Virus record (IMG/VR): IMGVR_UViG_3300042516_004943
Coordinates: 9,822-73,821 of that record
Origin: a virus
Reading direction: 5' to 3' (one strand)
Length of the DNA: 64,000 nt
Part shown: piece by piece, positions 1-64,000 of the stretch
Layout: every line of letters starts with the position of its first letter
How positions within the stretch are numbered: position 1 is the first letter of the stretch
The notes under the pieces: generated by a model
Databases searched by the model: none
The model's input: the letters and a program-made list of their open reading frames with translations, nothing else
What the model was told of the DNA's origin: nothing
Program-made: the position numbers and the translations under genes

Positions 1-449
1 AGATGGTAATTCTTCGGCAGTTCGCCATTGAGAAATTGCATCATGCGATTTAGGTTTGGCGTGTAGTCGTAAAACTGAATTGACGGAAAGCGCGCCATGT
101 CGATGAGCATATGCCAAGGAAGGTCAGACAAGACGTTAGGCCGACAAGCAACAGGCATATTATTTTTTGCGCTCCATTTTTCGGCATTGTGCAATTCTTT
201 ATTCATCTGCGCGAGAAACGTGTTGCGCTCGTCGATAAAGTAACGCGACTTGGCAAGGCGAGCATCTTGCACGTTTGAGAAAATGCCCATGCCGGAAGTG
301 TCAAGACAAGCTGCCTCGCAACCGGACGAACGATGCGGACAGAATTGTTTGCCAGACTTACCAGCGGGAGAAAGTGACAAGCCGTAAGTGCGCCAACCGA
401 GCTTTTCGCCCTTTTTGATTTTGGTGTTGTTAGTGGATAGGAGTTTCAT
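1..449 (-). CDS. GP88-family phage protein (Cys-cluster), 3' end outside window
   Basis: Not in ORF track; hand translation from ATG at 449: MKLLSTNNTKIKKGEKLGWRTYGLSLSPAGKSGKQFCPHRSSGCEAACLDTSGMG...RPNVLSDLPW...FPSIQFYDYTPN...PKNYHL. CP-x5-C-x3-C and QFYDYT / PxNYHL motifs are as I recall for GP88-family proteins. Confidence 0.75.
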   Translation of the reverse strand, partial: MKLLSTNNTKIKKGEKLGWRTYGLSLSPAGKSGKQFCPHRSSGCEAACLDTSGMGIFSNVQDARLAKSRYFIDERNTFLAQMNKELHNAEKWSAKNNMPVACRPNVLSDLPWHMLIDMARFPSIQFYDYTPNLNRMMQFLNGELPKNYH

Positions 450-476
450 AGCGTGGTGATTCTATGAGGGTTTGCC

Positions 477-716
477 TTACTTGGCAAGAGCTTTTTTCAC
501 CCTTGCAAGGTCGCGCTTGCTGTGCGTGTAGAGTTTCGCGTCGATGCTTTCCAGATTGGAGAGCAAACGATAGGCTGCGATTTTTTCGCGTGCGTTACGG
601 CGAGCGAAAGTTCCGACGATGCTGTTGCGGTCGCGCAACGTGTTGGAGATGTCTTTTTGAAGTGCAACGCGCGCTTGGATGAGGGCTTCGATGAGTTCGA
701 GTTTGGTGATGTTCAT
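477..716 (-). CDS. small hypothetical protein (helical, basic)
   Basis: 79-aa ORF, ATG start, co-oriented and tightly packed in the minus-strand array. Confidence 0.7.
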   Translation of the reverse strand: MNITKLELIEALIQARVALQKDISNTLRDRNSIVGTFARRNAREKIAAYRLLSNLESIDAKLYTHSKRDLARVKKALAK

Positions 717-754
717 ATTTTTATTTTCTCTGATTTTGAGTCCGGTTGCAAGAA

Positions 755-910
755 TTATTCTGCGAGGAGAGCGTTTATTTTTTCGCGTGTCTTTCTCATC
801 GCATGGAGTAAAACAGTCGTTTGATCGTCCAGCATGGGGTCGATCAAATCGTTTGCGATCTGTTCAAGTTTTTCGGTTAGGGCTTGGAGTTGGATTTCTT
901 TCTCTGTCAT
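755..910 (-). CDS. small hypothetical protein, 51 aa (MTEKEIQLQALTEKLEQIANDLIDPMLDDQ...), probably leaderless
   Basis: Hand-translated; ATG 6 nt downstream of the -10 box of promoter P1. Confidence 0.75.
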   Translation of the reverse strand: MTEKEIQLQALTEKLEQIANDLIDPMLDDQTTVLLHAMRKTREKINALLAE

Positions 911-944
911 GCTTACAAGATACCACAGCCGCGCAAAAATGCAA
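908..944 (-). promoter_or_regulatory. early sigma70-type leaderless promoter P1
   Basis: TTGCAT-N16-TATCTT-N6-ATG with TG extended -10 and upstream A-tracts. Confidence 0.8.
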
Positions 945-993
945 GGGATTTTTTACGATTAAAAAAATATTTTTTTTCTACTTGACAGCGCAC

Positions 994-1013
994 TTGGCAC
1001 ACTTCTTGAACAG
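994..1013 (+). promoter_or_regulatory. sigma54-like -24/-12 motif, copy 1
   Basis: TTGGCACACTTCTTGAACAG (TGGCAC-N5-TTGA versus consensus TGGCAC-N5-TTGC); identical 20-mer at 3792-3811. Confidence 0.45.
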
Positions 1014-1020
1014 TGTTTTC

Positions 1021-1099
1021 CGTAAGTTGTTCATTTTCAGGCACTTACACCCGGCGGCCAGGCGGCCTGCCGTAAGTGGTTGATTATCAACGCTTTACG
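1021..1099. repeat. 79-bp double-palindrome element, copy 1 (IHF-consensus half-sites flanking a GC-rich core)
   Basis: CGTAAGTTGTTCATTTTCAGGCACTTACA-CCCGGCGGCCAGGCGGCCTGC-CGTAAGTGGTTGATTATCAACGCTTTACG (29+21+29). Confidence 0.9.
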
Positions 1100-1230
1100 A
1101 TATAGTCGCTGATTTGGCCGTTTGCTGCGATGCGCTCAAGCCATGTCGAGGTGTTGTAGTGCCACAGGCTCATGGCGAGCAGTGAAACAGGCGTTTGAAT
1201 TCCGAGCAGTTGTTTTATCCAGTTTGTCAT
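1087..1230 (-). CDS. small hypothetical protein, 47 aa (MTNWIKQLLGIQTPVSLLAMSLWHY...)
   Basis: Hand-translated; ATGA overlap with upstream ORF; stop codon lies inside element copy 1. Confidence 0.6.
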   Translation of the reverse strand: MTNWIKQLLGIQTPVSLLAMSLWHYNTSTWLERIAANGQISDYIVKR

Positions 1231-1424
1231 AGTTCTTCAGCGTATTCGTTTTTGTTTTCTGTGCCAAGCATTTTTTCCATGCGCTCTTTCAGTAGCGTAT
1301 AGACAAGGTGCGCGTCATGCACAGCGTCAACACAGTCTTTCCGCATTCCTTCCATGAGAAAGTCTTTTGCGTAGAAGCGGACACCATTTGATTCAAGGGC
1401 TTTTTGTATGTTGGGCGTGATCAT
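1227..1424 (-). CDS. small hypothetical protein
   Basis: 65-aa ORF with ATGA-type overlaps with both neighbours. Confidence 0.7.
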   Translation of the reverse strand: MITPNIQKALESNGVRFYAKDFLMEGMRKDCVDAVHDAHLVYTLLKERMEKMLGTENKNEYAEEL

Positions 1425-1615
1425 GAGTTAGAATCATCGAGGAACATTCCATCAAACACAAGAGGTTTTTCCAGTTCATCAAAAATGTTTTTGCTTTTCT
1501 GATGTGTGCGCTCATGCAACTGCATACAGGCAGAGCAGAGCATGGTTGCAACGAGAACAAACGTGAGAAGTGCCAAGGAATAGGCCACGCTGTCGAATGT
1601 GATGTATTTTTTCAT
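1421..1615 (-). CDS. small membrane protein, 64 aa (MKKYITFDSVAYSLALLTFVLVATMLC...)
   Basis: 3' part of track ORF 1421..1900; ATG at 1615 avoids overlap with upstream ORFs; one hydrophobic segment. Confidence 0.6.
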   Translation of the reverse strand: MKKYITFDSVAYSLALLTFVLVATMLCSACMQLHERTHQKSKNIFDELEKPLVFDGMFLDDSNS

Positions 1616-1619
1616 GAGA

Positions 1620-1706
1620 TTATTTTCGGGAGTCGGCCCAGAGGATGAGGAAGGCGCAAGCAGATGGAAAGATGCCCAGCCAAAAGAGTGGAACCCAGAT
1701 TGACAT
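1620..1706 (-). CDS. 28-aa single-TM microprotein (MSIWVPLFWLGIFPSACAFLILWADSRK)
   Basis: Hand-translated; exactly fills the gap between ORFs 1710..1925 and 1421..1615. Confidence 0.5.
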   Translation of the reverse strand: MSIWVPLFWLGIFPSACAFLILWADSRK

Positions 1707-1709
1707 AGT

Positions 1710-1925
1710 TTATTTATATGATCCAACAGGGATGTTGGGAGTTGAAACGTAAACCGCTTCCAGAAAGCGATCCTCATCGAAACGCGGATTTTGTTCGGCA
1801 AAGTATTTCGCAAAGTCCAAAGCGAGGACTTCAACAGCTTCGTATTCGCCAATCGGCGCGTGTTGTTTTTCAGCGAGACGCTTGCCCAAGATTTTTGCAA
1901 TGGCCTCGAATTGTTTTTTCGTCAT
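1710..1925 (-). CDS. conserved phage hypothetical protein
   Basis: MTKKQFEAIA...FAEQNPRFDEDRFLEA pattern, which I recall from small phage early proteins. Confidence 0.75.
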   Translation of the reverse strand: MTKKQFEAIAKILGKRLAEKQHAPIGEYEAVEVLALDFAKYFAEQNPRFDEDRFLEAVYVSTPNIPVGSYK

Positions 1926-1956
1926 GGTGTTATTGTGGTTTGTTTTGTGGTTAGGG

Positions 1957-2157
1957 TCAAGAGATTTTTTTCGGCTCCCGATAGCAGAGTCCGTGGCGGT
2001 TGTAACGTCCTTCGGCGCGGTTCATCCGTTCGATGTCGCGCTCGTAAGCTTCGGGGTTGCGCTGATAGGCAGGATCCCAAGGATCAATGCCGAGTGGGAG
2101 GTCGAGGGTTTGCAGACGCTCTTCGTCGCGCCAGCTTGTGGTGTATCCGTTTTTCAT
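1957..2157 (-). CDS. small hypothetical protein, probably leaderless
   Basis: 66-aa ORF; ATG 6 nt after the -10 of promoter P2. Confidence 0.75.
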   Translation of the reverse strand: MKNGYTTSWRDEERLQTLDLPLGIDPWDPAYQRNPEAYERDIERMNRAEGRYNRHGLCYREPKKIS

Positions 2158-2191
2158 ACTTTTAATCTATCAGAAAAATCCGTTTTGTCAA
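2155..2191 (-). promoter_or_regulatory. early leaderless promoter P2
   Basis: TTGACA-N16-TAGATT-N6-ATG; the TGA in the -35 box is the stop codon of the upstream ORF. Confidence 0.8.
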
Positions 2192-2367
2192 GCGACTTTT
2201 TTCACGCTGACTTCCCAGTAGGGAAAGAACAGATGCATATAGCGAGCAGTCACTTGCACGCCATCCTTACGCCAGATGGTGCGCTTATTGCTCTGCGCAA
2301 CGTAGTGACCGAAGTCTTTCATGGCGTTGAGGACGATTTCCTTTTTGTGGGTTCCTTTTGTTATCAT
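2188..2367 (-). CDS. small basic hypothetical protein, 59 aa (MITKGTHKKEIV...), probably leaderless
   Basis: Start reassigned to ATG 2367, 6 nt after the -10 of P3. Confidence 0.7.
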   Translation of the reverse strand: MITKGTHKKEIVLNAMKDFGHYVAQSNKRTIWRKDGVQVTARYMHLFFPYWEVSVKKVA

Positions 2368-2401
2368 GCTTACACTATACCACAGAACGCGCAAAAAGCA
2401 A
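2365..2401 (-). promoter_or_regulatory. early leaderless promoter P3
   Basis: TTGCTT-N16-TATAGT-N6-ATG, extended -10, A-tracts upstream. Confidence 0.8.
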
Positions 2402-2453
2402 GGATTTTTTTTGCGATTGTGCAATTTTTTTTATTATTTTTTTGCTTGACATT

Positions 2454-2532
2454 TGTAAACTGTTGAATATCAGGCACTTACGCCTGGGGGCCAGGCCCGG
2501 TTCTGTAAGTGCTTGATTTGCAACGCTTTACG
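2454..2532. repeat. 79-bp double-palindrome element, copy 2
   Basis: TGTAAACTGTTGAATATCAGGCACTTACG-CCTGGGGGCCAGGCCCGGTTC-TGTAAGTGCTTGATTTGCAACGCTTTACG (29+21+29). Confidence 0.9.
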
Positions 2533-2683
2533 TATCTTGCCAACCACGAAAAAACTTTGCTTTGCGCGCGAATTTTTTCTTGACACGCATGGCAAACGAG
2601 GGCTTGCAAGTTGTCTTGCGAACGCTGCGCTCGATTGCGCGAGCAAGCGGTCGCGTGTCGATTGTCATAATGATTCTGCTCAT
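2528..2683 (-). CDS. small highly basic protein, 51 aa (MSRIIMTIDTRPLARAIERSVRKTTCKPSFAMRVKKKFARKAKFFRGWQDT)
   Basis: Hand-translated; abuts upstream ORF; TAA lies inside element copy 2. Confidence 0.6.
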   Translation of the reverse strand: MSRIIMTIDTRPLARAIERSVRKTTCKPSFAMRVKKKFARKAKFFRGWQDT

Positions 2684-2684
2684 G

Positions 2685-2915
2685 TTAGTTGACCCCAAAA
2701 GAGAATTGCTGATTTTTTACTGCGTTCAACTCTACCGCGAGCGTAGTCGAAACGCCACACAAGAGATTGAGTTTGTGCTCGTGCATGGTGATCGTGCGCA
2801 AAGCCTTCTCCAACATATCTTGAAGATGGTGGATGTGCGCCTCCTGCGCTTGGATTGTTTTCTCATGCTTGATGAGAGTTTCCAGCGATTTGATGATGCC
2901 GTCTTGTTGTGTCAT
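2685..2915 (-). CDS. small coiled-coil protein, 76 aa (MTQQDGIIKSLETLIKHEK...)
   Basis: Start reassigned to ATG 2915; heptad-like pattern. Confidence 0.65.
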   Translation of the reverse strand: MTQQDGIIKSLETLIKHEKTIQAQEAHIHHLQDMLEKALRTITMHEHKLNLLCGVSTTLAVELNAVKNQQFSFGVN

Positions 2916-2919
2916 AGTA

Positions 2920-3090
2920 TTAGTGTTTGGGTTTGGGTTTGGGTTCAGGACGAGCGCACGGATCGTTGCGGTGACGCTCCTCGGCATAGCCGAAAAGAAT
3001 GTCAAATGCTTGTTCCGGCGTGATCCAATCGTCCTCTGGGAGGTCGAAGCGCCATTCAGTAGGCCATGCGCCTGTGGTGTTTTCTGTCAT
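2920..3090 (-). CDS. small hypothetical protein, 56 aa (MTENTTGAWPTEWRFDLPEDDWITPEQAF...)
   Basis: Start reassigned to ATG 3090; tiles between neighbours. Confidence 0.6.
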   Translation of the reverse strand: MTENTTGAWPTEWRFDLPEDDWITPEQAFDILFGYAEERHRNDPCARPEPKPKPKH

Positions 3091-3094
3091 AAAA

Positions 3095-3304
3095 TTAATT
3101 GTCCCAACCTTCCTGTTCGCCCCAGTCCGCGAGATCGTCCATGCCCGACCCGTCACCGGGCCATTGACCCTCATACCCATCATAGGGTTGCGGCTCCTGC
3201 TCGACGGCAGGCTCGGCAGCAAACGTGCCGCGCATAGCCTCATGTTCAGAGGCCATCTCGTCGGATTGCGGTTGTGTGTTGAAGTCGTCAGTGATGTTGT
3301 TCAT
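3095..3304 (-). CDS. very acidic small protein, 69 aa (MNNITDDFNTQ...WPGDGSGMDDLADWGEQEGWDN)
   Basis: Start reassigned to ATG 3304; D/E-rich with a single Arg and no Lys. Confidence 0.7.
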   Translation of the reverse strand: MNNITDDFNTQPQSDEMASEHEAMRGTFAAEPAVEQEPQPYDGYEGQWPGDGSGMDDLADWGEQEGWDN

Positions 3305-3347
3305 GGTGTTAGGATATGGTGAGTTGAGGATTATTGCAAGCGTTTTT

Positions 3348-3698
3348 TTATGCGGCCAAAGCGGGACGCACACGGAACACAAGCTCCAGCTTGCCAGCAT
3401 CGGGGCGAGTCTCGCCAGCGAGGAAAGCGGCGAGCATCTTGCTGTCGAAGTTGAAGCGAGAGAGGGGGTGAGAGTTAGCCCAACGCAAGCCATCGGGCAA
3501 GCCAAGGTCGATGAGTTGCTCGACCTCTGCATCAGAGGGGCAGGAGTAAGGCGACCAGCCAAGGGTTGCGATAGTCTTGCCAGTCTCGACGCTGACGAGT
3601 TCGTGCCAGAGTTTCGTGCAGTCGCCATCGAAGTCCTCCGAGATGATGAGCGTGCAGAGGGTTCCGTTGACGTTGAATGTGGTGTCTTTATCTTTCAT
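3348..3698 (-). CDS. hypothetical protein, 116 aa (MKDKDTTFNVNG...), probably leaderless
   Basis: Start reassigned to ATG 3698, 6 nt after the -10 of P4. Confidence 0.75.
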   Translation of the reverse strand: MKDKDTTFNVNGTLCTLIISEDFDGDCTKLWHELVSVETGKTIATLGWSPYSCPSDAEVEQLIDLGLPDGLRWANSHPLSRFNFDSKMLAAFLAGETRPDAGKLELVFRVRPALAA

Positions 3699-3732
3699 GC
3701 TTATAGCATAACACAGCGCACCGAAAAAGCAA
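3696..3732 (-). promoter_or_regulatory. early leaderless promoter P4
   Basis: TTGCTT-N16-TATGCT-N6-ATG. Confidence 0.8.
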
Positions 3733-3791
3733 GAGATTTTTTTGCAATTGTGAAAGTTTTTTTTATATCTTTTTTCGCTTGACAGGCTGAG

Positions 3792-3811
3792 TTGGCACAC
3801 TTCTTGAACAG
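3792..3811 (+). promoter_or_regulatory. sigma54-like -24/-12 motif, copy 2
   Basis: TTGGCACACTTCTTGAACAG, identical to 994-1013. Confidence 0.45.
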
Positions 3812-3818
3812 CTGTTTG

Positions 3819-3897
3819 CATAAGTCGTTGAATATGAGGCACTTACGCCCGGCGGCCAGGCGGCCCGCCGTAAGTGCTTGATTTAGAACAACTTACA
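3819..3897. repeat. 79-bp double-palindrome element, copy 3
   Basis: CATAAGTCGTTGAATATGAGGCACTTACG-CCCGGCGGCCAGGCGGCCCGC-CGTAAGTGCTTGATTTAGAACAACTTACA (29+21+29). Confidence 0.9.
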
Positions 3898-3994
3898 GAG
3901 AACAGATCGTGCGCCAAACGATCACCACAGCAAGGCCCACAAGTGCGCCCTCTATGACACAGATGATTGCCTTTGTCATAGCGTGCTTTGTCAT
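3893..3994 (-). CDS. 33-aa single-TM microprotein (MTKHAMTKAIICVIEGALVGLAVVIVWRTICSL)
   Basis: 3' part of track ORF 3893..4111; TAA lies inside element copy 3. Confidence 0.5.
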   Translation of the reverse strand: MTKHAMTKAIICVIEGALVGLAVVIVWRTICSL

Positions 3995-3998
3995 AGTA

Positions 3999-4229
3999 TT
4001 AGCAAGGCGCGCCGCCATAGCACGGCGCATCTTCGTTTGCGAGGATAGAGCAGACTTTGTCATAGAAGTCTTTATCTGCTTCGAAGTCATCTTGCGAGAT
4101 GTCTTCACCATCTTCGTCAGTCAAGACAAAGCCAGAGAGTTGCAGTTGGTCAGCATGATCGAACGCATACTCTGTGCAGAGGTAGTATTCTTTTCCGTTG
4201 TGTGTGATGTAGTCTTCGTATGTATTCAT
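3999..4229 (-). CDS. small acidic protein
   Basis: 76-aa ORF, strongly D/E- and aromatic-rich. Confidence 0.75.
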   Translation of the reverse strand: MNTYEDYITHNGKEYYLCTEYAFDHADQLQLSGFVLTDEDGEDISQDDFEADKDFYDKVCSILANEDAPCYGGAPC

Positions 4230-4237
4230 GTTATGTC

Positions 4238-4513
4238 TTACAGGCTGAGTAGTGTATCGTGTTCGTGACCGCAGTCAATGATGAGTTTTTCCATAGCGCG
4301 AAGTTGCTCATCCGTCAGAACATTTTGTTCAGAGTCTTCTGCCTTGGTGATCGAGACATCGTCCACAACGTAGCCTTCATATTGGCTATCGTAAGAGGTG
4401 TCGATTCTGATGTCTTTGGGGTCGATGAAGTAGTCTTCTCCATCGATGCGGATTTCAAGGGTGTCACCATAGGCAGGTGTTCCGTAGCTCATAGCGTGAT
4501 TGATTTTTTTCAT
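4238..4513 (-). CDS. small acidic protein, probably leaderless
   Basis: 91-aa ORF; ATG 6 nt after the -10 of P5. Confidence 0.8.
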   Translation of the reverse strand: MKKINHAMSYGTPAYGDTLEIRIDGEDYFIDPKDIRIDTSYDSQYEGYVVDDVSITKAEDSEQNVLTDEQLRAMEKLIIDCGHEHDTLLSL

Positions 4514-4547
4514 ATATTTAAGATAGCAGAGGTGTGGGAAAAGTCAA
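4511..4547 (-). promoter_or_regulatory. early leaderless promoter P5
   Basis: TTGACT-N16-TATCTT-N6-ATG; -35 box contains the upstream TGA stop. Confidence 0.8.
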
Positions 4548-4729
4548 GCGATTTTTTCGATCTTTATGATCTCGCCGTCAGCAGGAAGATTCACCTTCAA
4601 GGCTTTTTCAACCTCATGGGAAACCCAAGTGATGCCATAGGCGGCAACCTCCAACGTAACGGGCAGAGGGTATGAGCCGATTTCGGTGGAGACTGATGCG
4701 GTGACTTTGTAGGTGTTTTTCTTTTTCAT
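4544..4729 (-). CDS. small hypothetical protein, probably leaderless
   Basis: 61-aa ORF; ATG 6 nt after the -10 of P6. Confidence 0.75.
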   Translation of the reverse strand: MKKKNTYKVTASVSTEIGSYPLPVTLEVAAYGITWVSHEVEKALKVNLPADGEIIKIEKIA

Positions 4730-4763
4730 GCTTTTAGAGTATCAGAGATGTGGTGAAAGTCAA
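4727..4763 (-). promoter_or_regulatory. early leaderless promoter P6
   Basis: TTGACT-N16-TACTCT-N6-ATG. Confidence 0.8.
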
Positions 4764-4766
4764 GGG

Positions 4767-4949
4767 TTATTTGTGGATTTTTTTCATCCATACGCAAGGC
4801 TCGACCCTATGGAACGAAACCTTGCAAGACCGACCAACGCGGTTGGTGAAGGTGAACGAGCGGATAGCCAGCGAAGCAAAGGTGCAAGTGGCCTTGTTGA
4901 GGGTAGCGAACTCCACGATCTCGCTGCTGGTGTAGTATTTTCTTTTCAT
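4767..4949 (-). CDS. small basic hypothetical protein, probably leaderless
   Basis: 60-aa ORF; ATG 6 nt after the -10 of P7. Confidence 0.7.
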   Translation of the reverse strand: MKRKYYTSSEIVEFATLNKATCTFASLAIRSFTFTNRVGRSCKVSFHRVEPCVWMKKIHK

Positions 4950-4983
4950 GCTTACACTCTACCACAGCCGCGCAAAAAAGCAA
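4947..4983 (-). promoter_or_regulatory. early leaderless promoter P7
   Basis: TTGCTT-N16-TAGAGT-N6-ATG; near-identical to P1 and P3. Confidence 0.8.
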
Positions 4984-5022
4984 GGGATTTTTTTATCTTT
5001 TTTGAAACTTTTTTTCTTGACA

Positions 5023-5440
5023 ACCACCCCCCCATTTTTGAAAAAAATTCATACGAGCGTTTGAGGTTTAGGTCGCTGGGGCCTATTTTTAAAACTCTAC
5101 AACCTATAAATCTATCTCTCTTTTACTTATCAAGGTATCCATAAACCAATAAAAACCACCTATATATAATAAAAATTAATTAAAATAACGCGGGGCTATT
5201 TGTTTATATGCTTATATGGCTATGAATAATAGTATTAGAAGAATAATGACGAGGGGAAAAATAGAAAATAAATAAAAAAAATAAATAAAAAATAAACCCT
5301 ATAGGTTATGGGTTATAGGTTCATATATCCTGTATAAGTACCACTGTTTTGTTATACAAACAATTCAGATTTAATAGTAATATTACTTAGAAAAAAAAAT
5401 CGCGCCTGTTTTCGGATTGAAAATAGTGTTGCGCCGGGAT
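5023..5440. other. non-coding junction between the GC-richer early array and the AT-rich late region
   Basis: No credible ORF; CCCCCCC-ATTTTTGAAAAAAATTC motif followed by very AT-rich sequence with AAATAAA runs. Confidence 0.5.
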
Positions 5441-6742
5441 TTATCGTGATACAGTTTGCGTATAATTAAATCTTAATGCAAAGTTAATATCTTTGAATTG
5501 ACCCCTCTTGTTACCAAGGGCATCATAAAAATTATACAACCAACCATGGCTAAATCCACGACCATTACCATCAAGACCAATAGAAAATGGATCGGTTGGT
5601 ATGTACGGATTACTGTTATATCTATTTATAGTTGGTGTAAAAAATAATCCACCAATCCATCTAGAAGTATTTGGGACAGTTGCAGGAAAGAATATAGCGG
5701 CACTTTTGCTAGCTGTATTGCTTCCAGCAGTATAGGCATTGTTTGTAACACTGCCACCAATATCAACATGCGTATACAGTCTTGTTGCACTTTTTGTAGT
5801 GCCAATTGTGTTTGGAAGCGCTGTATTTGGGGGATAATCGTTAATATTTAGAGCATTATTTCCAAACTCATCATCAGCCCCCAAAAGAGCGGCTGCTGCA
5901 TATCCGTTATCGCCTTCTGTGCATGGTAATAGAGCCCATGGATTAATCCATGTAAAAGGCTGAAAGCTGCCGATTTGTGCATATTGTTTTTCTATATTAA
6001 TTCCGTTTGCGCTCATTTCTCCTAAGAAGTCACGATAACGACCCATAGCTTTCATTTTTCCAAGAGTAGAGAAACTTCCGCTTGTAATGTTTGGTACTTC
6101 AATTGGCGTAACAAGAGCAGGTATAGAAACTTGCAATGTATATGTTAATCTTAGAAATTGGAATGTATCTAAAATAACATTCGATGGTAAAACAAATCTA
6201 CTAAAAAGTATAAAGCCGGTTGGCCTTCCATAGCCGCTTTCTTGAACTGGAAAGCCGCCACCAGAGGTTTCTTTCATGCCGATTGCTACCTCTCTAACGG
6301 TATGCTGTCCTGTTTGTACGGCGTTAAAATCCCAAACCTTTGTATACACACAGCCATCTGCAACATCTTGGCGAAGACATGTACCAGTTGTATTTCTGCT
6401 TGACCATCCGCCATCTGCGCTTGGTGCAATTGTATTTCCTCTATAATTGGTTGCAGTTGGGTTTGCTGCGTTGCTTGAATATACAGCATGAGAAATTACA
6501 TCGGGTATTCCTCTTGCATGTCGTAAACCGCTAGCACCACCATCAAAAGAAAATGCACTTCTATCATGGCCAACTAAAAATCTCAAACCAGTATCTTGTA
6601 TTAGATTTGGCCTCATTTTGTCGCCAAAAGGCTGACTTACTTCACCATTAGGATGAACTATTTCTACTTTCCACTCTCCCTTGACAAGCATTTTGTTTTC
6701 AACAAATACTTCTTTGTATTTAGGTAAAATAATATTGGCCAT
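5441..6742 (-). CDS. putative virion protein, paralog family 1
   Basis: Shares GxWxVxI...PFG..MxxNxILD...YDF...SRFV...L(R/K)xTY pattern with 6793, 14141 and 17367 ORFs; upstream TGTAAT motif. Confidence 0.7.
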   Translation of the reverse strand: MANIILPKYKEVFVENKMLVKGEWKVEIVHPNGEVSQPFGDKMRPNLIQDTGLRFLVGHDRSAFSFDGGASGLRHARGIPDVISHAVYSSNAANPTATNYRGNTIAPSADGGWSSRNTTGTCLRQDVADGCVYTKVWDFNAVQTGQHTVREVAIGMKETSGGGFPVQESGYGRPTGFILFSRFVLPSNVILDTFQFLRLTYTLQVSIPALVTPIEVPNITSGSFSTLGKMKAMGRYRDFLGEMSANGINIEKQYAQIGSFQPFTWINPWALLPCTEGDNGYAAAALLGADDEFGNNALNINDYPPNTALPNTIGTTKSATRLYTHVDIGGSVTNNAYTAGSNTASKSAAIFFPATVPNTSRWIGGLFFTPTINRYNSNPYIPTDPFSIGLDGNGRGFSHGWLYNFYDALGNKRGQFKDINFALRFNYTQTVSR

Positions 6743-6792
6743 ATATTGATTATATTAACATTACAGTAGTAATTATACTTTTTTTTAATTTT

Positions 6793-7866
6793 TTATCTAT
6801 TAAAAATCCATCTGATTTTTACAGTTATTGGAGTATTTGCAGAAATAGTTTGTGCAGTATTGAATTTGTAATATATTGCTGTATTTGAATTAGTATCAGA
6901 ATGGTGCCATAAATAAATTCCACCAACTGTTCTGCTTGATGTGTGCGAAGGAAATGAATAGATGGCATCTATACTACTGAAAGCGTCTGTTTGTTGTAGG
7001 TTTGAAAATGAAACTGTAGCTAACGGACCAGACGGAGTATAGGTTATTCTAGAATTAGAATAGTTTACTGGACTATGAGCACTATCAAAAAAGCCTATAT
7101 TATTAACCCATGTAGCTGTGCCAAAAATATTTTGAAAAGCGCCATAAGTTGCTGGATCATTTGCAGTAACTATTGTACTCGTTGAATCAACCGTAAAATC
7201 TCTATAAGCATATCCATTTGTGTTGCCAAGCGTGATAATTGTATTATTTCCAGTAATAGTTGGCAAAAGACCGGTATTGTTTGTAGACATTCTAATATAG
7301 CCAGTAAAGTCCAAGCTGGCTCCGGTAAGGGCAATTGATAAATCGCTATTCAAATAATTTATAATTAAATTTAAAGAATATGTTATTTTTAATATATCTC
7401 CACTTTCTAAGTTGAGGGCACCTGGAAATACAAACCTACTTAATGTTATTGGGGTAGTATTTGCAATTGCGAAATTTCCAACACAAGCTTCAGAATAGCT
7501 GACCTGTGTGCCTGATGGCACAGCTGCAAATGTAAAATCACGGGTTAATATTATTTTATTATTAACGGAATCAATATTGGTTGTAAAAAATGTACTTCTG
7601 TGGGTTTGACCTAAAATTGTTCCTAGCAGGTTTGTTTGCGTTCTTGTTGGTGATGAGCCGTTTGAGCCAACCCTGCATGTTTGAATAAATGAGTGCAGTC
7701 CTTCGCTATAGCCTGTTAGAATTTTTTGATAAAACGTATCTAAAATTAGATTTTTATTTGGCTTTTTTCCAAACGGAAATAATACTTTGCCATTTTTTTT
7801 ATGTACAGAAACTAAGTATTCTCCAAATATTTTAGAAGTATTTTGTATGTCTATATCTGTTTGCAT
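6793..7866 (-). CDS. putative virion protein, paralog family 1
   Basis: FPFGKKPNKNLILD...VGSNGSSPTRTQTNL...SRFVFPGALNLESGDILKITY; beta-rich. Confidence 0.7.
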   Translation of the reverse strand: MQTDIDIQNTSKIFGEYLVSVHKKNGKVLFPFGKKPNKNLILDTFYQKILTGYSEGLHSFIQTCRVGSNGSSPTRTQTNLLGTILGQTHRSTFFTTNIDSVNNKIILTRDFTFAAVPSGTQVSYSEACVGNFAIANTTPITLSRFVFPGALNLESGDILKITYSLNLIINYLNSDLSIALTGASLDFTGYIRMSTNNTGLLPTITGNNTIITLGNTNGYAYRDFTVDSTSTIVTANDPATYGAFQNIFGTATWVNNIGFFDSAHSPVNYSNSRITYTPSGPLATVSFSNLQQTDAFSSIDAIYSFPSHTSSRTVGGIYLWHHSDTNSNTAIYYKFNTAQTISANTPITVKIRWIFNR

Positions 7867-7890
7867 AAACTATATTATAATAATAAAAAA

Positions 7891-10800
7891 TTAAAACATT
7901 TCTAATCCAGAAGCATAATAAGTTCCAGATTCATTTATATTTGGATAAATATAGGCCCCAATTCTGCCAAAACCAGAAGCTGTATAGTTTCCAGTATCTA
8001 TTCCAGTGATATGGTCTAAAATATCCGTTTCATAAATCACGCTATCAATATTTCCACTTATTGTTCCGCTTTCAAGCGACCCAGTAACGCCAACAAAGTA
8101 TTCATAATAGGCAATGTTTATAATGTTACCGCTTGTTATTCCAGATGTTCCTTCGCCTAAGACAAGTGGATTTTCAGAAGATGCGAAAAATATATTATCA
8201 ATTGATGCATTTAGGCCAGTATACATAATGTCTACGCCCGATAATCCACCAAAAAATCCACTTAATTCTAATGGTATTATTCCTGTAATATATAATCCAG
8301 TATCTATATTTCCAGAAACTGTTTGTCCTGTCATGAAATCTCCGCTGATACCAGTCAAAGAAAATGGTCGCGTACTAGCAACATATTCAAATCCTGTAAT
8401 ATTTCCAGAAAGCATACCGGTTATAAATTCTTGACTTTCGAATATGCCAGATACATTTGCAAGCACAACTCCGCTCGTGTATAGTACTCCAGTGCCAATT
8501 CCCGTTCCTGTACCTAAAGAAAAATTACCTATTGGATATACAATATCTGTGATTGGAAATTGCCCAAGGCCTGTAGTTATAAGTCCGCTTAAAAATCCTA
8601 TACCAGTATTTTGATTTGATATTCCAGAAAAACCAGTACCGCTATAGAAATTAAATGTAATTCCAACTGCCCTTCTATACACATCAGAAAAACCAAAGCC
8701 AGAAACTCCAGCATATTCGCCTGATTGTATTAATAAGCCGCGCAAGCCAAGCGTGCCAGTTAATATTCCAGAACCACTATTGACTTCTATGTGACCTATA
8801 AATCCAGTCATCATTCCATTTCCAAAAACATTTGAAACTGTTCCAGAAAATCCAGACCCTTCCGTAAAAGAATATCCAGAATATACTAAATTTGGATATT
8901 TAAAATTTGAATTTTGAGAATAGAAACTAGAATGGCTTACCGAATTTTGAGAAAAGAAATACTGTTTATTATCTATAAAATACCCACTTGATCCGGACGT
9001 ACCATCGCCTGTAGAGGCATAATTTATAAACCTTAATGATTGATCTAAAACTCCACTAATAAAGCCTATCATTCTTTCTCTCGGAAGAGTATTTTCTGAA
9101 ACAAAGCCGCTATTTGAAAAGTTAAATCCATAAACTGTATTTGTAAATCCTGGATCAAAACCAGATTCTCCATTAAATCCATTAAAATTTAATGCTATTG
9201 GTTTTTTGACAGTTCCTATAATTCCAGTTAAAATTCCACTACCAGTAGTTAACTGCTCTAGCGTAAAAGGATTAAACTGTATTCCAGAGAATCCAGTAAA
9301 TTGACTATTAATCGTATAGCCCGAATATAAATTTCCATATCCATAATTTAATTGCTCAAATCCGCCAATTCCAGTAAATTGTCCAGAATATTTTAAAATA
9401 TTTTTATATCCAATATGTCCAGTCATTATTCCTGGTCCAAGAAACGGATCATTAAACCCGATAAAACCGCTTTGCTCTATGAAAAATCCCGAAAATTCAT
9501 AACCAAGATCTGGGTCAACAAAGCCTGGGGTTTTTTCAAAATTAATTGAGGCATTTACGCCAGTATCAAAATATATATCCTGCTCATAATTTTCATAGTA
9601 ATATCCGCTATATTCACCAGTTATTACCGCGTCCTGATCTTTGCCTGAAAAAGTTCCGTCTCCGAGCATTGTGCCAAATAAAAATCCAGTAATAAGAACT
9701 GGCTCTAGTATCGAATCTGGTAAAAATTTATACGACACATTATCTTTTATAAATCCGCTATTTTGAAAAATTCCCGTTGCCTGTAGAAAAAACCCATCTT
9801 CTTCTAAAATGCCGCTTATGTATCCGGTAATATATTCGTATACAAATCCAGTATATGGAAAATCTACTCTTGTATTATCTATAAAGTATCCGCTTTGTGC
9901 TAAAGCACCAGCAGATCTAACAAAATTAAAATTATTATCTATTGATCCGTTAATATACCCAATAACTTGCTCTGCGCCAGTTGTTCTGTAAGGGGGAAAT
10001 TGTATTACATTTCTTTCTAGCAATGTTAGCCTTTGACCACTATAAGATCTACTGTATGGCCCAAATATTCCTATCCCACTATTTATCCCAGAGTATCCTG
10101 TGTATATGCCACTGTAAAATCCGCTAAAACTTGATACAAGGTTTGGGGCAAATGGTTCAAAGGTTCCATTCGGATACATTATTCCACTAATTTTACCATA
10201 CAGGCCTTGATTGTATATATTTTCTATATCCAACAATCTGTAATTAACTACTCCTGTTATATAATCTGCGCCAGTAATTTGGCTTTGATTGCCGAATTCT
10301 AAATATTCCGTTGGCGAAAATGCATTCCACATATTGCCTTCTTGAACTATTGACCAGCTTCCAATATCTCTTAAAAAGAAACCAACAATATTTGCGCTCA
10401 TTATATTAGATAATGATTCTGCGGCTTGAGCCGTTTTATTCTCTGAAGCGATATATGCCAAACTATTTATATTTCCACTTACTGTTGAAAATGAAATATC
10501 TGATACGTTTACTGCTATAGGTAATGGCGGCAAAATTATAGCTAAAGATTCTGCCATATTAATAGATATGTCATCAGCTATTCTTCTATAATCTCCTCTT
10601 AAAACCAGAAATCCGCCGCAGTAATGATCAAGCGCTGCAGTATCATAAGTTTGTCTTCCCAAATTGCTCATTCCGGCCCCGATCACCATTCTTTTCGGCA
10701 TCCAGTATTCTGGCTCTTGCACTGTTCCAGAGCGTGTAGTTATTCTGTAAGGCTGTGGGAATGTTCCGGTATATATGCCAGGATCTTTTCCAAAGAAAGA

Positions 10801-11502
10801 TCTTATTTCGTAAGAATCAAGCTGAGAATAAACCATCAAACAAACAAATTTTTCAGTTCCATTATCTGACTCATAAAAAGAAAATGGGTCTCTTTCTACG
10901 ACTTTTTTTACTTGATCTGCTGAATAGTCTACAGCAAATCCTTTTTTATCTCCTCCAAATATTTCATCATAAATATAAGTTGTACCTCGAGGTCTAAATT
11001 GGCTGGTTGAAAAACATGGCGCAACAACCCCATAGGTATCTACGGATTTATCAAAGCAAAAATAAGGAGGCTCTTCTACGCTTGGTCTGTATAAGCTTGT
11101 TTCATATTTACCTCTTGCATGTTTAAAAAAATAAAAAACTGTTGTTGGGTCTTTTCTAAATTGAAAATTTGGATCGCTAGTTCCTGAAAATTCTAGCTCG
11201 CCACAATTATCAAGTGCATTTAAAAATATACCAGATTCATGCCAATTAACATTTTTGGGAAATTTTAAAGAAGTTCCCGAGCATAAATTGCCTATTCCAA
11301 ACACTTCATTTCCAAAACCAATATTATTATGCTTTCTTAGTGGAAAGTATGCGAATTCCAAATCGTCTTTAATACTGCACAAATAATCAGTAAAATCATT
11401 TATCTTTGATATTGCATCTGCAGAATAATATCCCCTGCCTTGGCCACTAATTTGCGCCAAGAACCTACTAACTAATGGGTTAATGATATCATAATGTAGC
11501 AT
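7891..11502 (-). CDS. large SG/TG-rich virion-type protein containing ~5 nested copies of the inserted module
   Basis: 1203-aa ORF; N-terminus weakly resembles family 3 (13315/18522); central SG-rich modules. Confidence 0.75.
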   Translation of the reverse strand: MLHYDIINPLVSRFLAQISGQGRGYYSADAISKINDFTDYLCSIKDDLEFAYFPLRKHNNIGFGNEVFGIGNLCSGTSLKFPKNVNWHESGIFLNALDNCGELEFSGTSDPNFQFRKDPTTVFYFFKHARGKYETSLYRPSVEEPPYFCFDKSVDTYGVVAPCFSTSQFRPRGTTYIYDEIFGGDKKGFAVDYSADQVKKVVERDPFSFYESDNGTEKFVCLMVYSQLDSYEIRSFFGKDPGIYTGTFPQPYRITTRSGTVQEPEYWMPKRMVIGAGMSNLGRQTYDTAALDHYCGGFLVLRGDYRRIADDISINMAESLAIILPPLPIAVNVSDISFSTVSGNINSLAYIASENKTAQAAESLSNIMSANIVGFFLRDIGSWSIVQEGNMWNAFSPTEYLEFGNQSQITGADYITGVVNYRLLDIENIYNQGLYGKISGIMYPNGTFEPFAPNLVSSFSGFYSGIYTGYSGINSGIGIFGPYSRSYSGQRLTLLERNVIQFPPYRTTGAEQVIGYINGSIDNNFNFVRSAGALAQSGYFIDNTRVDFPYTGFVYEYITGYISGILEEDGFFLQATGIFQNSGFIKDNVSYKFLPDSILEPVLITGFLFGTMLGDGTFSGKDQDAVITGEYSGYYYENYEQDIYFDTGVNASINFEKTPGFVDPDLGYEFSGFFIEQSGFIGFNDPFLGPGIMTGHIGYKNILKYSGQFTGIGGFEQLNYGYGNLYSGYTINSQFTGFSGIQFNPFTLEQLTTGSGILTGIIGTVKKPIALNFNGFNGESGFDPGFTNTVYGFNFSNSGFVSENTLPRERMIGFISGVLDQSLRFINYASTGDGTSGSSGYFIDNKQYFFSQNSVSHSSFYSQNSNFKYPNLVYSGYSFTEGSGFSGTVSNVFGNGMMTGFIGHIEVNSGSGILTGTLGLRGLLIQSGEYAGVSGFGFSDVYRRAVGITFNFYSGTGFSGISNQNTGIGFLSGLITTGLGQFPITDIVYPIGNFSLGTGTGIGTGVLYTSGVVLANVSGIFESQEFITGMLSGNITGFEYVASTRPFSLTGISGDFMTGQTVSGNIDTGLYITGIIPLELSGFFGGLSGVDIMYTGLNASIDNIFFASSENPLVLGEGTSGITSGNIINIAYYEYFVGVTGSLESGTISGNIDSVIYETDILDHITGIDTGNYTASGFGRIGAYIYPNINESGTYYASGLEMF

Positions 11503-11512
11503 ATACTAGCAT

Positions 11513-13306
11513 TTATTTATAAAACCCACCAAGCGCTATATTCACATCTGATATTCCAGATAAGGTTTTTAAAATATCAATTCCTATTCTATCACCAGCA
11601 GTTACTTCAAAAGAAATTTTTGAATTTGCATCTGTTTCTGCATACATCATTCCAGAGCTTATACCAAAATCTATTAAATATTCTTTAACCCCATTTTTAT
11701 TCTTCTTATAAAATTTTCCAGTTAATGGAGAAAAATCTGGAAGATTTCTATAGCCTATCAGCCCAGTCATTATTCCAAGTCCGGAATTTGAAAATTGAAC
11801 TCCACTAAATCCACTTTTTGCTGGAAAAAATCCACTATATTCATATCCGTACTGTTTAATAAATCCGTTTTCAGATTCGAAGGCCTCAAATTGGTAAGTT
11901 CCGTTGCCACCCGTTACAAATCTTCTTTGCTCATATGGATATAAAAAGTATCCACTAAATCCATCAGTATTGGGTGGATATCCCGCACCAGTATGAATTG
12001 GTCTGAAATTTGGCAATACCTCAACTTCTAAAAATCCACTGATTATTTCCCCCCTTAGTTCTTCTCTTACCCCTATTGGCCCATATAAATATCCAGTAAA
12101 TCCTCCAGACACATCTTGGTATAATCCAGTAAATTGGTTTTGATTTGTATTGCTAAATATTCCAGAATATATATAATTTACGTTCTGAAATCCTGGCATG
12201 CCACTAAAGCCAGAAAATAAACCGCTTCCAGTAGGAAAATAGTATTGCTGCCCACTTAAAAAATATCCACTTGAATCGATTATGAATCCGTTTCTTCCTG
12301 TTGGAAACCCACTTATTCTAAATCGAAATGATGATAGTGGATAAAAAATATTTGTTGAGCTTCTATATCCACTTAAAAAGCCAGTAATTACATTATCAAG
12401 CTTATATACATTTCTACTACCTATTGCTTGCGTATATACTGCTGGGCCAAAATTATCAGTATTAGCGGATCCTGTTAGCGCATTTATATTAAACCCAGTA
12501 AATGAATACCCTAAATTTTGATCAAAACCAGGCTCTCCATTAAAACCACTAAAGTTAGTATTTGAAAAATATTTAGCATTGTTATTTATAATATATCCAC
12601 TACCGCCATTAAATAAAAATGACCGTTGTCTTTCTAAAAATCCGCTAATATATCCGGTAATATAATTTGTAAATGTAGTTGGTCCAGCCCCAGAATTACC
12701 ACAATATAATCCCCATCCAGTAAATTCAGCTGGATATTGAATATATTGTTCATATAAATTTTCTTTTATTTGCACATTATTACCATAATAATTAAAAGCT
12801 ACTGGTATTTTATCGAATGATGCGGCGGCAGAATAATAACCTAACAAGCTTATTGACAATGATCGCATTTCATTTGCTGATGAATGAATATTTAGGCCTA
12901 ATATATTATGTGGTGTTATTTTGTAATCTAAAGGTCCATTATTAGAGTATTGATATTTTCCTAAAGTAAATGCTCCAACATATTTAGTATCAATAACACT
13001 TTCTGGCTTTCTTGTATAAAAAGATCCTTCTAACTTATCATCTCCTGTTGCTGGGTGTGAGCATGTGACCAAAAATCCAGTGGCCATAAAAAAATCACTC
13101 ATATATATTTCATTTAAATAATTTCCAACAACTGGCCATCTGCTATAAAATGATATTGGAGCATATCCTCTTAAAAAAAATCTATCCGTTAATTGTATCC
13201 CAGATGTATTTTTAACTTGCATGCCATCAATAAATAAACGATTGTCATGGGCAGTTAAAATGGACCCATTTAAATTGATAGATTCTATGGATAGTACGCT
13301 TGGCAT
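11513..13306 (-). CDS. virion-type protein, paralog family 2 (related to 29225..31123), with 3 tandem inserted modules
   Basis: Two beta-sandwich-like repeats (..TGW..; PLTGKFY..IGIDI..V.I.LGG) match the 29225 ORF; the second repeat is interrupted by SG modules. Confidence 0.75.
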   Translation of the reverse strand: MPSVLSIESINLNGSILTAHDNRLFIDGMQVKNTSGIQLTDRFFLRGYAPISFYSRWPVVGNYLNEIYMSDFFMATGFLVTCSHPATGDDKLEGSFYTRKPESVIDTKYVGAFTLGKYQYSNNGPLDYKITPHNILGLNIHSSANEMRSLSISLLGYYSAAASFDKIPVAFNYYGNNVQIKENLYEQYIQYPAEFTGWGLYCGNSGAGPTTFTNYITGYISGFLERQRSFLFNGGSGYIINNNAKYFSNTNFSGFNGEPGFDQNLGYSFTGFNINALTGSANTDNFGPAVYTQAIGSRNVYKLDNVITGFLSGYRSSTNIFYPLSSFRFRISGFPTGRNGFIIDSSGYFLSGQQYYFPTGSGLFSGFSGMPGFQNVNYIYSGIFSNTNQNQFTGLYQDVSGGFTGYLYGPIGVREELRGEIISGFLEVEVLPNFRPIHTGAGYPPNTDGFSGYFLYPYEQRRFVTGGNGTYQFEAFESENGFIKQYGYEYSGFFPAKSGFSGVQFSNSGLGIMTGLIGYRNLPDFSPLTGKFYKKNKNGVKEYLIDFGISSGMMYAETDANSKISFEVTAGDRIGIDILKTLSGISDVNIALGGFYK

Positions 13307-13314
13307 ATTTTTTA

Positions 13315-14148
13315 TTACATTACCGATCTGAACATTGCTTTCTGAAAATTATCTACTGCTATATTATAATTATAAATATCATTTTCAGAAAATGCATAAC
13401 CAACAGAAGCGAGCGCTATGTTCGCATCCAACGTTGATGTTACTTTGCTTAAGTAATTATTGCCAAAAAGTAACAATTTTAAATTATTTTTTAAATCTAT
13501 ATCTGTAGGTAATAACGGAAACCAATTTCCAAAAACTTGCCCATTCAAGTAGCACTTGGTAGTGTTGATGCCAATCATAAGTCCCGTTCCGCTAATATTA
13601 GAATTGATCATTTGATCGGCGGTATATCCAAATCCGCCTAAAGTATTAATTATATTATAAACATATCCAACAATGCCATCATTTTTACTAAAATTTAACT
13701 CGAAGGCCCCAACGCCAGAAAGTTCTTGAATAAAATTTCTAGTATTTACTCCAATAAATCTTCCATCTTTTGTTATGTTTGAAAATGGCGTTCTATTGTA
13801 TACTGATATATGAACGTTTTTAAATGATGCAAATAATGTTAATGGTATATCAGTATTTCCATAACCCGTTACTCCGGTTACGCCATTTTTATTGTGGGTT
13901 TGCTGTCCAAACCAAGAGATTTTATACTTATTAGGATCTATAAGATTAAAGCTGTGCGAAGATGCGGTTCCTCCAATAAAAGGATAAAGGGCTATAAATT
14001 TATCTATTAAATTTAATTGCCACAATGCATCAGCAAATTCGGCAAGTGCGCCAACTTCATGATTTCTAAACACTTTAAAGCCACCGCAAGCATTAATGAA
14101 TGGCATTACGGTTGTGTTAAAAGAATCGTTTACTCGCCTTTTATACAT
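13315..14148 (-). CDS. virion-type protein, paralog family 3 (helical head plus LamG/ConA-like domain)
   Basis: ALW..NLIDKFIALYPFIGGTASSHSFNLIDP..GYGNT..HISVY motif shared with 18522..19727. Confidence 0.7.
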   Translation of the reverse strand: MYKRRVNDSFNTTVMPFINACGGFKVFRNHEVGALAEFADALWQLNLIDKFIALYPFIGGTASSHSFNLIDPNKYKISWFGQQTHNKNGVTGVTGYGNTDIPLTLFASFKNVHISVYNRTPFSNITKDGRFIGVNTRNFIQELSGVGAFELNFSKNDGIVGYVYNIINTLGGFGYTADQMINSNISGTGLMIGINTTKCYLNGQVFGNWFPLLPTDIDLKNNLKLLLFGNNYLSKVTSTLDANIALASVGYAFSENDIYNYNIAVDNFQKAMFRSVM

Positions 14149-17100
14149 ATGTTTCTCTATTCATGGCCAGAGTAATATTTAGAGATATTAATTGATCTTC
14201 AAATTTTGTCTGATAGTTATCAAATCTGTAATACCAACCAACATATGGAATATTTATACCCTCAAGATAGTACGCAAAATAATCTTCAAAAACAAAAGGT
14301 TTTGTTGGGTGCCAAAGGCGATTTGCGTTCCATTTTTCCATAGGGGCAAAAAAGAAGCCACCGATGCCCGTATCATTATTTGGAAATTCTGCTTTGAATT
14401 GAAACCAATAATTAATTTCTTTTGGATATGAATTAGATGGGTAGTCTGTTGTTAGGCCTCCATATTCATACGTTGGCCAAGATGGAAATGGAGTATTTGC
14501 AAGATTAATACGGTATCTTTTTCCATAATAATCAGTATTATTAGGATATTTGCCTTGAATACCGATCTCTGTAACTTCATCTCCGCCAGGTATTACAAAC
14601 ATAAATCTAGTATCGTTTTCAGGCGGAAATGGTGGCGGGTAGTTTGGATAGAATCCCAATCCACTTTCAGGCTCGTTTCCGATCATAACTGCTGATAGAT
14701 AGATATTTGGGTTTATTTGATTTCCAAAAAACCATTTATTGTGCGCTGGCCACCAAAACCCGTACATTGGGCCTGCTTGCGAGCCAACAGCTGAAGCTAT
14801 TCCGTTAGGAGTAATGGTTCCGAATATTCTACTATAATTTCCAATAAGTTTGATTGAGCCGCTTCCGTTAAAATCGCCATAAACTACATTTTCTCCGGTT
14901 ACAGGTATTGGAGTTATCATTGCCGGAATTCTTATAGCTGTATCATATCTTACTTTTACAAATTCTCCAGTTGTTAGTTCTATACCCGACAATTGCTTTC
15001 TAAAACCAAAGATGCCCGTCATAATTCCACTATTAGACCTAATAAAATAATCATTTCTTGAACCTATGAATCCGGTAAGTGATCCTGTAATGCTATTTGT
15101 TGGATATGTATAGAAAACTCTATGACCTATAAATCCAGAAAGAATACCTGTGCCAAAAGCTCCGGTTAGTCCAGAAAATGTAGAGCCTTCTGGGAAATTG
15201 AAACCAGTATAAGCGAACCCGGTATCGATACTAAAACCGGGCATTCCATTAAAGCCAGAAAATGTATTTCCGGTTGGAAAATAATATTGTTGGTTATTTA
15301 AGAAATATCCGCTAGATCTTAGTTGTGGAAGTTCTGGATATAAATCTTGAAAGGTAAAAAATTGACCAAGATCGTTTCTAAATCCGCTTATAAAGCCATT
15401 AATTTTTTCATAGTTTATTTTTGGCCAACTCTCCCCAGAAAATCCACTCTGTGATGGGAAAAAGCCCGAGAAAGAAAAGCCTAATCCAGTATAAAAGCCT
15501 GGCATTCCGCTAAAACCAGAAAATGTATTTCCGGTTGGAAAATAATATTTTTTACCACTTAATATATATCCACTAAACCCTTGACTTCCAGGTATAGGAA
15601 CAGTAAATGGAATGAATGTGCCAAATGCATTTGTTACACCGCTTCTGAAGCCAACAATGCGCTCTCTTTCAAGTACAGTATTGTATATAAAACCGCTACC
15701 ATATTGTAGATTGAACATTCTACCGCTCGGATTATATCTCCAGCCATATTCGAAAGATGGTATGTTATCGAATCCCTGCTCTTCAGTACCAAAAGATCTA
15801 AGAACGTTTCTGTTTCCAATAATACCGCTGGCGTAACCAGGGCCAGTATTTCCGTTAATTGTTTTTACTGTATAGCTAGGAAAATTTAAACCGCTAAATT
15901 GAAAACCTAAATAGCTATCAAATTCTGGCAGCCCTGAAAATCCGCTTAATGGTATATTTTCATATAAATTTCTATATCCTAATATTCCAGTCAAAATTCC
16001 AGTTCCAGAACTTGTATTATCAACACCGCTAAATCCGCTCCCAGTTATATATGGAAAACCGCTATATGCAAATCCAAGATAAGCATCAAATTCATTTGGG
16101 TTTTCTCCAGCAAATCCAATAAATTCACCGCTTTTATAAAAAAAGTTTCTGCTGCCAATAAATCCAGTATAAATTCCAGTTCCAGAATTAGTAAATTCTA
16201 TACCACTAAATCCGCTTGAAAATTGGAAAAAACCTGAGTATATAAATCCAGTTTCATTACTAAATCCTAATTGGCCAGAAAATCCAGAAAAAGATTGTCC
16301 GGTAGGAAATGCTCTTTGGGATCCTTCAAAAAAATATCCGCTAGATAACTTATCAATTTCACTAAATCCGCTAAAAATGGTACCGGATTGAAAACCACTT
16401 ATATAACCTATAATTCTTTCCGTCCTTATTTCTTGTATTGGTGGAAATTGATATCTTTGATTATTTAAATAGTATCCACTAGAACTATAAAGCAAATTCG
16501 ATTCAAATCCAGAAAAATTACCAGTAGTATCACGAAATCCGCTAATATAGCCAGTTATTGGTTGAGAAATTACTTTGCGATTTGCGAATGGAATTTGTTG
16601 TCCGTTAATAACGTATCCACTTAAATATGCATGTTTAAATTGAGGATCATTTTGATTATAAAATGTAAAATTATTAAATTGGTCTAAATTTCCACTCCTG
16701 TAACCATATACAATTTGATATTCTTTTGTTTTAACAGGGGGTATATTATATAACTGACCAGAAACTATTATTCCGCTACCTATATCTATTGGGTGATTGT
16801 GCAAGTTAAAATTGCCACTATTATCAATATATCCGCTTAAAAATCCGGTAGCAAGCTCTTCAGATGTAAATAAAAATCTAGACCATATACCTCGCCTACC
16901 GGCATTGTTAGATAAATCTGATGCATTTGGTTTGAAACCAGCTTCTGTATAGGTGACTCTTTCCGATTCAATAGGAAAATCATATGTTCTAGAAAAAATA
17001 GCCATTCCTGATCCAGATATGTAAGTTCCTGTGGCTCTATTAAAATTTGGCCTAATATAGTTTGTTTGTTTATAAAATCTATGCAAAGCTGTATCTTTAT

Positions 17101-17365
17101 CTGAAATTGGCTTTGTTCCTGTACCAAGCTGCATAGTTCCATCAGTAAGTCTTGAAAAAACAAGCCCCCCTCCAATACTTGAAGTTTTAGCATTGCCAGG
17201 GCTCATTAATTCTACCATTGATTCGAGCCATAAGTCTAATATTCTATTAGACTTCATTTCTTTTCCAAATGGAAACGAAGATTCAATGCCGGATTCTCCA
17301 GATCTACATATTTCGACATTCCATTTCGCCGATAAGTATGTGTTTATTTGTGCGTTTGCTTCCAT
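14141..17365 (-). CDS. paralog-family-1 virion protein split by a ~625-aa insertion of 6 nested modules
   Basis: N- and C-terminal parts align by eye with the 5441/6793/17367 ORFs; insertion lies between SRFLF and LSGIELTTGEFVKVRY. Confidence 0.8.
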   Translation of the reverse strand: MEANAQINTYLSAKWNVEICRSGESGIESSFPFGKEMKSNRILDLWLESMVELMSPGNAKTSSIGGGLVFSRLTDGTMQLGTGTKPISDKDTALHRFYKQTNYIRPNFNRATGTYISGSGMAIFSRTYDFPIESERVTYTEAGFKPNASDLSNNAGRRGIWSRFLFTSEELATGFLSGYIDNSGNFNLHNHPIDIGSGIIVSGQLYNIPPVKTKEYQIVYGYRSGNLDQFNNFTFYNQNDPQFKHAYLSGYVINGQQIPFANRKVISQPITGYISGFRDTTGNFSGFESNLLYSSSGYYLNNQRYQFPPIQEIRTERIIGYISGFQSGTIFSGFSEIDKLSSGYFFEGSQRAFPTGQSFSGFSGQLGFSNETGFIYSGFFQFSSGFSGIEFTNSGTGIYTGFIGSRNFFYKSGEFIGFAGENPNEFDAYLGFAYSGFPYITGSGFSGVDNTSSGTGILTGILGYRNLYENIPLSGFSGLPEFDSYLGFQFSGLNFPSYTVKTINGNTGPGYASGIIGNRNVLRSFGTEEQGFDNIPSFEYGWRYNPSGRMFNLQYGSGFIYNTVLERERIVGFRSGVTNAFGTFIPFTVPIPGSQGFSGYILSGKKYYFPTGNTFSGFSGMPGFYTGLGFSFSGFFPSQSGFSGESWPKINYEKINGFISGFRNDLGQFFTFQDLYPELPQLRSSGYFLNNQQYYFPTGNTFSGFNGMPGFSIDTGFAYTGFNFPEGSTFSGLTGAFGTGILSGFIGHRVFYTYPTNSITGSLTGFIGSRNDYFIRSNSGIMTGIFGFRKQLSGIELTTGEFVKVRYDTAIRIPAMITPIPVTGENVVYGDFNGSGSIKLIGNYSRIFGTITPNGIASAVGSQAGPMYGFWWPAHNKWFFGNQINPNIYLSAVMIGNEPESGLGFYPNYPPPFPPENDTRFMFVIPGGDEVTEIGIQGKYPNNTDYYGKRYRINLANTPFPSWPTYEYGGLTTDYPSNSYPKEINYWFQFKAEFPNNDTGIGGFFFAPMEKWNANRLWHPTKPFVFEDYFAYYLEGINIPYVGWYYRFDNYQTKFEDQLISLNITLAMNRETYV

Positions 17366-17366
17366 T

Positions 17367-18479
17367 TTAAATTCTAGCCATAGATTGCCTTAAATTAATT
17401 ACAATTTTTTTATCAGATCTTTTTATTTGCGGGTTATTTAATTTCCACAACCATCCATCAACTGTATTTTGTCTATTTGTTTTTACAGTTGTAAATAAAA
17501 AACCTCCTATAGTTTCATTTGCTGTTGGATTATTTATATCAAATACATATTCAATATCTCTGTAAAAACTTCCTTGAGTATAATTAGATGGGTTTATTGT
17601 TCCGTTGGCTACAGAAAGTCTGCTACCAAGCCAGTTAGTAAATAGGGTATTATTAATATTATTTTCATTCTCAAAAAAATTTGTTAAAAGATAAGCTGTG
17701 CCAAAGCATTTATTTGTGCATGTTTCTATTTCTGCACAAAACTCTTCACAAAATGGCATAAAAGAAGATCTTGGCGAATCGCCATTTCTGATAACTGGAT
17801 TTCCATCTAAATCAAAGCTTCCGAATATATCATCAAATCTTCCAACTAATTTTAACCATCCATTAGCATTGAATGTTCCAGAAGATAAATTTATATTTAT
17901 TGGATTGACAATAGCACTACACGAAATAGAAAAATTATAAAACAATCTTAACCACTGCCCTCTTGGTATAAGAATCGGGCTGTCTAAAAGAAATTTTGTA
18001 AATAATTCTCCGTTCCATCCGTTTTTAAGCCCTATTTCAGAAGCTGTATAAGACTTTGGAAACATTGGTAAGTTTTCTGGCTTTGGAAAATCATATACTT
18101 TTTTAAAAACTCTTTTTCCTAAACTATAAAAATCTTCAATTGAGCATGATTTATCGTTTATAACGTTTGTTTCTAATGTTTGATATGTTAAATTAGTATC
18201 GCTGGCTTGCGCTGGAGCTATTCCGGAGCCTAGCACAGCGTTTCCTTTCAAAAAAGATGGTATAGTATTCCAATTTAAATTTAAATGGGGGCCATAGCCA
18301 TTATTTGCAGATAGAATATCAAGGGCCTGATCTAGTATAAGGTTTTTTTTATATGAACTTCCAAATGGAAAAGTTTCTTTATTATTCTCATCAACTATAG
18401 CTACGTTCCAGGATCCACCAATTTCAAATGATGGGTTTATAGATACGCCTAAATGATTTTTTATATGCAAATTTAACAT
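17367..18479 (-). CDS. putative virion protein, paralog family 1
   Basis: GSWNVAIV..FPFG..KKNLILD..LGSG..ASDTNL..KVYDFP..LFTKF..WLRLFY..LKLVGRFDDIFG. Confidence 0.7.
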   Translation of the reverse strand: MLNLHIKNHLGVSINPSFEIGGSWNVAIVDENNKETFPFGSSYKKNLILDQALDILSANNGYGPHLNLNWNTIPSFLKGNAVLGSGIAPAQASDTNLTYQTLETNVINDKSCSIEDFYSLGKRVFKKVYDFPKPENLPMFPKSYTASEIGLKNGWNGELFTKFLLDSPILIPRGQWLRLFYNFSISCSAIVNPININLSSGTFNANGWLKLVGRFDDIFGSFDLDGNPVIRNGDSPRSSFMPFCEEFCAEIETCTNKCFGTAYLLTNFFENENNINNTLFTNWLGSRLSVANGTINPSNYTQGSFYRDIEYVFDINNPTANETIGGFLFTTVKTNRQNTVDGWLWKLNNPQIKRSDKKIVINLRQSMARI

Positions 18480-18521
18480 TTTTATTAATTATGATAATAT
18501 ATATTTTTATATTTTATAATT

Positions 18522-19727
18522 TTATATTTCCGTAAATTGCATAATATTAATGCTTGCAGCAGTTGAATCAGACAGGTATAGTCTTCGTGGGCCAAAAACT
18601 TCTATTTTATTTATAGATAATGTTGGCGTAATACATTGATTTTCTTTTTTAAATCTATCATAAATTTCATCTTTTAATGGGTATAGGTGGCGACTTGTGA
18701 GTGTTGTAACTTTGTCAATTCTAATGCTTGGAGCAACCCTTGGATTCGTTTCATCAACGAGCATTTCGCTTTCGCCAAGCCTGAATGTACCAACGTTTCT
18801 TCTCAAGATGGTCTGGAATTCTTCAACTATATCATAAAATATTTTATTTTCATAATCATCAAGGGCTGTACCTATGGTGGCAAATCGTATATTTGCCTTG
18901 GCGGTTTGTTCCGTTTGTCCTTTAATAGTTTGGGCTACAGATCCAAAAGCTCTATGCGTTAACAATAAAAATGGATATTGGCTAAATGTTGGGATTGCTT
19001 CATTAAAAGAATTTAATTGCGTTGGGTTTATTCTGCTTGATACAGCATTTGATAATAGAGAATATGCGCCTAATTTTTCTCCGCCTGTATAGCAATAAAT
19101 ACCATTAACGCCAACTATTAGTCCCCAGGCCTGTGCATTTAATTGATCTCCTGCGTCAACACCAGCGCCTCTAAATGGTGGGAACGTTCCGCAGCTATAA
19201 GTAAAAATTGGTGCTTGAAGAATTCCTTTTGATGGATCATTATCTATAAAAGTTTGCGGTCTTCTGCGCAAACTAATTGTATGCATCCATGATGAAGAGT
19301 TAGGGTCGGGTGTCGATCCTATAAGGGCACATTCTGCAGATGTATCATACCATCTAGTAGCGTTATAAACAGAAACGTGTATATCATTATCGCTAAACCA
19401 TGATGGCGCAACAAATGTATTTCCATATCCAGTTCCTGTATTTGTTACCCCATTTTTATCGAAAATTAATGAGTTGTACCAAACAATAGTATGCCTATAA
19501 GGATTTTTTAAATTAATGCTCATTGATGGTCCAGATCTGCCAACCAGTGGATAAATAGCTCTAAATTTTGACCAAAGATTTGTTGATATAAGAGCTGTGG
19601 TTAAAAAGTCCAAAGCTTTAATTTCATCCGAATTTGGCTGAACCGGAGACGTTTCAAACATTCTTTGTATGAATAGCAAGGATGCTGGATGAAGTGTATC
19701 TCTTAACTGCTTGCTGATTATTTGCAT
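18522..19727 (-). CDS. virion-type protein, paralog family 3
   Basis: LWSKFRAIYPLVG...NLKNP...GYGNT...HVSVY...FATIG..L....YDIVEEFQTILRRNV; upstream TGTAAT. Confidence 0.7.
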   Translation of the reverse strand: MQIISKQLRDTLHPASLLFIQRMFETSPVQPNSDEIKALDFLTTALISTNLWSKFRAIYPLVGRSGPSMSINLKNPYRHTIVWYNSLIFDKNGVTNTGTGYGNTFVAPSWFSDNDIHVSVYNATRWYDTSAECALIGSTPDPNSSSWMHTISLRRRPQTFIDNDPSKGILQAPIFTYSCGTFPPFRGAGVDAGDQLNAQAWGLIVGVNGIYCYTGGEKLGAYSLLSNAVSSRINPTQLNSFNEAIPTFSQYPFLLLTHRAFGSVAQTIKGQTEQTAKANIRFATIGTALDDYENKIFYDIVEEFQTILRRNVGTFRLGESEMLVDETNPRVAPSIRIDKVTTLTSRHLYPLKDEIYDRFKKENQCITPTLSINKIEVFGPRRLYLSDSTAASINIMQFTEI

Positions 19728-19744
19728 ATTATAAGCTTTATATT

Positions 19745-19833
19745 ATTACAATTAAATACACTTTATAGTAGAAGTATTAAAATAATAAGTATATTTTATT
19801 GTTATAAATAGATTTTTATATAAATAATGTAAT
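19745..19833. promoter_or_regulatory. divergent pair of TGTAAT candidate late promoters
   Basis: ATTACA at 19745-19750 (TGTAAT on minus, upstream of ATG 19727) and TGTAAT at 19828-19833 (upstream of ATG 19841). Confidence 0.55.
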
Positions 19834-19840
19834 GTATAAT

Positions 19841-20692
19841 ATGCAAAGCAGTAAAAAAGCTAAAAACCAAAACAAGGCTAAAGATAATAGCCCAAAAGTA
19901 TATCAAAGAGAAAAAATAGATTTTGAACTAAAAATAAGGGAGCTTAACTGGACAGAAAGACAAAAAGAATTCTTTGATTTAATTAGCAATAAGGATACGA
20001 GGATTGTTTTTGTAAGCGGCCCTGCTGGCTCTTCTAAAACTTTAGTAGCGGTTAGAGCGGCGCTACAAATGCTTAATGATAAAAAAGCATCAGATATTAT
20101 ATGTGTTAGAGCAGCAGTTGAAAGTGCCGATTCTAAACTTGGTTATTTGCCGGGTGACTTGCAATCAAAATATGATGTTTATATGATGCCTTTTGCTGAT
20201 AAGCTGGAAGAACTTCTGCCAATAGATCAGATTAAAAGACTAAAGGGAGATAATAGGATAACAAATCAGCCAATCAATTTTTGTCGTGGTTTAAGTTTTG
20301 CTGCCAAAGTTATATTGATGGACGAAATGCAAAATGCTACACTGTCAGAGTTTGGAACATTATTGACAAGAATTGGAAAATTTACAAAAATGATTGTATG
20401 TGCAGATCCTTCACAGTCAGATCTTCCATTCAATAAGCAAGGGGCTTTTGAAAAAATCGTAGAATTATTTTCTTGCGAAGAATCAAAAAAGATGGGCGTA
20501 CATCATTTTCATTTTACCGAAGATGATATTTTGCGCTCAGAGCTTTGCAAGTTTGTTGTAAGAAAAATTACAGAACATAAAAAAGAAGAGGCGATTCGGT
20601 TAGCGGAGAAAGAGAAAAAGAATAAGACCCAAAATAATCATAGTATATCACAAGTATATCAAGATAGCTGGTGTCCAAGTCAAAAATTATAA
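19841..20692 (+). CDS. phoH: PhoH-family ATPase
   Basis: GPAGSSKT Walker A, LGYLPGDL, RGLSF, DEMQN, LLTRIG, DPSQSDL, EDDILRS motifs; start may instead be 19832. Confidence 0.93.
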   Translation: MQSSKKAKNQNKAKDNSPKVYQREKIDFELKIRELNWTERQKEFFDLISNKDTRIVFVSGPAGSSKTLVAVRAALQMLNDKKASDIICVRAAVESADSKLGYLPGDLQSKYDVYMMPFADKLEELLPIDQIKRLKGDNRITNQPINFCRGLSFAAKVILMDEMQNATLSEFGTLLTRIGKFTKMIVCADPSQSDLPFNKQGAFEKIVELFSCEESKKMGVHHFHFTEDDILRSELCKFVVRKITEHKKEEAIRLAEKEKKNKTQNNHSISQVYQDSWCPSQKL

Positions 20693-20760
20693 AAATAAAT
20701 TAAAATTAGATTTTTACTCTTTTATTGAGTAGAATATTACATAATAAATTTATTTTAATT

Positions 20761-21231
20761 ATGTTAAGTTATTTTTGCTCAAAATGTGGCGGTAAAAATC
20801 TTTACCAATTTCAAAAACCTAAATTTTGCTCTCATTGCGGTGCTAGTTTTTCTTTGGCATCAGCTCCAGCATCTACAAATATTAAATCAAATCAATTTGA
20901 GGTTAATATAAACACAAACAAGATAATCAATACAAATATAGAAGATAAGCCTGAAATTTTTGAACCGTCCGCTCAAGACTATAGTTCGATGAGTGGTCTA
21001 GATGTTCATATTGAAAAATTTGGTCAAGATAGTGGTATAAAACTTGGAGAGCTTGTTGCAGATGATCCCGTCAAAGCAAAAATAACTGCTAATAAAAAAA
21101 ATAATAAACAGCGCAAAGGCAGAAAAAAAATAGCCAAATCTCTGCCAGAAAGTTTCGTTTCTGAAGCAAAAATGTCAGGGCGAAATTACCAAAACTATGA
21201 AGAGCTTAACATTATAGATAACGAAGAATAA
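20761..21231 (+). CDS. zinc-ribbon protein
   Basis: N-terminal FCSKCG...PKFCSHCG; ATG 20761 preferred over TTG 20725. Confidence 0.7.
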   Translation: MLSYFCSKCGGKNLYQFQKPKFCSHCGASFSLASAPASTNIKSNQFEVNINTNKIINTNIEDKPEIFEPSAQDYSSMSGLDVHIEKFGQDSGIKLGELVADDPVKAKITANKKNNKQRKGRKKIAKSLPESFVSEAKMSGRNYQNYEELNIIDNEE

Positions 21232-21233
21232 AT

Positions 21234-21917
21234 ATGGAGCGTCCACCCTTTGAATCCTGTTTGGATGTAATAAATCAGGAGATAGCCAAAAGGCGCTCTC
21301 AATGGAAGCTCACATCTATAGCATGGATGGACTTTAATGACGTAGAGCAAAAGTTAAGGCTTCACATTTTTAAAAAATGGGAAAAGTGGAATCCTGAAAT
21401 GCCGCTTTTGCCATGGCTTAATACAGTTATTACAAACCAAATCATCAATCTTGTTAGAAATAATTATTCTAATTATGCAAGGCCCTGCTTAAATTGTCCA
21501 CATAATGCTGGAGGTAATAATTGTAAATTGTATGGAACACAAAATGGCAAATGTGCCGATTATGCAAAATGGGAAAAAACAAAAAAACATGCCTATGATG
21601 TTAAATTGCCAGTAAGCGTTAACGACGAAAGAATTTTTGGAGAAGGCAATGAATTTGATGCTAAAGCTTCGGATGCTAGCGGATTTGACTTTGAACTTTT
21701 CGTGCCAAAAGTTCATGATGCAATGCTTAAATCATTAACCCCAATACAGCAAAAAGTGTATACGTATTTATTTATTGATGGATGCCCAGAAACGGAAGTT
21801 ATTGCAATGCTTGGTTATAAAAATGGATCAACTAAAACCGGTTATAAGTTTGTAAAAAAAATAAGAGCACAGATTGTTATAAAAGCTAAAAAAATTGTCC
21901 GAGAAATGATAAGATAA
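21234..21917 (+). CDS. phage sigma-70-like factor (candidate late sigma) with a 4-Cys insert
   Basis: Region-2-like DFNDVEQ...WLNTVITNQIINLVR and region-4-like LTPIQQKVY....G..E.EV...LG HTH. Confidence 0.7.
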   Translation: MERPPFESCLDVINQEIAKRRSQWKLTSIAWMDFNDVEQKLRLHIFKKWEKWNPEMPLLPWLNTVITNQIINLVRNNYSNYARPCLNCPHNAGGNNCKLYGTQNGKCADYAKWEKTKKHAYDVKLPVSVNDERIFGEGNEFDAKASDASGFDFELFVPKVHDAMLKSLTPIQQKVYTYLFIDGCPETEVIAMLGYKNGSTKTGYKFVKKIRAQIVIKAKKIVREMIR

Positions 21918-21918
21918 T

Positions 21919-23031
21919 ATGAGCGAACAGCCACAGTTTGAACTTTCTGAAGATCACAAAAAGAAGGTGTTAAATTTTTTTTCAGAAAATTTAGAACCGG
22001 AACTTTCTGGCTTAGTAAAGAGTGTTTTTGAAAATAATGAGCTTGATGGCAAAACGAAAGAAGCTAGAGCGATAAAAGCTTTTTGTAAAGAGCGGGGGTT
22101 AAAGTTCAAAACAAGAACTGTGATATTGAAAGGGCTTTTAGAATTAACAGAGGAACAAATTATCTATATTAATAATAATTTTAGAGTTAAAAGTGCTTTA
22201 GAAATAGCAAAGGAGCTTTTTAACAATGATAATCTTACAAATTTAAGCCAAGAATATAGAACAATAAATTCAAAGATTGAAGAAATTAAAGATACAATAA
22301 AAAAAGATAATATTGCCCCGACCAAAGACGAACTAGAAATTGTTTCTATCAACTATAATCCAGAAGTGCTTGTTGAATCAGAATATAAGCCACCTAAAAC
22401 TTTAAAACAAACTATTGAGCGGGTCAATCACTATTTAAATTATGGATACAATGAAGAAACATTAAAAAAGCAGCAACTTTTTGAAATGCAGCAGCTTAAA
22501 AAGTATCTTAATATTTTTAGATTTATATATCAAATCAATACTTATAAAATACAGGGTGATCGAGATCTTTTCGAAGATGCTTTTATACGATATACTCATG
22601 ATAAGCCGGATTTAACACAGGAAGATCTTGATCAATTTATCACTCTTTGCAATCAAATTGTAAGAGCAGCTGAAATTCAAAGAAGAATAGAATCTCTTAG
22701 AGCGACTATGGCTGCTGGTGAAATTTCTATGAAAATGAATGAAGCGATTAACGTACTTCAAACAGAACTTAATTCATGTGAAAATATCAAAACAAAACTT
22801 TACAATGATTTAACAACTAAACGCAATAAACGACTCGAAGAAAAAACAGATGGTTTTGAAAAGCTTATAAATCTCGTCCAAGCATGGAAAGATGAAGAGT
22901 TTAGAAAAAAAACAATACATCTTGCAGAGCTTGAAAAAATGAAAGTAAAAGAAGAGGCTGAGCGCATTAATTCTATGAGTGAAATTAAAGCGTTGCTTCG
23001 TGGCGCCACATTAGAAGAATTGGTAGGATAA
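21919..23031 (+). CDS. helical/coiled-coil protein, candidate terminase small subunit
   Basis: HTH-like segment (SALEIAKELF), C-terminal coiled coil; located upstream of the nuclease and terL. Confidence 0.4.
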   Translation: MSEQPQFELSEDHKKKVLNFFSENLEPELSGLVKSVFENNELDGKTKEARAIKAFCKERGLKFKTRTVILKGLLELTEEQIIYINNNFRVKSALEIAKELFNNDNLTNLSQEYRTINSKIEEIKDTIKKDNIAPTKDELEIVSINYNPEVLVESEYKPPKTLKQTIERVNHYLNYGYNEETLKKQQLFEMQQLKKYLNIFRFIYQINTYKIQGDRDLFEDAFIRYTHDKPDLTQEDLDQFITLCNQIVRAAEIQRRIESLRATMAAGEISMKMNEAINVLQTELNSCENIKTKLYNDLTTKRNKRLEEKTDGFEKLINLVQAWKDEEFRKKTIHLAELEKMKVKEEAERINSMSEIKALLRGATLEELVG

Positions 23032-23032
23032 T

Positions 23033-23953
23033 ATGGAAATTAAATGCGAATTTTGTGCTAAAAAATTTAGTGGCGTTATTGATCTATCAAAACATATCAA
23101 AGAGCACAAAATGTCTCAAAAAAAATATTTTGAACAATTTTATCCAAGACATGATTTGTCTAATAAAAAAAAGATAGATTTTAAATCAGTAGAGCAGTAT
23201 TTTTTATCTGACTTTGTAGATAAAACTTCTATGAAATCTTGGCTGGCAAATATAGGCAAAGAAAAAGCCATAGAGTATTTGTCTGGAAAAATAAAAAAAT
23301 ATTGTGAAGTTAAAAATTTAAAAAATGCCCCACCTGAATTTTTTATTCAAACCGTTAGCTGCTTGCCATCAATAAGGTTTATAGAAAAATTATGTGGAAA
23401 TGATTATAATAATATATCTATAAAAAGCGGAAAAGAATCAAAATATGATTATTCTAATTTAGATATTAGAGCAACCAATTCAAAGCCAGCTAAGCAGATA
23501 GTTATAGATACCAGAGAAAAAAGACCACTGAAATTTGCTAAAGATTTAAGGAAAGTAAATGTTGCTCTTGATTATGGAGATTATGCTCTTTCACCAGCAT
23601 CTAGAATTGTAATTGAAAGAAAAAGTTTCAGTGATTTTTTTGGCACTTTTGGCGCAAATTTAGAGAGATTTGAAAAAGAATTATTAAGGGCTCAAAATAA
23701 TAATGGATACATTATCATAATGGTAGAAGCGTCTTATAGTTCATTAGCATATAACAAGAAGCGCTGGTTCGCAACAAGCCCAGAATATATATTTCATAGA
23801 GTCAGAGATTTATACAAAAAATATGAATGTTTTCAAATTGTTTTTTGCGATGGAAGAAAACATATGACTGACTTAATTTTAAAAATTTTAGGACTTGGCG
23901 AAGAAGTTAAAAAAATAGATTTGCAATATTGCATTGAAAAAGAAATAATATAA
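23033..23953 (+). CDS. ERCC4/XPF-family endonuclease with N-terminal C2H2 zinc finger
   Basis: CEFC-x12-H-x3-H; IVIDTRE, GDY and IERKSFSDF catalytic motifs. Confidence 0.85.
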   Translation: MEIKCEFCAKKFSGVIDLSKHIKEHKMSQKKYFEQFYPRHDLSNKKKIDFKSVEQYFLSDFVDKTSMKSWLANIGKEKAIEYLSGKIKKYCEVKNLKNAPPEFFIQTVSCLPSIRFIEKLCGNDYNNISIKSGKESKYDYSNLDIRATNSKPAKQIVIDTREKRPLKFAKDLRKVNVALDYGDYALSPASRIVIERKSFSDFFGTFGANLERFEKELLRAQNNNGYIIIMVEASYSSLAYNKKRWFATSPEYIFHRVRDLYKKYECFQIVFCDGRKHMTDLILKILGLGEEVKKIDLQYCIEKEII

Positions 23954-23954
23954 T

Positions 23955-25859
23955 ATGGCTATTTGGGCAGGAAATCAACCAGTAAAAGATATAGCGAATA
24001 TAAATAAAGAGCTATTAAATCTTAATGGGGAGCTTGATGACAGAACGGCTAAAATAACATTGGCTAAATTTTTGCGTCATAATATTGGATTTACTTCTCA
24101 ATTAATACTTGGCATAAATATGGAGCCAATGCAGGTTATGCATATCAATGCAATGTTTGAGAAAAACAACTGCATGCTTATTTTTAGTCGCGGTGGTGGA
24201 AAATCAACTTTGGCTGGTTGGTATTGCATATTAAAATGTATATTTGAACCTGGTACAAGGATAGTAATTGCTTCGGCAAATTTTAGAACGAGTCGCAGAA
24301 TATTTGAAGAAATTGTAAGATTACTAAATACTGAAGAAGCACAGCTAGCTAGATCTTGTTTTGATAAAAAGCCATATTTAAGAAATGATAAATTTCAATG
24401 GGATGTAAATGGTGGTTATATATGTGCTATTCCGCTCTCTGAAGATACTCGAGGCATGCGCTGTGATGTTCTTATTCTTGATGAGGTTTTATTATTGTCT
24501 CCACAAATGATTAATGATGTTTTGGCTCCATTTCTTTCCTCGCCACGAGATGCAGCATTTAGAATTAAAGTAAGAAAGCTGGAAGATGACTTAATAAAAA
24601 ATGGGACTCTCCACCCGAATAATAAAATGATTTTTGAAAACGCTGCACAAATGATTTGCCTGTCATCTGCTTCTTATCAGTTTCAGCATTTATATAAAAT
24701 GTATTCAGATTGGACTGATTTTGTTGAAAGACCAGATCTTTTAACTATGAATGGCAAAGAAGAGGAGCGTCCTACTTATTTTATATCACAAATGGGGTGG
24801 GAATCAATACCAGCTACAATTTTAAACCGCGAATTCATCCAATCTCAAAGGGCTAGCATTTCAGAGGATTCATTTCAGCGAGAATATGGCGCACAATTTC
24901 GTGATGGTGGTGATGGATATTTTTCAATGCGAAAAATGAATGAATGTACGATTCCGGATGGTGAATATCCACACTCTAAAGTTGTTGGCGACCCGTTAAA
25001 AAAATATATACTATCAATAGATCCAAATTATTCTAAAAGCGCGTCATCTGACTTTTTTGCAATGTCAGTTATAGAGATTGACGAAGAAAAAGAGGAGGGC
25101 GTTTTAGTTCATGGCTACCAAAGGGTTGGAGCCGATCTTCAAGATCATATAAAATACATTTATTATATATTAACACATTTTAAAGTAGTACTAATCGTTG
25201 CAGATTCATCGAACTTAGATACTATAATAGATGCATGTAATGAAAGTGAATTTTTTAAAGGATCTAGTATAAAATTAACATATATAACTGAGTGGGATTC
25301 TACAAAAGACGGTCAGGATCAAGTTGATATGCTTATCGCCTCTAAAAAGCAGTATAGTCCAGATTTAGGCTGCATGTGTATTAGGCAAACACCGACAACT
25401 GACTGGATTATGCGCGCAAACTCTTATTTACAATCATGCATTGATCATAAAAAAATATGGTTTGCCTCGCGCGCAAGCAACCATCCAGAATATATGTCTT
25501 ATATGTTTAATTTAAGAATACCATTAAAGCTTGTATTCCCACATGGTTCTGGGGTTTTAGAGGGAGACTCTAAAGAAGATAATAGAAAATTATCAATTAG
25601 AGAATTTATTGAATTACAAGATGATATTATTTTATCAACAAAAGAACAATGTGCAAATATTGAAGTAACATCAACATCTAGAGGGCATCAGAGCTTTGAC
25701 CTTCCAAGATCTGCAAGAACTTCTACTGCCAATAATAAACCTAGAAAAGATAACTACAGCACGCTATTATTAGGTAATTGGGGAATAAAGTGTTACTTTG
25801 AATTAGTTAAAACTCAGGTGCAAATCAAAAGAGAGCAATTTATACCAACGCTAATTTAA
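23955..25859 (+). CDS. terL: terminase large subunit
   Basis: SRGGGKS Walker A, RGMRCDVLILDE Walker B, FQREYGAQF linker, LSIDP RNase-H-like domain, RKDNY near the C-terminus. Confidence 0.92.
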   Translation: MAIWAGNQPVKDIANINKELLNLNGELDDRTAKITLAKFLRHNIGFTSQLILGINMEPMQVMHINAMFEKNNCMLIFSRGGGKSTLAGWYCILKCIFEPGTRIVIASANFRTSRRIFEEIVRLLNTEEAQLARSCFDKKPYLRNDKFQWDVNGGYICAIPLSEDTRGMRCDVLILDEVLLLSPQMINDVLAPFLSSPRDAAFRIKVRKLEDDLIKNGTLHPNNKMIFENAAQMICLSSASYQFQHLYKMYSDWTDFVERPDLLTMNGKEEERPTYFISQMGWESIPATILNREFIQSQRASISEDSFQREYGAQFRDGGDGYFSMRKMNECTIPDGEYPHSKVVGDPLKKYILSIDPNYSKSASSDFFAMSVIEIDEEKEEGVLVHGYQRVGADLQDHIKYIYYILTHFKVVLIVADSSNLDTIIDACNESEFFKGSSIKLTYITEWDSTKDGQDQVDMLIASKKQYSPDLGCMCIRQTPTTDWIMRANSYLQSCIDHKKIWFASRASNHPEYMSYMFNLRIPLKLVFPHGSGVLEGDSKEDNRKLSIREFIELQDDIILSTKEQCANIEVTSTSRGHQSFDLPRSARTSTANNKPRKDNYSTLLLGNWGIKCYFELVKTQVQIKREQFIPTLI

Positions 25860-25915
25860 TTTAATTTTTAAATAAAATGAATTTCAGAATACATTACTGT
25901 AATAAATAACTGCAT

Positions 25916-27811
25916 ATGATATCGAAAAAGGGCACAAGGTCTAAAAAAGTTAAAAAGGAAATTTCGGAGCCATTAACCGCAAGCTTGGATGATTATGATA
26001 AGCTTATAGGCTCTTGCGATACAACCCCAGAGCGCGGATCAAGATCCAATTCTGCAGGAAGTATTACTAGAGTCCAAAGGTTTGCAAATCTTGAGGCGGG
26101 TGTTGCTCCGTTTTTATATGAGAAAAATGGCAGTAGGTATGCTACTAATATTTCTTTACAGGATACAATTCTTTTATGTCAAAAGGCTTATTGGAACGTG
26201 CCTATTTTTAGAAACACAATTGATTTGATGACTGAATTTGCTATTTCTGATATTGTTTTTTCTGGAGGAAATAAAGAGTCAAGAAACTTTTTTAATGCAT
26301 GGGCTGAAAAAATAAATCTATGGCAATTATCAGATATGTTTTTTCGTGAATATTTTAGGAGTGGAAATGTTTTTATTTATAAATTATTCGGAGAATTTCC
26401 AAGAGAAAGCTTAAGAAAGCTTCAGCAAATGAATATAGCCGAAGCGGCTTTAAAAGTTCCTTTGAAATATATTATATTAAATCCTTATGATATACAAGTT
26501 TTGGCATCATCTAGTTTCACTGCCCCCATATATAAAAAACGACTTAACTCGTTTGAGATTGGCGCCTTGATTAGGCCAACAAATGAAGAAGATAAAAAAA
26601 TAGCGTCTACAATACCTGAGCTTAAAAATATTAAAAATGGCAACCAATCTTTAGAAATTTCTTTAGATTCTGATAGGCTTGTTAGTATTTTTTATAAAAA
26701 ACAAGATTACGAACCATTAGCGGTACCAATGGGCTTTCCAGTTTTAGAAGATATAAATTGGAAATTAGAACTTAAAAAAGTTGATATGGCGATTTCAAGA
26801 ACGATACAACAGGCTGTATTGCTTATCACTCAAGGCGATGAAGAATTGGGGCCACCAAGTCAAAAAAGCCAAGAGGTGCTTCGTAAAATTTTTGAAAATG
26901 GCAGCGTTGGGCGAGTTCTTATAGCTGATTATACGACAAAAGCGCAGTTTGTGATTCCTCAAATTGGAGATATTTTAGATCCTAAAAAGTATGAAATCGT
27001 TGATAAAGATATAAGATTAGGTTTAAATAATATTATTTTTGGAGATGATAAGTACGCTAACGCAAGCGCAAAAATGGATGCATTTTTTAAACGATTAGAA
27101 TTTGCACGACAAGAATTTTTGACAAAATTTTTAGAACCTCAAGTTCGTGATATTGCAAAAACAATGAACTTCAAGTCGGTTCCGCTACCAAAATGGAAAA
27201 CGCATAATTTTAGAAATGATTCTGCAGTGCTGTCTCGCGTTTATACTAGGCTGCTTGAGCTTGGCGCTATATCGCCAAAAGATGCTATATCGGCTATAAA
27301 TACAAATGTATTGCCGGAGCCATATGAATTAGTTGAATCACAAAAAGAAATGATTTCGGAAAAAGAACAAGGATTCTATGAGCCATTACTAAATCCAAAA
27401 CAGCCTACTGGGCAAGCCGGTAGACCAGCAGCTACGCCAGCAAAGCAAACAACACAAAAAATAACGCCTGTTGGGCAAAAATCTGTAGCTACATATAAAT
27501 TTAGCTCAAAATTAGTTGCTCAAACACTTAAAGACAAAGATATATTAGAAGACAATGTTTGTGATGCTTTAAAGAAAAAATATAAAATAAAAAGACTAAA
27601 TCAAGCCCAAAAAAATATAGCGGCAGATATAACTAATATTATTATTTCTTCTGAAAATAAAGAAGATTGGAAAAATAAAATCAACACTTATATTGACAAT
27701 CCGATTACTGATGTTACAGCAAATAATATAACAAAAGAAATTTTTGATATAGCAGCATATCATGAGGTTGGGCAAGATGAAGCTGCAATACTTTACCATT
27801 CTAAAAAATGA
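25916..27811 (+). CDS. portal protein
   Basis: Directly after terL; [18 protein letters not shown]...[12 protein letters not shown] pattern; 631 aa. Confidence 0.8.
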
Positions 27812-29232
27812 GAACTTTAATCAGATCATCACAGCTTCATCCAGAAATTTCAGGATTAATAAAAAATTATAGCGATCCTAATTATCCAAATTATGCAGAT
27901 ATATTCGGAATATCTGGAGTTAATACTTTTAGAAGTGGCAATTATTTGCTAGTTACTGCAAATCAGGGGGTTAGATCAGTTAATAATTTGACTGGCTCAA
28001 TAACAGTTACTGGAACCAGCGGTGTTCGCGCAACTGTACAAAATAATAATATTACAATATCATTAACTGGGGCAAGCTCTGTTACAACTCTAAATACATT
28101 AAACGGAAATATAAATTTAGTTCCAAGAGGCCTTATTGATGTTTGGCCCTTAAATTCCACACAAATAGCTATTAGCGGTGTTCAAATTACAGGTGAGGGT
28201 ACTGTGTTTAGTTATTACTCTGGTGGAACAGTTTATTTGAGAGGCACTTCGATAGGAAGTTTAAATAATAAATCTGGAGCTTTAAACATTTTGGGCATTG
28301 GCGGCGTAAATGTTATCAATACGGGTCAAAATATTTTTATTGATGCATCTTTTGCCGCGCTATCAGGAGTTCAAAGAATTAATGGAATCGGCGGCGTTCC
28401 AATCACTTTAAGCGAAGGGTCAGATATTGATATAAATACAGTAGGGTCTGATATATCAATAAATTATATAGGAAAAGGATGGGGGCTTGGCAATTATTAC
28501 TATGCAACCGGTGTTGGCGAAAATTATGTTGGCAATTACAATCTTTTTGAAAATAATACTGGCGTTTTGATTAATGGCAATGCAAATGTAATAGAAAAAA
28601 ATAATAATGTCACAGCTATAAATTCTCATAATACTAGAATTAAGGATTCGACAAAATCCACTTTTATTAATACCAATGGTGGTACACATTTTAATTTGAC
28701 AGGATCTACTTTTGTTAATGGCGCCGTTGGTAGTGGTATATTTAGGCACCCATATGCTTTTGGTATAGGAATGGCAGCAACAAATACATACGCAACAACA
28801 ATGCAAATGAGTTGTAAGCTTCAAGGCATTGAAATGCTAAAAGCTCTTTATGTTCCTGGCACTAAATATTCTGGTATTTTTATTCCAACAGGAAGTGTTA
28901 TTGTTGGTCACATAGATTATATTGGTACCAGATATGATATCACCGATTTTAACGCAAGTTTTAATTTGGTTAACGAAGGAATATACGGAAGAAAAGACTT
29001 TATTGTACAAAGAGGGTCCGAGCCGCAAGTGTATGTTCGTGATCAGTCAGATTTATTCGGTGGAAATAATAAATATTCTTTAATATTAAGTGGTAGCGAA
29101 GATCAAGTGTTTTATTTACTTGGAAGCGGCTATTCTGGTCAATTAGCAGAGGATAGCGTTGATAAGGTTCATGACGTATTGTTCATGGCAAATGTAAGCT
29201 TTACAAATTTCAATTTACATACCAATGTATAA
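27808..29232 (+). CDS. fibre protein with V-x-S-x-N-x-x-x-G-x-I repeats (candidate head fibre)
   Basis: [52 protein letters not shown] repeats; lies between portal and protease. Confidence 0.6.
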
Positions 29233-31123
29233 CAATAAAAAGCTCAGGTTTGTTCCATCTGATTCTTCTTTTAATATAAAAGAATTATATATGGACGGGT
29301 CGCAAGTTACACTTGACGACTGGAAGCAAACTATATTGATAGATGAAAAGCCTATTAGTATACCTGGCAGCAATGCGTACGTAATGTTGCCTTCTGAAAT
29401 TGGTCTTCCTTCGCCAAGCTATTTTGTTTCATACCCATATACTGGAGAATCTTTGTTTGAAGAATATCAAGCATCTTATTATTTAGCTACCGGATGGTCG
29501 GTTTCATTAGGCAAGCCTGGAATATCTCCAGCACATTTAAATTCTACTGGCGGATTGATAATTGCGCCATTAAGCGGAAGATTGTATGGAAGGCCACTAA
29601 ACAGTCCAATTAAAACTACAATAACTACTTTTTATATAGATTCAGGCGCTAATAGTTATTTTAATTTTGGCCAAATTCCAGAAACAGCTATTTCTGGAAA
29701 TCAAATTATAGGATGGGATTTATTTTATTCTCTTTCAGGAGCAGAAGATCTTTCTGTCACTCTTCACGGAAGATATAATGATATATATCAAGAAAATATA
29801 AGCGATGGCGTTATAATGACCAGCGGTGATGCTGCCGTATCATTCTTTTTAGAATATGGAGCATTAACTGGGGATGGAGTATTGGAGTATTATACAGCAA
29901 ATGAATTTATAGCAACGCGATGGGGAATATATGCTGGTACGCCAGGAACAAGCACTCTTTCTTTAAATCCTCTTGCTACTCAATATCCTTTAAGTGGAAG
30001 ATTTTATTACAGAGATCCTAAAGATAATGTCAAAACAACAATATCACATTTTAGCTTAAGCACTGGAAGCATTGCTAATTGGCAAAATATTGTTCCTGAT
30101 TTTTACGTTCCGTTTAGAAAAATTATTGGACTTGATATTTATTATGGCCTGAATGATTTAAAAAATTTACATATAATATTGGGTGGTCAGGGAATAGCTT
30201 CAGCAAACTATTTTAAAAGCGTCGTAACTAAGCAAATTTTTGATATATTTTCTGGAGATATTGAAACAAGATTTGGCCAATTCTCTACCGGAACTGTTGG
30301 CGATTTTGGCGCATTTACTGGACTTGTTACAGCATCTGTAAATAATTTATCAGGATTTGTCACTGGATTTTCTGGGCAGTCTGTAGAAAATTTTAATAAT
30401 CTTTCTGGCTATCTAACTGGCCTAATTCAGGCAAGTAGTGCTGGCGTAACAAGCTTGAATGGCTCTTATGGAGCAATTAGTTTAAATGGGATAAGCGGTA
30501 TACAAATAAGTAGTCAGGGCTATCCATCACAAAATGTAACGGTAGAATATACAAGCGGTAATTTTAATAGTATTGATTTCTCTCCAAATATTGATGCAAA
30601 TATTCCATATAAGGAAGGCAGGTTATATTATAGCGCAGATACAAAAACATTTAATGCATATTTAGACAAGCCAGATGTTACTTTAAATATCGGTCAAGAA
30701 GAATATGTGAGGGCAGTCAATAGAACAAATTCAACTTTAATTAACGGATCAGTTGTATATATTTCTGGGGCGCACGGCAATAGGCCTCAAGTTTGGCCAG
30801 CAATTGCTACAAACGATTATCATACATCGCACATCCTTGGAATTACAACGCATCAGGCATTAAATAATGATGAGGTGTTGGTAACCACATTTGGATCTGT
30901 TGGTGGATTAAATACATCTAGTTTTACTGCAGGAAGTATATTGTATTTGTCTAGCACTGTGCCTGGAGCCATAACAAATATTCCGCCAATAAATGGTAAA
31001 AGAATAAAAATTGGATATGTTTTAAGTTCAACCAATAATGGTAGAATACTTGTAATAAAGCCAGAAGAAGACATTGATAATTATACTACAATAAGAAATT
31101 TAACTATATTAAGATATATTTAA
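29225..31123 (+). CDS. fibre/decoration protein, paralog family 2
   Basis: Two repeats paralogous to 11513..13306, a GVTSLNG repeat, and a C-terminal IGQE..N..G.VVYISG..LYLS..PG domain typical of phage structural proteins. Confidence 0.6.
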   Translation: MYNNKKLRFVPSDSSFNIKELYMDGSQVTLDDWKQTILIDEKPISIPGSNAYVMLPSEIGLPSPSYFVSYPYTGESLFEEYQASYYLATGWSVSLGKPGISPAHLNSTGGLIIAPLSGRLYGRPLNSPIKTTITTFYIDSGANSYFNFGQIPETAISGNQIIGWDLFYSLSGAEDLSVTLHGRYNDIYQENISDGVIMTSGDAAVSFFLEYGALTGDGVLEYYTANEFIATRWGIYAGTPGTSTLSLNPLATQYPLSGRFYYRDPKDNVKTTISHFSLSTGSIANWQNIVPDFYVPFRKIIGLDIYYGLNDLKNLHIILGGQGIASANYFKSVVTKQIFDIFSGDIETRFGQFSTGTVGDFGAFTGLVTASVNNLSGFVTGFSGQSVENFNNLSGYLTGLIQASSAGVTSLNGSYGAISLNGISGIQISSQGYPSQNVTVEYTSGNFNSIDFSPNIDANIPYKEGRLYYSADTKTFNAYLDKPDVTLNIGQEEYVRAVNRTNSTLINGSVVYISGAHGNRPQVWPAIATNDYHTSHILGITTHQALNNDEVLVTTFGSVGGLNTSSFTAGSILYLSSTVPGAITNIPPINGKRIKIGYVLSSTNNGRILVIKPEEDIDNYTTIRNLTILRYI

Positions 31124-31138
31124 TGTAAAGGATACTAT

Positions 31139-31615
31139 ATGCCAAAACAAACATCATTATTTTTAACAAAAGAAATTATAACAACTGGACAGTCATTCAT
31201 GTTTGGAGAAACTGGGGTATTGAAACCAGTAGCAATTGCTGGAAATGATGATAGCATTGTCAAATCAATACATTTAATGAATACTACCATTACTGGTAAT
31301 TTTCTTGCACTTTATGTTACTGTACCTACTGGAAATGGGCTAACAGCAAATTATCCATTTGTAAATATTCAAGTTCCGCCAAATGCTGGGTCTGGAATCG
31401 CGCCAGCCATAGATGTTTTTGCTACAAGTGGCATTCCATCACTTCCAATAGATAATGCTGGCAAAAGATATTTTCCTCTTGGTTCTGGATGCCAAATCAG
31501 GGCACAAGTGATGCATCAAGTTAGCCCATTTAATTCAAATAATGCATCGTATTTTCAGGGAACTTTTCCTCCAAGCGGAATGATTTCTATAACTTCTATT
31601 ATAGAAAACTATTAA
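31139..31615 (+). CDS. putative small virion protein
   Basis: 158-aa beta-rich ORF in the structural cluster. Confidence 0.55.
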   Translation: MPKQTSLFLTKEIITTGQSFMFGETGVLKPVAIAGNDDSIVKSIHLMNTTITGNFLALYVTVPTGNGLTANYPFVNIQVPPNAGSGIAPAIDVFATSGIPSLPIDNAGKRYFPLGSGCQIRAQVMHQVSPFNSNNASYFQGTFPPSGMISITSIIENY

Positions 31616-31621
31616 TAAATT

Positions 31622-32425
31622 ATGGATGGGGATACTCGTAGCTCCTCATTAGGCGCGCCATTAGATAATGGATTGTGGAATGGTCCTCTTGGTGCCGCAA
31701 TGAGGCCAATATCCTTTTTAAGAACACGTTCTATAATTACAAATGGCTTGACGCTATATTTAGATGCGTTTGATTCGCGCTCATATTCTGGAGGATCTAC
31801 ATGGTTTGATTTGAGCGGCAATAATTTCCATTTTACAATAAACCCACTTGCATTTAGCAGGGCTGGCGATATACCGCATATGAATTTTAATGGATCTGCT
31901 GGTGCGGCAAAAAGAGTTGTTGGTGGAGCGAATGTTGATGTTCCAAATGCAATTAATGGAACTATAATGGTTTTTACTTCAATTTTAAATAGCACTGCTG
32001 ATTGGAGAACTCTCACCAGAGGCGTATCGGGCGATCACCAAGGTATGATACAGCAAGGGTCTAACGTATTGGGCATGTATGATAATAATAGTAATCAATT
32101 TGTAAGCGCTGGATTTGATATAACTTCTTTACCTAATCCATATACTCAATTTAATTGTTTAACTATTAGATTATCTCAAAATTCTCCATTTTATCAATTT
32201 CAATATAATAATGATCAAAGAATTTTTTCAATTACGAATGCTAACGCAACATTCAATAATGGATTTGGAATGATAGGCGCCGGGCCAAGTGGTAATAATG
32301 CTGATCCAAATAGCACTGTACAATTCTGGGGTAGAATTTCTGTTTTTATTTATTATCAAAGACATTTATTGCAAGAAGAAATAGCGCAAAATTTTAATGC
32401 ACTTAGATCTAGATATGGAATTTGA
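31622..32425 (+). CDS. LamG/ConA-like virion protein
   Basis: IITNGLTLYLDA..SYSGGSTWFDLSGNN...G.I....Y.R.L..EI.QNFNALRSRYGI signature. Confidence 0.8.
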   Translation: MDGDTRSSSLGAPLDNGLWNGPLGAAMRPISFLRTRSIITNGLTLYLDAFDSRSYSGGSTWFDLSGNNFHFTINPLAFSRAGDIPHMNFNGSAGAAKRVVGGANVDVPNAINGTIMVFTSILNSTADWRTLTRGVSGDHQGMIQQGSNVLGMYDNNSNQFVSAGFDITSLPNPYTQFNCLTIRLSQNSPFYQFQYNNDQRIFSITNANATFNNGFGMIGAGPSGNNADPNSTVQFWGRISVFIYYQRHLLQEEIAQNFNALRSRYGI

Positions 32426-32454
32426 TATCTAAAAGTGTAATAAATATATAATTC

Positions 32455-34038
32455 ATGAAAAAGAAAAGCCTTTTACAAGATTATCCATTTCATGTACGAT
32501 TTGATGGTATTGAAATCAAAGCCGTATCAATGGATAAAGAAGATCTGCAATACATTGCAAAAGCAAGCGCAGATAAATTAAAAAATTTATTGCCAAAAGA
32601 TTTTGATTTTGAATCAAGCTATGATATTCTTGGCGTTGCCTTTAATGCTTATACCCCAAATCTTGGCAATAAAAATGGGCATATGATTTCTGGCGAAAAA
32701 GGTATTGCTATCGCTAAAAGTTTTAAAGGCAAATATATCAATATTGAGCATGAAAGGCAAAATGTAGTTGGCTGCATTACTGATTATGCTTTTTCTTCTT
32801 TTCCTGATGATCAGCCAATAGCTGAAGCAACTGCTCGTGAGCTTGCATCTGAAGGAAAAGTATTCAATGTGGTTCTTTCTGGTATTATTTGGAGAGCAGT
32901 TAATCCTGATTTTGCCGATGCTGTTTCTGAGGCTGGGGATGCATCTTCTGACAAATTTGGATCAATATCTGCATCATGGGAGGTTGCATTTAAAGAATTT
33001 AATATTGCTAAAGGATCTAAATATCTTAAAGAGTGCGAAATAGTTGATGGCGAGGCTGTCAATGAATTAAAGGGTCGCCTTAAAACATTTGGGGGTAACG
33101 GAGCTGATGAAAGCGGAGAGCCTGTTTATTTAAATCTTACCGGAGAAACAATTTTAAGTCTGGGAATTGGCTTAACTGAAACTCCAGCAGCAGAAGTTAA
33201 AGGGATTATTACTACAGATAATACTAGCGAAGATCAGGTAGATCTCAAGCTAGTGAAGGTTGGAACAGAAGAAGATGAAAAAAAATGTGATAAAATTCAA
33301 TCTGAAAATGTAATAGTAGAAGAAGCATCAATTAATTTAATTATGAAAATAACAGACATTAAAGACATCAATGAAAATTCCATGAAAGAACTTTCAGCTT
33401 CAGCAGTAACAGATTTTATTGCTGAAAAAATTGCCGAAAACTCAGAGGTATGGAAAAAACAAGTCGATGAAAAAGAATCGCTTGCAACAAATCTTAATGA
33501 GCAAATCGCTCAATTGCAAGCCCAATTAGACGAACTTAAAAAGTCTAAAGACGACTCAGAAGTAGCTCTTAATGAGCTCAAAAATCAAATTGCCGCCAAA
33601 GAAGCTGAAGAAGTATTTCAAGCACGTATGGCATCCATTGATTCAGAATACGATCTATCAGATGAAGATCGTGAAATTATCGCTGAAGATCTAAAAGCTG
33701 TTGCAAGCGAAGAAGATTTTCAAAAATGGTTCAAGAAATTTTCAACATTGGCATCTGCCAAAAACAAAGCTGCTAAAAAAGCTATGGCTGAAAAAATGAA
33801 AGAAGAAGAAAAAATGAAAGAAGCCAAAGCTAGCGAAGAAAACGTAGCAGAAGAAACAGTCGTTGTAACCGAAGAAGTAAAAGAAGAAGTTAAAGCAGAA
33901 GAAGTTGCTGCCGAAGCTGTTTCTGAAGCTTCTGTAAAAAATGATGTTGCCAATGCTGCGGGTGCAGTAGAATCATTAAAAGATCGTATGGCTTCTGCAT
34001 TTGGCGGAGACAACATCAAAATTAAATTAAATCGATAA
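32455..34038 (+). CDS. prohead protease fused to coiled-coil scaffold
   Basis: N..N.NG, INIEH (His), SASWEV (Ser), G.GLT..PA motifs; acidic coiled-coil C-terminal half. Confidence 0.8.
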   Translation: MKKKSLLQDYPFHVRFDGIEIKAVSMDKEDLQYIAKASADKLKNLLPKDFDFESSYDILGVAFNAYTPNLGNKNGHMISGEKGIAIAKSFKGKYINIEHERQNVVGCITDYAFSSFPDDQPIAEATARELASEGKVFNVVLSGIIWRAVNPDFADAVSEAGDASSDKFGSISASWEVAFKEFNIAKGSKYLKECEIVDGEAVNELKGRLKTFGGNGADESGEPVYLNLTGETILSLGIGLTETPAAEVKGIITTDNTSEDQVDLKLVKVGTEEDEKKCDKIQSENVIVEEASINLIMKITDIKDINENSMKELSASAVTDFIAEKIAENSEVWKKQVDEKESLATNLNEQIAQLQAQLDELKKSKDDSEVALNELKNQIAAKEAEEVFQARMASIDSEYDLSDEDREIIAEDLKAVASEEDFQKWFKKFSTLASAKNKAAKKAMAEKMKEEEKMKEAKASEENVAEETVVVTEEVKEEVKAEEVAAEAVSEASVKNDVANAAGAVESLKDRMASAFGGDNIKIKLNR

Positions 34039-34098
34039 AAATTATTTAGGAAAAAAATAAATTTTAACTGTAATATATACTAAGAAAAAATAAACACT

Positions 34099-34638
34099 AT
34101 GAATATCAAACCTCTACGTGCAGTCAATCAATACGACATTGTTCCGTTCTTCTCATACAACGGAGCAACAGCCAACAAAGGTACATTTGTTACCGCTGTT
34201 GGCCAAGGTCTAAACTTAAAAGACGAGCTAACGCTTGAAAATCTATCATCTGTTGATGGTACGCTTTCAGCAACATTCAATGTTCCTTGGCTCGTAACAG
34301 CAGCCCCATCTGGCGCAGCAAAAGCAAGCGTTCTCGGAATGCTTCTTAAAGATGTTCGCACAGTTGACGAAAATGGCTACCCACTAATTTACGATCCACG
34401 TAAAGCAGCCGAAATGGATGTAACAGTAAGCGGACAAGCCGCTCCAGTTGCAACAAAAGGATTTGTTCTTTACAGTGGAATTGTTGGAACACCAGCATTT
34501 GGTTCTGGTGCAGCAATCGCAGACGCTGGTGACGGCTCTCTCAAAGTTGTAGCCGCAACAGATGCAAAATCAATCGGACGTTTCCTAGGTCCTAAGAATG
34601 ATCAAGGATATGCTCCTTTGGAATTCAATCTTAACTAA
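34099..34638 (+). CDS. capsid decoration/cement protein
   Basis: Between scaffold and MCP; small Ala/Gly-rich beta protein. Confidence 0.6.
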   Translation: MNIKPLRAVNQYDIVPFFSYNGATANKGTFVTAVGQGLNLKDELTLENLSSVDGTLSATFNVPWLVTAAPSGAAKASVLGMLLKDVRTVDENGYPLIYDPRKAAEMDVTVSGQAAPVATKGFVLYSGIVGTPAFGSGAAIADAGDGSLKVVAATDAKSIGRFLGPKNDQGYAPLEFNLN

Positions 34639-34669
34639 TTAATCAAGGAGAATATAAAATAACAAACAT

Positions 34670-35785
34670 ATGAAAATCGAATTCAAAAATACACCAGAGC
34701 AAGTAGCCCTAATCAAGGCCATGGCTTCTAACAATAAAGTCGAAGCCGCTGAAGCTCAAGAAGCATTCGCAGCCTTCTTAAGTCCAGTTGTTCAAGAGGT
34801 TTTGATGCATGCTGGATCAGCTGCTCAAATCTATCGTGATGAAGCATATAACGAAGATGATTCTCCTTCATTCCCAATCGACACACTTTTTGGACAAGGA
34901 TATGGAGACATCTCCATCTGGTCACAAACTGTAGGTGGCGGTCTTCCAACAAACGAAGTTGCTGGAGCAAGCGAAATCAAACTTCGCACATATGACCTCG
35001 ATAGCGCAATCAGCTTCGACAAGCGTTATGCTCGTAGAGCACGCCTAAACGTTGTAGCTCGCTATATCGAGTTCGCAGCTAACCAACTCTTAGTAAAACA
35101 AGAGCGTAATGCATGGGCTGTTATTATGAAGGTACTTGCTGATGCAAGCACGAATGGAAAAAATCACGTTTTCCGCTCTGCAGATGCTGGAGTTTTCGTT
35201 CCAGAAGATCTTAGCTCACTATGGACACTAGTAAGCCGCTTCAATAGCGACTACTTAGGCGGAACATCAACAGCCGCAGCAGCTGGTTTGACAGATCTGT
35301 ACGTAAGCCCAGAAATCAAAGGACAAATTCGTTCTTTCGCTTACAATCCAGTCAACACTCGTAGCGGTGGCGGAACAAATGCTGGTAACGTTGCTCTTCC
35401 TGATGAAGTTCGCAGCCAAATCTATCGCAGCGCTGGTACATCCGAAATTTTCGGAGTAACAATTCATGAATTGCTAGAGCTTGGAGAAGGCAAGAGATAC
35501 AATGAACTCTTTGACTTCTTTGCTGGAGCCAAACAATTCACAGAAGCTGATGGTTCAAACACTGCCGAATTCAATGGCGCATCAAGCGAACTCCTAGTTG
35601 GTTTTGATTTAGCCCGTGGAGCATTCCTACGCCCAGTTGAAACATTCGATGATAATGGTGGACAAGTTCAAACACTAGTAGATGACCAATTCCAAGCTCG
35701 TGCAAACAAGATGGGATGGTACATGAAACTACGCGAAGGCCGTGTATGTCTTGACAGCAAAGCAGTTGTTGGCTTGATTGTCTAA
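34670..35785 (+). CDS. major capsid protein (HK97 fold expected)
   Basis: 371 aa; position in the head module; AAGGAG upstream; biased codon use; DLYVSPE...IFGVTIHEL...REGRVCLDSKAVVG ending; followed by a terminator. Confidence 0.85.
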   Translation: MKIEFKNTPEQVALIKAMASNNKVEAAEAQEAFAAFLSPVVQEVLMHAGSAAQIYRDEAYNEDDSPSFPIDTLFGQGYGDISIWSQTVGGGLPTNEVAGASEIKLRTYDLDSAISFDKRYARRARLNVVARYIEFAANQLLVKQERNAWAVIMKVLADASTNGKNHVFRSADAGVFVPEDLSSLWTLVSRFNSDYLGGTSTAAAAGLTDLYVSPEIKGQIRSFAYNPVNTRSGGGTNAGNVALPDEVRSQIYRSAGTSEIFGVTIHELLELGEGKRYNELFDFFAGAKQFTEADGSNTAEFNGASSELLVGFDLARGAFLRPVETFDDNGGQVQTLVDDQFQARANKMGWYMKLREGRVCLDSKAVVGLIV

Positions 35786-35810
35786 TCAAAATCAAAAACT
35801 AATCAAAGAT

Positions 35811-35842
35811 AAGCCCTGAGAAATCAGGGCTTTTTCTTTTTT
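35811..35842 (+). terminator. rho-independent terminator after MCP
   Basis: AAGCCCTGA-GAAA-TCAGGGCTT followed by a T-run. Confidence 0.9.
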
Positions 35843-35905
35843 ATATTAAATATTAAATTAGAAATGTGGCATTATATATTTATAATAAATTAAATAGATA
35901 ATATT

Positions 35906-36271
35906 ATGCCAAGAAAAAAACGTACATCTAAAGAAGTATTAAACGAAAATACTGAAATTGACGGTAAAATTGCCTCTAATAAGCCAACCGCTCTTGAGCA
36001 GATTTGGGGCTCTGATGGTTTATCAAAATATGGAACTATGGATGTTGATGTTTATACAGCAAAGCTAAACGATATGCTTCCTGTAGATCTTCAAAATCAT
36101 GCCAGAGATGTTGGTTTGCGGCCAGATGCTGAGCCTCATCTTTTAAGAGAAAGATTAGTTAATGAATTTTTAAGACACGTTGCATCATTTAAATCTGGAC
36201 AAGTTAATGTAGCTTCTGTGCCGTCATCTGTTCCGAAAAGTATTCATAAAATACTACGAGAAGGCGCTTAA
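35906..36271 (+). CDS. hypothetical protein (head-completion region)
   Basis: 121-aa ORF, ATG start. Confidence 0.65.
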   Translation: MPRKKRTSKEVLNENTEIDGKIASNKPTALEQIWGSDGLSKYGTMDVDVYTAKLNDMLPVDLQNHARDVGLRPDAEPHLLRERLVNEFLRHVASFKSGQVNVASVPSSVPKSIHKILREGA

Positions 36272-36313
36272 TTTTATAGATTAATTAAGTGGTGATTGCG
36301 TGTAATTAATAGC

Positions 36314-36862
36314 ATGCAATATCCTAAATGGTTAAATGATTTTGTAAAAAATGTAGCTTCTGATCTTGGTGACAGGGATGATTATTCATCAACTTATCTA
36401 GTTGGGTGGTTCTTAGATCCTTCAAATCTTGGCTATCTAAATAATCAAATAGATGGCTGTTTTCAAGTGGTGCCATATTATTCTAATGCTGGTAAGCTTA
36501 CTGGAGTGGGCATAGAGCCTCCTTTAGAAAATCAAGAGCAAGCAATTTACAAAGCAAATTTTGATACGTTTTTTTATAATAGAGAAGCTAAACTAGCCCT
36601 ATCGGGCGCTTATAGTTTAGGCGCATGGACTACTCTTAAAGAGGGCGACTCTACAGTAACAAGAGTTAATAGATCTGAACTTGCAAGAACATATCAAATA
36701 TTTCGTAAAGATGCTCAAGATAATGTTAATAATTTAGTAAAACAATATTTAAAATCTAAATCCAAGCCACAATCAGTTGATGGTACTGATACTACAGATG
36801 GTGGATATTGGGCAGAGGCAAACAGAAGCACTTACTATCCTAGAAGCGAACCCGGTTTATAA
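36314..36862 (+). CDS. putative head-tail adaptor
   Basis: Position; TLKEGDSTVTRVN beta-hairpin motif; start moved to ATG 36314 downstream of TGTAAT. Confidence 0.55.
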   Translation: MQYPKWLNDFVKNVASDLGDRDDYSSTYLVGWFLDPSNLGYLNNQIDGCFQVVPYYSNAGKLTGVGIEPPLENQEQAIYKANFDTFFYNREAKLALSGAYSLGAWTTLKEGDSTVTRVNRSELARTYQIFRKDAQDNVNNLVKQYLKSKSKPQSVDGTDTTDGGYWAEANRSTYYPRSEPGL

Positions 36863-36865
36863 AAT

Positions 36866-37312
36866 ATGCCTTCTTTTTTATCAGCAGAAGAAAAAGCAGA
36901 AATGTCTCAGCAATTTAATAATTTGCATGATACATTTGGCAGAGATGTTATAATTTTTAAGGATCCTGAACGAGTTGATATCATATCTAATGATGATTAT
37001 ATTTCTATTTATAGGGACTATAGGCAGGGTGATAATTTTCAGTTTCAATCTGAACCTGTGTCAGGAGTATTTTCGATGAGAATTAAATGGGAAAAAGCCG
37101 ATAAAGAAGAGAATAAAAATATGCTTGAAACTCCTCTTCCTGGCGAAGTTTGTAGGCTAAAAATGAAAATAGATGCATTCGAATTTTTAAAAGAATGCAA
37201 ATCGTTTTATGTTGATGGCATTTCATGTGAAAAAATAGGATTTGAAAAGCCACATGGCTTATTCAATATAGATTTCTATACAGTATATGCTAAAAGGAGA
37301 GAAATGCAATGA
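36866..37312 (+). CDS. putative head closure/stopper protein
   Basis: Position and size (148 aa). Confidence 0.45.
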   Translation: MPSFLSAEEKAEMSQQFNNLHDTFGRDVIIFKDPERVDIISNDDYISIYRDYRQGDNFQFQSEPVSGVFSMRIKWEKADKEENKNMLETPLPGEVCRLKMKIDAFEFLKECKSFYVDGISCEKIGFEKPHGLFNIDFYTVYAKRREMQ

Positions 37313-37905
37313 GATTTTCTAAAACTGTAGATTTTAAAAAAATAAATGCATATATTGCTAAAAACCAAAGCGTAAGAAGGGCATGCACTAATGCTGTAAA
37401 TAAAAAAGTACAATTAGCTAAAAATCAACTAATTTTAGAATTTTCTTCGCATCCGGTTTCTAATGAAATACAATCTGGGCCAAGCGCTTCAAATTCTAGT
37501 GGAACTTTAAATGGTTATGGAAACCTTTTTTCGTTTATAGGATTTGCTGCTGGTCAAAATCCTGTAGATCAATGGGTAAATTTTTTAAAAAGACACATTG
37601 TTTTAAAAGAAACACAAAGGTCTGATGCTAAAATAGATTCATTTACTATCTCTTTTGAGATACCAAATATTTCGAGCATTGAACTTGTTAATTATGCTTC
37701 AATGCCTTGGGAACCAGGCCGTTCTTGGATTATGGGTATAGAGAAGGGTATTTCTGGGTTTTCTAGTTATATTTCAAAATCTATGGGAAGATCCGGCGGC
37801 GGTATTCAATCTAAATATAATGTTAGGGGCGGACAATTCTCTCGCAGATCTTATTGGACAAAAATGTGGAATAATTTTACAAAAGATATTTCTAAACAAA
37901 TATGA
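37309..37905 (+). CDS. putative neck/tail completion protein
   Basis: Basic 198-aa protein in the neck cluster. Confidence 0.45.
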   Translation: MRFSKTVDFKKINAYIAKNQSVRRACTNAVNKKVQLAKNQLILEFSSHPVSNEIQSGPSASNSSGTLNGYGNLFSFIGFAAGQNPVDQWVNFLKRHIVLKETQRSDAKIDSFTISFEIPNISSIELVNYASMPWEPGRSWIMGIEKGISGFSSYISKSMGRSGGGIQSKYNVRGGQFSRRSYWTKMWNNFTKDISKQI

Positions 37906-38771
37906 TGCAACCACAAATACTTAATAGAATAGCGCCAAGCTTTGTATATTTTATTGACCACAAAATGCTTGCAAGGGGCAATGCGTTTATAAACGTGCAA
38001 AGCGGTTCGCTATTTTCCTCTTCGGATCCAAATTATCCAAACAAAAAAATATATGCTAGTCCGTATAGACAATTTGTAGCAGATAATTCAATTAATGGTG
38101 CAAATATTCCATCAGGCGTTTTAGTTGGAAATTCTTTTAATTCAAAGGGATCAAATGGGCTTGCCGTAGATTATGATAAGGGCAGAATATTATTTAATAA
38201 TAATTATAACCCAGTATCAGTAAAATGCTCTTATGCTTATAAAGAGTATAATGTTTATTATAATGAGTCTCAGGATGAGCAATTAGTATTTGAAGCAAAA
38301 TATCCCGTAAGGCCTACTGACTATAGCTCTGAAGCATCAAACAAAGGGCTTTTGTATGATCAGCTAACATATCCTGCAATTTTTGTAAAAACACAATATA
38401 ATGAAAATTTTCCATTTGCATTTGGTGGCCTCGATGAGACACAGGTGGATATTAGATGCATCTTTTTAGCAGATTCTACATACTTATTGGATGCTGGCGT
38501 GTCTATAGCTTCAGATTTAGCAAGAACATATTTTCCAATACTTCATCCAAAGGATATGCCATTTAACATGTATGGTGATTATAAAAATAATATTAATTAT
38601 AATTATTTAAATTTATGCTCTCAATATTCTCAAACTGGTAGCCTAATGGCGCTGGTTGATACGGTGTCTATTTCGAAGTTTGCGCCATCTGTAAATAAGA
38701 TGATTGGTAATAACTCTTTTGGGGCATTTGCTGATTTTACTGTAAAATTCATAAGAGAGCCTAGGATTTAA
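37902..38771 (+). CDS. putative tail terminator protein
   Basis: YPAIFV...PFAFGG motif; directly upstream of the tail tube gene. Confidence 0.5.
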   Translation: MMQPQILNRIAPSFVYFIDHKMLARGNAFINVQSGSLFSSSDPNYPNKKIYASPYRQFVADNSINGANIPSGVLVGNSFNSKGSNGLAVDYDKGRILFNNNYNPVSVKCSYAYKEYNVYYNESQDEQLVFEAKYPVRPTDYSSEASNKGLLYDQLTYPAIFVKTQYNENFPFAFGGLDETQVDIRCIFLADSTYLLDAGVSIASDLARTYFPILHPKDMPFNMYGDYKNNINYNYLNLCSQYSQTGSLMALVDTVSISKFAPSVNKMIGNNSFGAFADFTVKFIREPRI

Positions 38772-38855
38772 CCATAAAAAAATAGAGAGTTTTTATGAAT
38801 TTAAAGTGTAATTAGTATAAGAATATTTTCTATAAAACTATAAAACCATAAAATT

Positions 38856-39944
38856 ATGAGCAGAAATCGTATTATATACCAATCGCTGGGCGTATTTGCT
38901 AGCCAAGTAGCCGCTGACCAAAATCAAAATTCAGCTGGGAAAGTTGCACAGCTAACGCGTGTTCAATCTTTTGATTCTTCTTTTGAAAGAAATCTAGAAG
39001 ATATTAACCAATTCGGAAACTTAGCAGCCATTGATCGTTTGGACACAGAAGCTCCAACCGTCAGCGCAAGTTTAGAGTATTATTTAACTGATGGTCTTAA
39101 TGAGAGGCTTTTAGGACTTACTGTAACAACAGGAAATCAGGCTGGAACATCATGTATCTCTGGCATCTTGAAGAAAGAAACAGACGAAAAGAATCTTTAT
39201 TTGATGATTGCTACTGAAGGTAGCGATGCGTCTAGCTATGCTGGAACAACAGGTGTTGTTGGTTTAGGTAATACATATATTACATCTTATACTTTAGATG
39301 TTGCTGTAGGTGAAATTCCATCAGCAACTGTTGAGTTTGAAGCATTAAATGCAAGAATGTACGCAAGTGCATCAGCTAGCAACAATGAAGTTCCGGCTGT
39401 TAATCCAGCAAATGGTCAGCCAGTTTCAAACGTGTATTTCGCACTTCCGCAGCATAAAACAAACTCATATGCATCACAACCAACAGCTCTTCTACCAGGC
39501 GATGCTACAATAGATATTACTGGAGTTGTAGGCTGGGCAGCATCTGATTTAAAAGTTCAAAGCGCTTCAATGAGTGTTGCTCTTGACAGAACACCGCTTA
39601 ATAAACTTGGCAGCCGTTTCTCGTTTGCTCGTGAAATTGACTTTCCAGCAACAGCTACCCTAGATATCGAAGCAGAGGTTGGGGATCTTGCAAATGGAGA
39701 CTTTGCTGATGTTCTTTGTGAAACAGGCACATATGACTTGACATTAAAGCTAAGAAAGCTAGATTGTGAAGGCGATGGAGACTTTGCTATGGTTGCTACA
39801 TTAAAGGGCGCAAAACTAGTAAGCCAAGACATCACAACTGCTATCGGAGACAATGCAACAATGTCTGCCTCATTTGAAGTACCAATTGGCGGACCAGAAG
39901 ATAACCTTCGCGGAATCTTCTTGTCAGGAAGCTATACGCTCTAA
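38856..39944 (+). CDS. major tail tube protein
   Basis: RVQS....F....EDINQFG..PTVS....Y pattern, internally duplicated (VQS...R.P..KLG); own terminator; precedes chaperones and TMP. Confidence 0.75.
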   Translation: MSRNRIIYQSLGVFASQVAADQNQNSAGKVAQLTRVQSFDSSFERNLEDINQFGNLAAIDRLDTEAPTVSASLEYYLTDGLNERLLGLTVTTGNQAGTSCISGILKKETDEKNLYLMIATEGSDASSYAGTTGVVGLGNTYITSYTLDVAVGEIPSATVEFEALNARMYASASASNNEVPAVNPANGQPVSNVYFALPQHKTNSYASQPTALLPGDATIDITGVVGWAASDLKVQSASMSVALDRTPLNKLGSRFSFAREIDFPATATLDIEAEVGDLANGDFADVLCETGTYDLTLKLRKLDCEGDGDFAMVATLKGAKLVSQDITTAIGDNATMSASFEVPIGGPEDNLRGIFLSGSYTL

Positions 39945-39964
39945 TAGTTAAAGAAAATTAAATC

Positions 39965-39998
39965 AAAAGAGGCCATATTTTATGGCCTCTTTTTTTTT
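39965..39998 (+). terminator. rho-independent terminator after the tail tube gene
   Basis: AAAAGAGGCCATA-TTT-TATGGCCTCTTTT followed by a T-run. Confidence 0.9.
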
Positions 39999-40039
39999 CT
40001 GCGTGTAATACTTTGTAGGTAAAAGGTTAGTAAAGGTTA

Positions 40040-40288
40040 ATGAATTTTAATATTCAAAATTTTATTAAAGGATTTATAAAAAGGTCTGTAACAAGATTAT
40101 TTTTATCTTTTATATATAACCTAGAAGACCTATTGTCTGAGGGTAAAATTTCCCAAGATGATTTTCAAAAATTAAGAAAAAGAATTTTAGATAAAGGAAA
40201 TAATTGTATAAGAGATATTTATTTAGAATTAGATAATTTTGATTTTTTATTTAAAAATGATATTATAAATAATAAAGACCATGACTGA
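40040..40288 (+). CDS. hypothetical protein
   Basis: 82-aa ORF (LRKRILDKGN) downstream of TGTAAT and GGTAAAAGG. Confidence 0.65.
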   Translation: MNFNIQNFIKGFIKRSVTRLFLSFIYNLEDLLSEGKISQDDFQKLRKRILDKGNNCIRDIYLELDNFDFLFKNDIINNKDHD

Positions 40289-41093
40289 AGAAACTAATAT
40301 TCAACCAGAAATCGCACAGCCAGTATCAGAAGTAAAAATAGAAACAGTTGAAGCTACTGTTTCGGCAACAGAGGTTGTAGATGAAACCCTCAATAAAGAT
40401 GCTGTTATTGACAAAAATCAACAAGATTTGAATGTCCCAGATTTTGATACTAAAAAATGGCTATATTCATTTAAGGCCAAAGATGAAGCCGGTACTGATA
40501 AAAGATTTTTTATACTAAAACCAAATAGACACTTAAGACAAGATGGGGAAATAGAGTATGCAAAACAGTTGGCAAAGTTTGTAAAAGCTGGTTTGTTGCC
40601 AAAAGCTGCATGGAAAACCATTTTAGAAAATTTAGGAGGAACAATTTCTGATCCAGAAGCATCTGAGTATGCACAAAACAGAGCAAAATATTTTGAAGCA
40701 AGCATAAGGCTCGGTAGAATTGAGCAAAAAGATAGTAAAACTCCGGAAGATGTACAAGAGATAGTGAAAATAAAAAATGAAATTTCACTATACGAAGGCA
40801 AAATACAATCTTTTGAAATGGAGCAAATATATATATTCGAAAATACTGCGGAAGCAAAAGCCAGAAATGCTACAGTGCTATGGTGGCTTTTAAATTTATC
40901 TTTTGATGAAGATGGTAATAAATTTTTTAAAGGCAAAACGTTCGATGAGCAAGTGGATTGGTATGATTCATTAGATCCTGAAAAAGATGCATTTAATTTA
41001 AAAGTTGCACAACGTTTTAATTTGTTGATTACGCTATGGTTTTTGAATAGGCTATCTGACTGGAAGGATTTTAAAAACAACGATAGTTTTTAA
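40281..41093 (+). CDS. putative tail assembly chaperone
   Basis: Position between tail tube and tape measure; helical. Confidence 0.5.
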   Translation: MTEETNIQPEIAQPVSEVKIETVEATVSATEVVDETLNKDAVIDKNQQDLNVPDFDTKKWLYSFKAKDEAGTDKRFFILKPNRHLRQDGEIEYAKQLAKFVKAGLLPKAAWKTILENLGGTISDPEASEYAQNRAKYFEASIRLGRIEQKDSKTPEDVQEIVKIKNEISLYEGKIQSFEMEQIYIFENTAEAKARNATVLWWLLNLSFDEDGNKFFKGKTFDEQVDWYDSLDPEKDAFNLKVAQRFNLLITLWFLNRLSDWKDFKNNDSF

Positions 41094-41103
41094 AAAATGA
41101 TAC

Positions 41104-42120
41104 ATGAAAAGCCAGAAAAAAGGGTTTTTGGCTCTATTCAAAGAGATATCTCAGGGATATAGTAAATATTTTATTGAATCATTGCAAGAGGAAGTTTTTC
41201 TAAAACATCCATCTCAAAATGATTTTTTTGAAATGCTTGAAATGTATGAAGAGCATTTATCGAATTTAAAAAGCATTGGTATACTTTCTGAAAAAGAACA
41301 GATTGAAAATGCGTCAAAAAACGGATGGTGGTCTAATGAAAAAGAAAATGAAATATTGTTTCTAGAGAAATTAATAGACAGATTAAATACCACCAAAAAG
41401 AAATTAGTTTATCGAGCAGACAAATCAAGAATTGATGAGCAGATTTTCGACGCAGAGAAAAAGATTCGAAGTCTGCAAGATGAGCGAAATTCTTATATAG
41501 TATCTACCAGCGAAAATATTGCGAGCCAGAAGTATTCTGATTTTTTTATTAAAAATTTCTTTTTTAAAGACAAAGAATGTATAAGTAAGTTTTTAGATAC
41601 AAGAATAGTTACCACAGATCCTGCGCTATATGACCGTATTTTTAATGATTGTTTAGAAGCATATTTTTTATATAATCAACAATATAACAGTTTAGAAATT
41701 AAAAAGTTAGCAATCTCTGTTTTGATTCAAAATATAATGTTTGTATCAAATTCGATATCTGACATTTTTGGACTTCCGATATCAAAGATGTCAAAAAATC
41801 AATACGATCTGATTTTGTGGGCAAAGTATTACCAGCAAGGCATAAAAAATGTTGGCTCAGAGGTTCCAGAAAGCGTTTATGAGAATCCAGATACTTTTGC
41901 GGACTGGGCGGAATCAATTAGTAAAAGAAATAAAACAAAAAATAGCAGCGCATCAAAAAGACGAGGCAAAAATTCTAATTTTGCTAAAAAATCTGAATTT
42001 TTGTTTGGAGATAGGGATGAGATAGAGAGCTTTACAAATTCAAAAATTACAGGAGATGAAGTGCTGCAAAAAGCTACTGAATCTGGGGGGATGACATTTA
42101 AACAATTATTAGATAGTTAA
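41104..42120 (+). CDS. putative second tail assembly chaperone
   Basis: Directly before the TMP gene; coiled coil. Confidence 0.5.
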   Translation: MKSQKKGFLALFKEISQGYSKYFIESLQEEVFLKHPSQNDFFEMLEMYEEHLSNLKSIGILSEKEQIENASKNGWWSNEKENEILFLEKLIDRLNTTKKKLVYRADKSRIDEQIFDAEKKIRSLQDERNSYIVSTSENIASQKYSDFFIKNFFFKDKECISKFLDTRIVTTDPALYDRIFNDCLEAYFLYNQQYNSLEIKKLAISVLIQNIMFVSNSISDIFGLPISKMSKNQYDLILWAKYYQQGIKNVGSEVPESVYENPDTFADWAESISKRNKTKNSSASKRRGKNSNFAKKSEFLFGDRDEIESFTNSKITGDEVLQKATESGGMTFKQLLDS

Positions 42121-42185
42121 TTTTTTATAAAAATAGATTTTTGAAATTTAATACTGTAATTATACTGTAAGGAAAAAGGATAATT

Positions 42186-45100
42186 ATGGCTATTGCTTCG
42201 TTACCACTTGATGTAGTAGGAAATACGGCACAATTGCGCCGTCAAATTGAGCAAATTCAAAAAACCCCTATTATTCTTGACGTTAAAGCGAATACAAGGG
42301 GCGCTGCGCCATTGGGCAGAATAAGCGGAGAAATATCTGAAATAGATAAATCTCTAGCTGCAGCCAATGCTCGCGTTATAGCCTTCGGTGCCTCTGTGGG
42401 AGCCATTTATGCTTTAGAAAGAGCAGTGCAGGGCTTATTTCAATCATTTGTAAATACAGAGAAGAAATTAGCTGATATTAATGCGGTATTGAATTTGGAT
42501 GGTGGCGGCATAGCGGCTTTTGGAGATAGACTATTTGATGTAGCAGCAAATACTGCCCAATCATTCGATACGGTTGCAACTGCAGCTACAGAGCTTGCAA
42601 GGCAGGGCTTGGGCGTAGATGAGACGCTTAGAAGAACAAACGATGCGCTTATACTTACAAGATTAAGTGGGTTGGATGCAGCTGCAAGCGTTGAGGCTTT
42701 GACGGCCGCTATAAATTCTTTTAGCACGCAGGCTTTAAATTCTGGCGAGATTGTAAATAAATTAGCAAATGTTGACGCAGCTTTTGCTGTAAGCTCCGCT
42801 GATTTAGCCGAGGCTTTAAGTCGCGTTGGCTCTAGCGCCTCAGATGCTGGTGTTTCTTTTGATGAATTAATTGCTTTAGTTACTACAGCGCAACAGGTTA
42901 CTTCAAGAGGCGGTTCGGTAATTGGTAACTCATTAAAAACAATTTTTACAAGACTTAATAGACAAGACACGCTTGACTTACTTGGTGGGTTAGGCATAGA
43001 AACAACTGATGCGGAAGGCAAGTTAAAAAATCAAGTTCAATTATTAAGAGAACTTGCTGTTGTTTATGATGATCTAAATCAAGTTCAAAAAGGAGAAGTT
43101 GCAGAAAAGGTTGGCGGCGTTTTTCAAATAAATATTTTAAGAGCAGCTTTGTCAGATTTGGGAAAAGAGTATTCTATTTATGATAGAGCATTGCAAACTT
43201 CTATATCTAGCACAGACGAAGCTATACAAAGAAATGCCCAGCTTAATCAAACCATTGCAGCTTTAGGAGCGCAAACACTTGCTAACGTACAAAAATCTGC
43301 ATCTAAAATAGGCGAAGGATTGTTTGGGCCAGCAGCAAATAACATATTAAATGCTGTAAATTATATTGCCCAAGCAGCAAACCAGATTGATTCTGATGGT
43401 ATTGGTGCTAAAGTTGGAAAGGGAATTATTGATGGTATTGGTAAATTTCTTGGCGGACCTGGCCTTGCAATTCTTGGAGCAGTACTAACAAAGCTTGGAC
43501 TGTCTTTTGCTAAATATTTAGGAGAAGCAAGTAAAAGCATATTAGGTACAAATCAGGCCGCAAAAAATCAAGCAGTAATTCAGCAAGCTGTTGGTAGTTT
43601 TTTAGCAAAAAATTCTAGTTTATATCAATCTATATTGAAAGGACAAACAACAGCTACGCAAGCTGCCCAATTATTTTTAAAACAAATCCAAGCGCAAACC
43701 GTAGAGTTACAAAGACAAGTTGGCGTTGCTAATGCAGTTGCTGCCGCCGTTGCTAAAGCAGCTAACGCATCGAGAACAGCAGCTGCTGCGACTGCGGCTG
43801 TTCCTGTTAGAAGTGGTGGTGGCAAAGTTAGAGCAATGGGTCATGTTCCAAACTTTAGCGCTTCTGCTGCAGATGCTTATTTAGCAAAGAAAAAGGGGGG
43901 ATATGAGCCCGGCTCTCCGCAGCAAACAAAAATTGGTGGCCAAGTTATAAACTGGAATGGTGCCGAAAGTTTAGTTCAATATCCAGGCGCAAAAACTCCA
44001 GCGATTGTTCCGCCAGAAAATAGCAGAGCCGGAAAATCTTATAGAAAAGATTTTATAAAAGCATCTGGCGGAATGGATCCTTATGATTCTGCTAAGGCAA
44101 TGGGTTTTGTGCCAAATTTTGCATTTACAATTGGCGGCAAACAGTACAGAACAAATGCTGCTGTAGCGCAAAATATAAGATCAGGCAATATAACAGAATC
44201 GCAAGCTGCTGCTGCTGGGTATAAACCAAGCCGAAATTCTCCAGCTGGAAGAGCCGCTGCTAATAAGCAAAGCCAAAAAAAACCAGACATTACTGTTGGT
44301 GGGCCAAGATATGCATACCTTTATGCATCTGGTGGAGATAAAGGCTTAGTTGCGAGTACTGCATATTTACCAGATAACAGAAAAGTAAATTTTAGTTTTT
44401 CAAAAGCTGGTATTAAAAAACCATTCAATTTTAAGGATGAGGTAAATCAGCACATAACGCCTGGATTTAATCAAATTGCTAAAAAAATATATCCAAGCGC
44501 CTTGGGTGGTCCAGGGTATATGATGCAATATTTTGATAAATCGGGAACTAATCAAACACTTGGTAGGCTTTTTGAAGCAGCTGTTCTTCGCGCTGTTAGG
44601 CCAAAAGCAGACGTATCTGGGGCATCTGGCGGTTCAAATTTTGATATACCAAGTCTTGCTGCTAGCGACAGAAGGGCTTTTGCTGAAATATTTTCTGGCG
44701 CACCAACGTACAGAAATGCAGATTTTAAATATAGTGCACCAGGCGGAACAGCTGCCGATGGAAATGTAAAAAGTTTTGTTGCAAAATTATTAACTGCGAA
44801 AGGAGTATCGGCAACTAAAAAAGATATTTTTACTACACCTAGAAGTACCCAATCATCTGGCAAAAAAGCTGCTTTGGGTTTTATTCCTAATTTTGCAGCA
44901 GTATCAGAAGCAGTAAACAGAGAAATTCAAGCTGGAGCAAAGCCAAATCAAATTGGTATTGATACAAATAATAAGTTAAAATCTTCAAGCAATAAAATGG
45001 GGGTTGGTGTTTGGAGCACTGCTTTTGAATCTTCTTTAGCTGAAGGTATTTCCATGGCTAAGAAGTCAGGTATAAATCCAAAAACAAAGGGGCAACCTGC

Positions 45101-48100
45101 TGCCAGTGGATACATACCGAATTTTGCTGAAGGCGATAGCGGAGATATTGGGGCTGGATTAACTGCTACTGCAATCAATGCTGCTATTTTATCTTCTTTA
45201 TTTATAGGTCAAAGAGGAGAACAAAGCGAATTAAAAAGAGCAATAAATGAAGAGGTTCAAGCCAGAAGAGATGCAATAAAACAGCAGAGACTGGCTGAAG
45301 CTGAAAAGGAGCTATTAGATAAACAGGAGCAACAAAGAAAATATAAAGCAATACAGAATGAAAAAACTGGGGCTACAGAATATGTCTCTAAAAAAACTGG
45401 AAGATATGTTGACCCTTCTTTAGGTCGAAAAGAGCTTGAAAGAATAGATAAAAATTTACAATCTGAAAGGCGAGATATAGGAAAAGCAATTGATCAGCAA
45501 ACTAAAAATTTAAAACCCAATGCTATAGATAGAATTAAAGGAGGGGTTAGAACTCCTGGTATTGGCCTTGGAGCAGCTATTGCAGCACCAATATTAACGT
45601 CAATGATTGAAGACATGATTCCGCAAGATACGCAAGCTGGAAGAACTGCCGCATCTGCTGTTTCTGGAATAGGTGATGTTATTAGCATGGCTGGTACAGG
45701 AGCAACAATTGGTATGGCAGGGGGTCCAAAGGGCGCAGCTATCGGGGCAATTATAGGTGCCGGTGTAGGATTATGGCAGGCATTTTCAGGAACTGTTAAA
45801 GAAGCATCTACTGATATGCCAGAGCTAGCTGCTGCTGCTGAAGCTGCCACGACAGATTTTCAAACATTTCAGGATGCAACTACTACGGCATCTACAGCAT
45901 TGCAAAAATATCAAGATATAGTAGATTCTGGAGGTTCTGAAATAGAAAAGCAAAAAGCGCTTGGGGAATACGAACAAGCGTTACTGAATATAGATCCAAA
46001 AGATATGGCTGAACTAGATCGGCTAATGTCTATGGGCGATAATTTTAATGAGGCTGCTGAAAAGATAGCGAGATTAAAAATACCAGATGTTGCTAGACAA
46101 CAAGCTACTAGTGATATTGCCGAGTTAATACCAAAAATTAAAGATTTGATTGGCAAACAGCAAGTACCAACAAAAGATATTGAAAAAGCATTAGCCGATC
46201 AAATATCTAAAGGTATTTTTGCTGGGTTAAATCCAAAAGAAATATTAGACAAGGCTGGATTTGCTTTAGATCCTGATTTATTAAACAAAGCATTTGATCC
46301 TAGAGCTATAGCTCAAACTTTAGAAAAATTACTGCCTGGCACAGATGAAAGCTCAAAAGATTTGAGAGATAGAATTCAACAAGCATTAAAAGATGAAAAT
46401 ATTGCAGGGTATATACAATCTGTTTTAAAAGAAGCTGTTCAAGATAAAGCTAAACAAGCACAAATTGTTGCTAATACACAAAAAACAGCTGATGCTGTTA
46501 TTGATCTAAATAAATCAATGTATGGCGGCGCGGCTGGATTGGTAGCAAATCAACCAAAATTAGAACCATCAGCCGATCAACAAACAGTACAAAGCCTTCT
46601 GGATTGGGTTCCAACAATGACTGGATATGACCCAAGACAAGGTGGCACTGGTGGATATAAGCCATATGATCTTGCTTACTTTAATGACAACAAGGATGTT
46701 CAAGAAGCTCAACAGGCAATAAAAGATGCTGCTGCTCGAATGGCTTATGGTCTTGAACCTACTGCTCAGCAAATTTCAGATGTTTTTGAGGGTGTTTTAT
46801 TAAAACAAACAGCTGCCCTACAAATGATTGGCGGCGATGTAGATCAAGCAGCTGTTATAGCAGCTGGCAGGGTCAGGGAAATGTTTGATCTAGATAATCA
46901 AGCAGTAGGAAATATGCCAGCCATTGGCGATTTGTTGCATGAATGGCTGGCCAAAGCTTTAGATAGATTAAAAGCAGATCCGCAAAATCCACAGTTGCAA
47001 AAAAATGCCAAAGATGCGCAAGAGGCATATGATAATTTTGCAAGAAGTACCATGCCAAAGCCTCAGTCAACTCAAACAGAGCAAATGCTGGCTAAGATGA
47101 GAGAAGATGCTGTTAAGCTTGCCGCTGAAGAGACAAAAATGCGAAGAGAAATTTTAGAAAATACAATTAAAAGTCTTGGCAAAGCACCAGAAAAATATGA
47201 ATATATTAGTGAAACTGCAGAAGAAATAAATAAAAAACTTAAAGAGGCTAGAGAGGCTTTTGAGCGTGACTCATACTGGCTACAGGGGCCAAATAGAGAA
47301 AAGAGACAGAATGAAATTAGTGATTTAGAAAGCCAGCTTGCTGCTGAAATTGATGCTGCTATACAGCTTAGCGAAACATCTAAGCAAGCCGCTGATAGTA
47401 TTCAGCAAATGTCTGATTGTGCTGTTGCCGCATGTGATTCTGCAATAACCAGACCTTTAAAAGAAAATGCAGCTGCAAACGGAACTCCAAGCATTATTGC
47501 TGAACCAGCTGCCGCAGAAGTTCCCGTTGTAGTTCCGGTTGCTAAGCCCACTGTATCAGAAACAGAAAGAAATCCATTCGCTGGTTCTGGCGTGCAATCA
47601 GTTACAGATAAGATAACTTCAGTTGATCAAAAAGTTGCATACTTACAAAATTCTCTAGATGGAATTTTACAAGCTAATCAGGGATCTCAATCACATCTAG
47701 AAGAATTAATAACTCCAGTTAGTTCTATACTAGATAATACTTCTGCGCTTTCTTCTAAAATGGATTTTACATTAAAGCCAGAGCAAATAAATCAGATGTT
47801 TAAAACATCATCTGCTTTGGCACAGCGCTCCATAATTGATCTTGGAAATTCTATAACTAATGATGTTATAAAGGTTGATAGTAATCTGGAATCTGCATTA
47901 AAACTTCTTCAAAGCCTAGAAGATGTTAACGATTTGTTGACCGAATCTAAGTCAATCGATAAACATTCTGAAAATTTAGATAAAAGTGTTGCTGCCGGTA
48001 ATGAAACTAGAGAAGATGTGCTAGCTAAAGTTAAAGAATTAACTGGTATTTTACCAATTATCAAACAAATATCAAATGCAAAAATATTAAAAGGCGGATG

Positions 48101-49943
48101 CTTAGACATTTGCGAAATGCCTTTAACGCAAAAACTTGACGGAAAAACAAAAGATCAATTAATCAAGGAAGCGGAAGGCAGAATGCCAACAGGAAAAACT
48201 CTTGATGGCGTGTCATCTATTTTAGATCCAAATCAAATAAAAGCTGCTATAAGAATGTGGCAAGGACAAGGGGGTGCTGCCCCTGTTTCTACACAGCAGG
48301 GAATAGACCCTTCCAGCTTTCAAGATGTAAAATCTTATATCGACGCTTTAGCATCAAGATCTGGTCCTTATGGCTATATGTCCAGAGAAACTTCTCAAGG
48401 CGGAACAGACGTTGTCGATGCTGCAACAGGAACAAGAAGTTGGTGGGGGCCAGGCGCAAAACAGCCAGAAATGTTGCCAAACTTTTTCTCATCTACAAAA
48501 GACCAAAAAATAGAGGCAGATAGGGTAATAATAGACGCAAGTGGCGGATCTGTAGAGTGGAGTGGGGTATCTGCATCTTCTGGAATTATGCCTGCAGATT
48601 ATGGTGATAACGAAAAAAATCAACAGCTCCAAAATATGCGCGATGTTGTTTCAAAAGCTTTTCAAGATGCCGTGCTTGATCGTATGCAGGCTCAAAATGG
48701 AGGAGGTTTTAGACTCAATGCGCAAGACGCTTTTGGTGGCGCTTGGGCTGGACAGTTGCCAGAAGAAACTCGACAAAAGATAAATGAATGGCAAGGACCT
48801 GGTGAAGCTAAGACCGTAGAAGAGGCAGCCGCTCGCATAATGACTGAATTGTTGACTGGAAATATTCCAGAACAATTTTTTGAAGGTGGAGAAATGACAG
48901 AGGCAGCCGGTCAGTTTTTAAATGATTTTGCAAAGTATATGATACCTGTTAATCCTGCGGGAGAAACAGGAACACCTTTAGAAAGTCTTCCGCCAAATCC
49001 GGTTAGACTTCCTGGCGAACCAGGATATGAAGAATATATGCAGCAATATCAGCCAAAAGAACCAGCTGATCCTTTTGCTGGGTATGTTCCGCCAAATCAG
49101 CTACCAAATTTTGCTCCGGCCACAACGCCTACTCCAACACCTACCCCAACACCAGCGCCAGCAGCAACTCCTACGCCAACACCAACTCAAGAAACGGGCT
49201 GCCTTAATAATGAAAGCGTAAGAAAGCTCTGTTCTGGATCTGTAGATAGTGCAATTGGAAGCCCTGTCGGTGCTGCTTCTGGCGGATTAAATAGTCAGCA
49301 AGTGGGAACTGCTAATATCGAAGCTCAGCAAGCAAATGTCTCTGCAACTTCAACTACTGGCACTGACAGTGGGGGAACAAGCAGCGCAGGACTTTCACAA
49401 GCCGCTGATTCTTTAAAAACATCTTTTTCTACACTCTCTCAATCAGCTGCGTCTGCAGCTACAGCATTTAGCTCTTTAAATACGGCGGTTCCGGCAGCCG
49501 CACAAGCATTGGGTGGATTATCGGCAACGCTTCCATCAGTCACTCAAGGATTTGGACAGCTATCTTCTCAAGTTCCATCTGTAAATGCTGAATTTGGATC
49601 TTTGGAAGGGGCTCTTGGCGGATTTTCGTCACGAGTGAATGAAATTAATTTTGATGCATTTAATGAAGGAATAAGGTCAATTGGAGATTCGGCATCTTCT
49701 TTAAAACAAGTGTTAGGTACGCCAATAAGAGTTGATATTAGTGGAAAAATTGATGCGCCATCTATAACTACTACTGTTAATGTAGATTCATCATCAGTAA
49801 CAAATGCAGTACAATCTACGGCGGCTCAAATTTCGCAACAAATAACAGCTTGGACAAGAAGAATAGAATCTCAATTGCAAAGATTGGCAAGTCAGGTAGC
49901 CGCAGCTACTTCGACCGCTCAAGCTGCTAATAGAAGAGGTTAA
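42186..49943 (+). CDS. tail tape measure protein (TP901-like core) with internal PNF-flanked insert
   Basis: ELARQG..AL.LTRLSG..KLANVDAAFAVSSADLAEALSRVGS..RGGSVIGNSLKTIFTRL core; glycine-zipper TM segments; 2585 aa. Confidence 0.92.
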   Translation: MAIASLPLDVVGNTAQLRRQIEQIQKTPIILDVKANTRGAAPLGRISGEISEIDKSLAAANARVIAFGASVGAIYALERAVQGLFQSFVNTEKKLADINAVLNLDGGGIAAFGDRLFDVAANTAQSFDTVATAATELARQGLGVDETLRRTNDALILTRLSGLDAAASVEALTAAINSFSTQALNSGEIVNKLANVDAAFAVSSADLAEALSRVGSSASDAGVSFDELIALVTTAQQVTSRGGSVIGNSLKTIFTRLNRQDTLDLLGGLGIETTDAEGKLKNQVQLLRELAVVYDDLNQVQKGEVAEKVGGVFQINILRAALSDLGKEYSIYDRALQTSISSTDEAIQRNAQLNQTIAALGAQTLANVQKSASKIGEGLFGPAANNILNAVNYIAQAANQIDSDGIGAKVGKGIIDGIGKFLGGPGLAILGAVLTKLGLSFAKYLGEASKSILGTNQAAKNQAVIQQAVGSFLAKNSSLYQSILKGQTTATQAAQLFLKQIQAQTVELQRQVGVANAVAAAVAKAANASRTAAAATAAVPVRSGGGKVRAMGHVPNFSASAADAYLAKKKGGYEPGSPQQTKIGGQVINWNGAESLVQYPGAKTPAIVPPENSRAGKSYRKDFIKASGGMDPYDSAKAMGFVPNFAFTIGGKQYRTNAAVAQNIRSGNITESQAAAAGYKPSRNSPAGRAAANKQSQKKPDITVGGPRYAYLYASGGDKGLVASTAYLPDNRKVNFSFSKAGIKKPFNFKDEVNQHITPGFNQIAKKIYPSALGGPGYMMQYFDKSGTNQTLGRLFEAAVLRAVRPKADVSGASGGSNFDIPSLAASDRRAFAEIFSGAPTYRNADFKYSAPGGTAADGNVKSFVAKLLTAKGVSATKKDIFTTPRSTQSSGKKAALGFIPNFAAVSEAVNREIQAGAKPNQIGIDTNNKLKSSSNKMGVGVWSTAFESSLAEGISMAKKSGINPKTKGQPAASGYIPNFAEGDSGDIGAGLTATAINAAILSSLFIGQRGEQSELKRAINEEVQARRDAIKQQRLAEAEKELLDKQEQQRKYKAIQNEKTGATEYVSKKTGRYVDPSLGRKELERIDKNLQSERRDIGKAIDQQTKNLKPNAIDRIKGGVRTPGIGLGAAIAAPILTSMIEDMIPQDTQAGRTAASAVSGIGDVISMAGTGATIGMAGGPKGAAIGAIIGAGVGLWQAFSGTVKEASTDMPELAAAAEAATTDFQTFQDATTTASTALQKYQDIVDSGGSEIEKQKALGEYEQALLNIDPKDMAELDRLMSMGDNFNEAAEKIARLKIPDVARQQATSDIAELIPKIKDLIGKQQVPTKDIEKALADQISKGIFAGLNPKEILDKAGFALDPDLLNKAFDPRAIAQTLEKLLPGTDESSKDLRDRIQQALKDENIAGYIQSVLKEAVQDKAKQAQIVANTQKTADAVIDLNKSMYGGAAGLVANQPKLEPSADQQTVQSLLDWVPTMTGYDPRQGGTGGYKPYDLAYFNDNKDVQEAQQAIKDAAARMAYGLEPTAQQISDVFEGVLLKQTAALQMIGGDVDQAAVIAAGRVREMFDLDNQAVGNMPAIGDLLHEWLAKALDRLKADPQNPQLQKNAKDAQEAYDNFARSTMPKPQSTQTEQMLAKMREDAVKLAAEETKMRREILENTIKSLGKAPEKYEYISETAEEINKKLKEAREAFERDSYWLQGPNREKRQNEISDLESQLAAEIDAAIQLSETSKQAADSIQQMSDCAVAACDSAITRPLKENAAANGTPSIIAEPAAAEVPVVVPVAKPTVSETERNPFAGSGVQSVTDKITSVDQKVAYLQNSLDGILQANQGSQSHLEELITPVSSILDNTSALSSKMDFTLKPEQINQMFKTSSALAQRSIIDLGNSITNDVIKVDSNLESALKLLQSLEDVNDLLTESKSIDKHSENLDKSVAAGNETREDVLAKVKELTGILPIIKQISNAKILKGGCLDICEMPLTQKLDGKTKDQLIKEAEGRMPTGKTLDGVSSILDPNQIKAAIRMWQGQGGAAPVSTQQGIDPSSFQDVKSYIDALASRSGPYGYMSRETSQGGTDVVDAATGTRSWWGPGAKQPEMLPNFFSSTKDQKIEADRVIIDASGGSVEWSGVSASSGIMPADYGDNEKNQQLQNMRDVVSKAFQDAVLDRMQAQNGGGFRLNAQDAFGGAWAGQLPEETRQKINEWQGPGEAKTVEEAAARIMTELLTGNIPEQFFEGGEMTEAAGQFLNDFAKYMIPVNPAGETGTPLESLPPNPVRLPGEPGYEEYMQQYQPKEPADPFAGYVPPNQLPNFAPATTPTPTPTPTPAPAATPTPTPTQETGCLNNESVRKLCSGSVDSAIGSPVGAASGGLNSQQVGTANIEAQQANVSATSTTGTDSGGTSSAGLSQAADSLKTSFSTLSQSAASAATAFSSLNTAVPAAAQALGGLSATLPSVTQGFGQLSSQVPSVNAEFGSLEGALGGFSSRVNEINFDAFNEGIRSIGDSASSLKQVLGTPIRVDISGKIDAPSITTTVNVDSSSVTNAVQSTAAQISQQITAWTRRIESQLQRLASQVAAATSTAQAANRRG

Positions 49944-49948
49944 TTAAA

Positions 49949-51505
49949 ATGATTTTTGATAATGTTTCTTTACTAAATTACTCATACAACAACCTATCTT
50001 TAGATGATAGTTTTACTTACGGTGTAGAAAAAAATATTTCTATTAATGGGCATTTGCTTGATTTGGAAAACAGCAATGGGGTTAGTGGAGTTTTCAGCGG
50101 AATATATGATTTGCAGAAAAAAACCAAAACTCCAGAAAGTATATTTATTAACGGAGTAAATTTTGGTAGCGGATATATTACTAAAATTAATATTGATGGT
50201 GATAAGTGGGTTAGAACAGCAAAATACACTGCTGATATAACAGTTATATCAAGCGGCAATTTATATAACATGACCGGATCCTTCTTTACTGGAGATATGT
50301 CATACATCAAAAATAATTTATATAAAATTGGACAGTCATTTTCTGAAGAGTTTGACTTTTCTGCGTCAGAAAATGTTTCCAATTACAGTCATGATGTTAG
50401 TTTTAAATTTGATTCGCCAATAGATTATAATTCAGCTGTAGCTTTAAGTAAACAATTTGCAAATCAAATACTGGGGAAAGAAGTATTATTTGCATTAACT
50501 TCTGGCAAAAGCAACTATCTTAATGGTAAAAAAATATACGAAGAAAAATATGATATAATAAATAAATCTTTTTCTTTTTCAGAAAATTTTACAAAAAGTT
50601 TTTCTGGTACTAATGCCGATATTGCTTATGTATATAATATCAATATTAATACTGATGGCATTACTCAAGTTTCAGAAAAAGCCGATATTGTTGGGTTAGT
50701 TGATAATAGGCTGGACAGTGCTATTGCATCATTTAACTCAAATGCTATTCAATCATATAGTCGGTGCCAAAATATATATTCAAAATATTGCACTGGATTT
50801 TTAGTAACAAAGCCATTTAGTTCTGGTATAGTTTATAATAGATTCCGGCCCAGTTTTGGTTTTGAAATAGTATTTACCAATGATCCTAATGAATTAGATG
50901 GGTATTCTTGGCAAGTTATAGTAGAGCCAACATATTCCTCTGTTGAGGAAATAGTGTTGAATGCGTCTATCAATATCGAAGGCGACGGAAAAGTCGGTAC
51001 CAGTGAAAAATATCAAAATGCAGTTTTAGGTTTCAATGAAAAAAATCAAATTATCGGCTCAAAAATTACTGGAGCTTATACTGATTTTTATCAAAATAGA
51101 GTGAATTCAATAAATAATTTATTTGATAATAAAACATTAAAATTAAAAAATAGACAAATTAGCTCATCCAAATTTCAGGGAACTATAAACTATGATTTAG
51201 TTTATACTACAAAAAATATTACAGGGTTTGTATCTGAAACAACCATGAGAGATGTTCCGAAATATTCAGATTATTTTATAAATAATTCTGTAGTTAGGCA
51301 GAAACATGAGCAAAATGAAATAAAAACTAAAACAATATCTGTTACTAAAAAATTTGATAGAAATTATGGAATTTATGATTGGAGCGATGTTAAAACATCG
51401 CAATGCGATACATGTACTGTAAACAGAATTCAAATAGATACTTCTAATAATACTGTCACGGAATCTAAAACGATTTATGATGAAATTTTCCAAACCTTAA
51501 CATGA
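49949..51505 (+). CDS. tail-tip/distal tail protein
   Basis: Directly after TMP; beta-rich; similar repeat architecture to the next gene. Confidence 0.55.
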   Translation: MIFDNVSLLNYSYNNLSLDDSFTYGVEKNISINGHLLDLENSNGVSGVFSGIYDLQKKTKTPESIFINGVNFGSGYITKINIDGDKWVRTAKYTADITVISSGNLYNMTGSFFTGDMSYIKNNLYKIGQSFSEEFDFSASENVSNYSHDVSFKFDSPIDYNSAVALSKQFANQILGKEVLFALTSGKSNYLNGKKIYEEKYDIINKSFSFSENFTKSFSGTNADIAYVYNININTDGITQVSEKADIVGLVDNRLDSAIASFNSNAIQSYSRCQNIYSKYCTGFLVTKPFSSGIVYNRFRPSFGFEIVFTNDPNELDGYSWQVIVEPTYSSVEEIVLNASINIEGDGKVGTSEKYQNAVLGFNEKNQIIGSKITGAYTDFYQNRVNSINNLFDNKTLKLKNRQISSSKFQGTINYDLVYTTKNITGFVSETTMRDVPKYSDYFINNSVVRQKHEQNEIKTKTISVTKKFDRNYGIYDWSDVKTSQCDTCTVNRIQIDTSNNTVTESKTIYDEIFQTLT

Positions 51506-53049
51506 ACACTATTCATTATAATAATAAAGATTTATTTAGTGGTATTTGTTTAACGCCCTATGTTGCGTATAGGTACGAAACAGATGGGGTAATATACGGG
51601 AATACGTCATTAACTTTAGAAGGTTTAATAGTTTCAGATAATTCTTGTAATGATCCTTTTCTTTCTATAAATACAAAGCAAGATTTGTTAATTAGCAGGC
51701 TTTCTGAAAATTATAAAAAACTACAAATAAAAGAAAATAATAGTATTGTTTTTTCTTCTGATTATGCAAATATTCAAGAGATTAATTTTGAAAGATCTCA
51801 ATATGTTTATGGAGTTCCGTTTTCTATAAATATAGATTGTTACGATTATAATAATTTTAGTGGTGCATTTTTTATTAAAGATCCGAGGGATGTTTTTACT
51901 ATTAGAGAATCAGATAATAATAACACTGTTTCTGTTGTTCACTCCATAGAAGCTAAAGCTGTAAATAGTGATAATTTGGCAATTCAAAATGCAAAAAATT
52001 GGGTTTATGGACAAAGTGGATTAAAAAACTTCGTTACGCCGACAAAATTTCAAACAGTAAAGAATAATTTAATTTTAACATCAGTCAAAGAAAATATCAA
52101 TAGATTTGATGGAAGTTATAAGCTTGATGAAACATATATTTATGATAAAAATTTTAACGAAAATATGTTTGTTTTGAGATATAATACAGACACAAATATT
52201 TCTAAAAATAATTTTAATACTGTTACGTTACGTGGTGAATTATTTGGAGGCTTGGCTTCTGATATTAATTTATTAAGAAATAGGTTTAAACAGTTAAATT
52301 TTTATGATATTGCTGCTGATGGCTATTTTTTATCAACGAATTTAAGAGATCTTAGCAGATTTTATTTATCTTCTGGGGTCAATGAAAATAGCAATGAAAA
52401 GAAAATAGATTTTAATATACAATTTGATAATAATAATACAAATCTTGTAAATGTAGATTCTACGGCCGCTATATCTGAAGGTTTTTCATATGACTCTCAG
52501 CAAGCATCCGCAACTTTACGCAGTATTATCTCTTGTAGGTTTGGAAATTTAGATGAAAGACTATCGCAAGTTTATAATTACTATAAAAACGTTTTTAACA
52601 GAGATGGAGAATTTTTAAATAATATTGCATCAATGTTTGACTACAATTTTTCTTGGTTTAGATTGGGAAGCGAAAACGTATCCATAGATGAGAGAAAGGG
52701 AACTATTACATACAATTGCTCTTGGAATATACATAAAAATTATAATATACTAAATAATAGAATTAAAAATACAAATCTTAGAATTTCTGAAGAAGGCAAA
52801 AAGCAAGTTTATAGCTTTAGGCAGCCACTTTGTTCGGATTGGTTTGCGCAAAAATCATATATAACAAAAAAATTATGCTCTATCGAAGGCACAATAGAAA
52901 TGTATGATACAGCCACAAGTGTACCAGCATTCTACAAAGATATTATAAATAGCAGAATACCAAATAGAATTATTAGACAGGATACTGTTGAATTAAAGGA
53001 TAGGGAAAAAAATGTGTATAACGTTGTATATCAAATAGAAGAATTATAA
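51502..53049 (+). CDS. tail-tip protein
   Basis: Position; beta-rich. Confidence 0.55.
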   Translation: MNTIHYNNKDLFSGICLTPYVAYRYETDGVIYGNTSLTLEGLIVSDNSCNDPFLSINTKQDLLISRLSENYKKLQIKENNSIVFSSDYANIQEINFERSQYVYGVPFSINIDCYDYNNFSGAFFIKDPRDVFTIRESDNNNTVSVVHSIEAKAVNSDNLAIQNAKNWVYGQSGLKNFVTPTKFQTVKNNLILTSVKENINRFDGSYKLDETYIYDKNFNENMFVLRYNTDTNISKNNFNTVTLRGELFGGLASDINLLRNRFKQLNFYDIAADGYFLSTNLRDLSRFYLSSGVNENSNEKKIDFNIQFDNNNTNLVNVDSTAAISEGFSYDSQQASATLRSIISCRFGNLDERLSQVYNYYKNVFNRDGEFLNNIASMFDYNFSWFRLGSENVSIDERKGTITYNCSWNIHKNYNILNNRIKNTNLRISEEGKKQVYSFRQPLCSDWFAQKSYITKKLCSIEGTIEMYDTATSVPAFYKDIINSRIPNRIIRQDTVELKDREKNVYNVVYQIEEL

Positions 53050-53052
53050 ATT

Positions 53053-54900
53053 ATGTCAGCCAATTCAATAGAATATTTTCATAAATTGTACGGTGTAAAC
53101 CCAAATTCAGTTTTTGGATATTTTGATTTTGCATATTCAGGTTACAGTGGAAAAAATCAACTGACCGGTTTGCAAAGTGGGAACAGTAGCAAGCTTATAA
53201 TTACAGATCCAAATAGTTCTATTTGGAAAAACTCTGGATCTTTATCGCTGGATGCCAGCTCTTATTTAAAATATGAAGGACTATTAGTTAATCCTTATGC
53301 TGCCGCTATATCTTTTTCGAGAGATGCAGAGAAAGAATACCTATTATTTTCATCTATGGGGCAAACTAATGGCGTGTATTCTGGGTTTAATGTTGGAATA
53401 AGCGCTTATGGCTATCCATATGTTGAATATATAGATAACATATATGGTCGGGTTACATTGCTTAATACAAGCAATAGATATCCAAAAACAGGAATTTTAT
53501 TTATTGAAGTAGATAATAATTCATGCTCTTTGGGCACTTTTACAGACCCAGATAATTTCAATATTGAAAAATGTAAATTTTTCCAAAATGGATATGCGCA
53601 ATCTAATAGTATATATATTGGTGGAAATCCTAATTTAAATAATAATAATTTTTCTGGTAAAATTTTTGAATTTATTTTGCAATCAAAAGATTTTTTATCA
53701 TACGATCCAAATTTAATTTTGAGTGGATTTCTTTACGATGTACAGTCAATAAAAACTACAGGCTATATAAGTGGGCAAACTGGTGTTTTGTATGGCGATA
53801 TAATATCTGTAAGTGGATGTCAATTTTTTGTTTCAGACACTAGAACAGAATCTGTTGTAGTAAATGTTTATACAGGAATTACTGAATATTTTTCCAATGA
53901 ACAAGAATTTAGAGATTTTAATAACGATATATACTATTCTTTTACAACGTCTTTTTTGACTGGAGTTGTTAATGCTGGACTATTAGAATCTGCACCAGAA
54001 AGATCTTTTTCTTGTTTTAGCAATACAGACTATTCAAGTTTATTTCAGTACAGTTCTGGATATGTAATAAATTATAGTATTACTAATTATTACTCTATTC
54101 CAAAATTTGAAGAATTCTTTTTAAGATATTCAAGTGGAATTTCGTATAACTTTACAAATACCGGAGATAGTATATTTAATATATATATATTTAATGATAA
54201 AAGTAAAAATAACTTATTGAACTTTAATCAAGCCAGTAATAACTTTATTACCATAGATTCGCCTACAAATATTTATGGCTATCAGAATATTGATTTAAAT
54301 ACTGGAAATTTTGATTTGTTCAATAACGGTCAATTGCAAAGAGTTTCTACGGGTTATAATCAAGCTTTAATATCTGGTAAGATAAACTATTTGCCAGAAT
54401 ATGATTTTTTAAAAAGCGGACTTAACTTATTTAATAATAATATATATGATATTAATTTGAATAATTTTATCGGCTCCGAAGGATTTGCCTCTCAATTTTA
54501 TACATTAACGCAAAGTTATAGCTCAGGAGGACCAATAGGGTCTATAAGTCTTGCAAATAGTTTAATATTTTTTAATGGGCAACTTTTAACAAGCGGAATT
54601 GATTATATTAATAATAATATATTGTTTAATATTGATAATCAAAACAATGTTTTGGCAAAGATTCCTCTTAGTAATGTGAGTTATAAAAATATTGTATTTA
54701 CTGGAAATGCTAATATCGGCTATGCATATGAGGGCGCTTTAAATATAAAAACAGATTCTTACTTAAAAGATTCTAGTATGGTATGGCTCAATGGTATAAG
54801 AATGAAATTAAATAATGATTATATAGAATTAGATGATAGTATTTTTTCAAATCAATTTGTTGAAACTAGGGGCTATTTAATATATAATAATACAGTGTAA
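53053..54900 (+). CDS. tail protein with N-terminal LamG-like domain and (F/W)xNGQ/I repeats
   Basis: IYIGG..FSGKIFEF LamG ending; LFNNGQ, IFFNGQ, VWLNGIR repeats. Confidence 0.55.
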   Translation: MSANSIEYFHKLYGVNPNSVFGYFDFAYSGYSGKNQLTGLQSGNSSKLIITDPNSSIWKNSGSLSLDASSYLKYEGLLVNPYAAAISFSRDAEKEYLLFSSMGQTNGVYSGFNVGISAYGYPYVEYIDNIYGRVTLLNTSNRYPKTGILFIEVDNNSCSLGTFTDPDNFNIEKCKFFQNGYAQSNSIYIGGNPNLNNNNFSGKIFEFILQSKDFLSYDPNLILSGFLYDVQSIKTTGYISGQTGVLYGDIISVSGCQFFVSDTRTESVVVNVYTGITEYFSNEQEFRDFNNDIYYSFTTSFLTGVVNAGLLESAPERSFSCFSNTDYSSLFQYSSGYVINYSITNYYSIPKFEEFFLRYSSGISYNFTNTGDSIFNIYIFNDKSKNNLLNFNQASNNFITIDSPTNIYGYQNIDLNTGNFDLFNNGQLQRVSTGYNQALISGKINYLPEYDFLKSGLNLFNNNIYDINLNNFIGSEGFASQFYTLTQSYSSGGPIGSISLANSLIFFNGQLLTSGIDYINNNILFNIDNQNNVLAKIPLSNVSYKNIVFTGNANIGYAYEGALNIKTDSYLKDSSMVWLNGIRMKLNNDYIELDDSIFSNQFVETRGYLIYNNTV

Positions 54901-54911
54901 CTAATTAAATT

Positions 54912-57713
54912 ATGGCTATCAAATTAAAAGCTCAATCTGATTTAGGTAATATATTATCCATATCATTATCTGCATCAACAACTGATGCTCCGGCTCAATT
55001 AACTGTAAAATATTTGACTAACGGAGATAGCCTACCAGCATTAGGAACAAACGTTAGCTCTTTTGTTTTTGGATCTCTTACATTTAATGGCGTATTAGTT
55101 TCGCAAGCATCGCATAGAGAACAGGGGTCTAATTATTTAATTAGAGAATGGATGGATAATTCTGTTGAGCTTGATCAAAATTGCATTGTGTTATATAGGG
55201 CCGGATTAAGTACACCATCTAGCAATATTTCAACTCGAACGTTCAGTATTCCAACAATTAATATTACAAGAAACAGTGATGGAAATTATAATTATGGATT
55301 TACTAATACGTCTTGGACATCTTCTACATCTAGATTATCTTCAGCTGGTGGTAGTATTTTAGGACAAGAATCATACAGTGCTAGCTCATGTACAAGAAGC
55401 GAGGTAACATATGAGCCAAATGCTGCATTAAATTTAATTGGCGCCCCGCAAGTGAGTCAAGGAACTTTTAGAGTATCTTATGAGGGAACTTACAGGTCTG
55501 TTTTATCCAGTATTTATGGTGATTATGGATGTACTTATTGGTGGAATTGGACAAACGATACTATTCAAAAAATAGATATTTCATCTGGTCCTGTTGGCAG
55601 CATAACAGATTGGGGGTTTAGCAATACAAGTGCTCTTGATAATAATTGTAAAATATTTTCATATGAAATTGGAGCGACTAGAATTGGAGTAACAACTAGA
55701 TCTAACTGGCATGTTTATAGAAATACTTGGGATTACCCAGAAGAAGATAATAGATCTAGCTCTAATGCAAATTTTAGACAATTTGTTAATAGTTATAATA
55801 CTGGTAGAACCACTACTACCACTAGCAGTAGTAGCAGCAATAGCCAAGCAGAAGATACAGTAACTTATACATTGCCACCATATACTTTTGTAGAATCTAC
55901 CAGTACAATAAAAGCTTATAGTAGTTTTACAGTTTCGCCAATTAGAGGGGCTGGTTGGCCATCTCAGATGACAAGTGCGTATAGTCACATTGAGGGTCTT
56001 AGATTATATGATGCTTTAAAAACTGGAACATTATCTATTGCTGGATATGGTGTGATTGGTGGATATCAGTTGCCGCCATCAACAGTATTCGACAATCCGA
56101 GGGTTGCTCTTTGGCTTATTGAGCAAGGCTTTGATAGGGGATTGCCATTCTTGCCACAAATTTATTCATATCTAGGAATAGATAGTTCTTATACAATTCT
56201 TTTAGCATTTGAGCTTGATGGAGCAGCTAACGGTACTGGTCAGTATGAATTGCATTATCCGTATACGCAAGTAAGTTATAGTACAGGCACAAGTGATAAA
56301 TGGTTTTTTAGATCAAAAACAGTTACATATACGCCTTCGGCTACTGCAAGAGGTTTTGATCCTTGTGAAGCTGGATATTCTGGAACTGGTGGGCAATTTG
56401 GTTTATGGAGAAATCCTTCGGATTATGTAATTGGAGATACTACAAGTTCATATTTTGGTGACGCAACTTCCGGATGTTTAATACAAATCCAACAAGTGGA
56501 TATGCTTGTTGACTTATGGAGGTTAGGTATAGAGTTTGGAGGTGCTACGTTTAGTCCTGGCGGCGCTAATTCATCAAATCGTTCTGGTGGTGGAGTTGCG
56601 TCAACTACAGGTGGAGTTACTAGTTTTTATAGAAATTTACAAATATCAAACCCAGAGGCTTTAGCTTATTGGCTAGAAAATGGGTTGGTTATTATTGCAG
56701 TTAAAAATGTTAACTATACAATCAACTCAAATATCAGCACAGCTATAAATTGTGGTGATTTATCTGACCTCGCTGGATATGTTAATCCAAACCAAAGAGC
56801 TGTAGAAACTCCAAACAATGTTCCTGCCGTAGTTGAATTTACACCAAATACTGGCACATTTACAGTTCCTGCTTCTTGGGCTGGCGGGTCAACTCAACAA
56901 GACGCTTTTAATCCAAGCTATGGCGCCCCAAACAGTTACAATAATAACTCTACGCCTATTGGTTCTGGCTCAACAAATACAGATCCATGCGATGATAACA
57001 GTGATGGCGGTACTGGCAATGAAGATCCTGAAACACCAAGTGCGCCGCCACCATCAAATACAGATCCAGCAATTGTTCCTGAACAAGAAACTTTCAATAT
57101 AACAATTTCACAAAATACAACCGATGGAACACCAGTTGAGCCTGGTTTAATGAGTGCTTCTGGAACTTCATTGACATTTGGGCCAGTAACAATCGTATTG
57201 CCATCTTTGGCTTCTTATAGGATATCTGTAGAAACAGATATTGAAGAAATTTCGCGTGAAGAAACTGGCACCCAGTATGAATTTGAGTATGAAGAACCTG
57301 AAGAAGTTCCCGAAACAAATATTCCAAATATCAATACTCCATCTAATACCTCGGTCCAGAACAACACATATAATAGAGCAACAGAATCAAACACTTGGTC
57401 TCAAGCGGGTGGATTATCAAATAATGCTGGGCTTCAGCACGCAGTTGTTATAACAGATGTTACAGATTTTAGCCTTAATGCTGGAACACCATCAGCGTTA
57501 ACATCTCCATCTAGCTGGTTGCAAACCGCGTCTGCAGAAACAGATGGATTTTATTTTCCTGTAAGCGCTGGGCTTTCGAGCCTATCTGCTCAATTTTCTT
57601 CAGATGGAGCATTAAACGTACAGTATTCTTATAAGCAATTAGCGCAGAGAACTGTTCTTGAGAGGCCTGCAAATTTAATGACATCATCAAGTCTTACAAA
57701 CATATATTCATGA
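54912..57713 (+). CDS. putative baseplate hub/tail-tip protein
   Basis: SYEGTYRSVLSSIYGDYGCTYWWNW resembles a hub-type motif; Ser/Thr-rich; upstream TGTAAC. Confidence 0.5.
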   Translation: MAIKLKAQSDLGNILSISLSASTTDAPAQLTVKYLTNGDSLPALGTNVSSFVFGSLTFNGVLVSQASHREQGSNYLIREWMDNSVELDQNCIVLYRAGLSTPSSNISTRTFSIPTINITRNSDGNYNYGFTNTSWTSSTSRLSSAGGSILGQESYSASSCTRSEVTYEPNAALNLIGAPQVSQGTFRVSYEGTYRSVLSSIYGDYGCTYWWNWTNDTIQKIDISSGPVGSITDWGFSNTSALDNNCKIFSYEIGATRIGVTTRSNWHVYRNTWDYPEEDNRSSSNANFRQFVNSYNTGRTTTTTSSSSSNSQAEDTVTYTLPPYTFVESTSTIKAYSSFTVSPIRGAGWPSQMTSAYSHIEGLRLYDALKTGTLSIAGYGVIGGYQLPPSTVFDNPRVALWLIEQGFDRGLPFLPQIYSYLGIDSSYTILLAFELDGAANGTGQYELHYPYTQVSYSTGTSDKWFFRSKTVTYTPSATARGFDPCEAGYSGTGGQFGLWRNPSDYVIGDTTSSYFGDATSGCLIQIQQVDMLVDLWRLGIEFGGATFSPGGANSSNRSGGGVASTTGGVTSFYRNLQISNPEALAYWLENGLVIIAVKNVNYTINSNISTAINCGDLSDLAGYVNPNQRAVETPNNVPAVVEFTPNTGTFTVPASWAGGSTQQDAFNPSYGAPNSYNNNSTPIGSGSTNTDPCDDNSDGGTGNEDPETPSAPPPSNTDPAIVPEQETFNITISQNTTDGTPVEPGLMSASGTSLTFGPVTIVLPSLASYRISVETDIEEISREETGTQYEFEYEEPEEVPETNIPNINTPSNTSVQNNTYNRATESNTWSQAGGLSNNAGLQHAVVITDVTDFSLNAGTPSALTSPSSWLQTASAETDGFYFPVSAGLSSLSAQFSSDGALNVQYSYKQLAQRTVLERPANLMTSSSLTNIYS

Positions 57714-59566
57714 ACTATTATAAAAATATAAATTTTTATCCTCAAGATAATGGAGTTTCCTTTGAAACATCTTTTTCGAATTATGATAATAATTGGACTG
57801 GATGTATGGAATTTATTTCTAGCGGCCCAGATAGTTTTAAATTAAATTTTCAGAGCGGAAAAGTTATAGATGAAGATGGAAATTTTATTTCACCAATAAA
57901 TTTACCATATGCTGGTAAATCTTTAAACAATTTTAACATATATTCTGGTAATATTTTTAATAAAAGTTTTAATTTATTTTTTAATAATGATAAAATATTT
58001 TCTTCAAAAGCAGATAAGAATTATGGGGCTATAAGCGGAGTGCGATTATACTCAAACAATATATTCTGGCAATCTAACGGAGTCAGATTGAATATAGGAG
58101 CAAAAGCTTTTCCTAGATACAGTATTATATTTTCTGGCTCTGGAATATATCAAGAAAAGTTTATACCAATATCAATATCTGGGCATTCTACAAATAAATA
58201 TCCTATAAAAATAAATAAAATTAATTTAGGTAATTCAGAAAATACTCCAGCAGCTGATGTGGTTCCGTATTTATATATAAGCGGTATAGCGCCATCTTAC
58301 GAACAACCGCTGGTTATTTCACCAGGACAAAAATATGATTTTAATTTAGTAAAAATAGATCCTACAAGAAATTTACAAGGCGTTATTCCAGTGTACTTGG
58401 CAACCGATTTTGGAGGATATCTAGAAAGATTGCAATATGAAGACTATTTAAGAACTGTATACCCACAGTCTTCGAGACTGGATGTTAACTTAAATTATAC
58501 GCCAATTACAATCACTAATCCGTCATCAGAATTTGTTGCGTCATTGCTTTTATCGGTGTACAATAGTACTAATTTATTTTCTGGAATAACAATTTATGTT
58601 TCTGGTGGCGATGGTAATGACAGGTGCGATTCTAATGTGTGCGATAGCTTTTATCCATATTGGAGATTTGCAACTATAACATCTGGAAATAACGAAGGGA
58701 TTCCTGGATTGTGGCTATATAAAAATACAGATATACCAGTTATAACAAACTTTGCATCAAATAATTATCAAAGATTTGATTCTGATATATATTCCGCTAT
58801 CTATACGGGAGGATATACTGGTGGAAATCAATATGTTTCTAATATTGAAATATCTAAAAATATTTACACTCCACAATTTCCTCCATTTAATTCTTTAACT
58901 GGGTTTGGATTATTGTTATATAATTCAGAGGTAGCTACTGGAGCAAATATTAATTTAAAAATTTTTGAAGGCAACAATTGGAATACTGTATCGGGATACA
59001 ATACTGGCAATAATGGATTAATAACTCCAAATAAAAGCAAGCTATTATATTCAGAAGATTTTTCTTTACAGCTTACTACTGGTGCTAAGTATTACCCAAT
59101 TAAAATGACTGGGTCTTTAAATTTTAGCGGACAAAAATTCTATTCTTTTGTCTTTAGTGCATATACTGAATCAGGAAAAATATATTGGCCAAAAATAATG
59201 AATGAAAATTCAAGCACTGCTGGAATAAATTATTTTTCTTTAATTGGGTACGCAAATTCTGGCACTCAAATTTCTTATAATACTGGTGCTGTAACTGGGT
59301 CTTACAATAGCTATACTGGGATTAATTATAATCACGCATTTGAAATAAATCCAGCATCGACCAAATTAAATACTATATTTTCTTCGATAAGTGGGGCTCA
59401 AAATACGCCAAGCCAATACTTTCAAATAAATATTGGTAAAGTTTTATTAAATTCTAATTTTACTGGATCTGCTAAATATTTAATTACAGGGCACGATATT
59501 TATTTTACTGGCACTGTTGGATTGGGGCAAGATATATTCAGACAACCTTATGGATTTTATTATTAA
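57710..59566 (+). CDS. SG/TG-rich tail protein
   Basis: 618-aa beta-rich ORF in the tail-tip cluster. Confidence 0.55.
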   Translation: MNYYKNINFYPQDNGVSFETSFSNYDNNWTGCMEFISSGPDSFKLNFQSGKVIDEDGNFISPINLPYAGKSLNNFNIYSGNIFNKSFNLFFNNDKIFSSKADKNYGAISGVRLYSNNIFWQSNGVRLNIGAKAFPRYSIIFSGSGIYQEKFIPISISGHSTNKYPIKINKINLGNSENTPAADVVPYLYISGIAPSYEQPLVISPGQKYDFNLVKIDPTRNLQGVIPVYLATDFGGYLERLQYEDYLRTVYPQSSRLDVNLNYTPITITNPSSEFVASLLLSVYNSTNLFSGITIYVSGGDGNDRCDSNVCDSFYPYWRFATITSGNNEGIPGLWLYKNTDIPVITNFASNNYQRFDSDIYSAIYTGGYTGGNQYVSNIEISKNIYTPQFPPFNSLTGFGLLLYNSEVATGANINLKIFEGNNWNTVSGYNTGNNGLITPNKSKLLYSEDFSLQLTTGAKYYPIKMTGSLNFSGQKFYSFVFSAYTESGKIYWPKIMNENSSTAGINYFSLIGYANSGTQISYNTGAVTGSYNSYTGINYNHAFEINPASTKLNTIFSSISGAQNTPSQYFQINIGKVLLNSNFTGSAKYLITGHDIYFTGTVGLGQDIFRQPYGFYY

Positions 59567-59568
59567 TT

Positions 59569-60165
59569 ATGGCTAATCAAGTAACAGCTAGGTATTCGAA
59601 AAAAGCATCAGATCTTTCATCAAGATCTATGAAAAAACCACCGCCTTATATCTCAAGAGGATCTTTTGGCGTTATATATGGTTGTGATGGTTTACGCATC
59701 CAGCCAGAATCATACGTACAAATTGGGCCTGATGGGATGGGTACAGCTGTAAAAATAGGTGGTCAATTAAGCTATGGGTTTTCAAGCAGCGATGATTTAT
59801 TTGTCTATTTAGATGTATCACTAGACGGCGGATCTATTAGTGCAGCAACTGTAAATGGAGGAACTTCATGGTGGAGTTCTTATCCACAATCTAGGGTTTT
59901 TGCAGGCCCAAGAAAGCCAGAAAATCAAACAAATTATTATTTCCCAATAGCATATGCTGGCGGAACTTATTCTGATCGCGGACAGATAATTACTACGTGT
60001 GTAGGCGGCTCAAATGCTGCAATTTGTATTGAAAGATTTATGCGCGGCGATATTGTTTTATATTATGGATGTGATGGATTCATTGCTCAAGCGGCTGCGT
60101 CTAATAGGGCTGGAACCTCTTCATTCAGTGGGCCTAATGCTACAGTTACGCCATCTGGACCATAA
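59569..60165 (+). CDS. tail-tip protein, paralog of 60185..61411
   Basis: VTARYSKK..PYISRGSFG..S.VQ..VYLDVS..WW..YP..QT matches the next gene. Confidence 0.6.
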   Translation: MANQVTARYSKKASDLSSRSMKKPPPYISRGSFGVIYGCDGLRIQPESYVQIGPDGMGTAVKIGGQLSYGFSSSDDLFVYLDVSLDGGSISAATVNGGTSWWSSYPQSRVFAGPRKPENQTNYYFPIAYAGGTYSDRGQIITTCVGGSNAAICIERFMRGDIVLYYGCDGFIAQAAASNRAGTSSFSGPNATVTPSGP

Positions 60166-60184
60166 ATAGTTATACTTTATTTAT

Positions 60185-61411
60185 ATGAGTAAAGAGGTAA
60201 CTGCAATATATGCTAAAAAGTCTACTGACTATGCTGGTAAGACTGTTTTTAAAGTTACTACGCCATATTTATCTAAGGGTGGGTTTGGGCTGTATGTGGT
60301 TGGGCCAGAGCCTACAGTTTATGTACATTCTTGTTCAAAAGTTCAGCTTTCTGCTGATATGGAAGACGCAGAATATGTTGGTGGTTCATGGGGTTGTGCT
60401 GGTGGAATAAAAATATATTTACATCTTTCATTTGCTGAAGGTTTTTTAATTGGAGCAAATTTAGTGGGAAGCAATGATTGGTGGGATGGCTATCCAAACA
60501 CAAGCGATTACAGAAGTAAACCGCCTGATTTGCCAGCAAACTTTCGTGATCCTCGCGCAAAAGCTGAATATTTAGCAGCAAATCCAGATGCAAAAGATTA
60601 TCCAAACTACAAAACACAAACAGACTTATGGGCTGCTATTGGGGAAGTTTCTACAACCCCAGATGAAGGATCTTTATGTTATTTTATACCAAGTGTTAGC
60701 GGAAATAAATTCTTTTTTGTAAACAGAAGAGTTTGGTCAGATTTGTTGTTATCTGTTGAATGTACAGGTTTTCAATTAACACCAGCTGCGGCAGATACTC
60801 CATGCGTTGGTAGTGGTGGTGGTGGTGTCGGAGATGGTGAAGGTGAAGGAGGGGGCGGTGGGGGAGGAGAAGGTGATGGTCTAAGCGATAGTGAAATACA
60901 GGCGGCCCTTTTAGCTGTTGGTAGTACTGGAATAGACCTATCACAATTTGGAGGAGGAAGAATTGATCCTGGTAATCCAGGATTTGGCGCAGATATATTA
61001 CCATCACAAAGAGAACCTTCTACCGGCAGTCCTAGCACAGGAGCCCCAACAAATACAGAGCCAGAAACTTCTACTCAAGTTGATTCATTTTCTGATAATT
61101 TAAGTGAAAGCATTCAATTGCCAGTAAATATTGGTGATGGTCAAACCACTCCAGGGTCTGCAACGCAGACTTACAGCACTAGCCAAACAGGGACATTGGC
61201 AAATGGGGCAAATTATTCAATGCAAACATCTTCAGTAAATCAAGTTAATAGCGATGGCTCAAGCAGTCAGGCTGTTGTTGGAATCTATTCTGATAGTAAT
61301 GGAAACACTTCACAATGGGGCTGGAGCCAGCAAAGTGTTGGTACTACTGGTGGCGGTAGTTCCGGCGGTAGTTCCGGCGGTAGTTCCGGCGGTAGTTCCG
61401 GAGGGCAGTAA
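60185..61411 (+). CDS. tail-tip paralog with Gly/Ser low-complexity C-terminal extension
   Basis: VTAIYAKK..PYLSKGGFG..IYLHLS..WWDGYP; poly-Gly linker; (GGSS)4 end. Confidence 0.6.
   Translation: MSKEVTAIYAKKSTDYAGKTVFKVTTPYLSKGGFGLYVVGPEPTVYVHSCSKVQLSADMEDAEYVGGSWGCAGGIKIYLHLSFAEGFLIGANLVGSNDWWDGYPNTSDYRSKPPDLPANFRDPRAKAEYLAANPDAKDYPNYKTQTDLWAAIGEVSTTPDEGSLCYFIPSVSGNKFFFVNRRVWSDLLLSVECTGFQLTPAAADTPCVGSGGGGVGDGEGEGGGGGGGEGDGLSDSEIQAALLAVGSTGIDLSQFGGGRIDPGNPGFGADILPSQREPSTGSPSTGAPTNTEPETSTQVDSFSDNLSESIQLPVNIGDGQTTPGSATQTYSTSQTGTLANGANYSMQTSSVNQVNSDGSSSQAVVGIYSDSNGNTSQWGWSQQSVGTTGGGSSGGSSGGSSGGSSGGQ
61352..61399 (+). repeat. perfect 12-bp tandem repeat x4 (GGCGGTAGTTCC, encodes GGSS)
   Basis: Four identical copies read directly from the sequence. 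Confidence 0.95.
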
Positions 61412-61435
61412 AGCGTCTTTGGTAAAATAAATAAT

Positions 61436-62209
61436 CTATTTATTTTTTCTTTTGATACGCTCGATTATTTCAAATATTCTCTTTTTTGGAATATCCGATA
61501 TTGAATTCCAGTCAGATGCCTCTTCGTCGTTTTCGGCAACTAATTTATTTTTAATAACTTCAAAGCTTAATCCAACCTCAGACATTACTTTATTTAAGAC
61601 ATTGGCTGGGTTTGTAGGCTGAGACTCTTCAATCATCTCGTTTTTCTTTTTTGGATCAATTTCGTCTTGCCCAACAATATTAATTCTTAAAAAGTTACGC
61701 ACAGCACGAATAAATGCCCTGTTTTCAGCTATAGCCATTAAAAATTTATTGCCAAATCCGCTTGTATTTTCAAAATGAGCATCTGCTAATGCCGAAAATT
61801 TAACTGGTACCATATCTGTTTCATAATTTGGTATCCAAGATATATTGCATTTAACTGCGACATAATCCTGCCTTGCTGTTATAACATCATAATTTACTTC
61901 AGTAAATCCCCTAATGCAGGCTACATCTTTAATTCCGCCTAATAATATTAATAACTGAGAGTCATCTAATTGAGTTACATCAATTGAAGAAATATCTGTA
62001 TTTGCTGTGAACTTGTCTTTATTTGGCACCAAAAATTCTGGCTTAACCATAGCTTTCCAGTTAATGCTCCCATCATCATTATATTTATAAGATAGATTTT
62101 TTAATAAACCAGTTTCGCTTCTATTAAATTTTATTTGAGAATCAATCGGCCTTTCATTTGATTCTTGATTAACTACAACAACTTCTGCTTTTTGAGAATT
62201 TTTTGGCAT
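61436..62209 (-). CDS. Rad52/Rad22-like single-strand annealing protein (putative)
   Basis: AIAENRAFIRAVRNFLRI....DEI resembles the A.AETRA..RA helix of Rad52-superfamily phage proteins. Confidence 0.5.
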   Translation of the reverse strand: MPKNSQKAEVVVVNQESNERPIDSQIKFNRSETGLLKNLSYKYNDDGSINWKAMVKPEFLVPNKDKFTANTDISSIDVTQLDDSQLLILLGGIKDVACIRGFTEVNYDVITARQDYVAVKCNISWIPNYETDMVPVKFSALADAHFENTSGFGNKFLMAIAENRAFIRAVRNFLRINIVGQDEIDPKKKNEMIEESQPTNPANVLNKVMSEVGLSFEVIKNKLVAENDEEASDWNSISDIPKKRIFEIIERIKRKNK

Positions 62210-62228
62210 AATTTATTGTATAATCTTA

Positions 62229-63440
62229 TTAAGAGTAAGTAAATAAAAATATATTATCTTTTTTTTCTAAGAGCTTTTTAAGATTTATTTTTTTATCAAT
62301 TTTTTGCTTAGCATCTTCTGATGGTAGATCATTTTTATAATGCTCTTCGCTTAAATATATCTTGCTGTTAGAGACTATCGGGGATGATGTTTTTATCCAA
62401 ATATCATCTGTTTTGCTTAGTAGACTTAATGCCTCTTCTATTTTTTCAATATCAATTTTAGAATTTATAATTCTTAAATTATAATCAATCAAATCAATTT
62501 TGATATCATTCAAATAATTTACATCATTTCCTTTATAAAAAATAATTGGTTTTATTCCTATCTCAACTAATTTTTTTACATATTCTTTTTCTATTTTTTC
62601 TTTACTTACATCAACAATATATTCTGCTATATTTGGTATAAAATTTCTTAATAATTCTGTATTTTCTATTTTTTTAGATTGACATACGTGCACATAAAAT
62701 TTACGAAAATTTAAATTTGAAAAAACAATATTTTCATTTACTTCTTCATTTAGAAGGTCAATCCTCATTGCAACTGGTACATTTTTAAATTTTTCAGGAT
62801 TCAAAACTCCGTTCGGAATAAATTCTATATGCTGTCTTTTAAAATTATCACCTATATGTATAGAGTTTATTTTTTTATCGGGTTTAATAGATAAGGTATT
62901 GTATATGCATTCAATTACTTGTTCGATTTTTATAGTGTTAACAGTTTTTGGAGATTCATTTGGATTAAATGATGGTTTTTTATCTTTATAGTCTGGCGTT
63001 AAACAGTGCACATTATCTTTTTTGTCATTAAATATTGGCCCTGCTATTTCTGGAGTTGTTATGCTATAAAGCGCTACAATTGGTATATTAGAGTGCGATG
63101 CTAAATGCACAGGAAAGCTATCATTGCCTATATGAAGCATTGAATTTTCTAAAATATAAGCAGTTTGGTGATAGTTAGTTTTGCCGTGAAGATGGATACA
63201 TCCATTGAGAGCATTATCTTCTGGTGTTCCTATTTGAATAATTTGAATATTTAATTTATTTAGTTCAGTAATAATTTCATCTACAACTTCTTGGAAATAA
63301 TCATAATTTTTTGCCCCCATTCCGCTAGAATTATGTATCGTTATATATTTTTCTGGCGTTGGGAAAAAGTTTTTTACAATAAATGGCTTGCCAATTTTGG
63401 CCCCTGTTTGCAAACTGTATGCTTCTAATAAATGCGACAT
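62229..63440 (-). CDS. glycosyltransferase family 9-like protein
   Basis: YITIH...KNYDYF...IIQIG...HIGNDSFPVHLAS..IPIVALY GT9 signature. Confidence 0.8.
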   Translation of the reverse strand: MSHLLEAYSLQTGAKIGKPFIVKNFFPTPEKYITIHNSSGMGAKNYDYFQEVVDEIITELNKLNIQIIQIGTPEDNALNGCIHLHGKTNYHQTAYILENSMLHIGNDSFPVHLASHSNIPIVALYSITTPEIAGPIFNDKKDNVHCLTPDYKDKKPSFNPNESPKTVNTIKIEQVIECIYNTLSIKPDKKINSIHIGDNFKRQHIEFIPNGVLNPEKFKNVPVAMRIDLLNEEVNENIVFSNLNFRKFYVHVCQSKKIENTELLRNFIPNIAEYIVDVSKEKIEKEYVKKLVEIGIKPIIFYKGNDVNYLNDIKIDLIDYNLRIINSKIDIEKIEEALSLLSKTDDIWIKTSSPIVSNSKIYLSEEHYKNDLPSEDAKQKIDKKINLKKLLEKKDNIFLFTYS

Positions 63441-63442
63441 AA

Positions 63443-64000
63443 TTAAATTTTATTGTTGAATTGACATATACTATATCCATTATGGGTATAATTCAATAAT
63501 CTTTGCGATGCAAAATATGGATTTAAACAAATATCAACGCATCCCTTATTATCTCCATGCCCTTCCATTGCAAGCTGATTATCCATAGACTGATGATATG
63601 GAATTAGCTTATCTATGAACTGATTTCCGGCTAGAATATCAAAAAATTTTGGATCGCAAGCAAAATAAAATTTCCATTCGTTTTTGGGAAATTTAGACCT
63701 CAATGATTCAAAAAGAGCGGTTACTAAAAATATATCTCCAGCGCTTTGAGGCTGAACGAGTAATAGTCTTTTAATATTTTTTTCTAAATCATTTTTGTCA
63801 AAAAAATCATGAATTGTAACATTTGTATTTTTATTATTTTCTTGCGCTGCTACTTGACGAAAATAATTTTCTACACTAGATCTTGACATACCACGCTCAA
63901 GTTGCATTATCCAATGCTTTACCCCTTCATCGTTTTGATCTGGGTTTCCATCTAATATTTTATTATATAAATGCATAACCCATGCAACATTGTCTTCAAT
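63443..64000 (-). CDS. glycosyltransferase-related protein, C-terminal part (start outside window)
   Basis: Frame open to the window edge (IEDNVAWVMHLY...); LLLVQPQSAGDIFLVTALFESLR...ILAGNQFIDKLI resembles a GT9 N-lobe. Confidence 0.65.
   Translation of the reverse strand: MEDNVAWVMHLYNKILDGNPDQNDEGVKHWIMQLERGMSRSSVENYFRQVAAQENNKNTNVTIHDFFDKNDLEKNIKRLLLVQPQSAGDIFLVTALFESLRSKFPKNEWKFYFACDPKFFDILAGNQFIDKLIPYHQSMDNQLAMEGHGDNKGCVDICLNPYFASQRLLNYTHNGYSICQFNNKI

Follow-up and report, generated by a model that had tools for sequence, protein, structure and literature searches.

A small phage domain probably nested within itself at two loops of a 1203-residue fibre-type protein

The protein P0001 of an uncultured tailed phage, 1203 residues in length and encoded on the minus strand at 7891-11502 of the window (the whole 64,000-nucleotide stretch of DNA analysed here; open reading frame list and translation), harbours in its central 545 residues (amino acids 434-978, corresponding to 8569-10203) five copies of one domain of about 100 residues which are arranged in the topology 1(2(3(4))(5)). 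This nest probably represents a lineage-specific all-beta domain which has been recursively inserted into itself at two loops and whose arrays change by gain or loss of whole modules. The module is rich in glycine, aromatic residues and recurring SGF, SGY and TGF motifs. Its part A leads from an I.GFISG motif via SGYF to FPTG, part B reads FSGFSG..GF..GY.YSGF..SGFSG and part C is the last strand, G.GI.TG.IG.RN.

The pieces were placed with an HMM of 100 positions built from seven rows, all of them contiguous copies. Since modules 4 and 5 of P0001 are among these rows, their own scores are not independent. The HMM yields the order A1 A2 A3 [A4B4C4] B3C3 B2 [A5B5C5] C2 B1C1 (Table 1), with part A at amino acids 511-551 and 555-593, a full copy at 602-702, BC at 708-764, B at 772-800, a second full copy at 808-907, C at 908-921 and BC at 942-975. 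This order is identical to that of the original prediction, which had located the nest at 8570-10210, and is obtained from the whole-module parse as well as from the sub-profile parse, the outermost closing pieces being weak. The reconstructed modules fit the intact copies in that all 15 pieces of P0001 can be aligned to them. A single 100-position profile matches both the complete and the flanking partial copies, so that one domain family supplies both host and guest. The only complete copies, those at 602-702 and 808-907, are not adjacent and hence do not form a head-to-tail tandem array.

Table 1. Coordinates of the module-bearing features in the window; amino acid (aa) numbers refer to P0001.
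Feature	Residues	Position	Strand	Details
Host gene P0001	1203 aa	7891..11502	(-)	N-terminal domain aa 1-430; nest aa 434-978; C-terminal part aa 985-1203
A1, opens outermost module	aa 434-506	9985..10203	(-)	A sub-profile 6.4 bits at aa 438-463
A2, opens module 2	aa 509-552	9847..9978	(-)	A sub-profile 27.7 bits; whole-module profile positions 3-47
A3, opens module 3	aa 553-596	9715..9846	(-)	A sub-profile 20.1 bits; pLDDT 75-86 in AlphaFold2 model
Module 4, contiguous A4B4C4, innermost at A|B site	aa 599-702	9397..9708	(-)	whole-module positions 3-100, 113 bits
B3C3, closes module 3	aa 703-766	9205..9396	(-)	whole-module positions 53-97, 6.6 bits; C sub-profile 10.4 bits
B2, middle of module 2	aa 767-805	9088..9204	(-)	B sub-profile 6.6 bits
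Module 5, contiguous A5B5C5 between B2 and C2	aa 806-907	8782..9087	(-)	whole-module positions 2-100, 111 bits
C2, closing strand of module 2	aa 908-922	8737..8781	(-)	C sub-profile 10.5 bits
B1C1, closes outermost module, weakest calls	aa 923-978	8569..8736	(-)	B sub-profile 3.1 bits; whole-module positions 60-95, 4.2 bits
Three contiguous tandem copies, 597-aa protein (gene 11513-13306)		11741..12673	(-)	three whole-module profile matches; parse ABCABCABC
Six-module nest, 1074-aa protein (gene 14141-17365)		14996..16864	(-)	profile order A, A, A, ABC, BC, BC, AB, ABC, C, C

Automatic calling at a threshold of 5 bits recovers 10 of the 15 pieces. Three fall below the null-based threshold, namely B1 (3.1 bits) as well as B3 and C1, which are seen with the whole-module profile only (6.6 and 4.2 bits). 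They are supported by aligned orthologues, which conserve the same pieces; their weak scores make the outermost brackets the weakest part of the P0001 parse. The N-terminal domain of P0001 is shared with one 98%-identical homologue and eight orthologues of about 40% identity. B3, missed by the B sub-profile, aligns with B3 of the orthologues, and equivalents of B1C1 are called in the orthologues P0013, P0021 and P0033. A1 aligns with its orthologous counterpart from the I.GF.SG motif to FPPY and is about 30 residues longer, while C2 runs straight into B1, as in the orthologues.

Such motif-laden sequence, together with the three sub-threshold pieces, could raise the suspicion that the recurrence of SG[FY] in a low-complexity stretch of glycine, serine and aromatic residues was over-read as a balanced series of parts A, B and C. 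This explanation is effectively refuted. Sub-profile maxima in 180,000 residues of shuffled sequence are 10.5 bits for A, 10.4 for B and 6.1 for C, hence not above 10.5 bits at the same composition, compared to 20 to 55 bits for most pieces; besides, orthologues of about 40% identity retain the pieces. The break points are sharp: in partial copies from 46 related proteins, breaks are confined to two profile positions, 45-49 (A|B; 88 partial copies) and 80-84 (B|C; 54 partial copies), which bears out the two insertion sites initially proposed. When the automatically called pieces of these 46 proteins are passed through a stack parser, 83 of 671 remain unmatched as against about 488 in shuffles, a balance far beyond the shuffled expectation. 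Nine non-tandem proteins, one of them with 9 modules and a depth of 4, are perfectly balanced without manual help. For five modules, merely 273 of 756,756 possible arrangements are balanced words.

The module is rare; among 1.84 billion cluster representatives, just 19 contain it. Pfam contains no family for P0001 or P0002 at E <= 0.1, Foldseek searches of PDB and BFVD return nothing at E <= 0.001, and the best match of the module profile to PDB sequences has an E-value of only 0.48. A tblastn search of GenBank phages with P0001 gives no match, nor do Rfam and tRNA scans of the 64-kb window give any.

Two further proteins of the window bear the module (Table 1). The 1074-residue protein parses as 1(2(3(4)))(5(6)) inside module 1 and thus branches differently from P0001, as had been anticipated; its N-terminal domain shares no BLASTP match with that of P0001, in agreement with the assignment of both proteins to different host families. 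In the 597-residue protein and its relatives the module also occurs head-to-tail, with a copy number varying between phages, and to this extent resembles ordinary tandem arrays of phage fibre and adhesin domains. In P0001, by contrast, only two of five copies are contiguous, and an order such as A A A ABC BC BC BC or B ABC C cannot be produced by unequal crossing-over between tandem copies alone.

Altogether, three unrelated host protein families of this phage lineage bear the module, each at one site, and in all three families the tree formed by the module at this site differs between orthologues of related phages. The third block within the family of the 597-residue protein provides a graded series consisting of ABC, AB[ABC]C, AB[A[ABC]BC]C and AB[A[AB[ABC]C]BC]C. 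P0014 and P0018, at 91.7% identity, are set apart by a single clean indel of 100 residues which equals one whole module at the A|B junction; P0018 and P0020 both show one 100-residue gap at this junction when compared to P0014 (88-92% identity). Further orthologue pairs differ by 195, 308 and 309 residues, i.e. by 2, 3 and 3 modules. Of these differences, the 309 residues distinguishing the 597-residue protein from P0024 lie at the B|C junction of the former, and the 195 residues by which P0012 and P0006 differ lie within one gap. In these natural relatives (P0018/P0020 versus P0014, the 597-residue protein versus P0024, P0012 versus P0006) removal of the guest leaves a contiguous host module. 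Tandem-only forms lie scattered among deeply nested ones in a tree computed from the host N-terminal domain, which speaks for independent changes. Module 5 of P0001, which adds about 99 residues within module 2 in an alignment to seven orthologues, is missing from all 11 other distinct orthologues. A deletion scan against the orthologue profile gives shallow differences and leaves its borders ambiguous (best single deletion amino acids 785-874, by a small margin), the orthologue sequence being slightly closer to B5/C5 than to B2 of P0001. The three host families, the graded series, the whole-module indels and a module 5 confined to P0001 support the view that nesting has occurred repeatedly and is not the outcome of a single duplication, with each indel between orthologues being equally readable as a gain or as a precise loss.

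The order in which the insertions occurred, for which a tree of the modules had been suggested, turned out to be unrecoverable. Among the 14 modules of the window, the similarity matrices of A and BC are uncorrelated (r = -0.04, below the permutation mean), and the profile score shows no gradient with nesting height (rho = -0.03). Gene-conversion patches between modules probably blur the module genealogy; modules 5 and 6 of the 1074-residue protein are joined by an 82-nucleotide patch of 83% identity (15233-15314 and 15494-15575). Part A of module 5 of P0001 most closely resembles A2, which belongs to the module hosting it. No donor of module 5 could be identified, the best match of the whole module being just 52% identical. 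An inspection of the DNA junctions for target duplications or microhomology had been suggested. At the one junction read, that of a one-module indel (locus L012), there is neither a flanking duplication nor clear microhomology; an 8-nt CCAGATA recurs near it, and this repeat fails to predict the sequence of the shorter orthologue.

We considered that P0001 might form a hairpin fibre in which an ascending array of A pieces zips with a descending array of BC pieces to form an uninterrupted beta structure without any discrete domains, each arm changing in length by its own duplications while selection keeps both equal. The distal tip (needle) of T4 gp37 illustrates such a course: its chain runs out and back, with early and late segments side by side in reverse order, and the nest of P0001 would likewise lead out and then return. 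The main stack of P0001 plainly reads AAAA followed by BC BC BC BC, the genealogies of A and BC are uncorrelated, and predicted long strands pass from module to module (see below), all of which would suit a hairpin. Two plain arrays, however, do not explain complete copies situated between B and C of another copy, and the same unit occurs as free-standing tandem copies in the 597-residue protein. Moreover, close orthologues differ by contiguous modules of about 100 residues at one point and not by paired indels of A and BC, and no unbalanced intermediate is seen among close orthologue pairs. The nest also lacks HxH iron-binding motifs, none being present within amino acids 421-1020 of P0001. 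It further differs from the gp37 needle in that its module exists free-standing and that side insertions are found at a second site, and the fold search gave no match. On balance, we regard a hairpin as unlikely.

An AlphaFold2 model of amino acids 553-766, calculated as a monomer and comprising A3[A4B4C4]B3C3, reaches a mean pLDDT of 77.5, with values of 75-86 for the outer A3. Long strands are predicted at both ends of each module and cross the module boundaries at model residues 45-60 and 137-153. In a fold search with this model, domain-sized targets fall into two classes, whose alignments cover either model residues ~45-153, i.e. the inner module, or the stretch 1..214. As alignments spanning 1..214 require the outer halves to lie together, they suggest that A3 and B3C3 pack together in the model. 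Pair statistics derived from intact copies favour the bracket partner over alternative partners within one protein (0.70-0.75 for A|BC, 0.61-0.67 for AB|C), although this is a weak test on non-independent samples. A covariation contact map was set aside because a single module subtype dominates among its top pairs.

Since phage fibres usually consist of three intertwined chains, a monomer model may mislead. If pieces complemented each other between chains, the bracket order would reflect a register constraint of a three-fold beta structure, and the poor prediction of the whole nest as a monomer (amino acids 425-990, nine-row alignment, mean pLDDT 34, unusable) would fit in with this. The confidence attained by the monomer model of one nested pair speaks against such an intertwined trimer; furthermore, a branch at B|C can hardly be accommodated on one three-fold axis and whole-module indels fit self-contained units. 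Accordingly, we consider this arrangement very improbable, even more so than a hairpin.

We therefore return to self-insertion as the preferred reading. The first and last strands of the module are presumably long and probably paired. Paired terminal strands would bring the chain ends of one domain together, so that a complete copy could occupy a loop of another copy without breaking the latter, and each split module may then refold as one domain. Putative guest-accepting loops are A|B, following FPTG, and B|C, preceding the last strand. In P0001 module 1 would hold module 2, which in turn would hold module 3 at A|B as well as module 5 at B|C, while module 3 would hold module 4; by virtue of this nesting the chain would proceed outward through the A pieces and back through the BC pieces. 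This would give rise to a domain rod which bears one side branch and projects from the host protein. At the two loops, arrays probably acquire whole modules in frame or lose them precisely, and have done so repeatedly in three fibre-gene families. Rather doubtfully, one may go further and envisage a true recursion rule by which one complete domain is inserted or excised at either loop of any copy, giving rise to fast-evolving yet heritable branched trees that tune host binding; the sharpness of the sites and the clean 100-residue indels could then reflect dedicated or strongly biased recombination beyond selection on random rearrangements.

Self-nesting as such is already known from Si3 of cyanobacterial RNA polymerase and from the DysF domains of ferlins. 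For Si3 of the beta' subunit (RpoC2), nine extra HABAS domains and a nest of six levels have been reported (PMC11515920, PMC13114784). Like the phage module, its HABAS or sandwich-barrel hybrid motif (SBHM) is a small beta domain which acts both as host and as guest in a multi-level nest with bifurcating nodes. It is, however, apparently a different domain, has no sequence relation to the module, and is part of a conserved enzyme instead of a phage virion protein. While the architecture of Si3 is described as fixed throughout its lineage, the phage trees vary between close relatives (single-module indel at 92% identity) and across three host families. No SBHM chain is found among the 43 fold-search rows with Z >= 2; the module may nonetheless have this fold.

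Likewise, ferlins (dysferlin, myoferlin) contain a DysF copy that is inserted into a second one. In the DysF fold, the long strands at the two termini pair antiparallel, and the loop joining them is long and carries short capping strands (PMC3898210), a layout which the predicted secondary structure of our model resembles. The top three rows of the fold search, which was wide and unbiased, are DysF entries, yet with Z-scores of 3.0-3.2 at an rmsd of 5-6 Å these lie within noise. No match to Pfam DysFN or DysFC is found in P0001 or P0002, and the consensus of 79 contiguous copies shows no Arg/Trp stacks, containing no conserved tryptophan and only one conserved arginine near the C-terminus. Furthermore, the DysF nest is fixed and has one level, whereas that of the phage module is branched, undergoes turnover and reaches a depth of 4-5.

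The growth of repeat proteins is mostly attributed to tandem duplication. The present module family would instead multiply by self-insertion at two fixed entry points, up to four or five levels deep and branched, with natural intermediates one module apart. It may thus serve as a natural test system for the tolerance of domain insertion, for the folding of a discontinuous domain around its guest and for the origin of such architectures at the DNA level. To protein design, a small beta domain with meeting ends and two permissive loops would offer a candidate scaffold for branched single-chain assemblies.

Gene context and the shared module indicate that P0001 is probably a fibre-type virion protein of an uncultured long-tailed phage. 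Owing to the variable length and branching of such an appendage, near-identical phages could differ in the reach or valency with which they bind their hosts. P0001 itself obtains no PHROG match and no fibre annotation in the Pfam and PHROG searches. The module-bearing genes adjoin those of terminase, portal, capsid and a 2585-residue tape-measure protein, and the tail-fibre family phrog_4176 is matched by P0002 (E 7e-5) and by a 370-residue neighbour (E 1e-7).

We started a profile of the module, a domain of about 100 residues made of parts A, B and C, from four copies contiguous by eye whose mutual alignment was confirmed, and added three further contiguous copies from the 597-aa protein. The resulting alignment of seven contiguous copies (alignment A1) comprises 100 positions. 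In the 1203-aa protein P0001 this profile gives the order A2 A3 [A4B4C4] B3C3 B2 [A5B5C5] C2 B1C1, with piece A1 located upstream (numbers denote the modules of the nest, brackets a guest within its host). Both this order and the topology 1(2(3(4))(5)), in which module 1 holds module 2, module 2 holds module 3 at its A|B and module 5 at its B|C boundary, and module 3 holds module 4, are those of the original prediction. The nest extends over aa 434-978, corresponding to window positions 8569-10203, in agreement with the anticipated span of 8570-10210. Upon comparison with the intact copies, all 15 pieces of P0001 align to the sub-profiles A, B and C, and ten are called automatically above a threshold derived from composition-matched shuffles. 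The weak pieces B1, B3 and C1 align to pieces which are conserved in the orthologues and often called there.

Location of the genes in the window (nucleotides) and of the module pieces in P0001 (amino acids)
Feature	Position	Strand	Remark
P0001, 1203 aa	7891-11502	-	gene run by head/tail genes
597-aa protein	11513-13306	-	gene run by head/tail genes
277-aa protein	13315-14148	-	gene run by head/tail genes
P0002, 1074 aa	14141-17365	-	gene run by head/tail genes
370-aa protein	17367-18479	-	gene run by head/tail genes
P0001 piece A1	aa 434-506		upstream of profile-placed pieces
P0001 partial copy	aa 511-551		profile positions ~3-47
P0001 partial copy	aa 555-593		profile positions ~3-47
P0001 full copy	aa 602-702		profile match
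P0001 partial copy	aa 708-764		profile positions 53-97
P0001 partial copy	aa 772-800		profile positions 50-78
P0001 full copy	aa 808-907		profile match
P0001 partial copy	aa 908-921		profile positions 85-98
P0001 partial copy	aa 942-975		profile positions 60-95

The module is present in only 19 proteins among 1.84 billion cluster representatives searched with the profile, while a word-based search yielded 20 homologues of the nest. Module homologues and the genes of 13 loci were pooled, and pieces called automatically at 5 bits or more were passed to a stack parser in which A opens a module, B needs an open A before it and C closes it. In 46 non-redundant proteins 83 of 671 pieces remain unmatched, most of them accounted for by missing outermost partners, compared to about 488 if the piece order is shuffled. 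Perfect balance is observed in 15 proteins, nine of which are other than plain tandem arrays; one of these nine contains nine modules nested four deep. The ends and starts of partial copies are confined to two profile positions, 45-49 and 80-84, and the two common insertion sites that had been proposed are therefore real and fixed. In one member alone, the 824-aa homologue P0028, does the piece order fail to beat its shuffles (7 of 13 pieces unmatched, P 0.24). P0028 has a long branch on the family tree, so either strong divergence or a genuine imbalance would account for this. Within P0001, piece A1 is longer than in all orthologues by about 30 residues rich in SG[YI] (aa ~461-495, window 10018-10122), which could be left over from an unbalanced piece; at aa 451-474 the profile gives a faint, non-significant B-like match of 0.4 bits. 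The C-terminal part of P0001 (aa 985-1203, window 7891-8550) harbours a different short repeat with four SGNI-containing units, as well as one A-like match of 6.1 bits (aa 1025-1061) counted by the parser as an unmatched A.

According to BLASTP of their flanking domains, the homologues fall into three host families, represented by P0001, the 1074-aa protein P0002 and the 597-aa protein. Each family bears the array at one position, gene order is conserved among the loci, and the tree shapes vary inside each family. BLASTP detects no similarity between P0001 and P0002 in their N-terminal domains, consistent with the different host families assigned to them beforehand. The profile order of P0002 is A1 A2 A3 [ABC] BC BC B1 [AB[ABC]C] C1; since the guest at the B|C site belongs to module 1 and has a nest of its own, the branching differs from that of P0001, as had been claimed. 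In the third block of the 597-aa family the graded series ABC, AB[ABC]C, AB[A[ABC]BC]C and AB[A[AB[ABC]C]BC]C is found. The tree of the N-terminal domain of this family separates the tandem-only forms into two clades and places a 911-aa form nested four deep as the sister of the window's 597-aa protein.

Close relatives reveal the unit of change. The homologues P0014 (1040 aa) and P0018 (918 aa), at 91.7% identity, differ by a single 100-aa gap, amounting to one complete module and placed exactly between the A end (YFFP) and the B start of the host module, and by one other gap of 18 aa elsewhere; the 100-aa gap relative to P0014 is also found in P0020. Between the window's 597-aa protein and its homologue P0024 the difference is 309 aa, located at the B|C boundary of the former's third module; P0012 differs from P0006 by 195 aa in one gap, and P0019 from P0009 by a total of 308 aa at 85% identity. 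Thus, the differences are quantised in whole modules. Removal of the bracketed content leaves a contiguous canonical module as found in a real relative, and we consider such a natural relative the best evidence for pairing the brackets in this way. Taken with the three host families and their differing trees, the whole-module gaps argue for nesting as a recurrent process rather than a single duplication. Among 13 sequences of the P0001 family only P0001 and its 98% twin possess about 99 extra residues in module 2, for which gain and loss are indistinguishable on the unrooted tree. The C-terminal parts are highly variable in this family; in three orthologues of P0001 (P0016, P0017 and P0021, the last at aa ~964-1056) the closed nest is followed, after about 100 aa, by one more contiguous module, and the homologue P0013 has a precomputed match to a PKD domain (PF00801).

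Pair statistics trained on 104 contiguous modules tell true from swapped A/BC pairings with a cross-validated win rate of about 0.84. Applied to split modules, the statistics prefer the bracket partner in 0.70-0.75 of the A|BC and 0.61-0.67 of the AB|C comparisons. With samples that are not independent, this lends supportive but modest weight to the bracket partners. The tree proposed for ordering the insertions did not emerge, as the similarity matrices of A and BC are uncorrelated and the profile score follows no trend with nesting height. This is in part because of an 82-nt direct repeat of 83% identity (window 15233-15314 and 15494-15575) in modules 5 and 6 of P0002, where it covers the A-end/B-start; the remainder of these modules is much more diverged. 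The patch looks like gene conversion involving a guest and its host module. At the single indel junction readable in DNA no flanking target duplication is present.

Structure prediction of the whole nest was unsuccessful, at a mean pLDDT of 34. A second model, covering aa 553-766 of P0001, was based on a 46-row alignment including nine A[ABC]BC-shaped segments from the window and the loci and 36 contiguous modules aligned to the inner copy (mean pLDDT 77.5, pTM 0.57; 75-86 for the outer A3 piece). It is all-beta, each module being predicted to consist of a long starting strand, several short strands and a long final strand. Alignment of this model against 48,161 chains produced no significant match (best Z 3.2), Foldseek searches of PDB and BFVD were without a match, and the module profile has no sequence relative in the PDB. 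The domain-sized targets of the fold search form two classes, aligning to model residues ~45-153, i.e. the inner module, or to residues 1 to 214. The latter class would be possible only with the two outer halves of the split module lying together, an indirect indication read from the ranges of non-significant matches. Rows 1-3 of the search are DysF domains at a Z of about 3, a lead on layout, not homology.

Most likely, the module is a domain whose chain ends meet and which offers two permissive loops, so that whole copies could enter or leave in frame, as has happened repeatedly. The chain would run outward via the A pieces and return via the BC pieces. For P0001 this would amount to a rod of four domains whose second unit bears a side domain. 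The main rival, a two-armed hairpin fibre devoid of discrete domains, fits the AAAA-BCBCBCBC stack, but neither guests at the B|C site nor free-standing tandem copies nor contiguous one-module indels fit such an architecture. At the DNA level, illegitimate or out-of-register recombination might be favoured by SG[FY] codon motifs, which recur in the module, with selection presumably retaining only balanced products.

Nesting of a domain within its own kind is shared with the Si3 insertion of cyanobacterial RNA polymerase, where HABAS domains are recursively inserted six levels deep (PMC11515920, PMC13114784), and with the DysF domains of ferlins, which are nested one level deep (PMC3898210). 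In the DysF fold a long capping loop connects two long strands, one at either terminus (PMC3898210), a layout similar to that predicted for the phage module. New compared to Si3 and DysF are the domain family, its setting in a virion protein, the branched trees arising from two sites and the turnover between near-identical phages; literature searches found nothing of this kind described for phage fibres.

The window covers 64 kb of an IMG/VR virus record of 73.8 kb, whose completeness is estimated at about one half. As its genes include those of the terminase large subunit, a portal, a capsid protein and a tape-measure protein of 2585 aa, it derives from a long-tailed phage. The phage is very distant from cultured ones. 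Its terminase reaches no more than 23% identity to any GenBank phage, and P0001 has no tblastn match among GenBank phages. The run of large minus-strand genes (see table) lies beside those for head and tail proteins. Two of its products, P0002 and the 370-aa protein, have matches to a tail-fibre PHROG; P0001 is without a match in Pfam or PHROG. The 2585-aa protein (window 42186-49943) contains the minor-tail (tape-measure) domain PF10145 (E 1e-29), which implies a very long tail. Directly upstream of the terminase large subunit, a 306-aa protein (window 23033-23953) combines an ERCC4 nuclease domain (E 5e-10) with a weak zinc-finger match. The G+C content amounts to 40-50% at window positions 1-5000 compared to about 33% elsewhere in the window.

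Follow-up and report, generated by a model that had tools for sequence, protein, structure and literature searches.

To our knowledge, the recursive insertion of a protein domain into copies of itself is very rare, and its best documented example is the Si3 insertion of cyanobacterial RNA polymerase. In this segment of the beta' subunit, domains of one family (HABAS or sandwich-barrel hybrid motif, SBHM) are inserted recursively into each other with branching (PMC11515920, PMC13114784, PMC10895346). The resulting architecture has eight domains at six levels with bifurcating nodes (PMC13114784), and the crystal structure reveals that four of the eight domains are built from distant chain segments, the whole forming a 150-angstrom arm in the trigger loop (PMC10895346). 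In the DysF region of dysferlin and myoferlin a domain lies inside a copy of itself, so that the sequence reads N-N-C-C, at two levels (PMC3898210). Finally, nested domain insertions of the type A1-B1-C-B2-A2 have been catalogued from ECOD; they occur in loops with adjacent entry and exit, and the cases surveyed are mostly single-level and join different families (PMC13114784).

The phage protein considered here, P0001, follows the same principle as Si3 with a new domain family and a new host protein, and it is not a categorically new architecture. The original prediction for this locus, made from the sequence alone, held that no such architecture was known; given the published Si3 and DysF cases, that part of it has to be withdrawn. 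Like the P0001 insert, Si3 is a long outgrowth (about 630-645 residues) in one loop of a host domain, composed of mutually inserted copies of one small beta domain family, eight to nine of them in Si3 against six in P0001. The two would also be alike in their discontinuous domains, bifurcating nodes and elongated arm shape, but the discontinuous folding is experimental for Si3 and only predicted for the phage module. Copy number varies between lineages in both. The host of Si3 is a polymerase, that of the nested phage module a fibre-like protein, and no relation to the HABAS/SBHM family appeared in the Pfam, PDB sequence or structural-alignment lists, an absence that does not exclude one. Unlike Si3, the phage module has spread into three separate genes within a single genome (P0001, P0002 and P0004). 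DysF resembles it in being nested within its own copy, but has two unbranched levels where the phage module is branched, and none of the three phage proteins has a Pfam DysF match. With respect to the nesting catalogued from ECOD, the P0001 family differs in using a single family at all levels, to a depth of 4-5.

The P0001 gene lies in a stretch of 64,000 nucleotides (hereafter the window; bases 9822-73821) of a 73.8 kb IMG/VR record whose completeness is estimated by CheckV at about half. Genes for a large terminase, a portal, a capsid-like protein and a tape measure protein of 2585 aa lie in the same window, and the genome is therefore that of a long-tailed phage. With no more than 22-23% identity between its terminase and those of cultured Bacillota phages, we infer nothing about the host. 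P0001 belongs to a minus-strand block of eight genes (5441-19727) situated between a GC-richer early region and the structural genes. The module-bearing genes adjoin the structural gene block. No relatives of P0001 were found by tblastn in 50,697 records of cultured phages or by a contig scan of reference prokaryote genomes, and there were none in a metagenome scan with P0002 or a viral scan with P0025. The main elements of the locus are:

14141..17365, minus strand: whole P0001 gene, 1074 aa, a tail-fibre-like host domain plus the nested insert
16862..17365, minus strand: N-terminal part of the host domain, aa 1-168, with homology to three paralogs, one of them P0005
14141..14989, minus strand: C-terminal part of the host domain, aa 793-1074 plus stop
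11513..13306, minus strand: P0002, 597 aa, three tandem uninterrupted modules, the source of reference copies
7891..11502, minus strand: P0004, 1203 aa, a second nested set of the same module

P0001 has a beta-rich domain in common with three shorter paralogs (ORFs 5441-6742, 6793-7866 and 17367-18479), among them P0005 with 370 aa. In BLASTP comparisons, P0001 residues 15-131, 793-855 and 973-1070 are colinear with P0005 residues 24-132, 167-226 and 298-369. A five-way alignment brings the two halves of the host domain together between SRFLFTS and SGIELTTGEF, at the place where the three paralogs have a turn only a few residues long; about 625 aa (approximately 169-792, nt 14990-16861) have therefore been inserted in one loop. 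Both the three paralog turns on which the original prediction was based and its replacement of such a turn by about 625 aa are thus borne out, the latter by the BLASTP and the five-way alignment alike. The exact P0001 protein is present on five contigs, and the parts are arranged in the same way in an ortholog of 1072 aa that is 78% identical to it, which rules out an assembly artefact.

The nature of the host domain is less secure. The phrog_4176 (tail fiber) profile matches P0001 at aa 39-148 (E 7e-5) and the paralog P0005 at aa 285-369 (E 1e-7), in each case covering the domain only partially. Pfam yielded no family at E up to 0.1 for P0001, P0002 or P0004, PDB sequence searches with P0001 gave no match, and no solved or annotated relative was found. 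P0001 is a probable tail-fibre-like protein, its location in the virion being inferred from these weak, though significant, profile matches only.

To map the insert we used a 100-position HMM of the module, built from three uninterrupted copies in P0002, two in P0004 and another two in P0001 (seven in all), together with separate, iterated HMMs for its three parts A, B and C. The module is about 95 residues long, with a C part of 15 residues, and its composition is biased to G, S, F and Y. In the order of the protein chain, the insert contains:

16742..16849, minus strand: A1, aa 173-208, outermost module, degenerate (22 bits)
16583..16714, minus strand: A2, aa 218-261 (29 bits)
16442..16561, minus strand: A3, aa 269-308 (52 bits)
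16139..16420, minus strand: module 4, uninterrupted A4-B4-C4, aa 316-409, predicted tip of arm 1 (99 bits with the full-length HMM)
15962..16123, minus strand: B3-C3, aa 415-468 (35 and 20 bits)
15800..15946, minus strand: B2-C2, aa 474-522 (20 and 17 bits)
15686..15775, minus strand: B1, aa 531-560, degenerate (8.4 bits, above the shuffle maximum of 4.9)
15434..15664, minus strand: A5-B5, aa 568-644, predicted base of arm 2 (53 and 38 bits; pLDDT mostly 65-88 in the nest model described below)
15110..15409, minus strand: module 6, uninterrupted A6-B6-C6, aa 653-752, inside the B/C site of module 5 (104 bits; pLDDT 81-94)
15053..15088, minus strand: C5, aa 760-771 (17 bits; strand 194-206 in the nest model)
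14996..15034, minus strand: C1, aa 778-790, a weak strand that would close module 1 (4.4 bits, just below the cut-off)

The module HMM gave partial matches in the order A, A, A, ABC, BC, BC, weak B, AB, ABC, C. A single HMM made from uninterrupted copies thus detects every nested unit, as members of one homologous family. The separate part HMMs gave A173 A218 A269 A316 B359 C395 B415 C454 B474 C508 B531 A568 B615 A653 B702 C738 C760, with C779 just sub-threshold; its equivalent, a third terminal C, is detected in the orthologs P0008, P0009, P0011, P0013 and L010 ORF1. The bracket-like order of parts originally proposed for this 1074-aa ORF is reproduced by both kinds of HMM, and the A and C positions given for it agree with ours within a few residues. 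In 125 composition-matched shuffled proteins the best scores were only 7.1 (A), 4.9 (B) and 4.3 bits (C), while most real parts of P0001 score 17-57 bits, the degenerate B1 and C1 being the exceptions. Since the shuffles never reach the cut-off scores, the signal is not the low-complexity noise that, by the original prediction's own criterion, would have been fatal to it. As for the order itself, merely 1428 of the 17,153,136 orderings of six A, six B and six C parts are bracket-balanced; that of P0001 is one edit from balanced (the weak C1), whereas each of 40 permutations needed at least three edits (mean 7.3). Judged by these sequence data, the nested layout of the parts in P0001 is as good as certain.

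The same grammar governs the relatives of P0001. These come from a word-indexed search and from a HMMER scan run in full over 1.84 billion protein representatives, of which only 20 matched; the module family is therefore tiny. With cluster members included, about 40 proteins were fetched. Their parts come in varied orders, most of which are 0-3 edits from the balanced grammar M -> A S B S C, with S standing for any number of M in a row, while their permutations require 5-10 edits on average. For example, the order of parts in P0015, AAABCBCBABCC, has the perfect parse (A(A(ABC)BC)B(ABC)C). Nesting is up to five deep, insertions occur at the A/B and B/C boundaries only, and the linkers at nest junctions are short (medians of 8 residues for A-A and 7 for B-A, C-B and C-C). 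Parses with several children at one site, or with two children on one module, also occur. Several relatives parse only with two or three missing or extra parts, and these may be either detection failures or truly unbalanced forms. The uninterrupted ABC is the commonest arrangement. Every related phage genome for which all three genes are in the fetched DNA carries the module in three neighbouring genes, and the counterpart of P0002, a simple tandem array in the window, is deeply nested in other phages. It was not possible to match individual A, B and C parts one-to-one between orthologs, their pairwise scores being too noisy. For the split modules, the conservation scores of the A, B and C parts within proteins showed no co-variation under the nested pairing when this was compared with shuffled pairing, a point against the nested reading.

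Comparison of orthologs, which the original prediction had expected to differ in nesting depth at the same sites, reveals just such differences at the same two sites, by whole modules or balanced nests. P0019 and P0020 are 65% identical over 1034 columns, and the only gap of at least 10 columns between them corresponds to P0019 residues 475-670. This block of 196 aa reads A B A B C C, beginning with an A motif and ending with two C motifs; it is a balanced two-module nest that separates a B from a C, parts which in P0020 follow directly on one another, and its flanks are identical at 25 of 40 and 31 of 40 positions. P0020 and P0021 (71% identical) differ by about 100 aa in two adjacent gaps of 48 and 52 columns, which from the sequences we read as one ABC module at an A/B junction, flanked by a conserved outer A and a conserved outer BC. 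A third pair, L010 ORF1 (1243 aa) and P0013 (929 aa), is 83% identical overall, and its first arm has four modules (2-5) in the former against one in the latter, balanced in both. Because the arm itself has diverged, this last case is better described as a cassette replacement or exchange than as a clean indel. In each of the pairs, whole modules split in one phage a module that its ortholog has in one piece, as an insertion model predicts and a repeat-expansion model does not. We consider it very probable that whole modules are gained or lost at two fixed loops, with the direction of the change unresolved. Si3 is ancient and fixed, whereas here the depth differs between orthologs that are still 65-83% identical, and the process in these phages consequently looks recent and ongoing.

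Taking these observations together, the P0001 of this uncultured, long-tailed phage would resemble a tail fibre and would probably bind receptors, and one short surface turn of its conserved beta-rich body carries a 625-residue outgrowth of six all-beta modules. Each module would have two permissive loops, one at A/B (after the Y-x-F-P strand) and the other at B/C (before the last long strand), and these loops, in earlier copies, would have received whole modules or whole nests. The putative topology is 1(2(3(4)))(5(6)), that is, two arms growing from module 1, with the chain running outward along the A parts and back along the B and C parts. If, as we infer, each A(n), B(n) and C(n) together make one folded domain, the outgrowth would have its two chain ends next to each other where they return to the host loop. 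Related phages may lengthen, shorten and re-branch such arms by the gain or loss of balanced blocks, and this remodelling could, by inference, tune the reach or the valency of a host-recognition structure. We regard a fibre-like protein with self-nested module arms, in agreement with the original prediction, as the likely best explanation of the whole. Its role in host recognition must remain tentative, with no evidence on ligand, oligomeric state or virion location behind it.

The structural side of this proposal rests on predictions of uneven quality. The full-length AlphaFold2 model of P0001 is unreliable (pLDDT 55, pTM 0.37), and the ESM Atlas model of P0002 (pLDDT 0.37) has no usable neighbours. 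A nest of 210 residues from the second arm (aa 566-775, A5 B5 A6 B6 C6 C5) was modelled separately, with an alignment that comprised nine nests and ten single modules. AlphaFold2 gave a mean pLDDT of 81.4 for the model kept (76-81 over five models) and a pTM of 0.52, a value that fits two confidently predicted domains with a loose mutual orientation. In this model the strands of the split outer module are at 2-13, 19-21, 33-37, 40-43, 65-67, 75-81 and then 194-206, and those of the inner module at 84-98, 104-106, 120-124, 127-130, 152-154, 164-167 and 173-188. It is the same seven-strand succession twice, with the inner module placed between strands 6 and 7 of the outer one. The nested folding put forward in the original prediction finds support in the nest, which is confidently modelled and repeats the strand pattern in its split module; the full-length model is too poor to use. 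We note that the C5 strand could pair with C6 instead of A5.

Structural alignments add little to this. Against 48,161 PDB chains, the majority of alignments fell on residues 82-192 of the nest model, the inner module as one compact unit, and all had Z<4. The KCTD H1, IL-17RC and Kelch blade families align on residues 86-187 and, via other entries, from residues 1-2 to 205-210; those reaching over the outer module have Z of at most 2.6. They lend weak and indirect support to a predicted domain formed by A5 B5 and C5 that resembles the inner module. Foldseek searches with both models against the PDB and BFVD returned nothing at E 0.001 or better, and Z stayed below 4 throughout the wide structural search (VIA), so that we assign no known fold. 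The best alignments of the inner module are with DysF domains (4cah_B, Z 3.8 over 88 residues with an rmsd of 4.5; 9h6x_D, Z 3.4; 8p5p_A, Z 3.3). These DysF alignments (model residues 82-189) are below the level that is meaningful for a shared fold and are only a curiosity. When A3 (aa 265-315) and B3C3 (aa 410-470) were predicted as a complex from separate alignments, the score was 0.10 against a mark of 0.32, and we have used this result neither way. That A(n) physically pairs with B(n)C(n) is consequently supported only indirectly, by a predicted model and weak structural alignments. That the split modules fold as single domains and thereby give a two-armed tree is, in our opinion, probable; it is an inference from the predicted model alone, in which no contacts were inspected.

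One could instead imagine a layered fibre that folds back on itself, the run of A parts making one continuous beta layer and the returning BC parts another, in a hairpin-shaped solenoid without autonomous domains, where the balance of the parts would reflect no more than equal numbers of rungs out and back. Such a structure would be in keeping with the long continuous strands that, in both models, run from one part into the next (such as 394-412 in the full-length model and 75-98 in the nest), with the three successive C strands joined by linkers of about 7 residues, with the nest pTM of only 0.52 and with the failure to match any known globular fold. However, it is difficult to reconcile a single two-layer hairpin with branching and with several children per site, or with indels that consist of whole modules at fixed loops; moreover, the uninterrupted ABC is the commonest form, P0002 has it in simple tandem arrays, and the inner contiguous module (82-192) accounts for most of the weak alignments (all Z<4). 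We thus think a fold-back fibre improbable.

Phage fibres are usually trimers, and this counts in favor of a second alternative to the self-nested arms, in which the A part of one chain would complete the BC parts of another within an oligomeric (e.g. trimeric) fibre, the order of the parts being then a matter of domain swapping. The monomer prediction for the full protein and the ESM Atlas model of P0002 are both poor, a further point for it, and swapping between recursively inserted domains has been reported for Si3 (PMC11515920). Against this, the monomeric nest was modelled at pLDDT 81, outer strands included, pairing within the chain is the simpler account of counts that balance chain by chain, and no coiled-coil or other trimerisation signal was noticed, albeit without a dedicated test. 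We give this possibility little credence.

A last alternative, that these are Gly/Ser/aromatic low-complexity repeats with an A/B/C order due to chance or alignment bias, could appeal to the strongly biased composition, the short C parts and the low scores of the outermost A1, B1 and C1, but it is effectively refuted by the same-composition shuffles, by an order that is conserved in the 78% ortholog and balanced in dozens of relatives, and by the clean module-sized indels such as that of P0019/P0020, and hardly merits further consideration.

If self-nested arms are indeed what these genes encode, the ortholog pairs constitute natural before-and-after examples of how such insertions arise, which loops tolerate them and how split domains keep folding. 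The two loops of this small beta module could also serve for the engineered display of domains. Should the arms bind receptors, phages would have a modular route to adjust the reach or valency of their fibres. A bolder idea, and one we find rather doubtful, is that the module is a self-propagating structural cassette, its two loops taking up further copies so easily that related phages continuously build, prune and re-branch tree-shaped receptor-binding arms in three fibre genes. If true, this would provide a fast modular route to host-range change, and it would be the first system to present recursive domain insertion as an ongoing process at the population level and not as an ancient relic. 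With regard to such a propagation, the DNA of the module contains a repeat of 82 nt at two equivalent junctions:

15233..15314, no strand assigned: first copy of the repeat, where A and B of module 6 meet
15494..15575, no strand assigned: second copy of the repeat, where A and B of module 5 meet

The two copies are 83% identical, and conserved junction repeats of this kind may be recombination sites that would aid the propagation of the module.

Self-nesting of the ~95-residue module is not confined to P0001, the 1074-aa tail-fibre-like protein. It recurs in the following neighbouring gene, where the protein hosting the nested set is a different one:

7891-11502, minus strand, P0004, 1203 aa, second nested set of the P0001-type module

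Under strict cut-offs, the HMMs for the module parts give the order A A A A B C C A B C in P0004. The final ~250 residues of this protein contain a short Gly/Thr/Ser-rich repeat, with SGNI and TGxxSG among its motifs; it is distinct from the module, and the module HMMs have no match to it. The adjacent gene has a simple tandem arrangement:

11513-13306, minus strand, P0002, three modules in simple tandem

In related phages (loci L001, L003, L005, L009 and L010) the gene at the P0002 position encodes 843-1046 aa and its nesting reaches a depth of up to four, one example reading (ABc)(A(ABC)BC)(AB(A(AB(ABC)C)BC)C). In P0012, a relative from outside the window, a gap of ~150 residues (about 520-668) separates one B from one C, and no module parts are detectable within it. 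Either the B/C site has received a foreign domain here, or the gap consists of degenerate modules.

The gene for P0001 itself carries an 82-nt direct repeat, its two copies being 83% identical:

15233-15314, one copy, spanning the A/B junction of module 6
15494-15575, other copy, spanning the A/B junction of module 5

Such a repeat at A/B junctions suggests a recent duplication or gene conversion, and it could also be a recombination substrate. If recombination between the copies does occur, B5 and A6 would be lost, leaving an unbalanced A B C C.

Two paralogous genes (30% identity, E 6e-23) alternate with the fibre-like genes in the window; neither protein has a family match:

13315-14148, minus strand, P0003, 277 aa, paralog of P0006
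18522-19727, minus strand, P0006, 401 aa, paralog of P0003

Elsewhere in the window there is a very long tape measure protein, whose 2585 aa imply an unusually long tail:

42186-49943, plus strand, tape measure protein, 2585 aa (PF10145, E 1e-29)

Finally, the early region (1-5000) is richer in GC, at 46-50%; most of the remaining window lies at about 30-37%.
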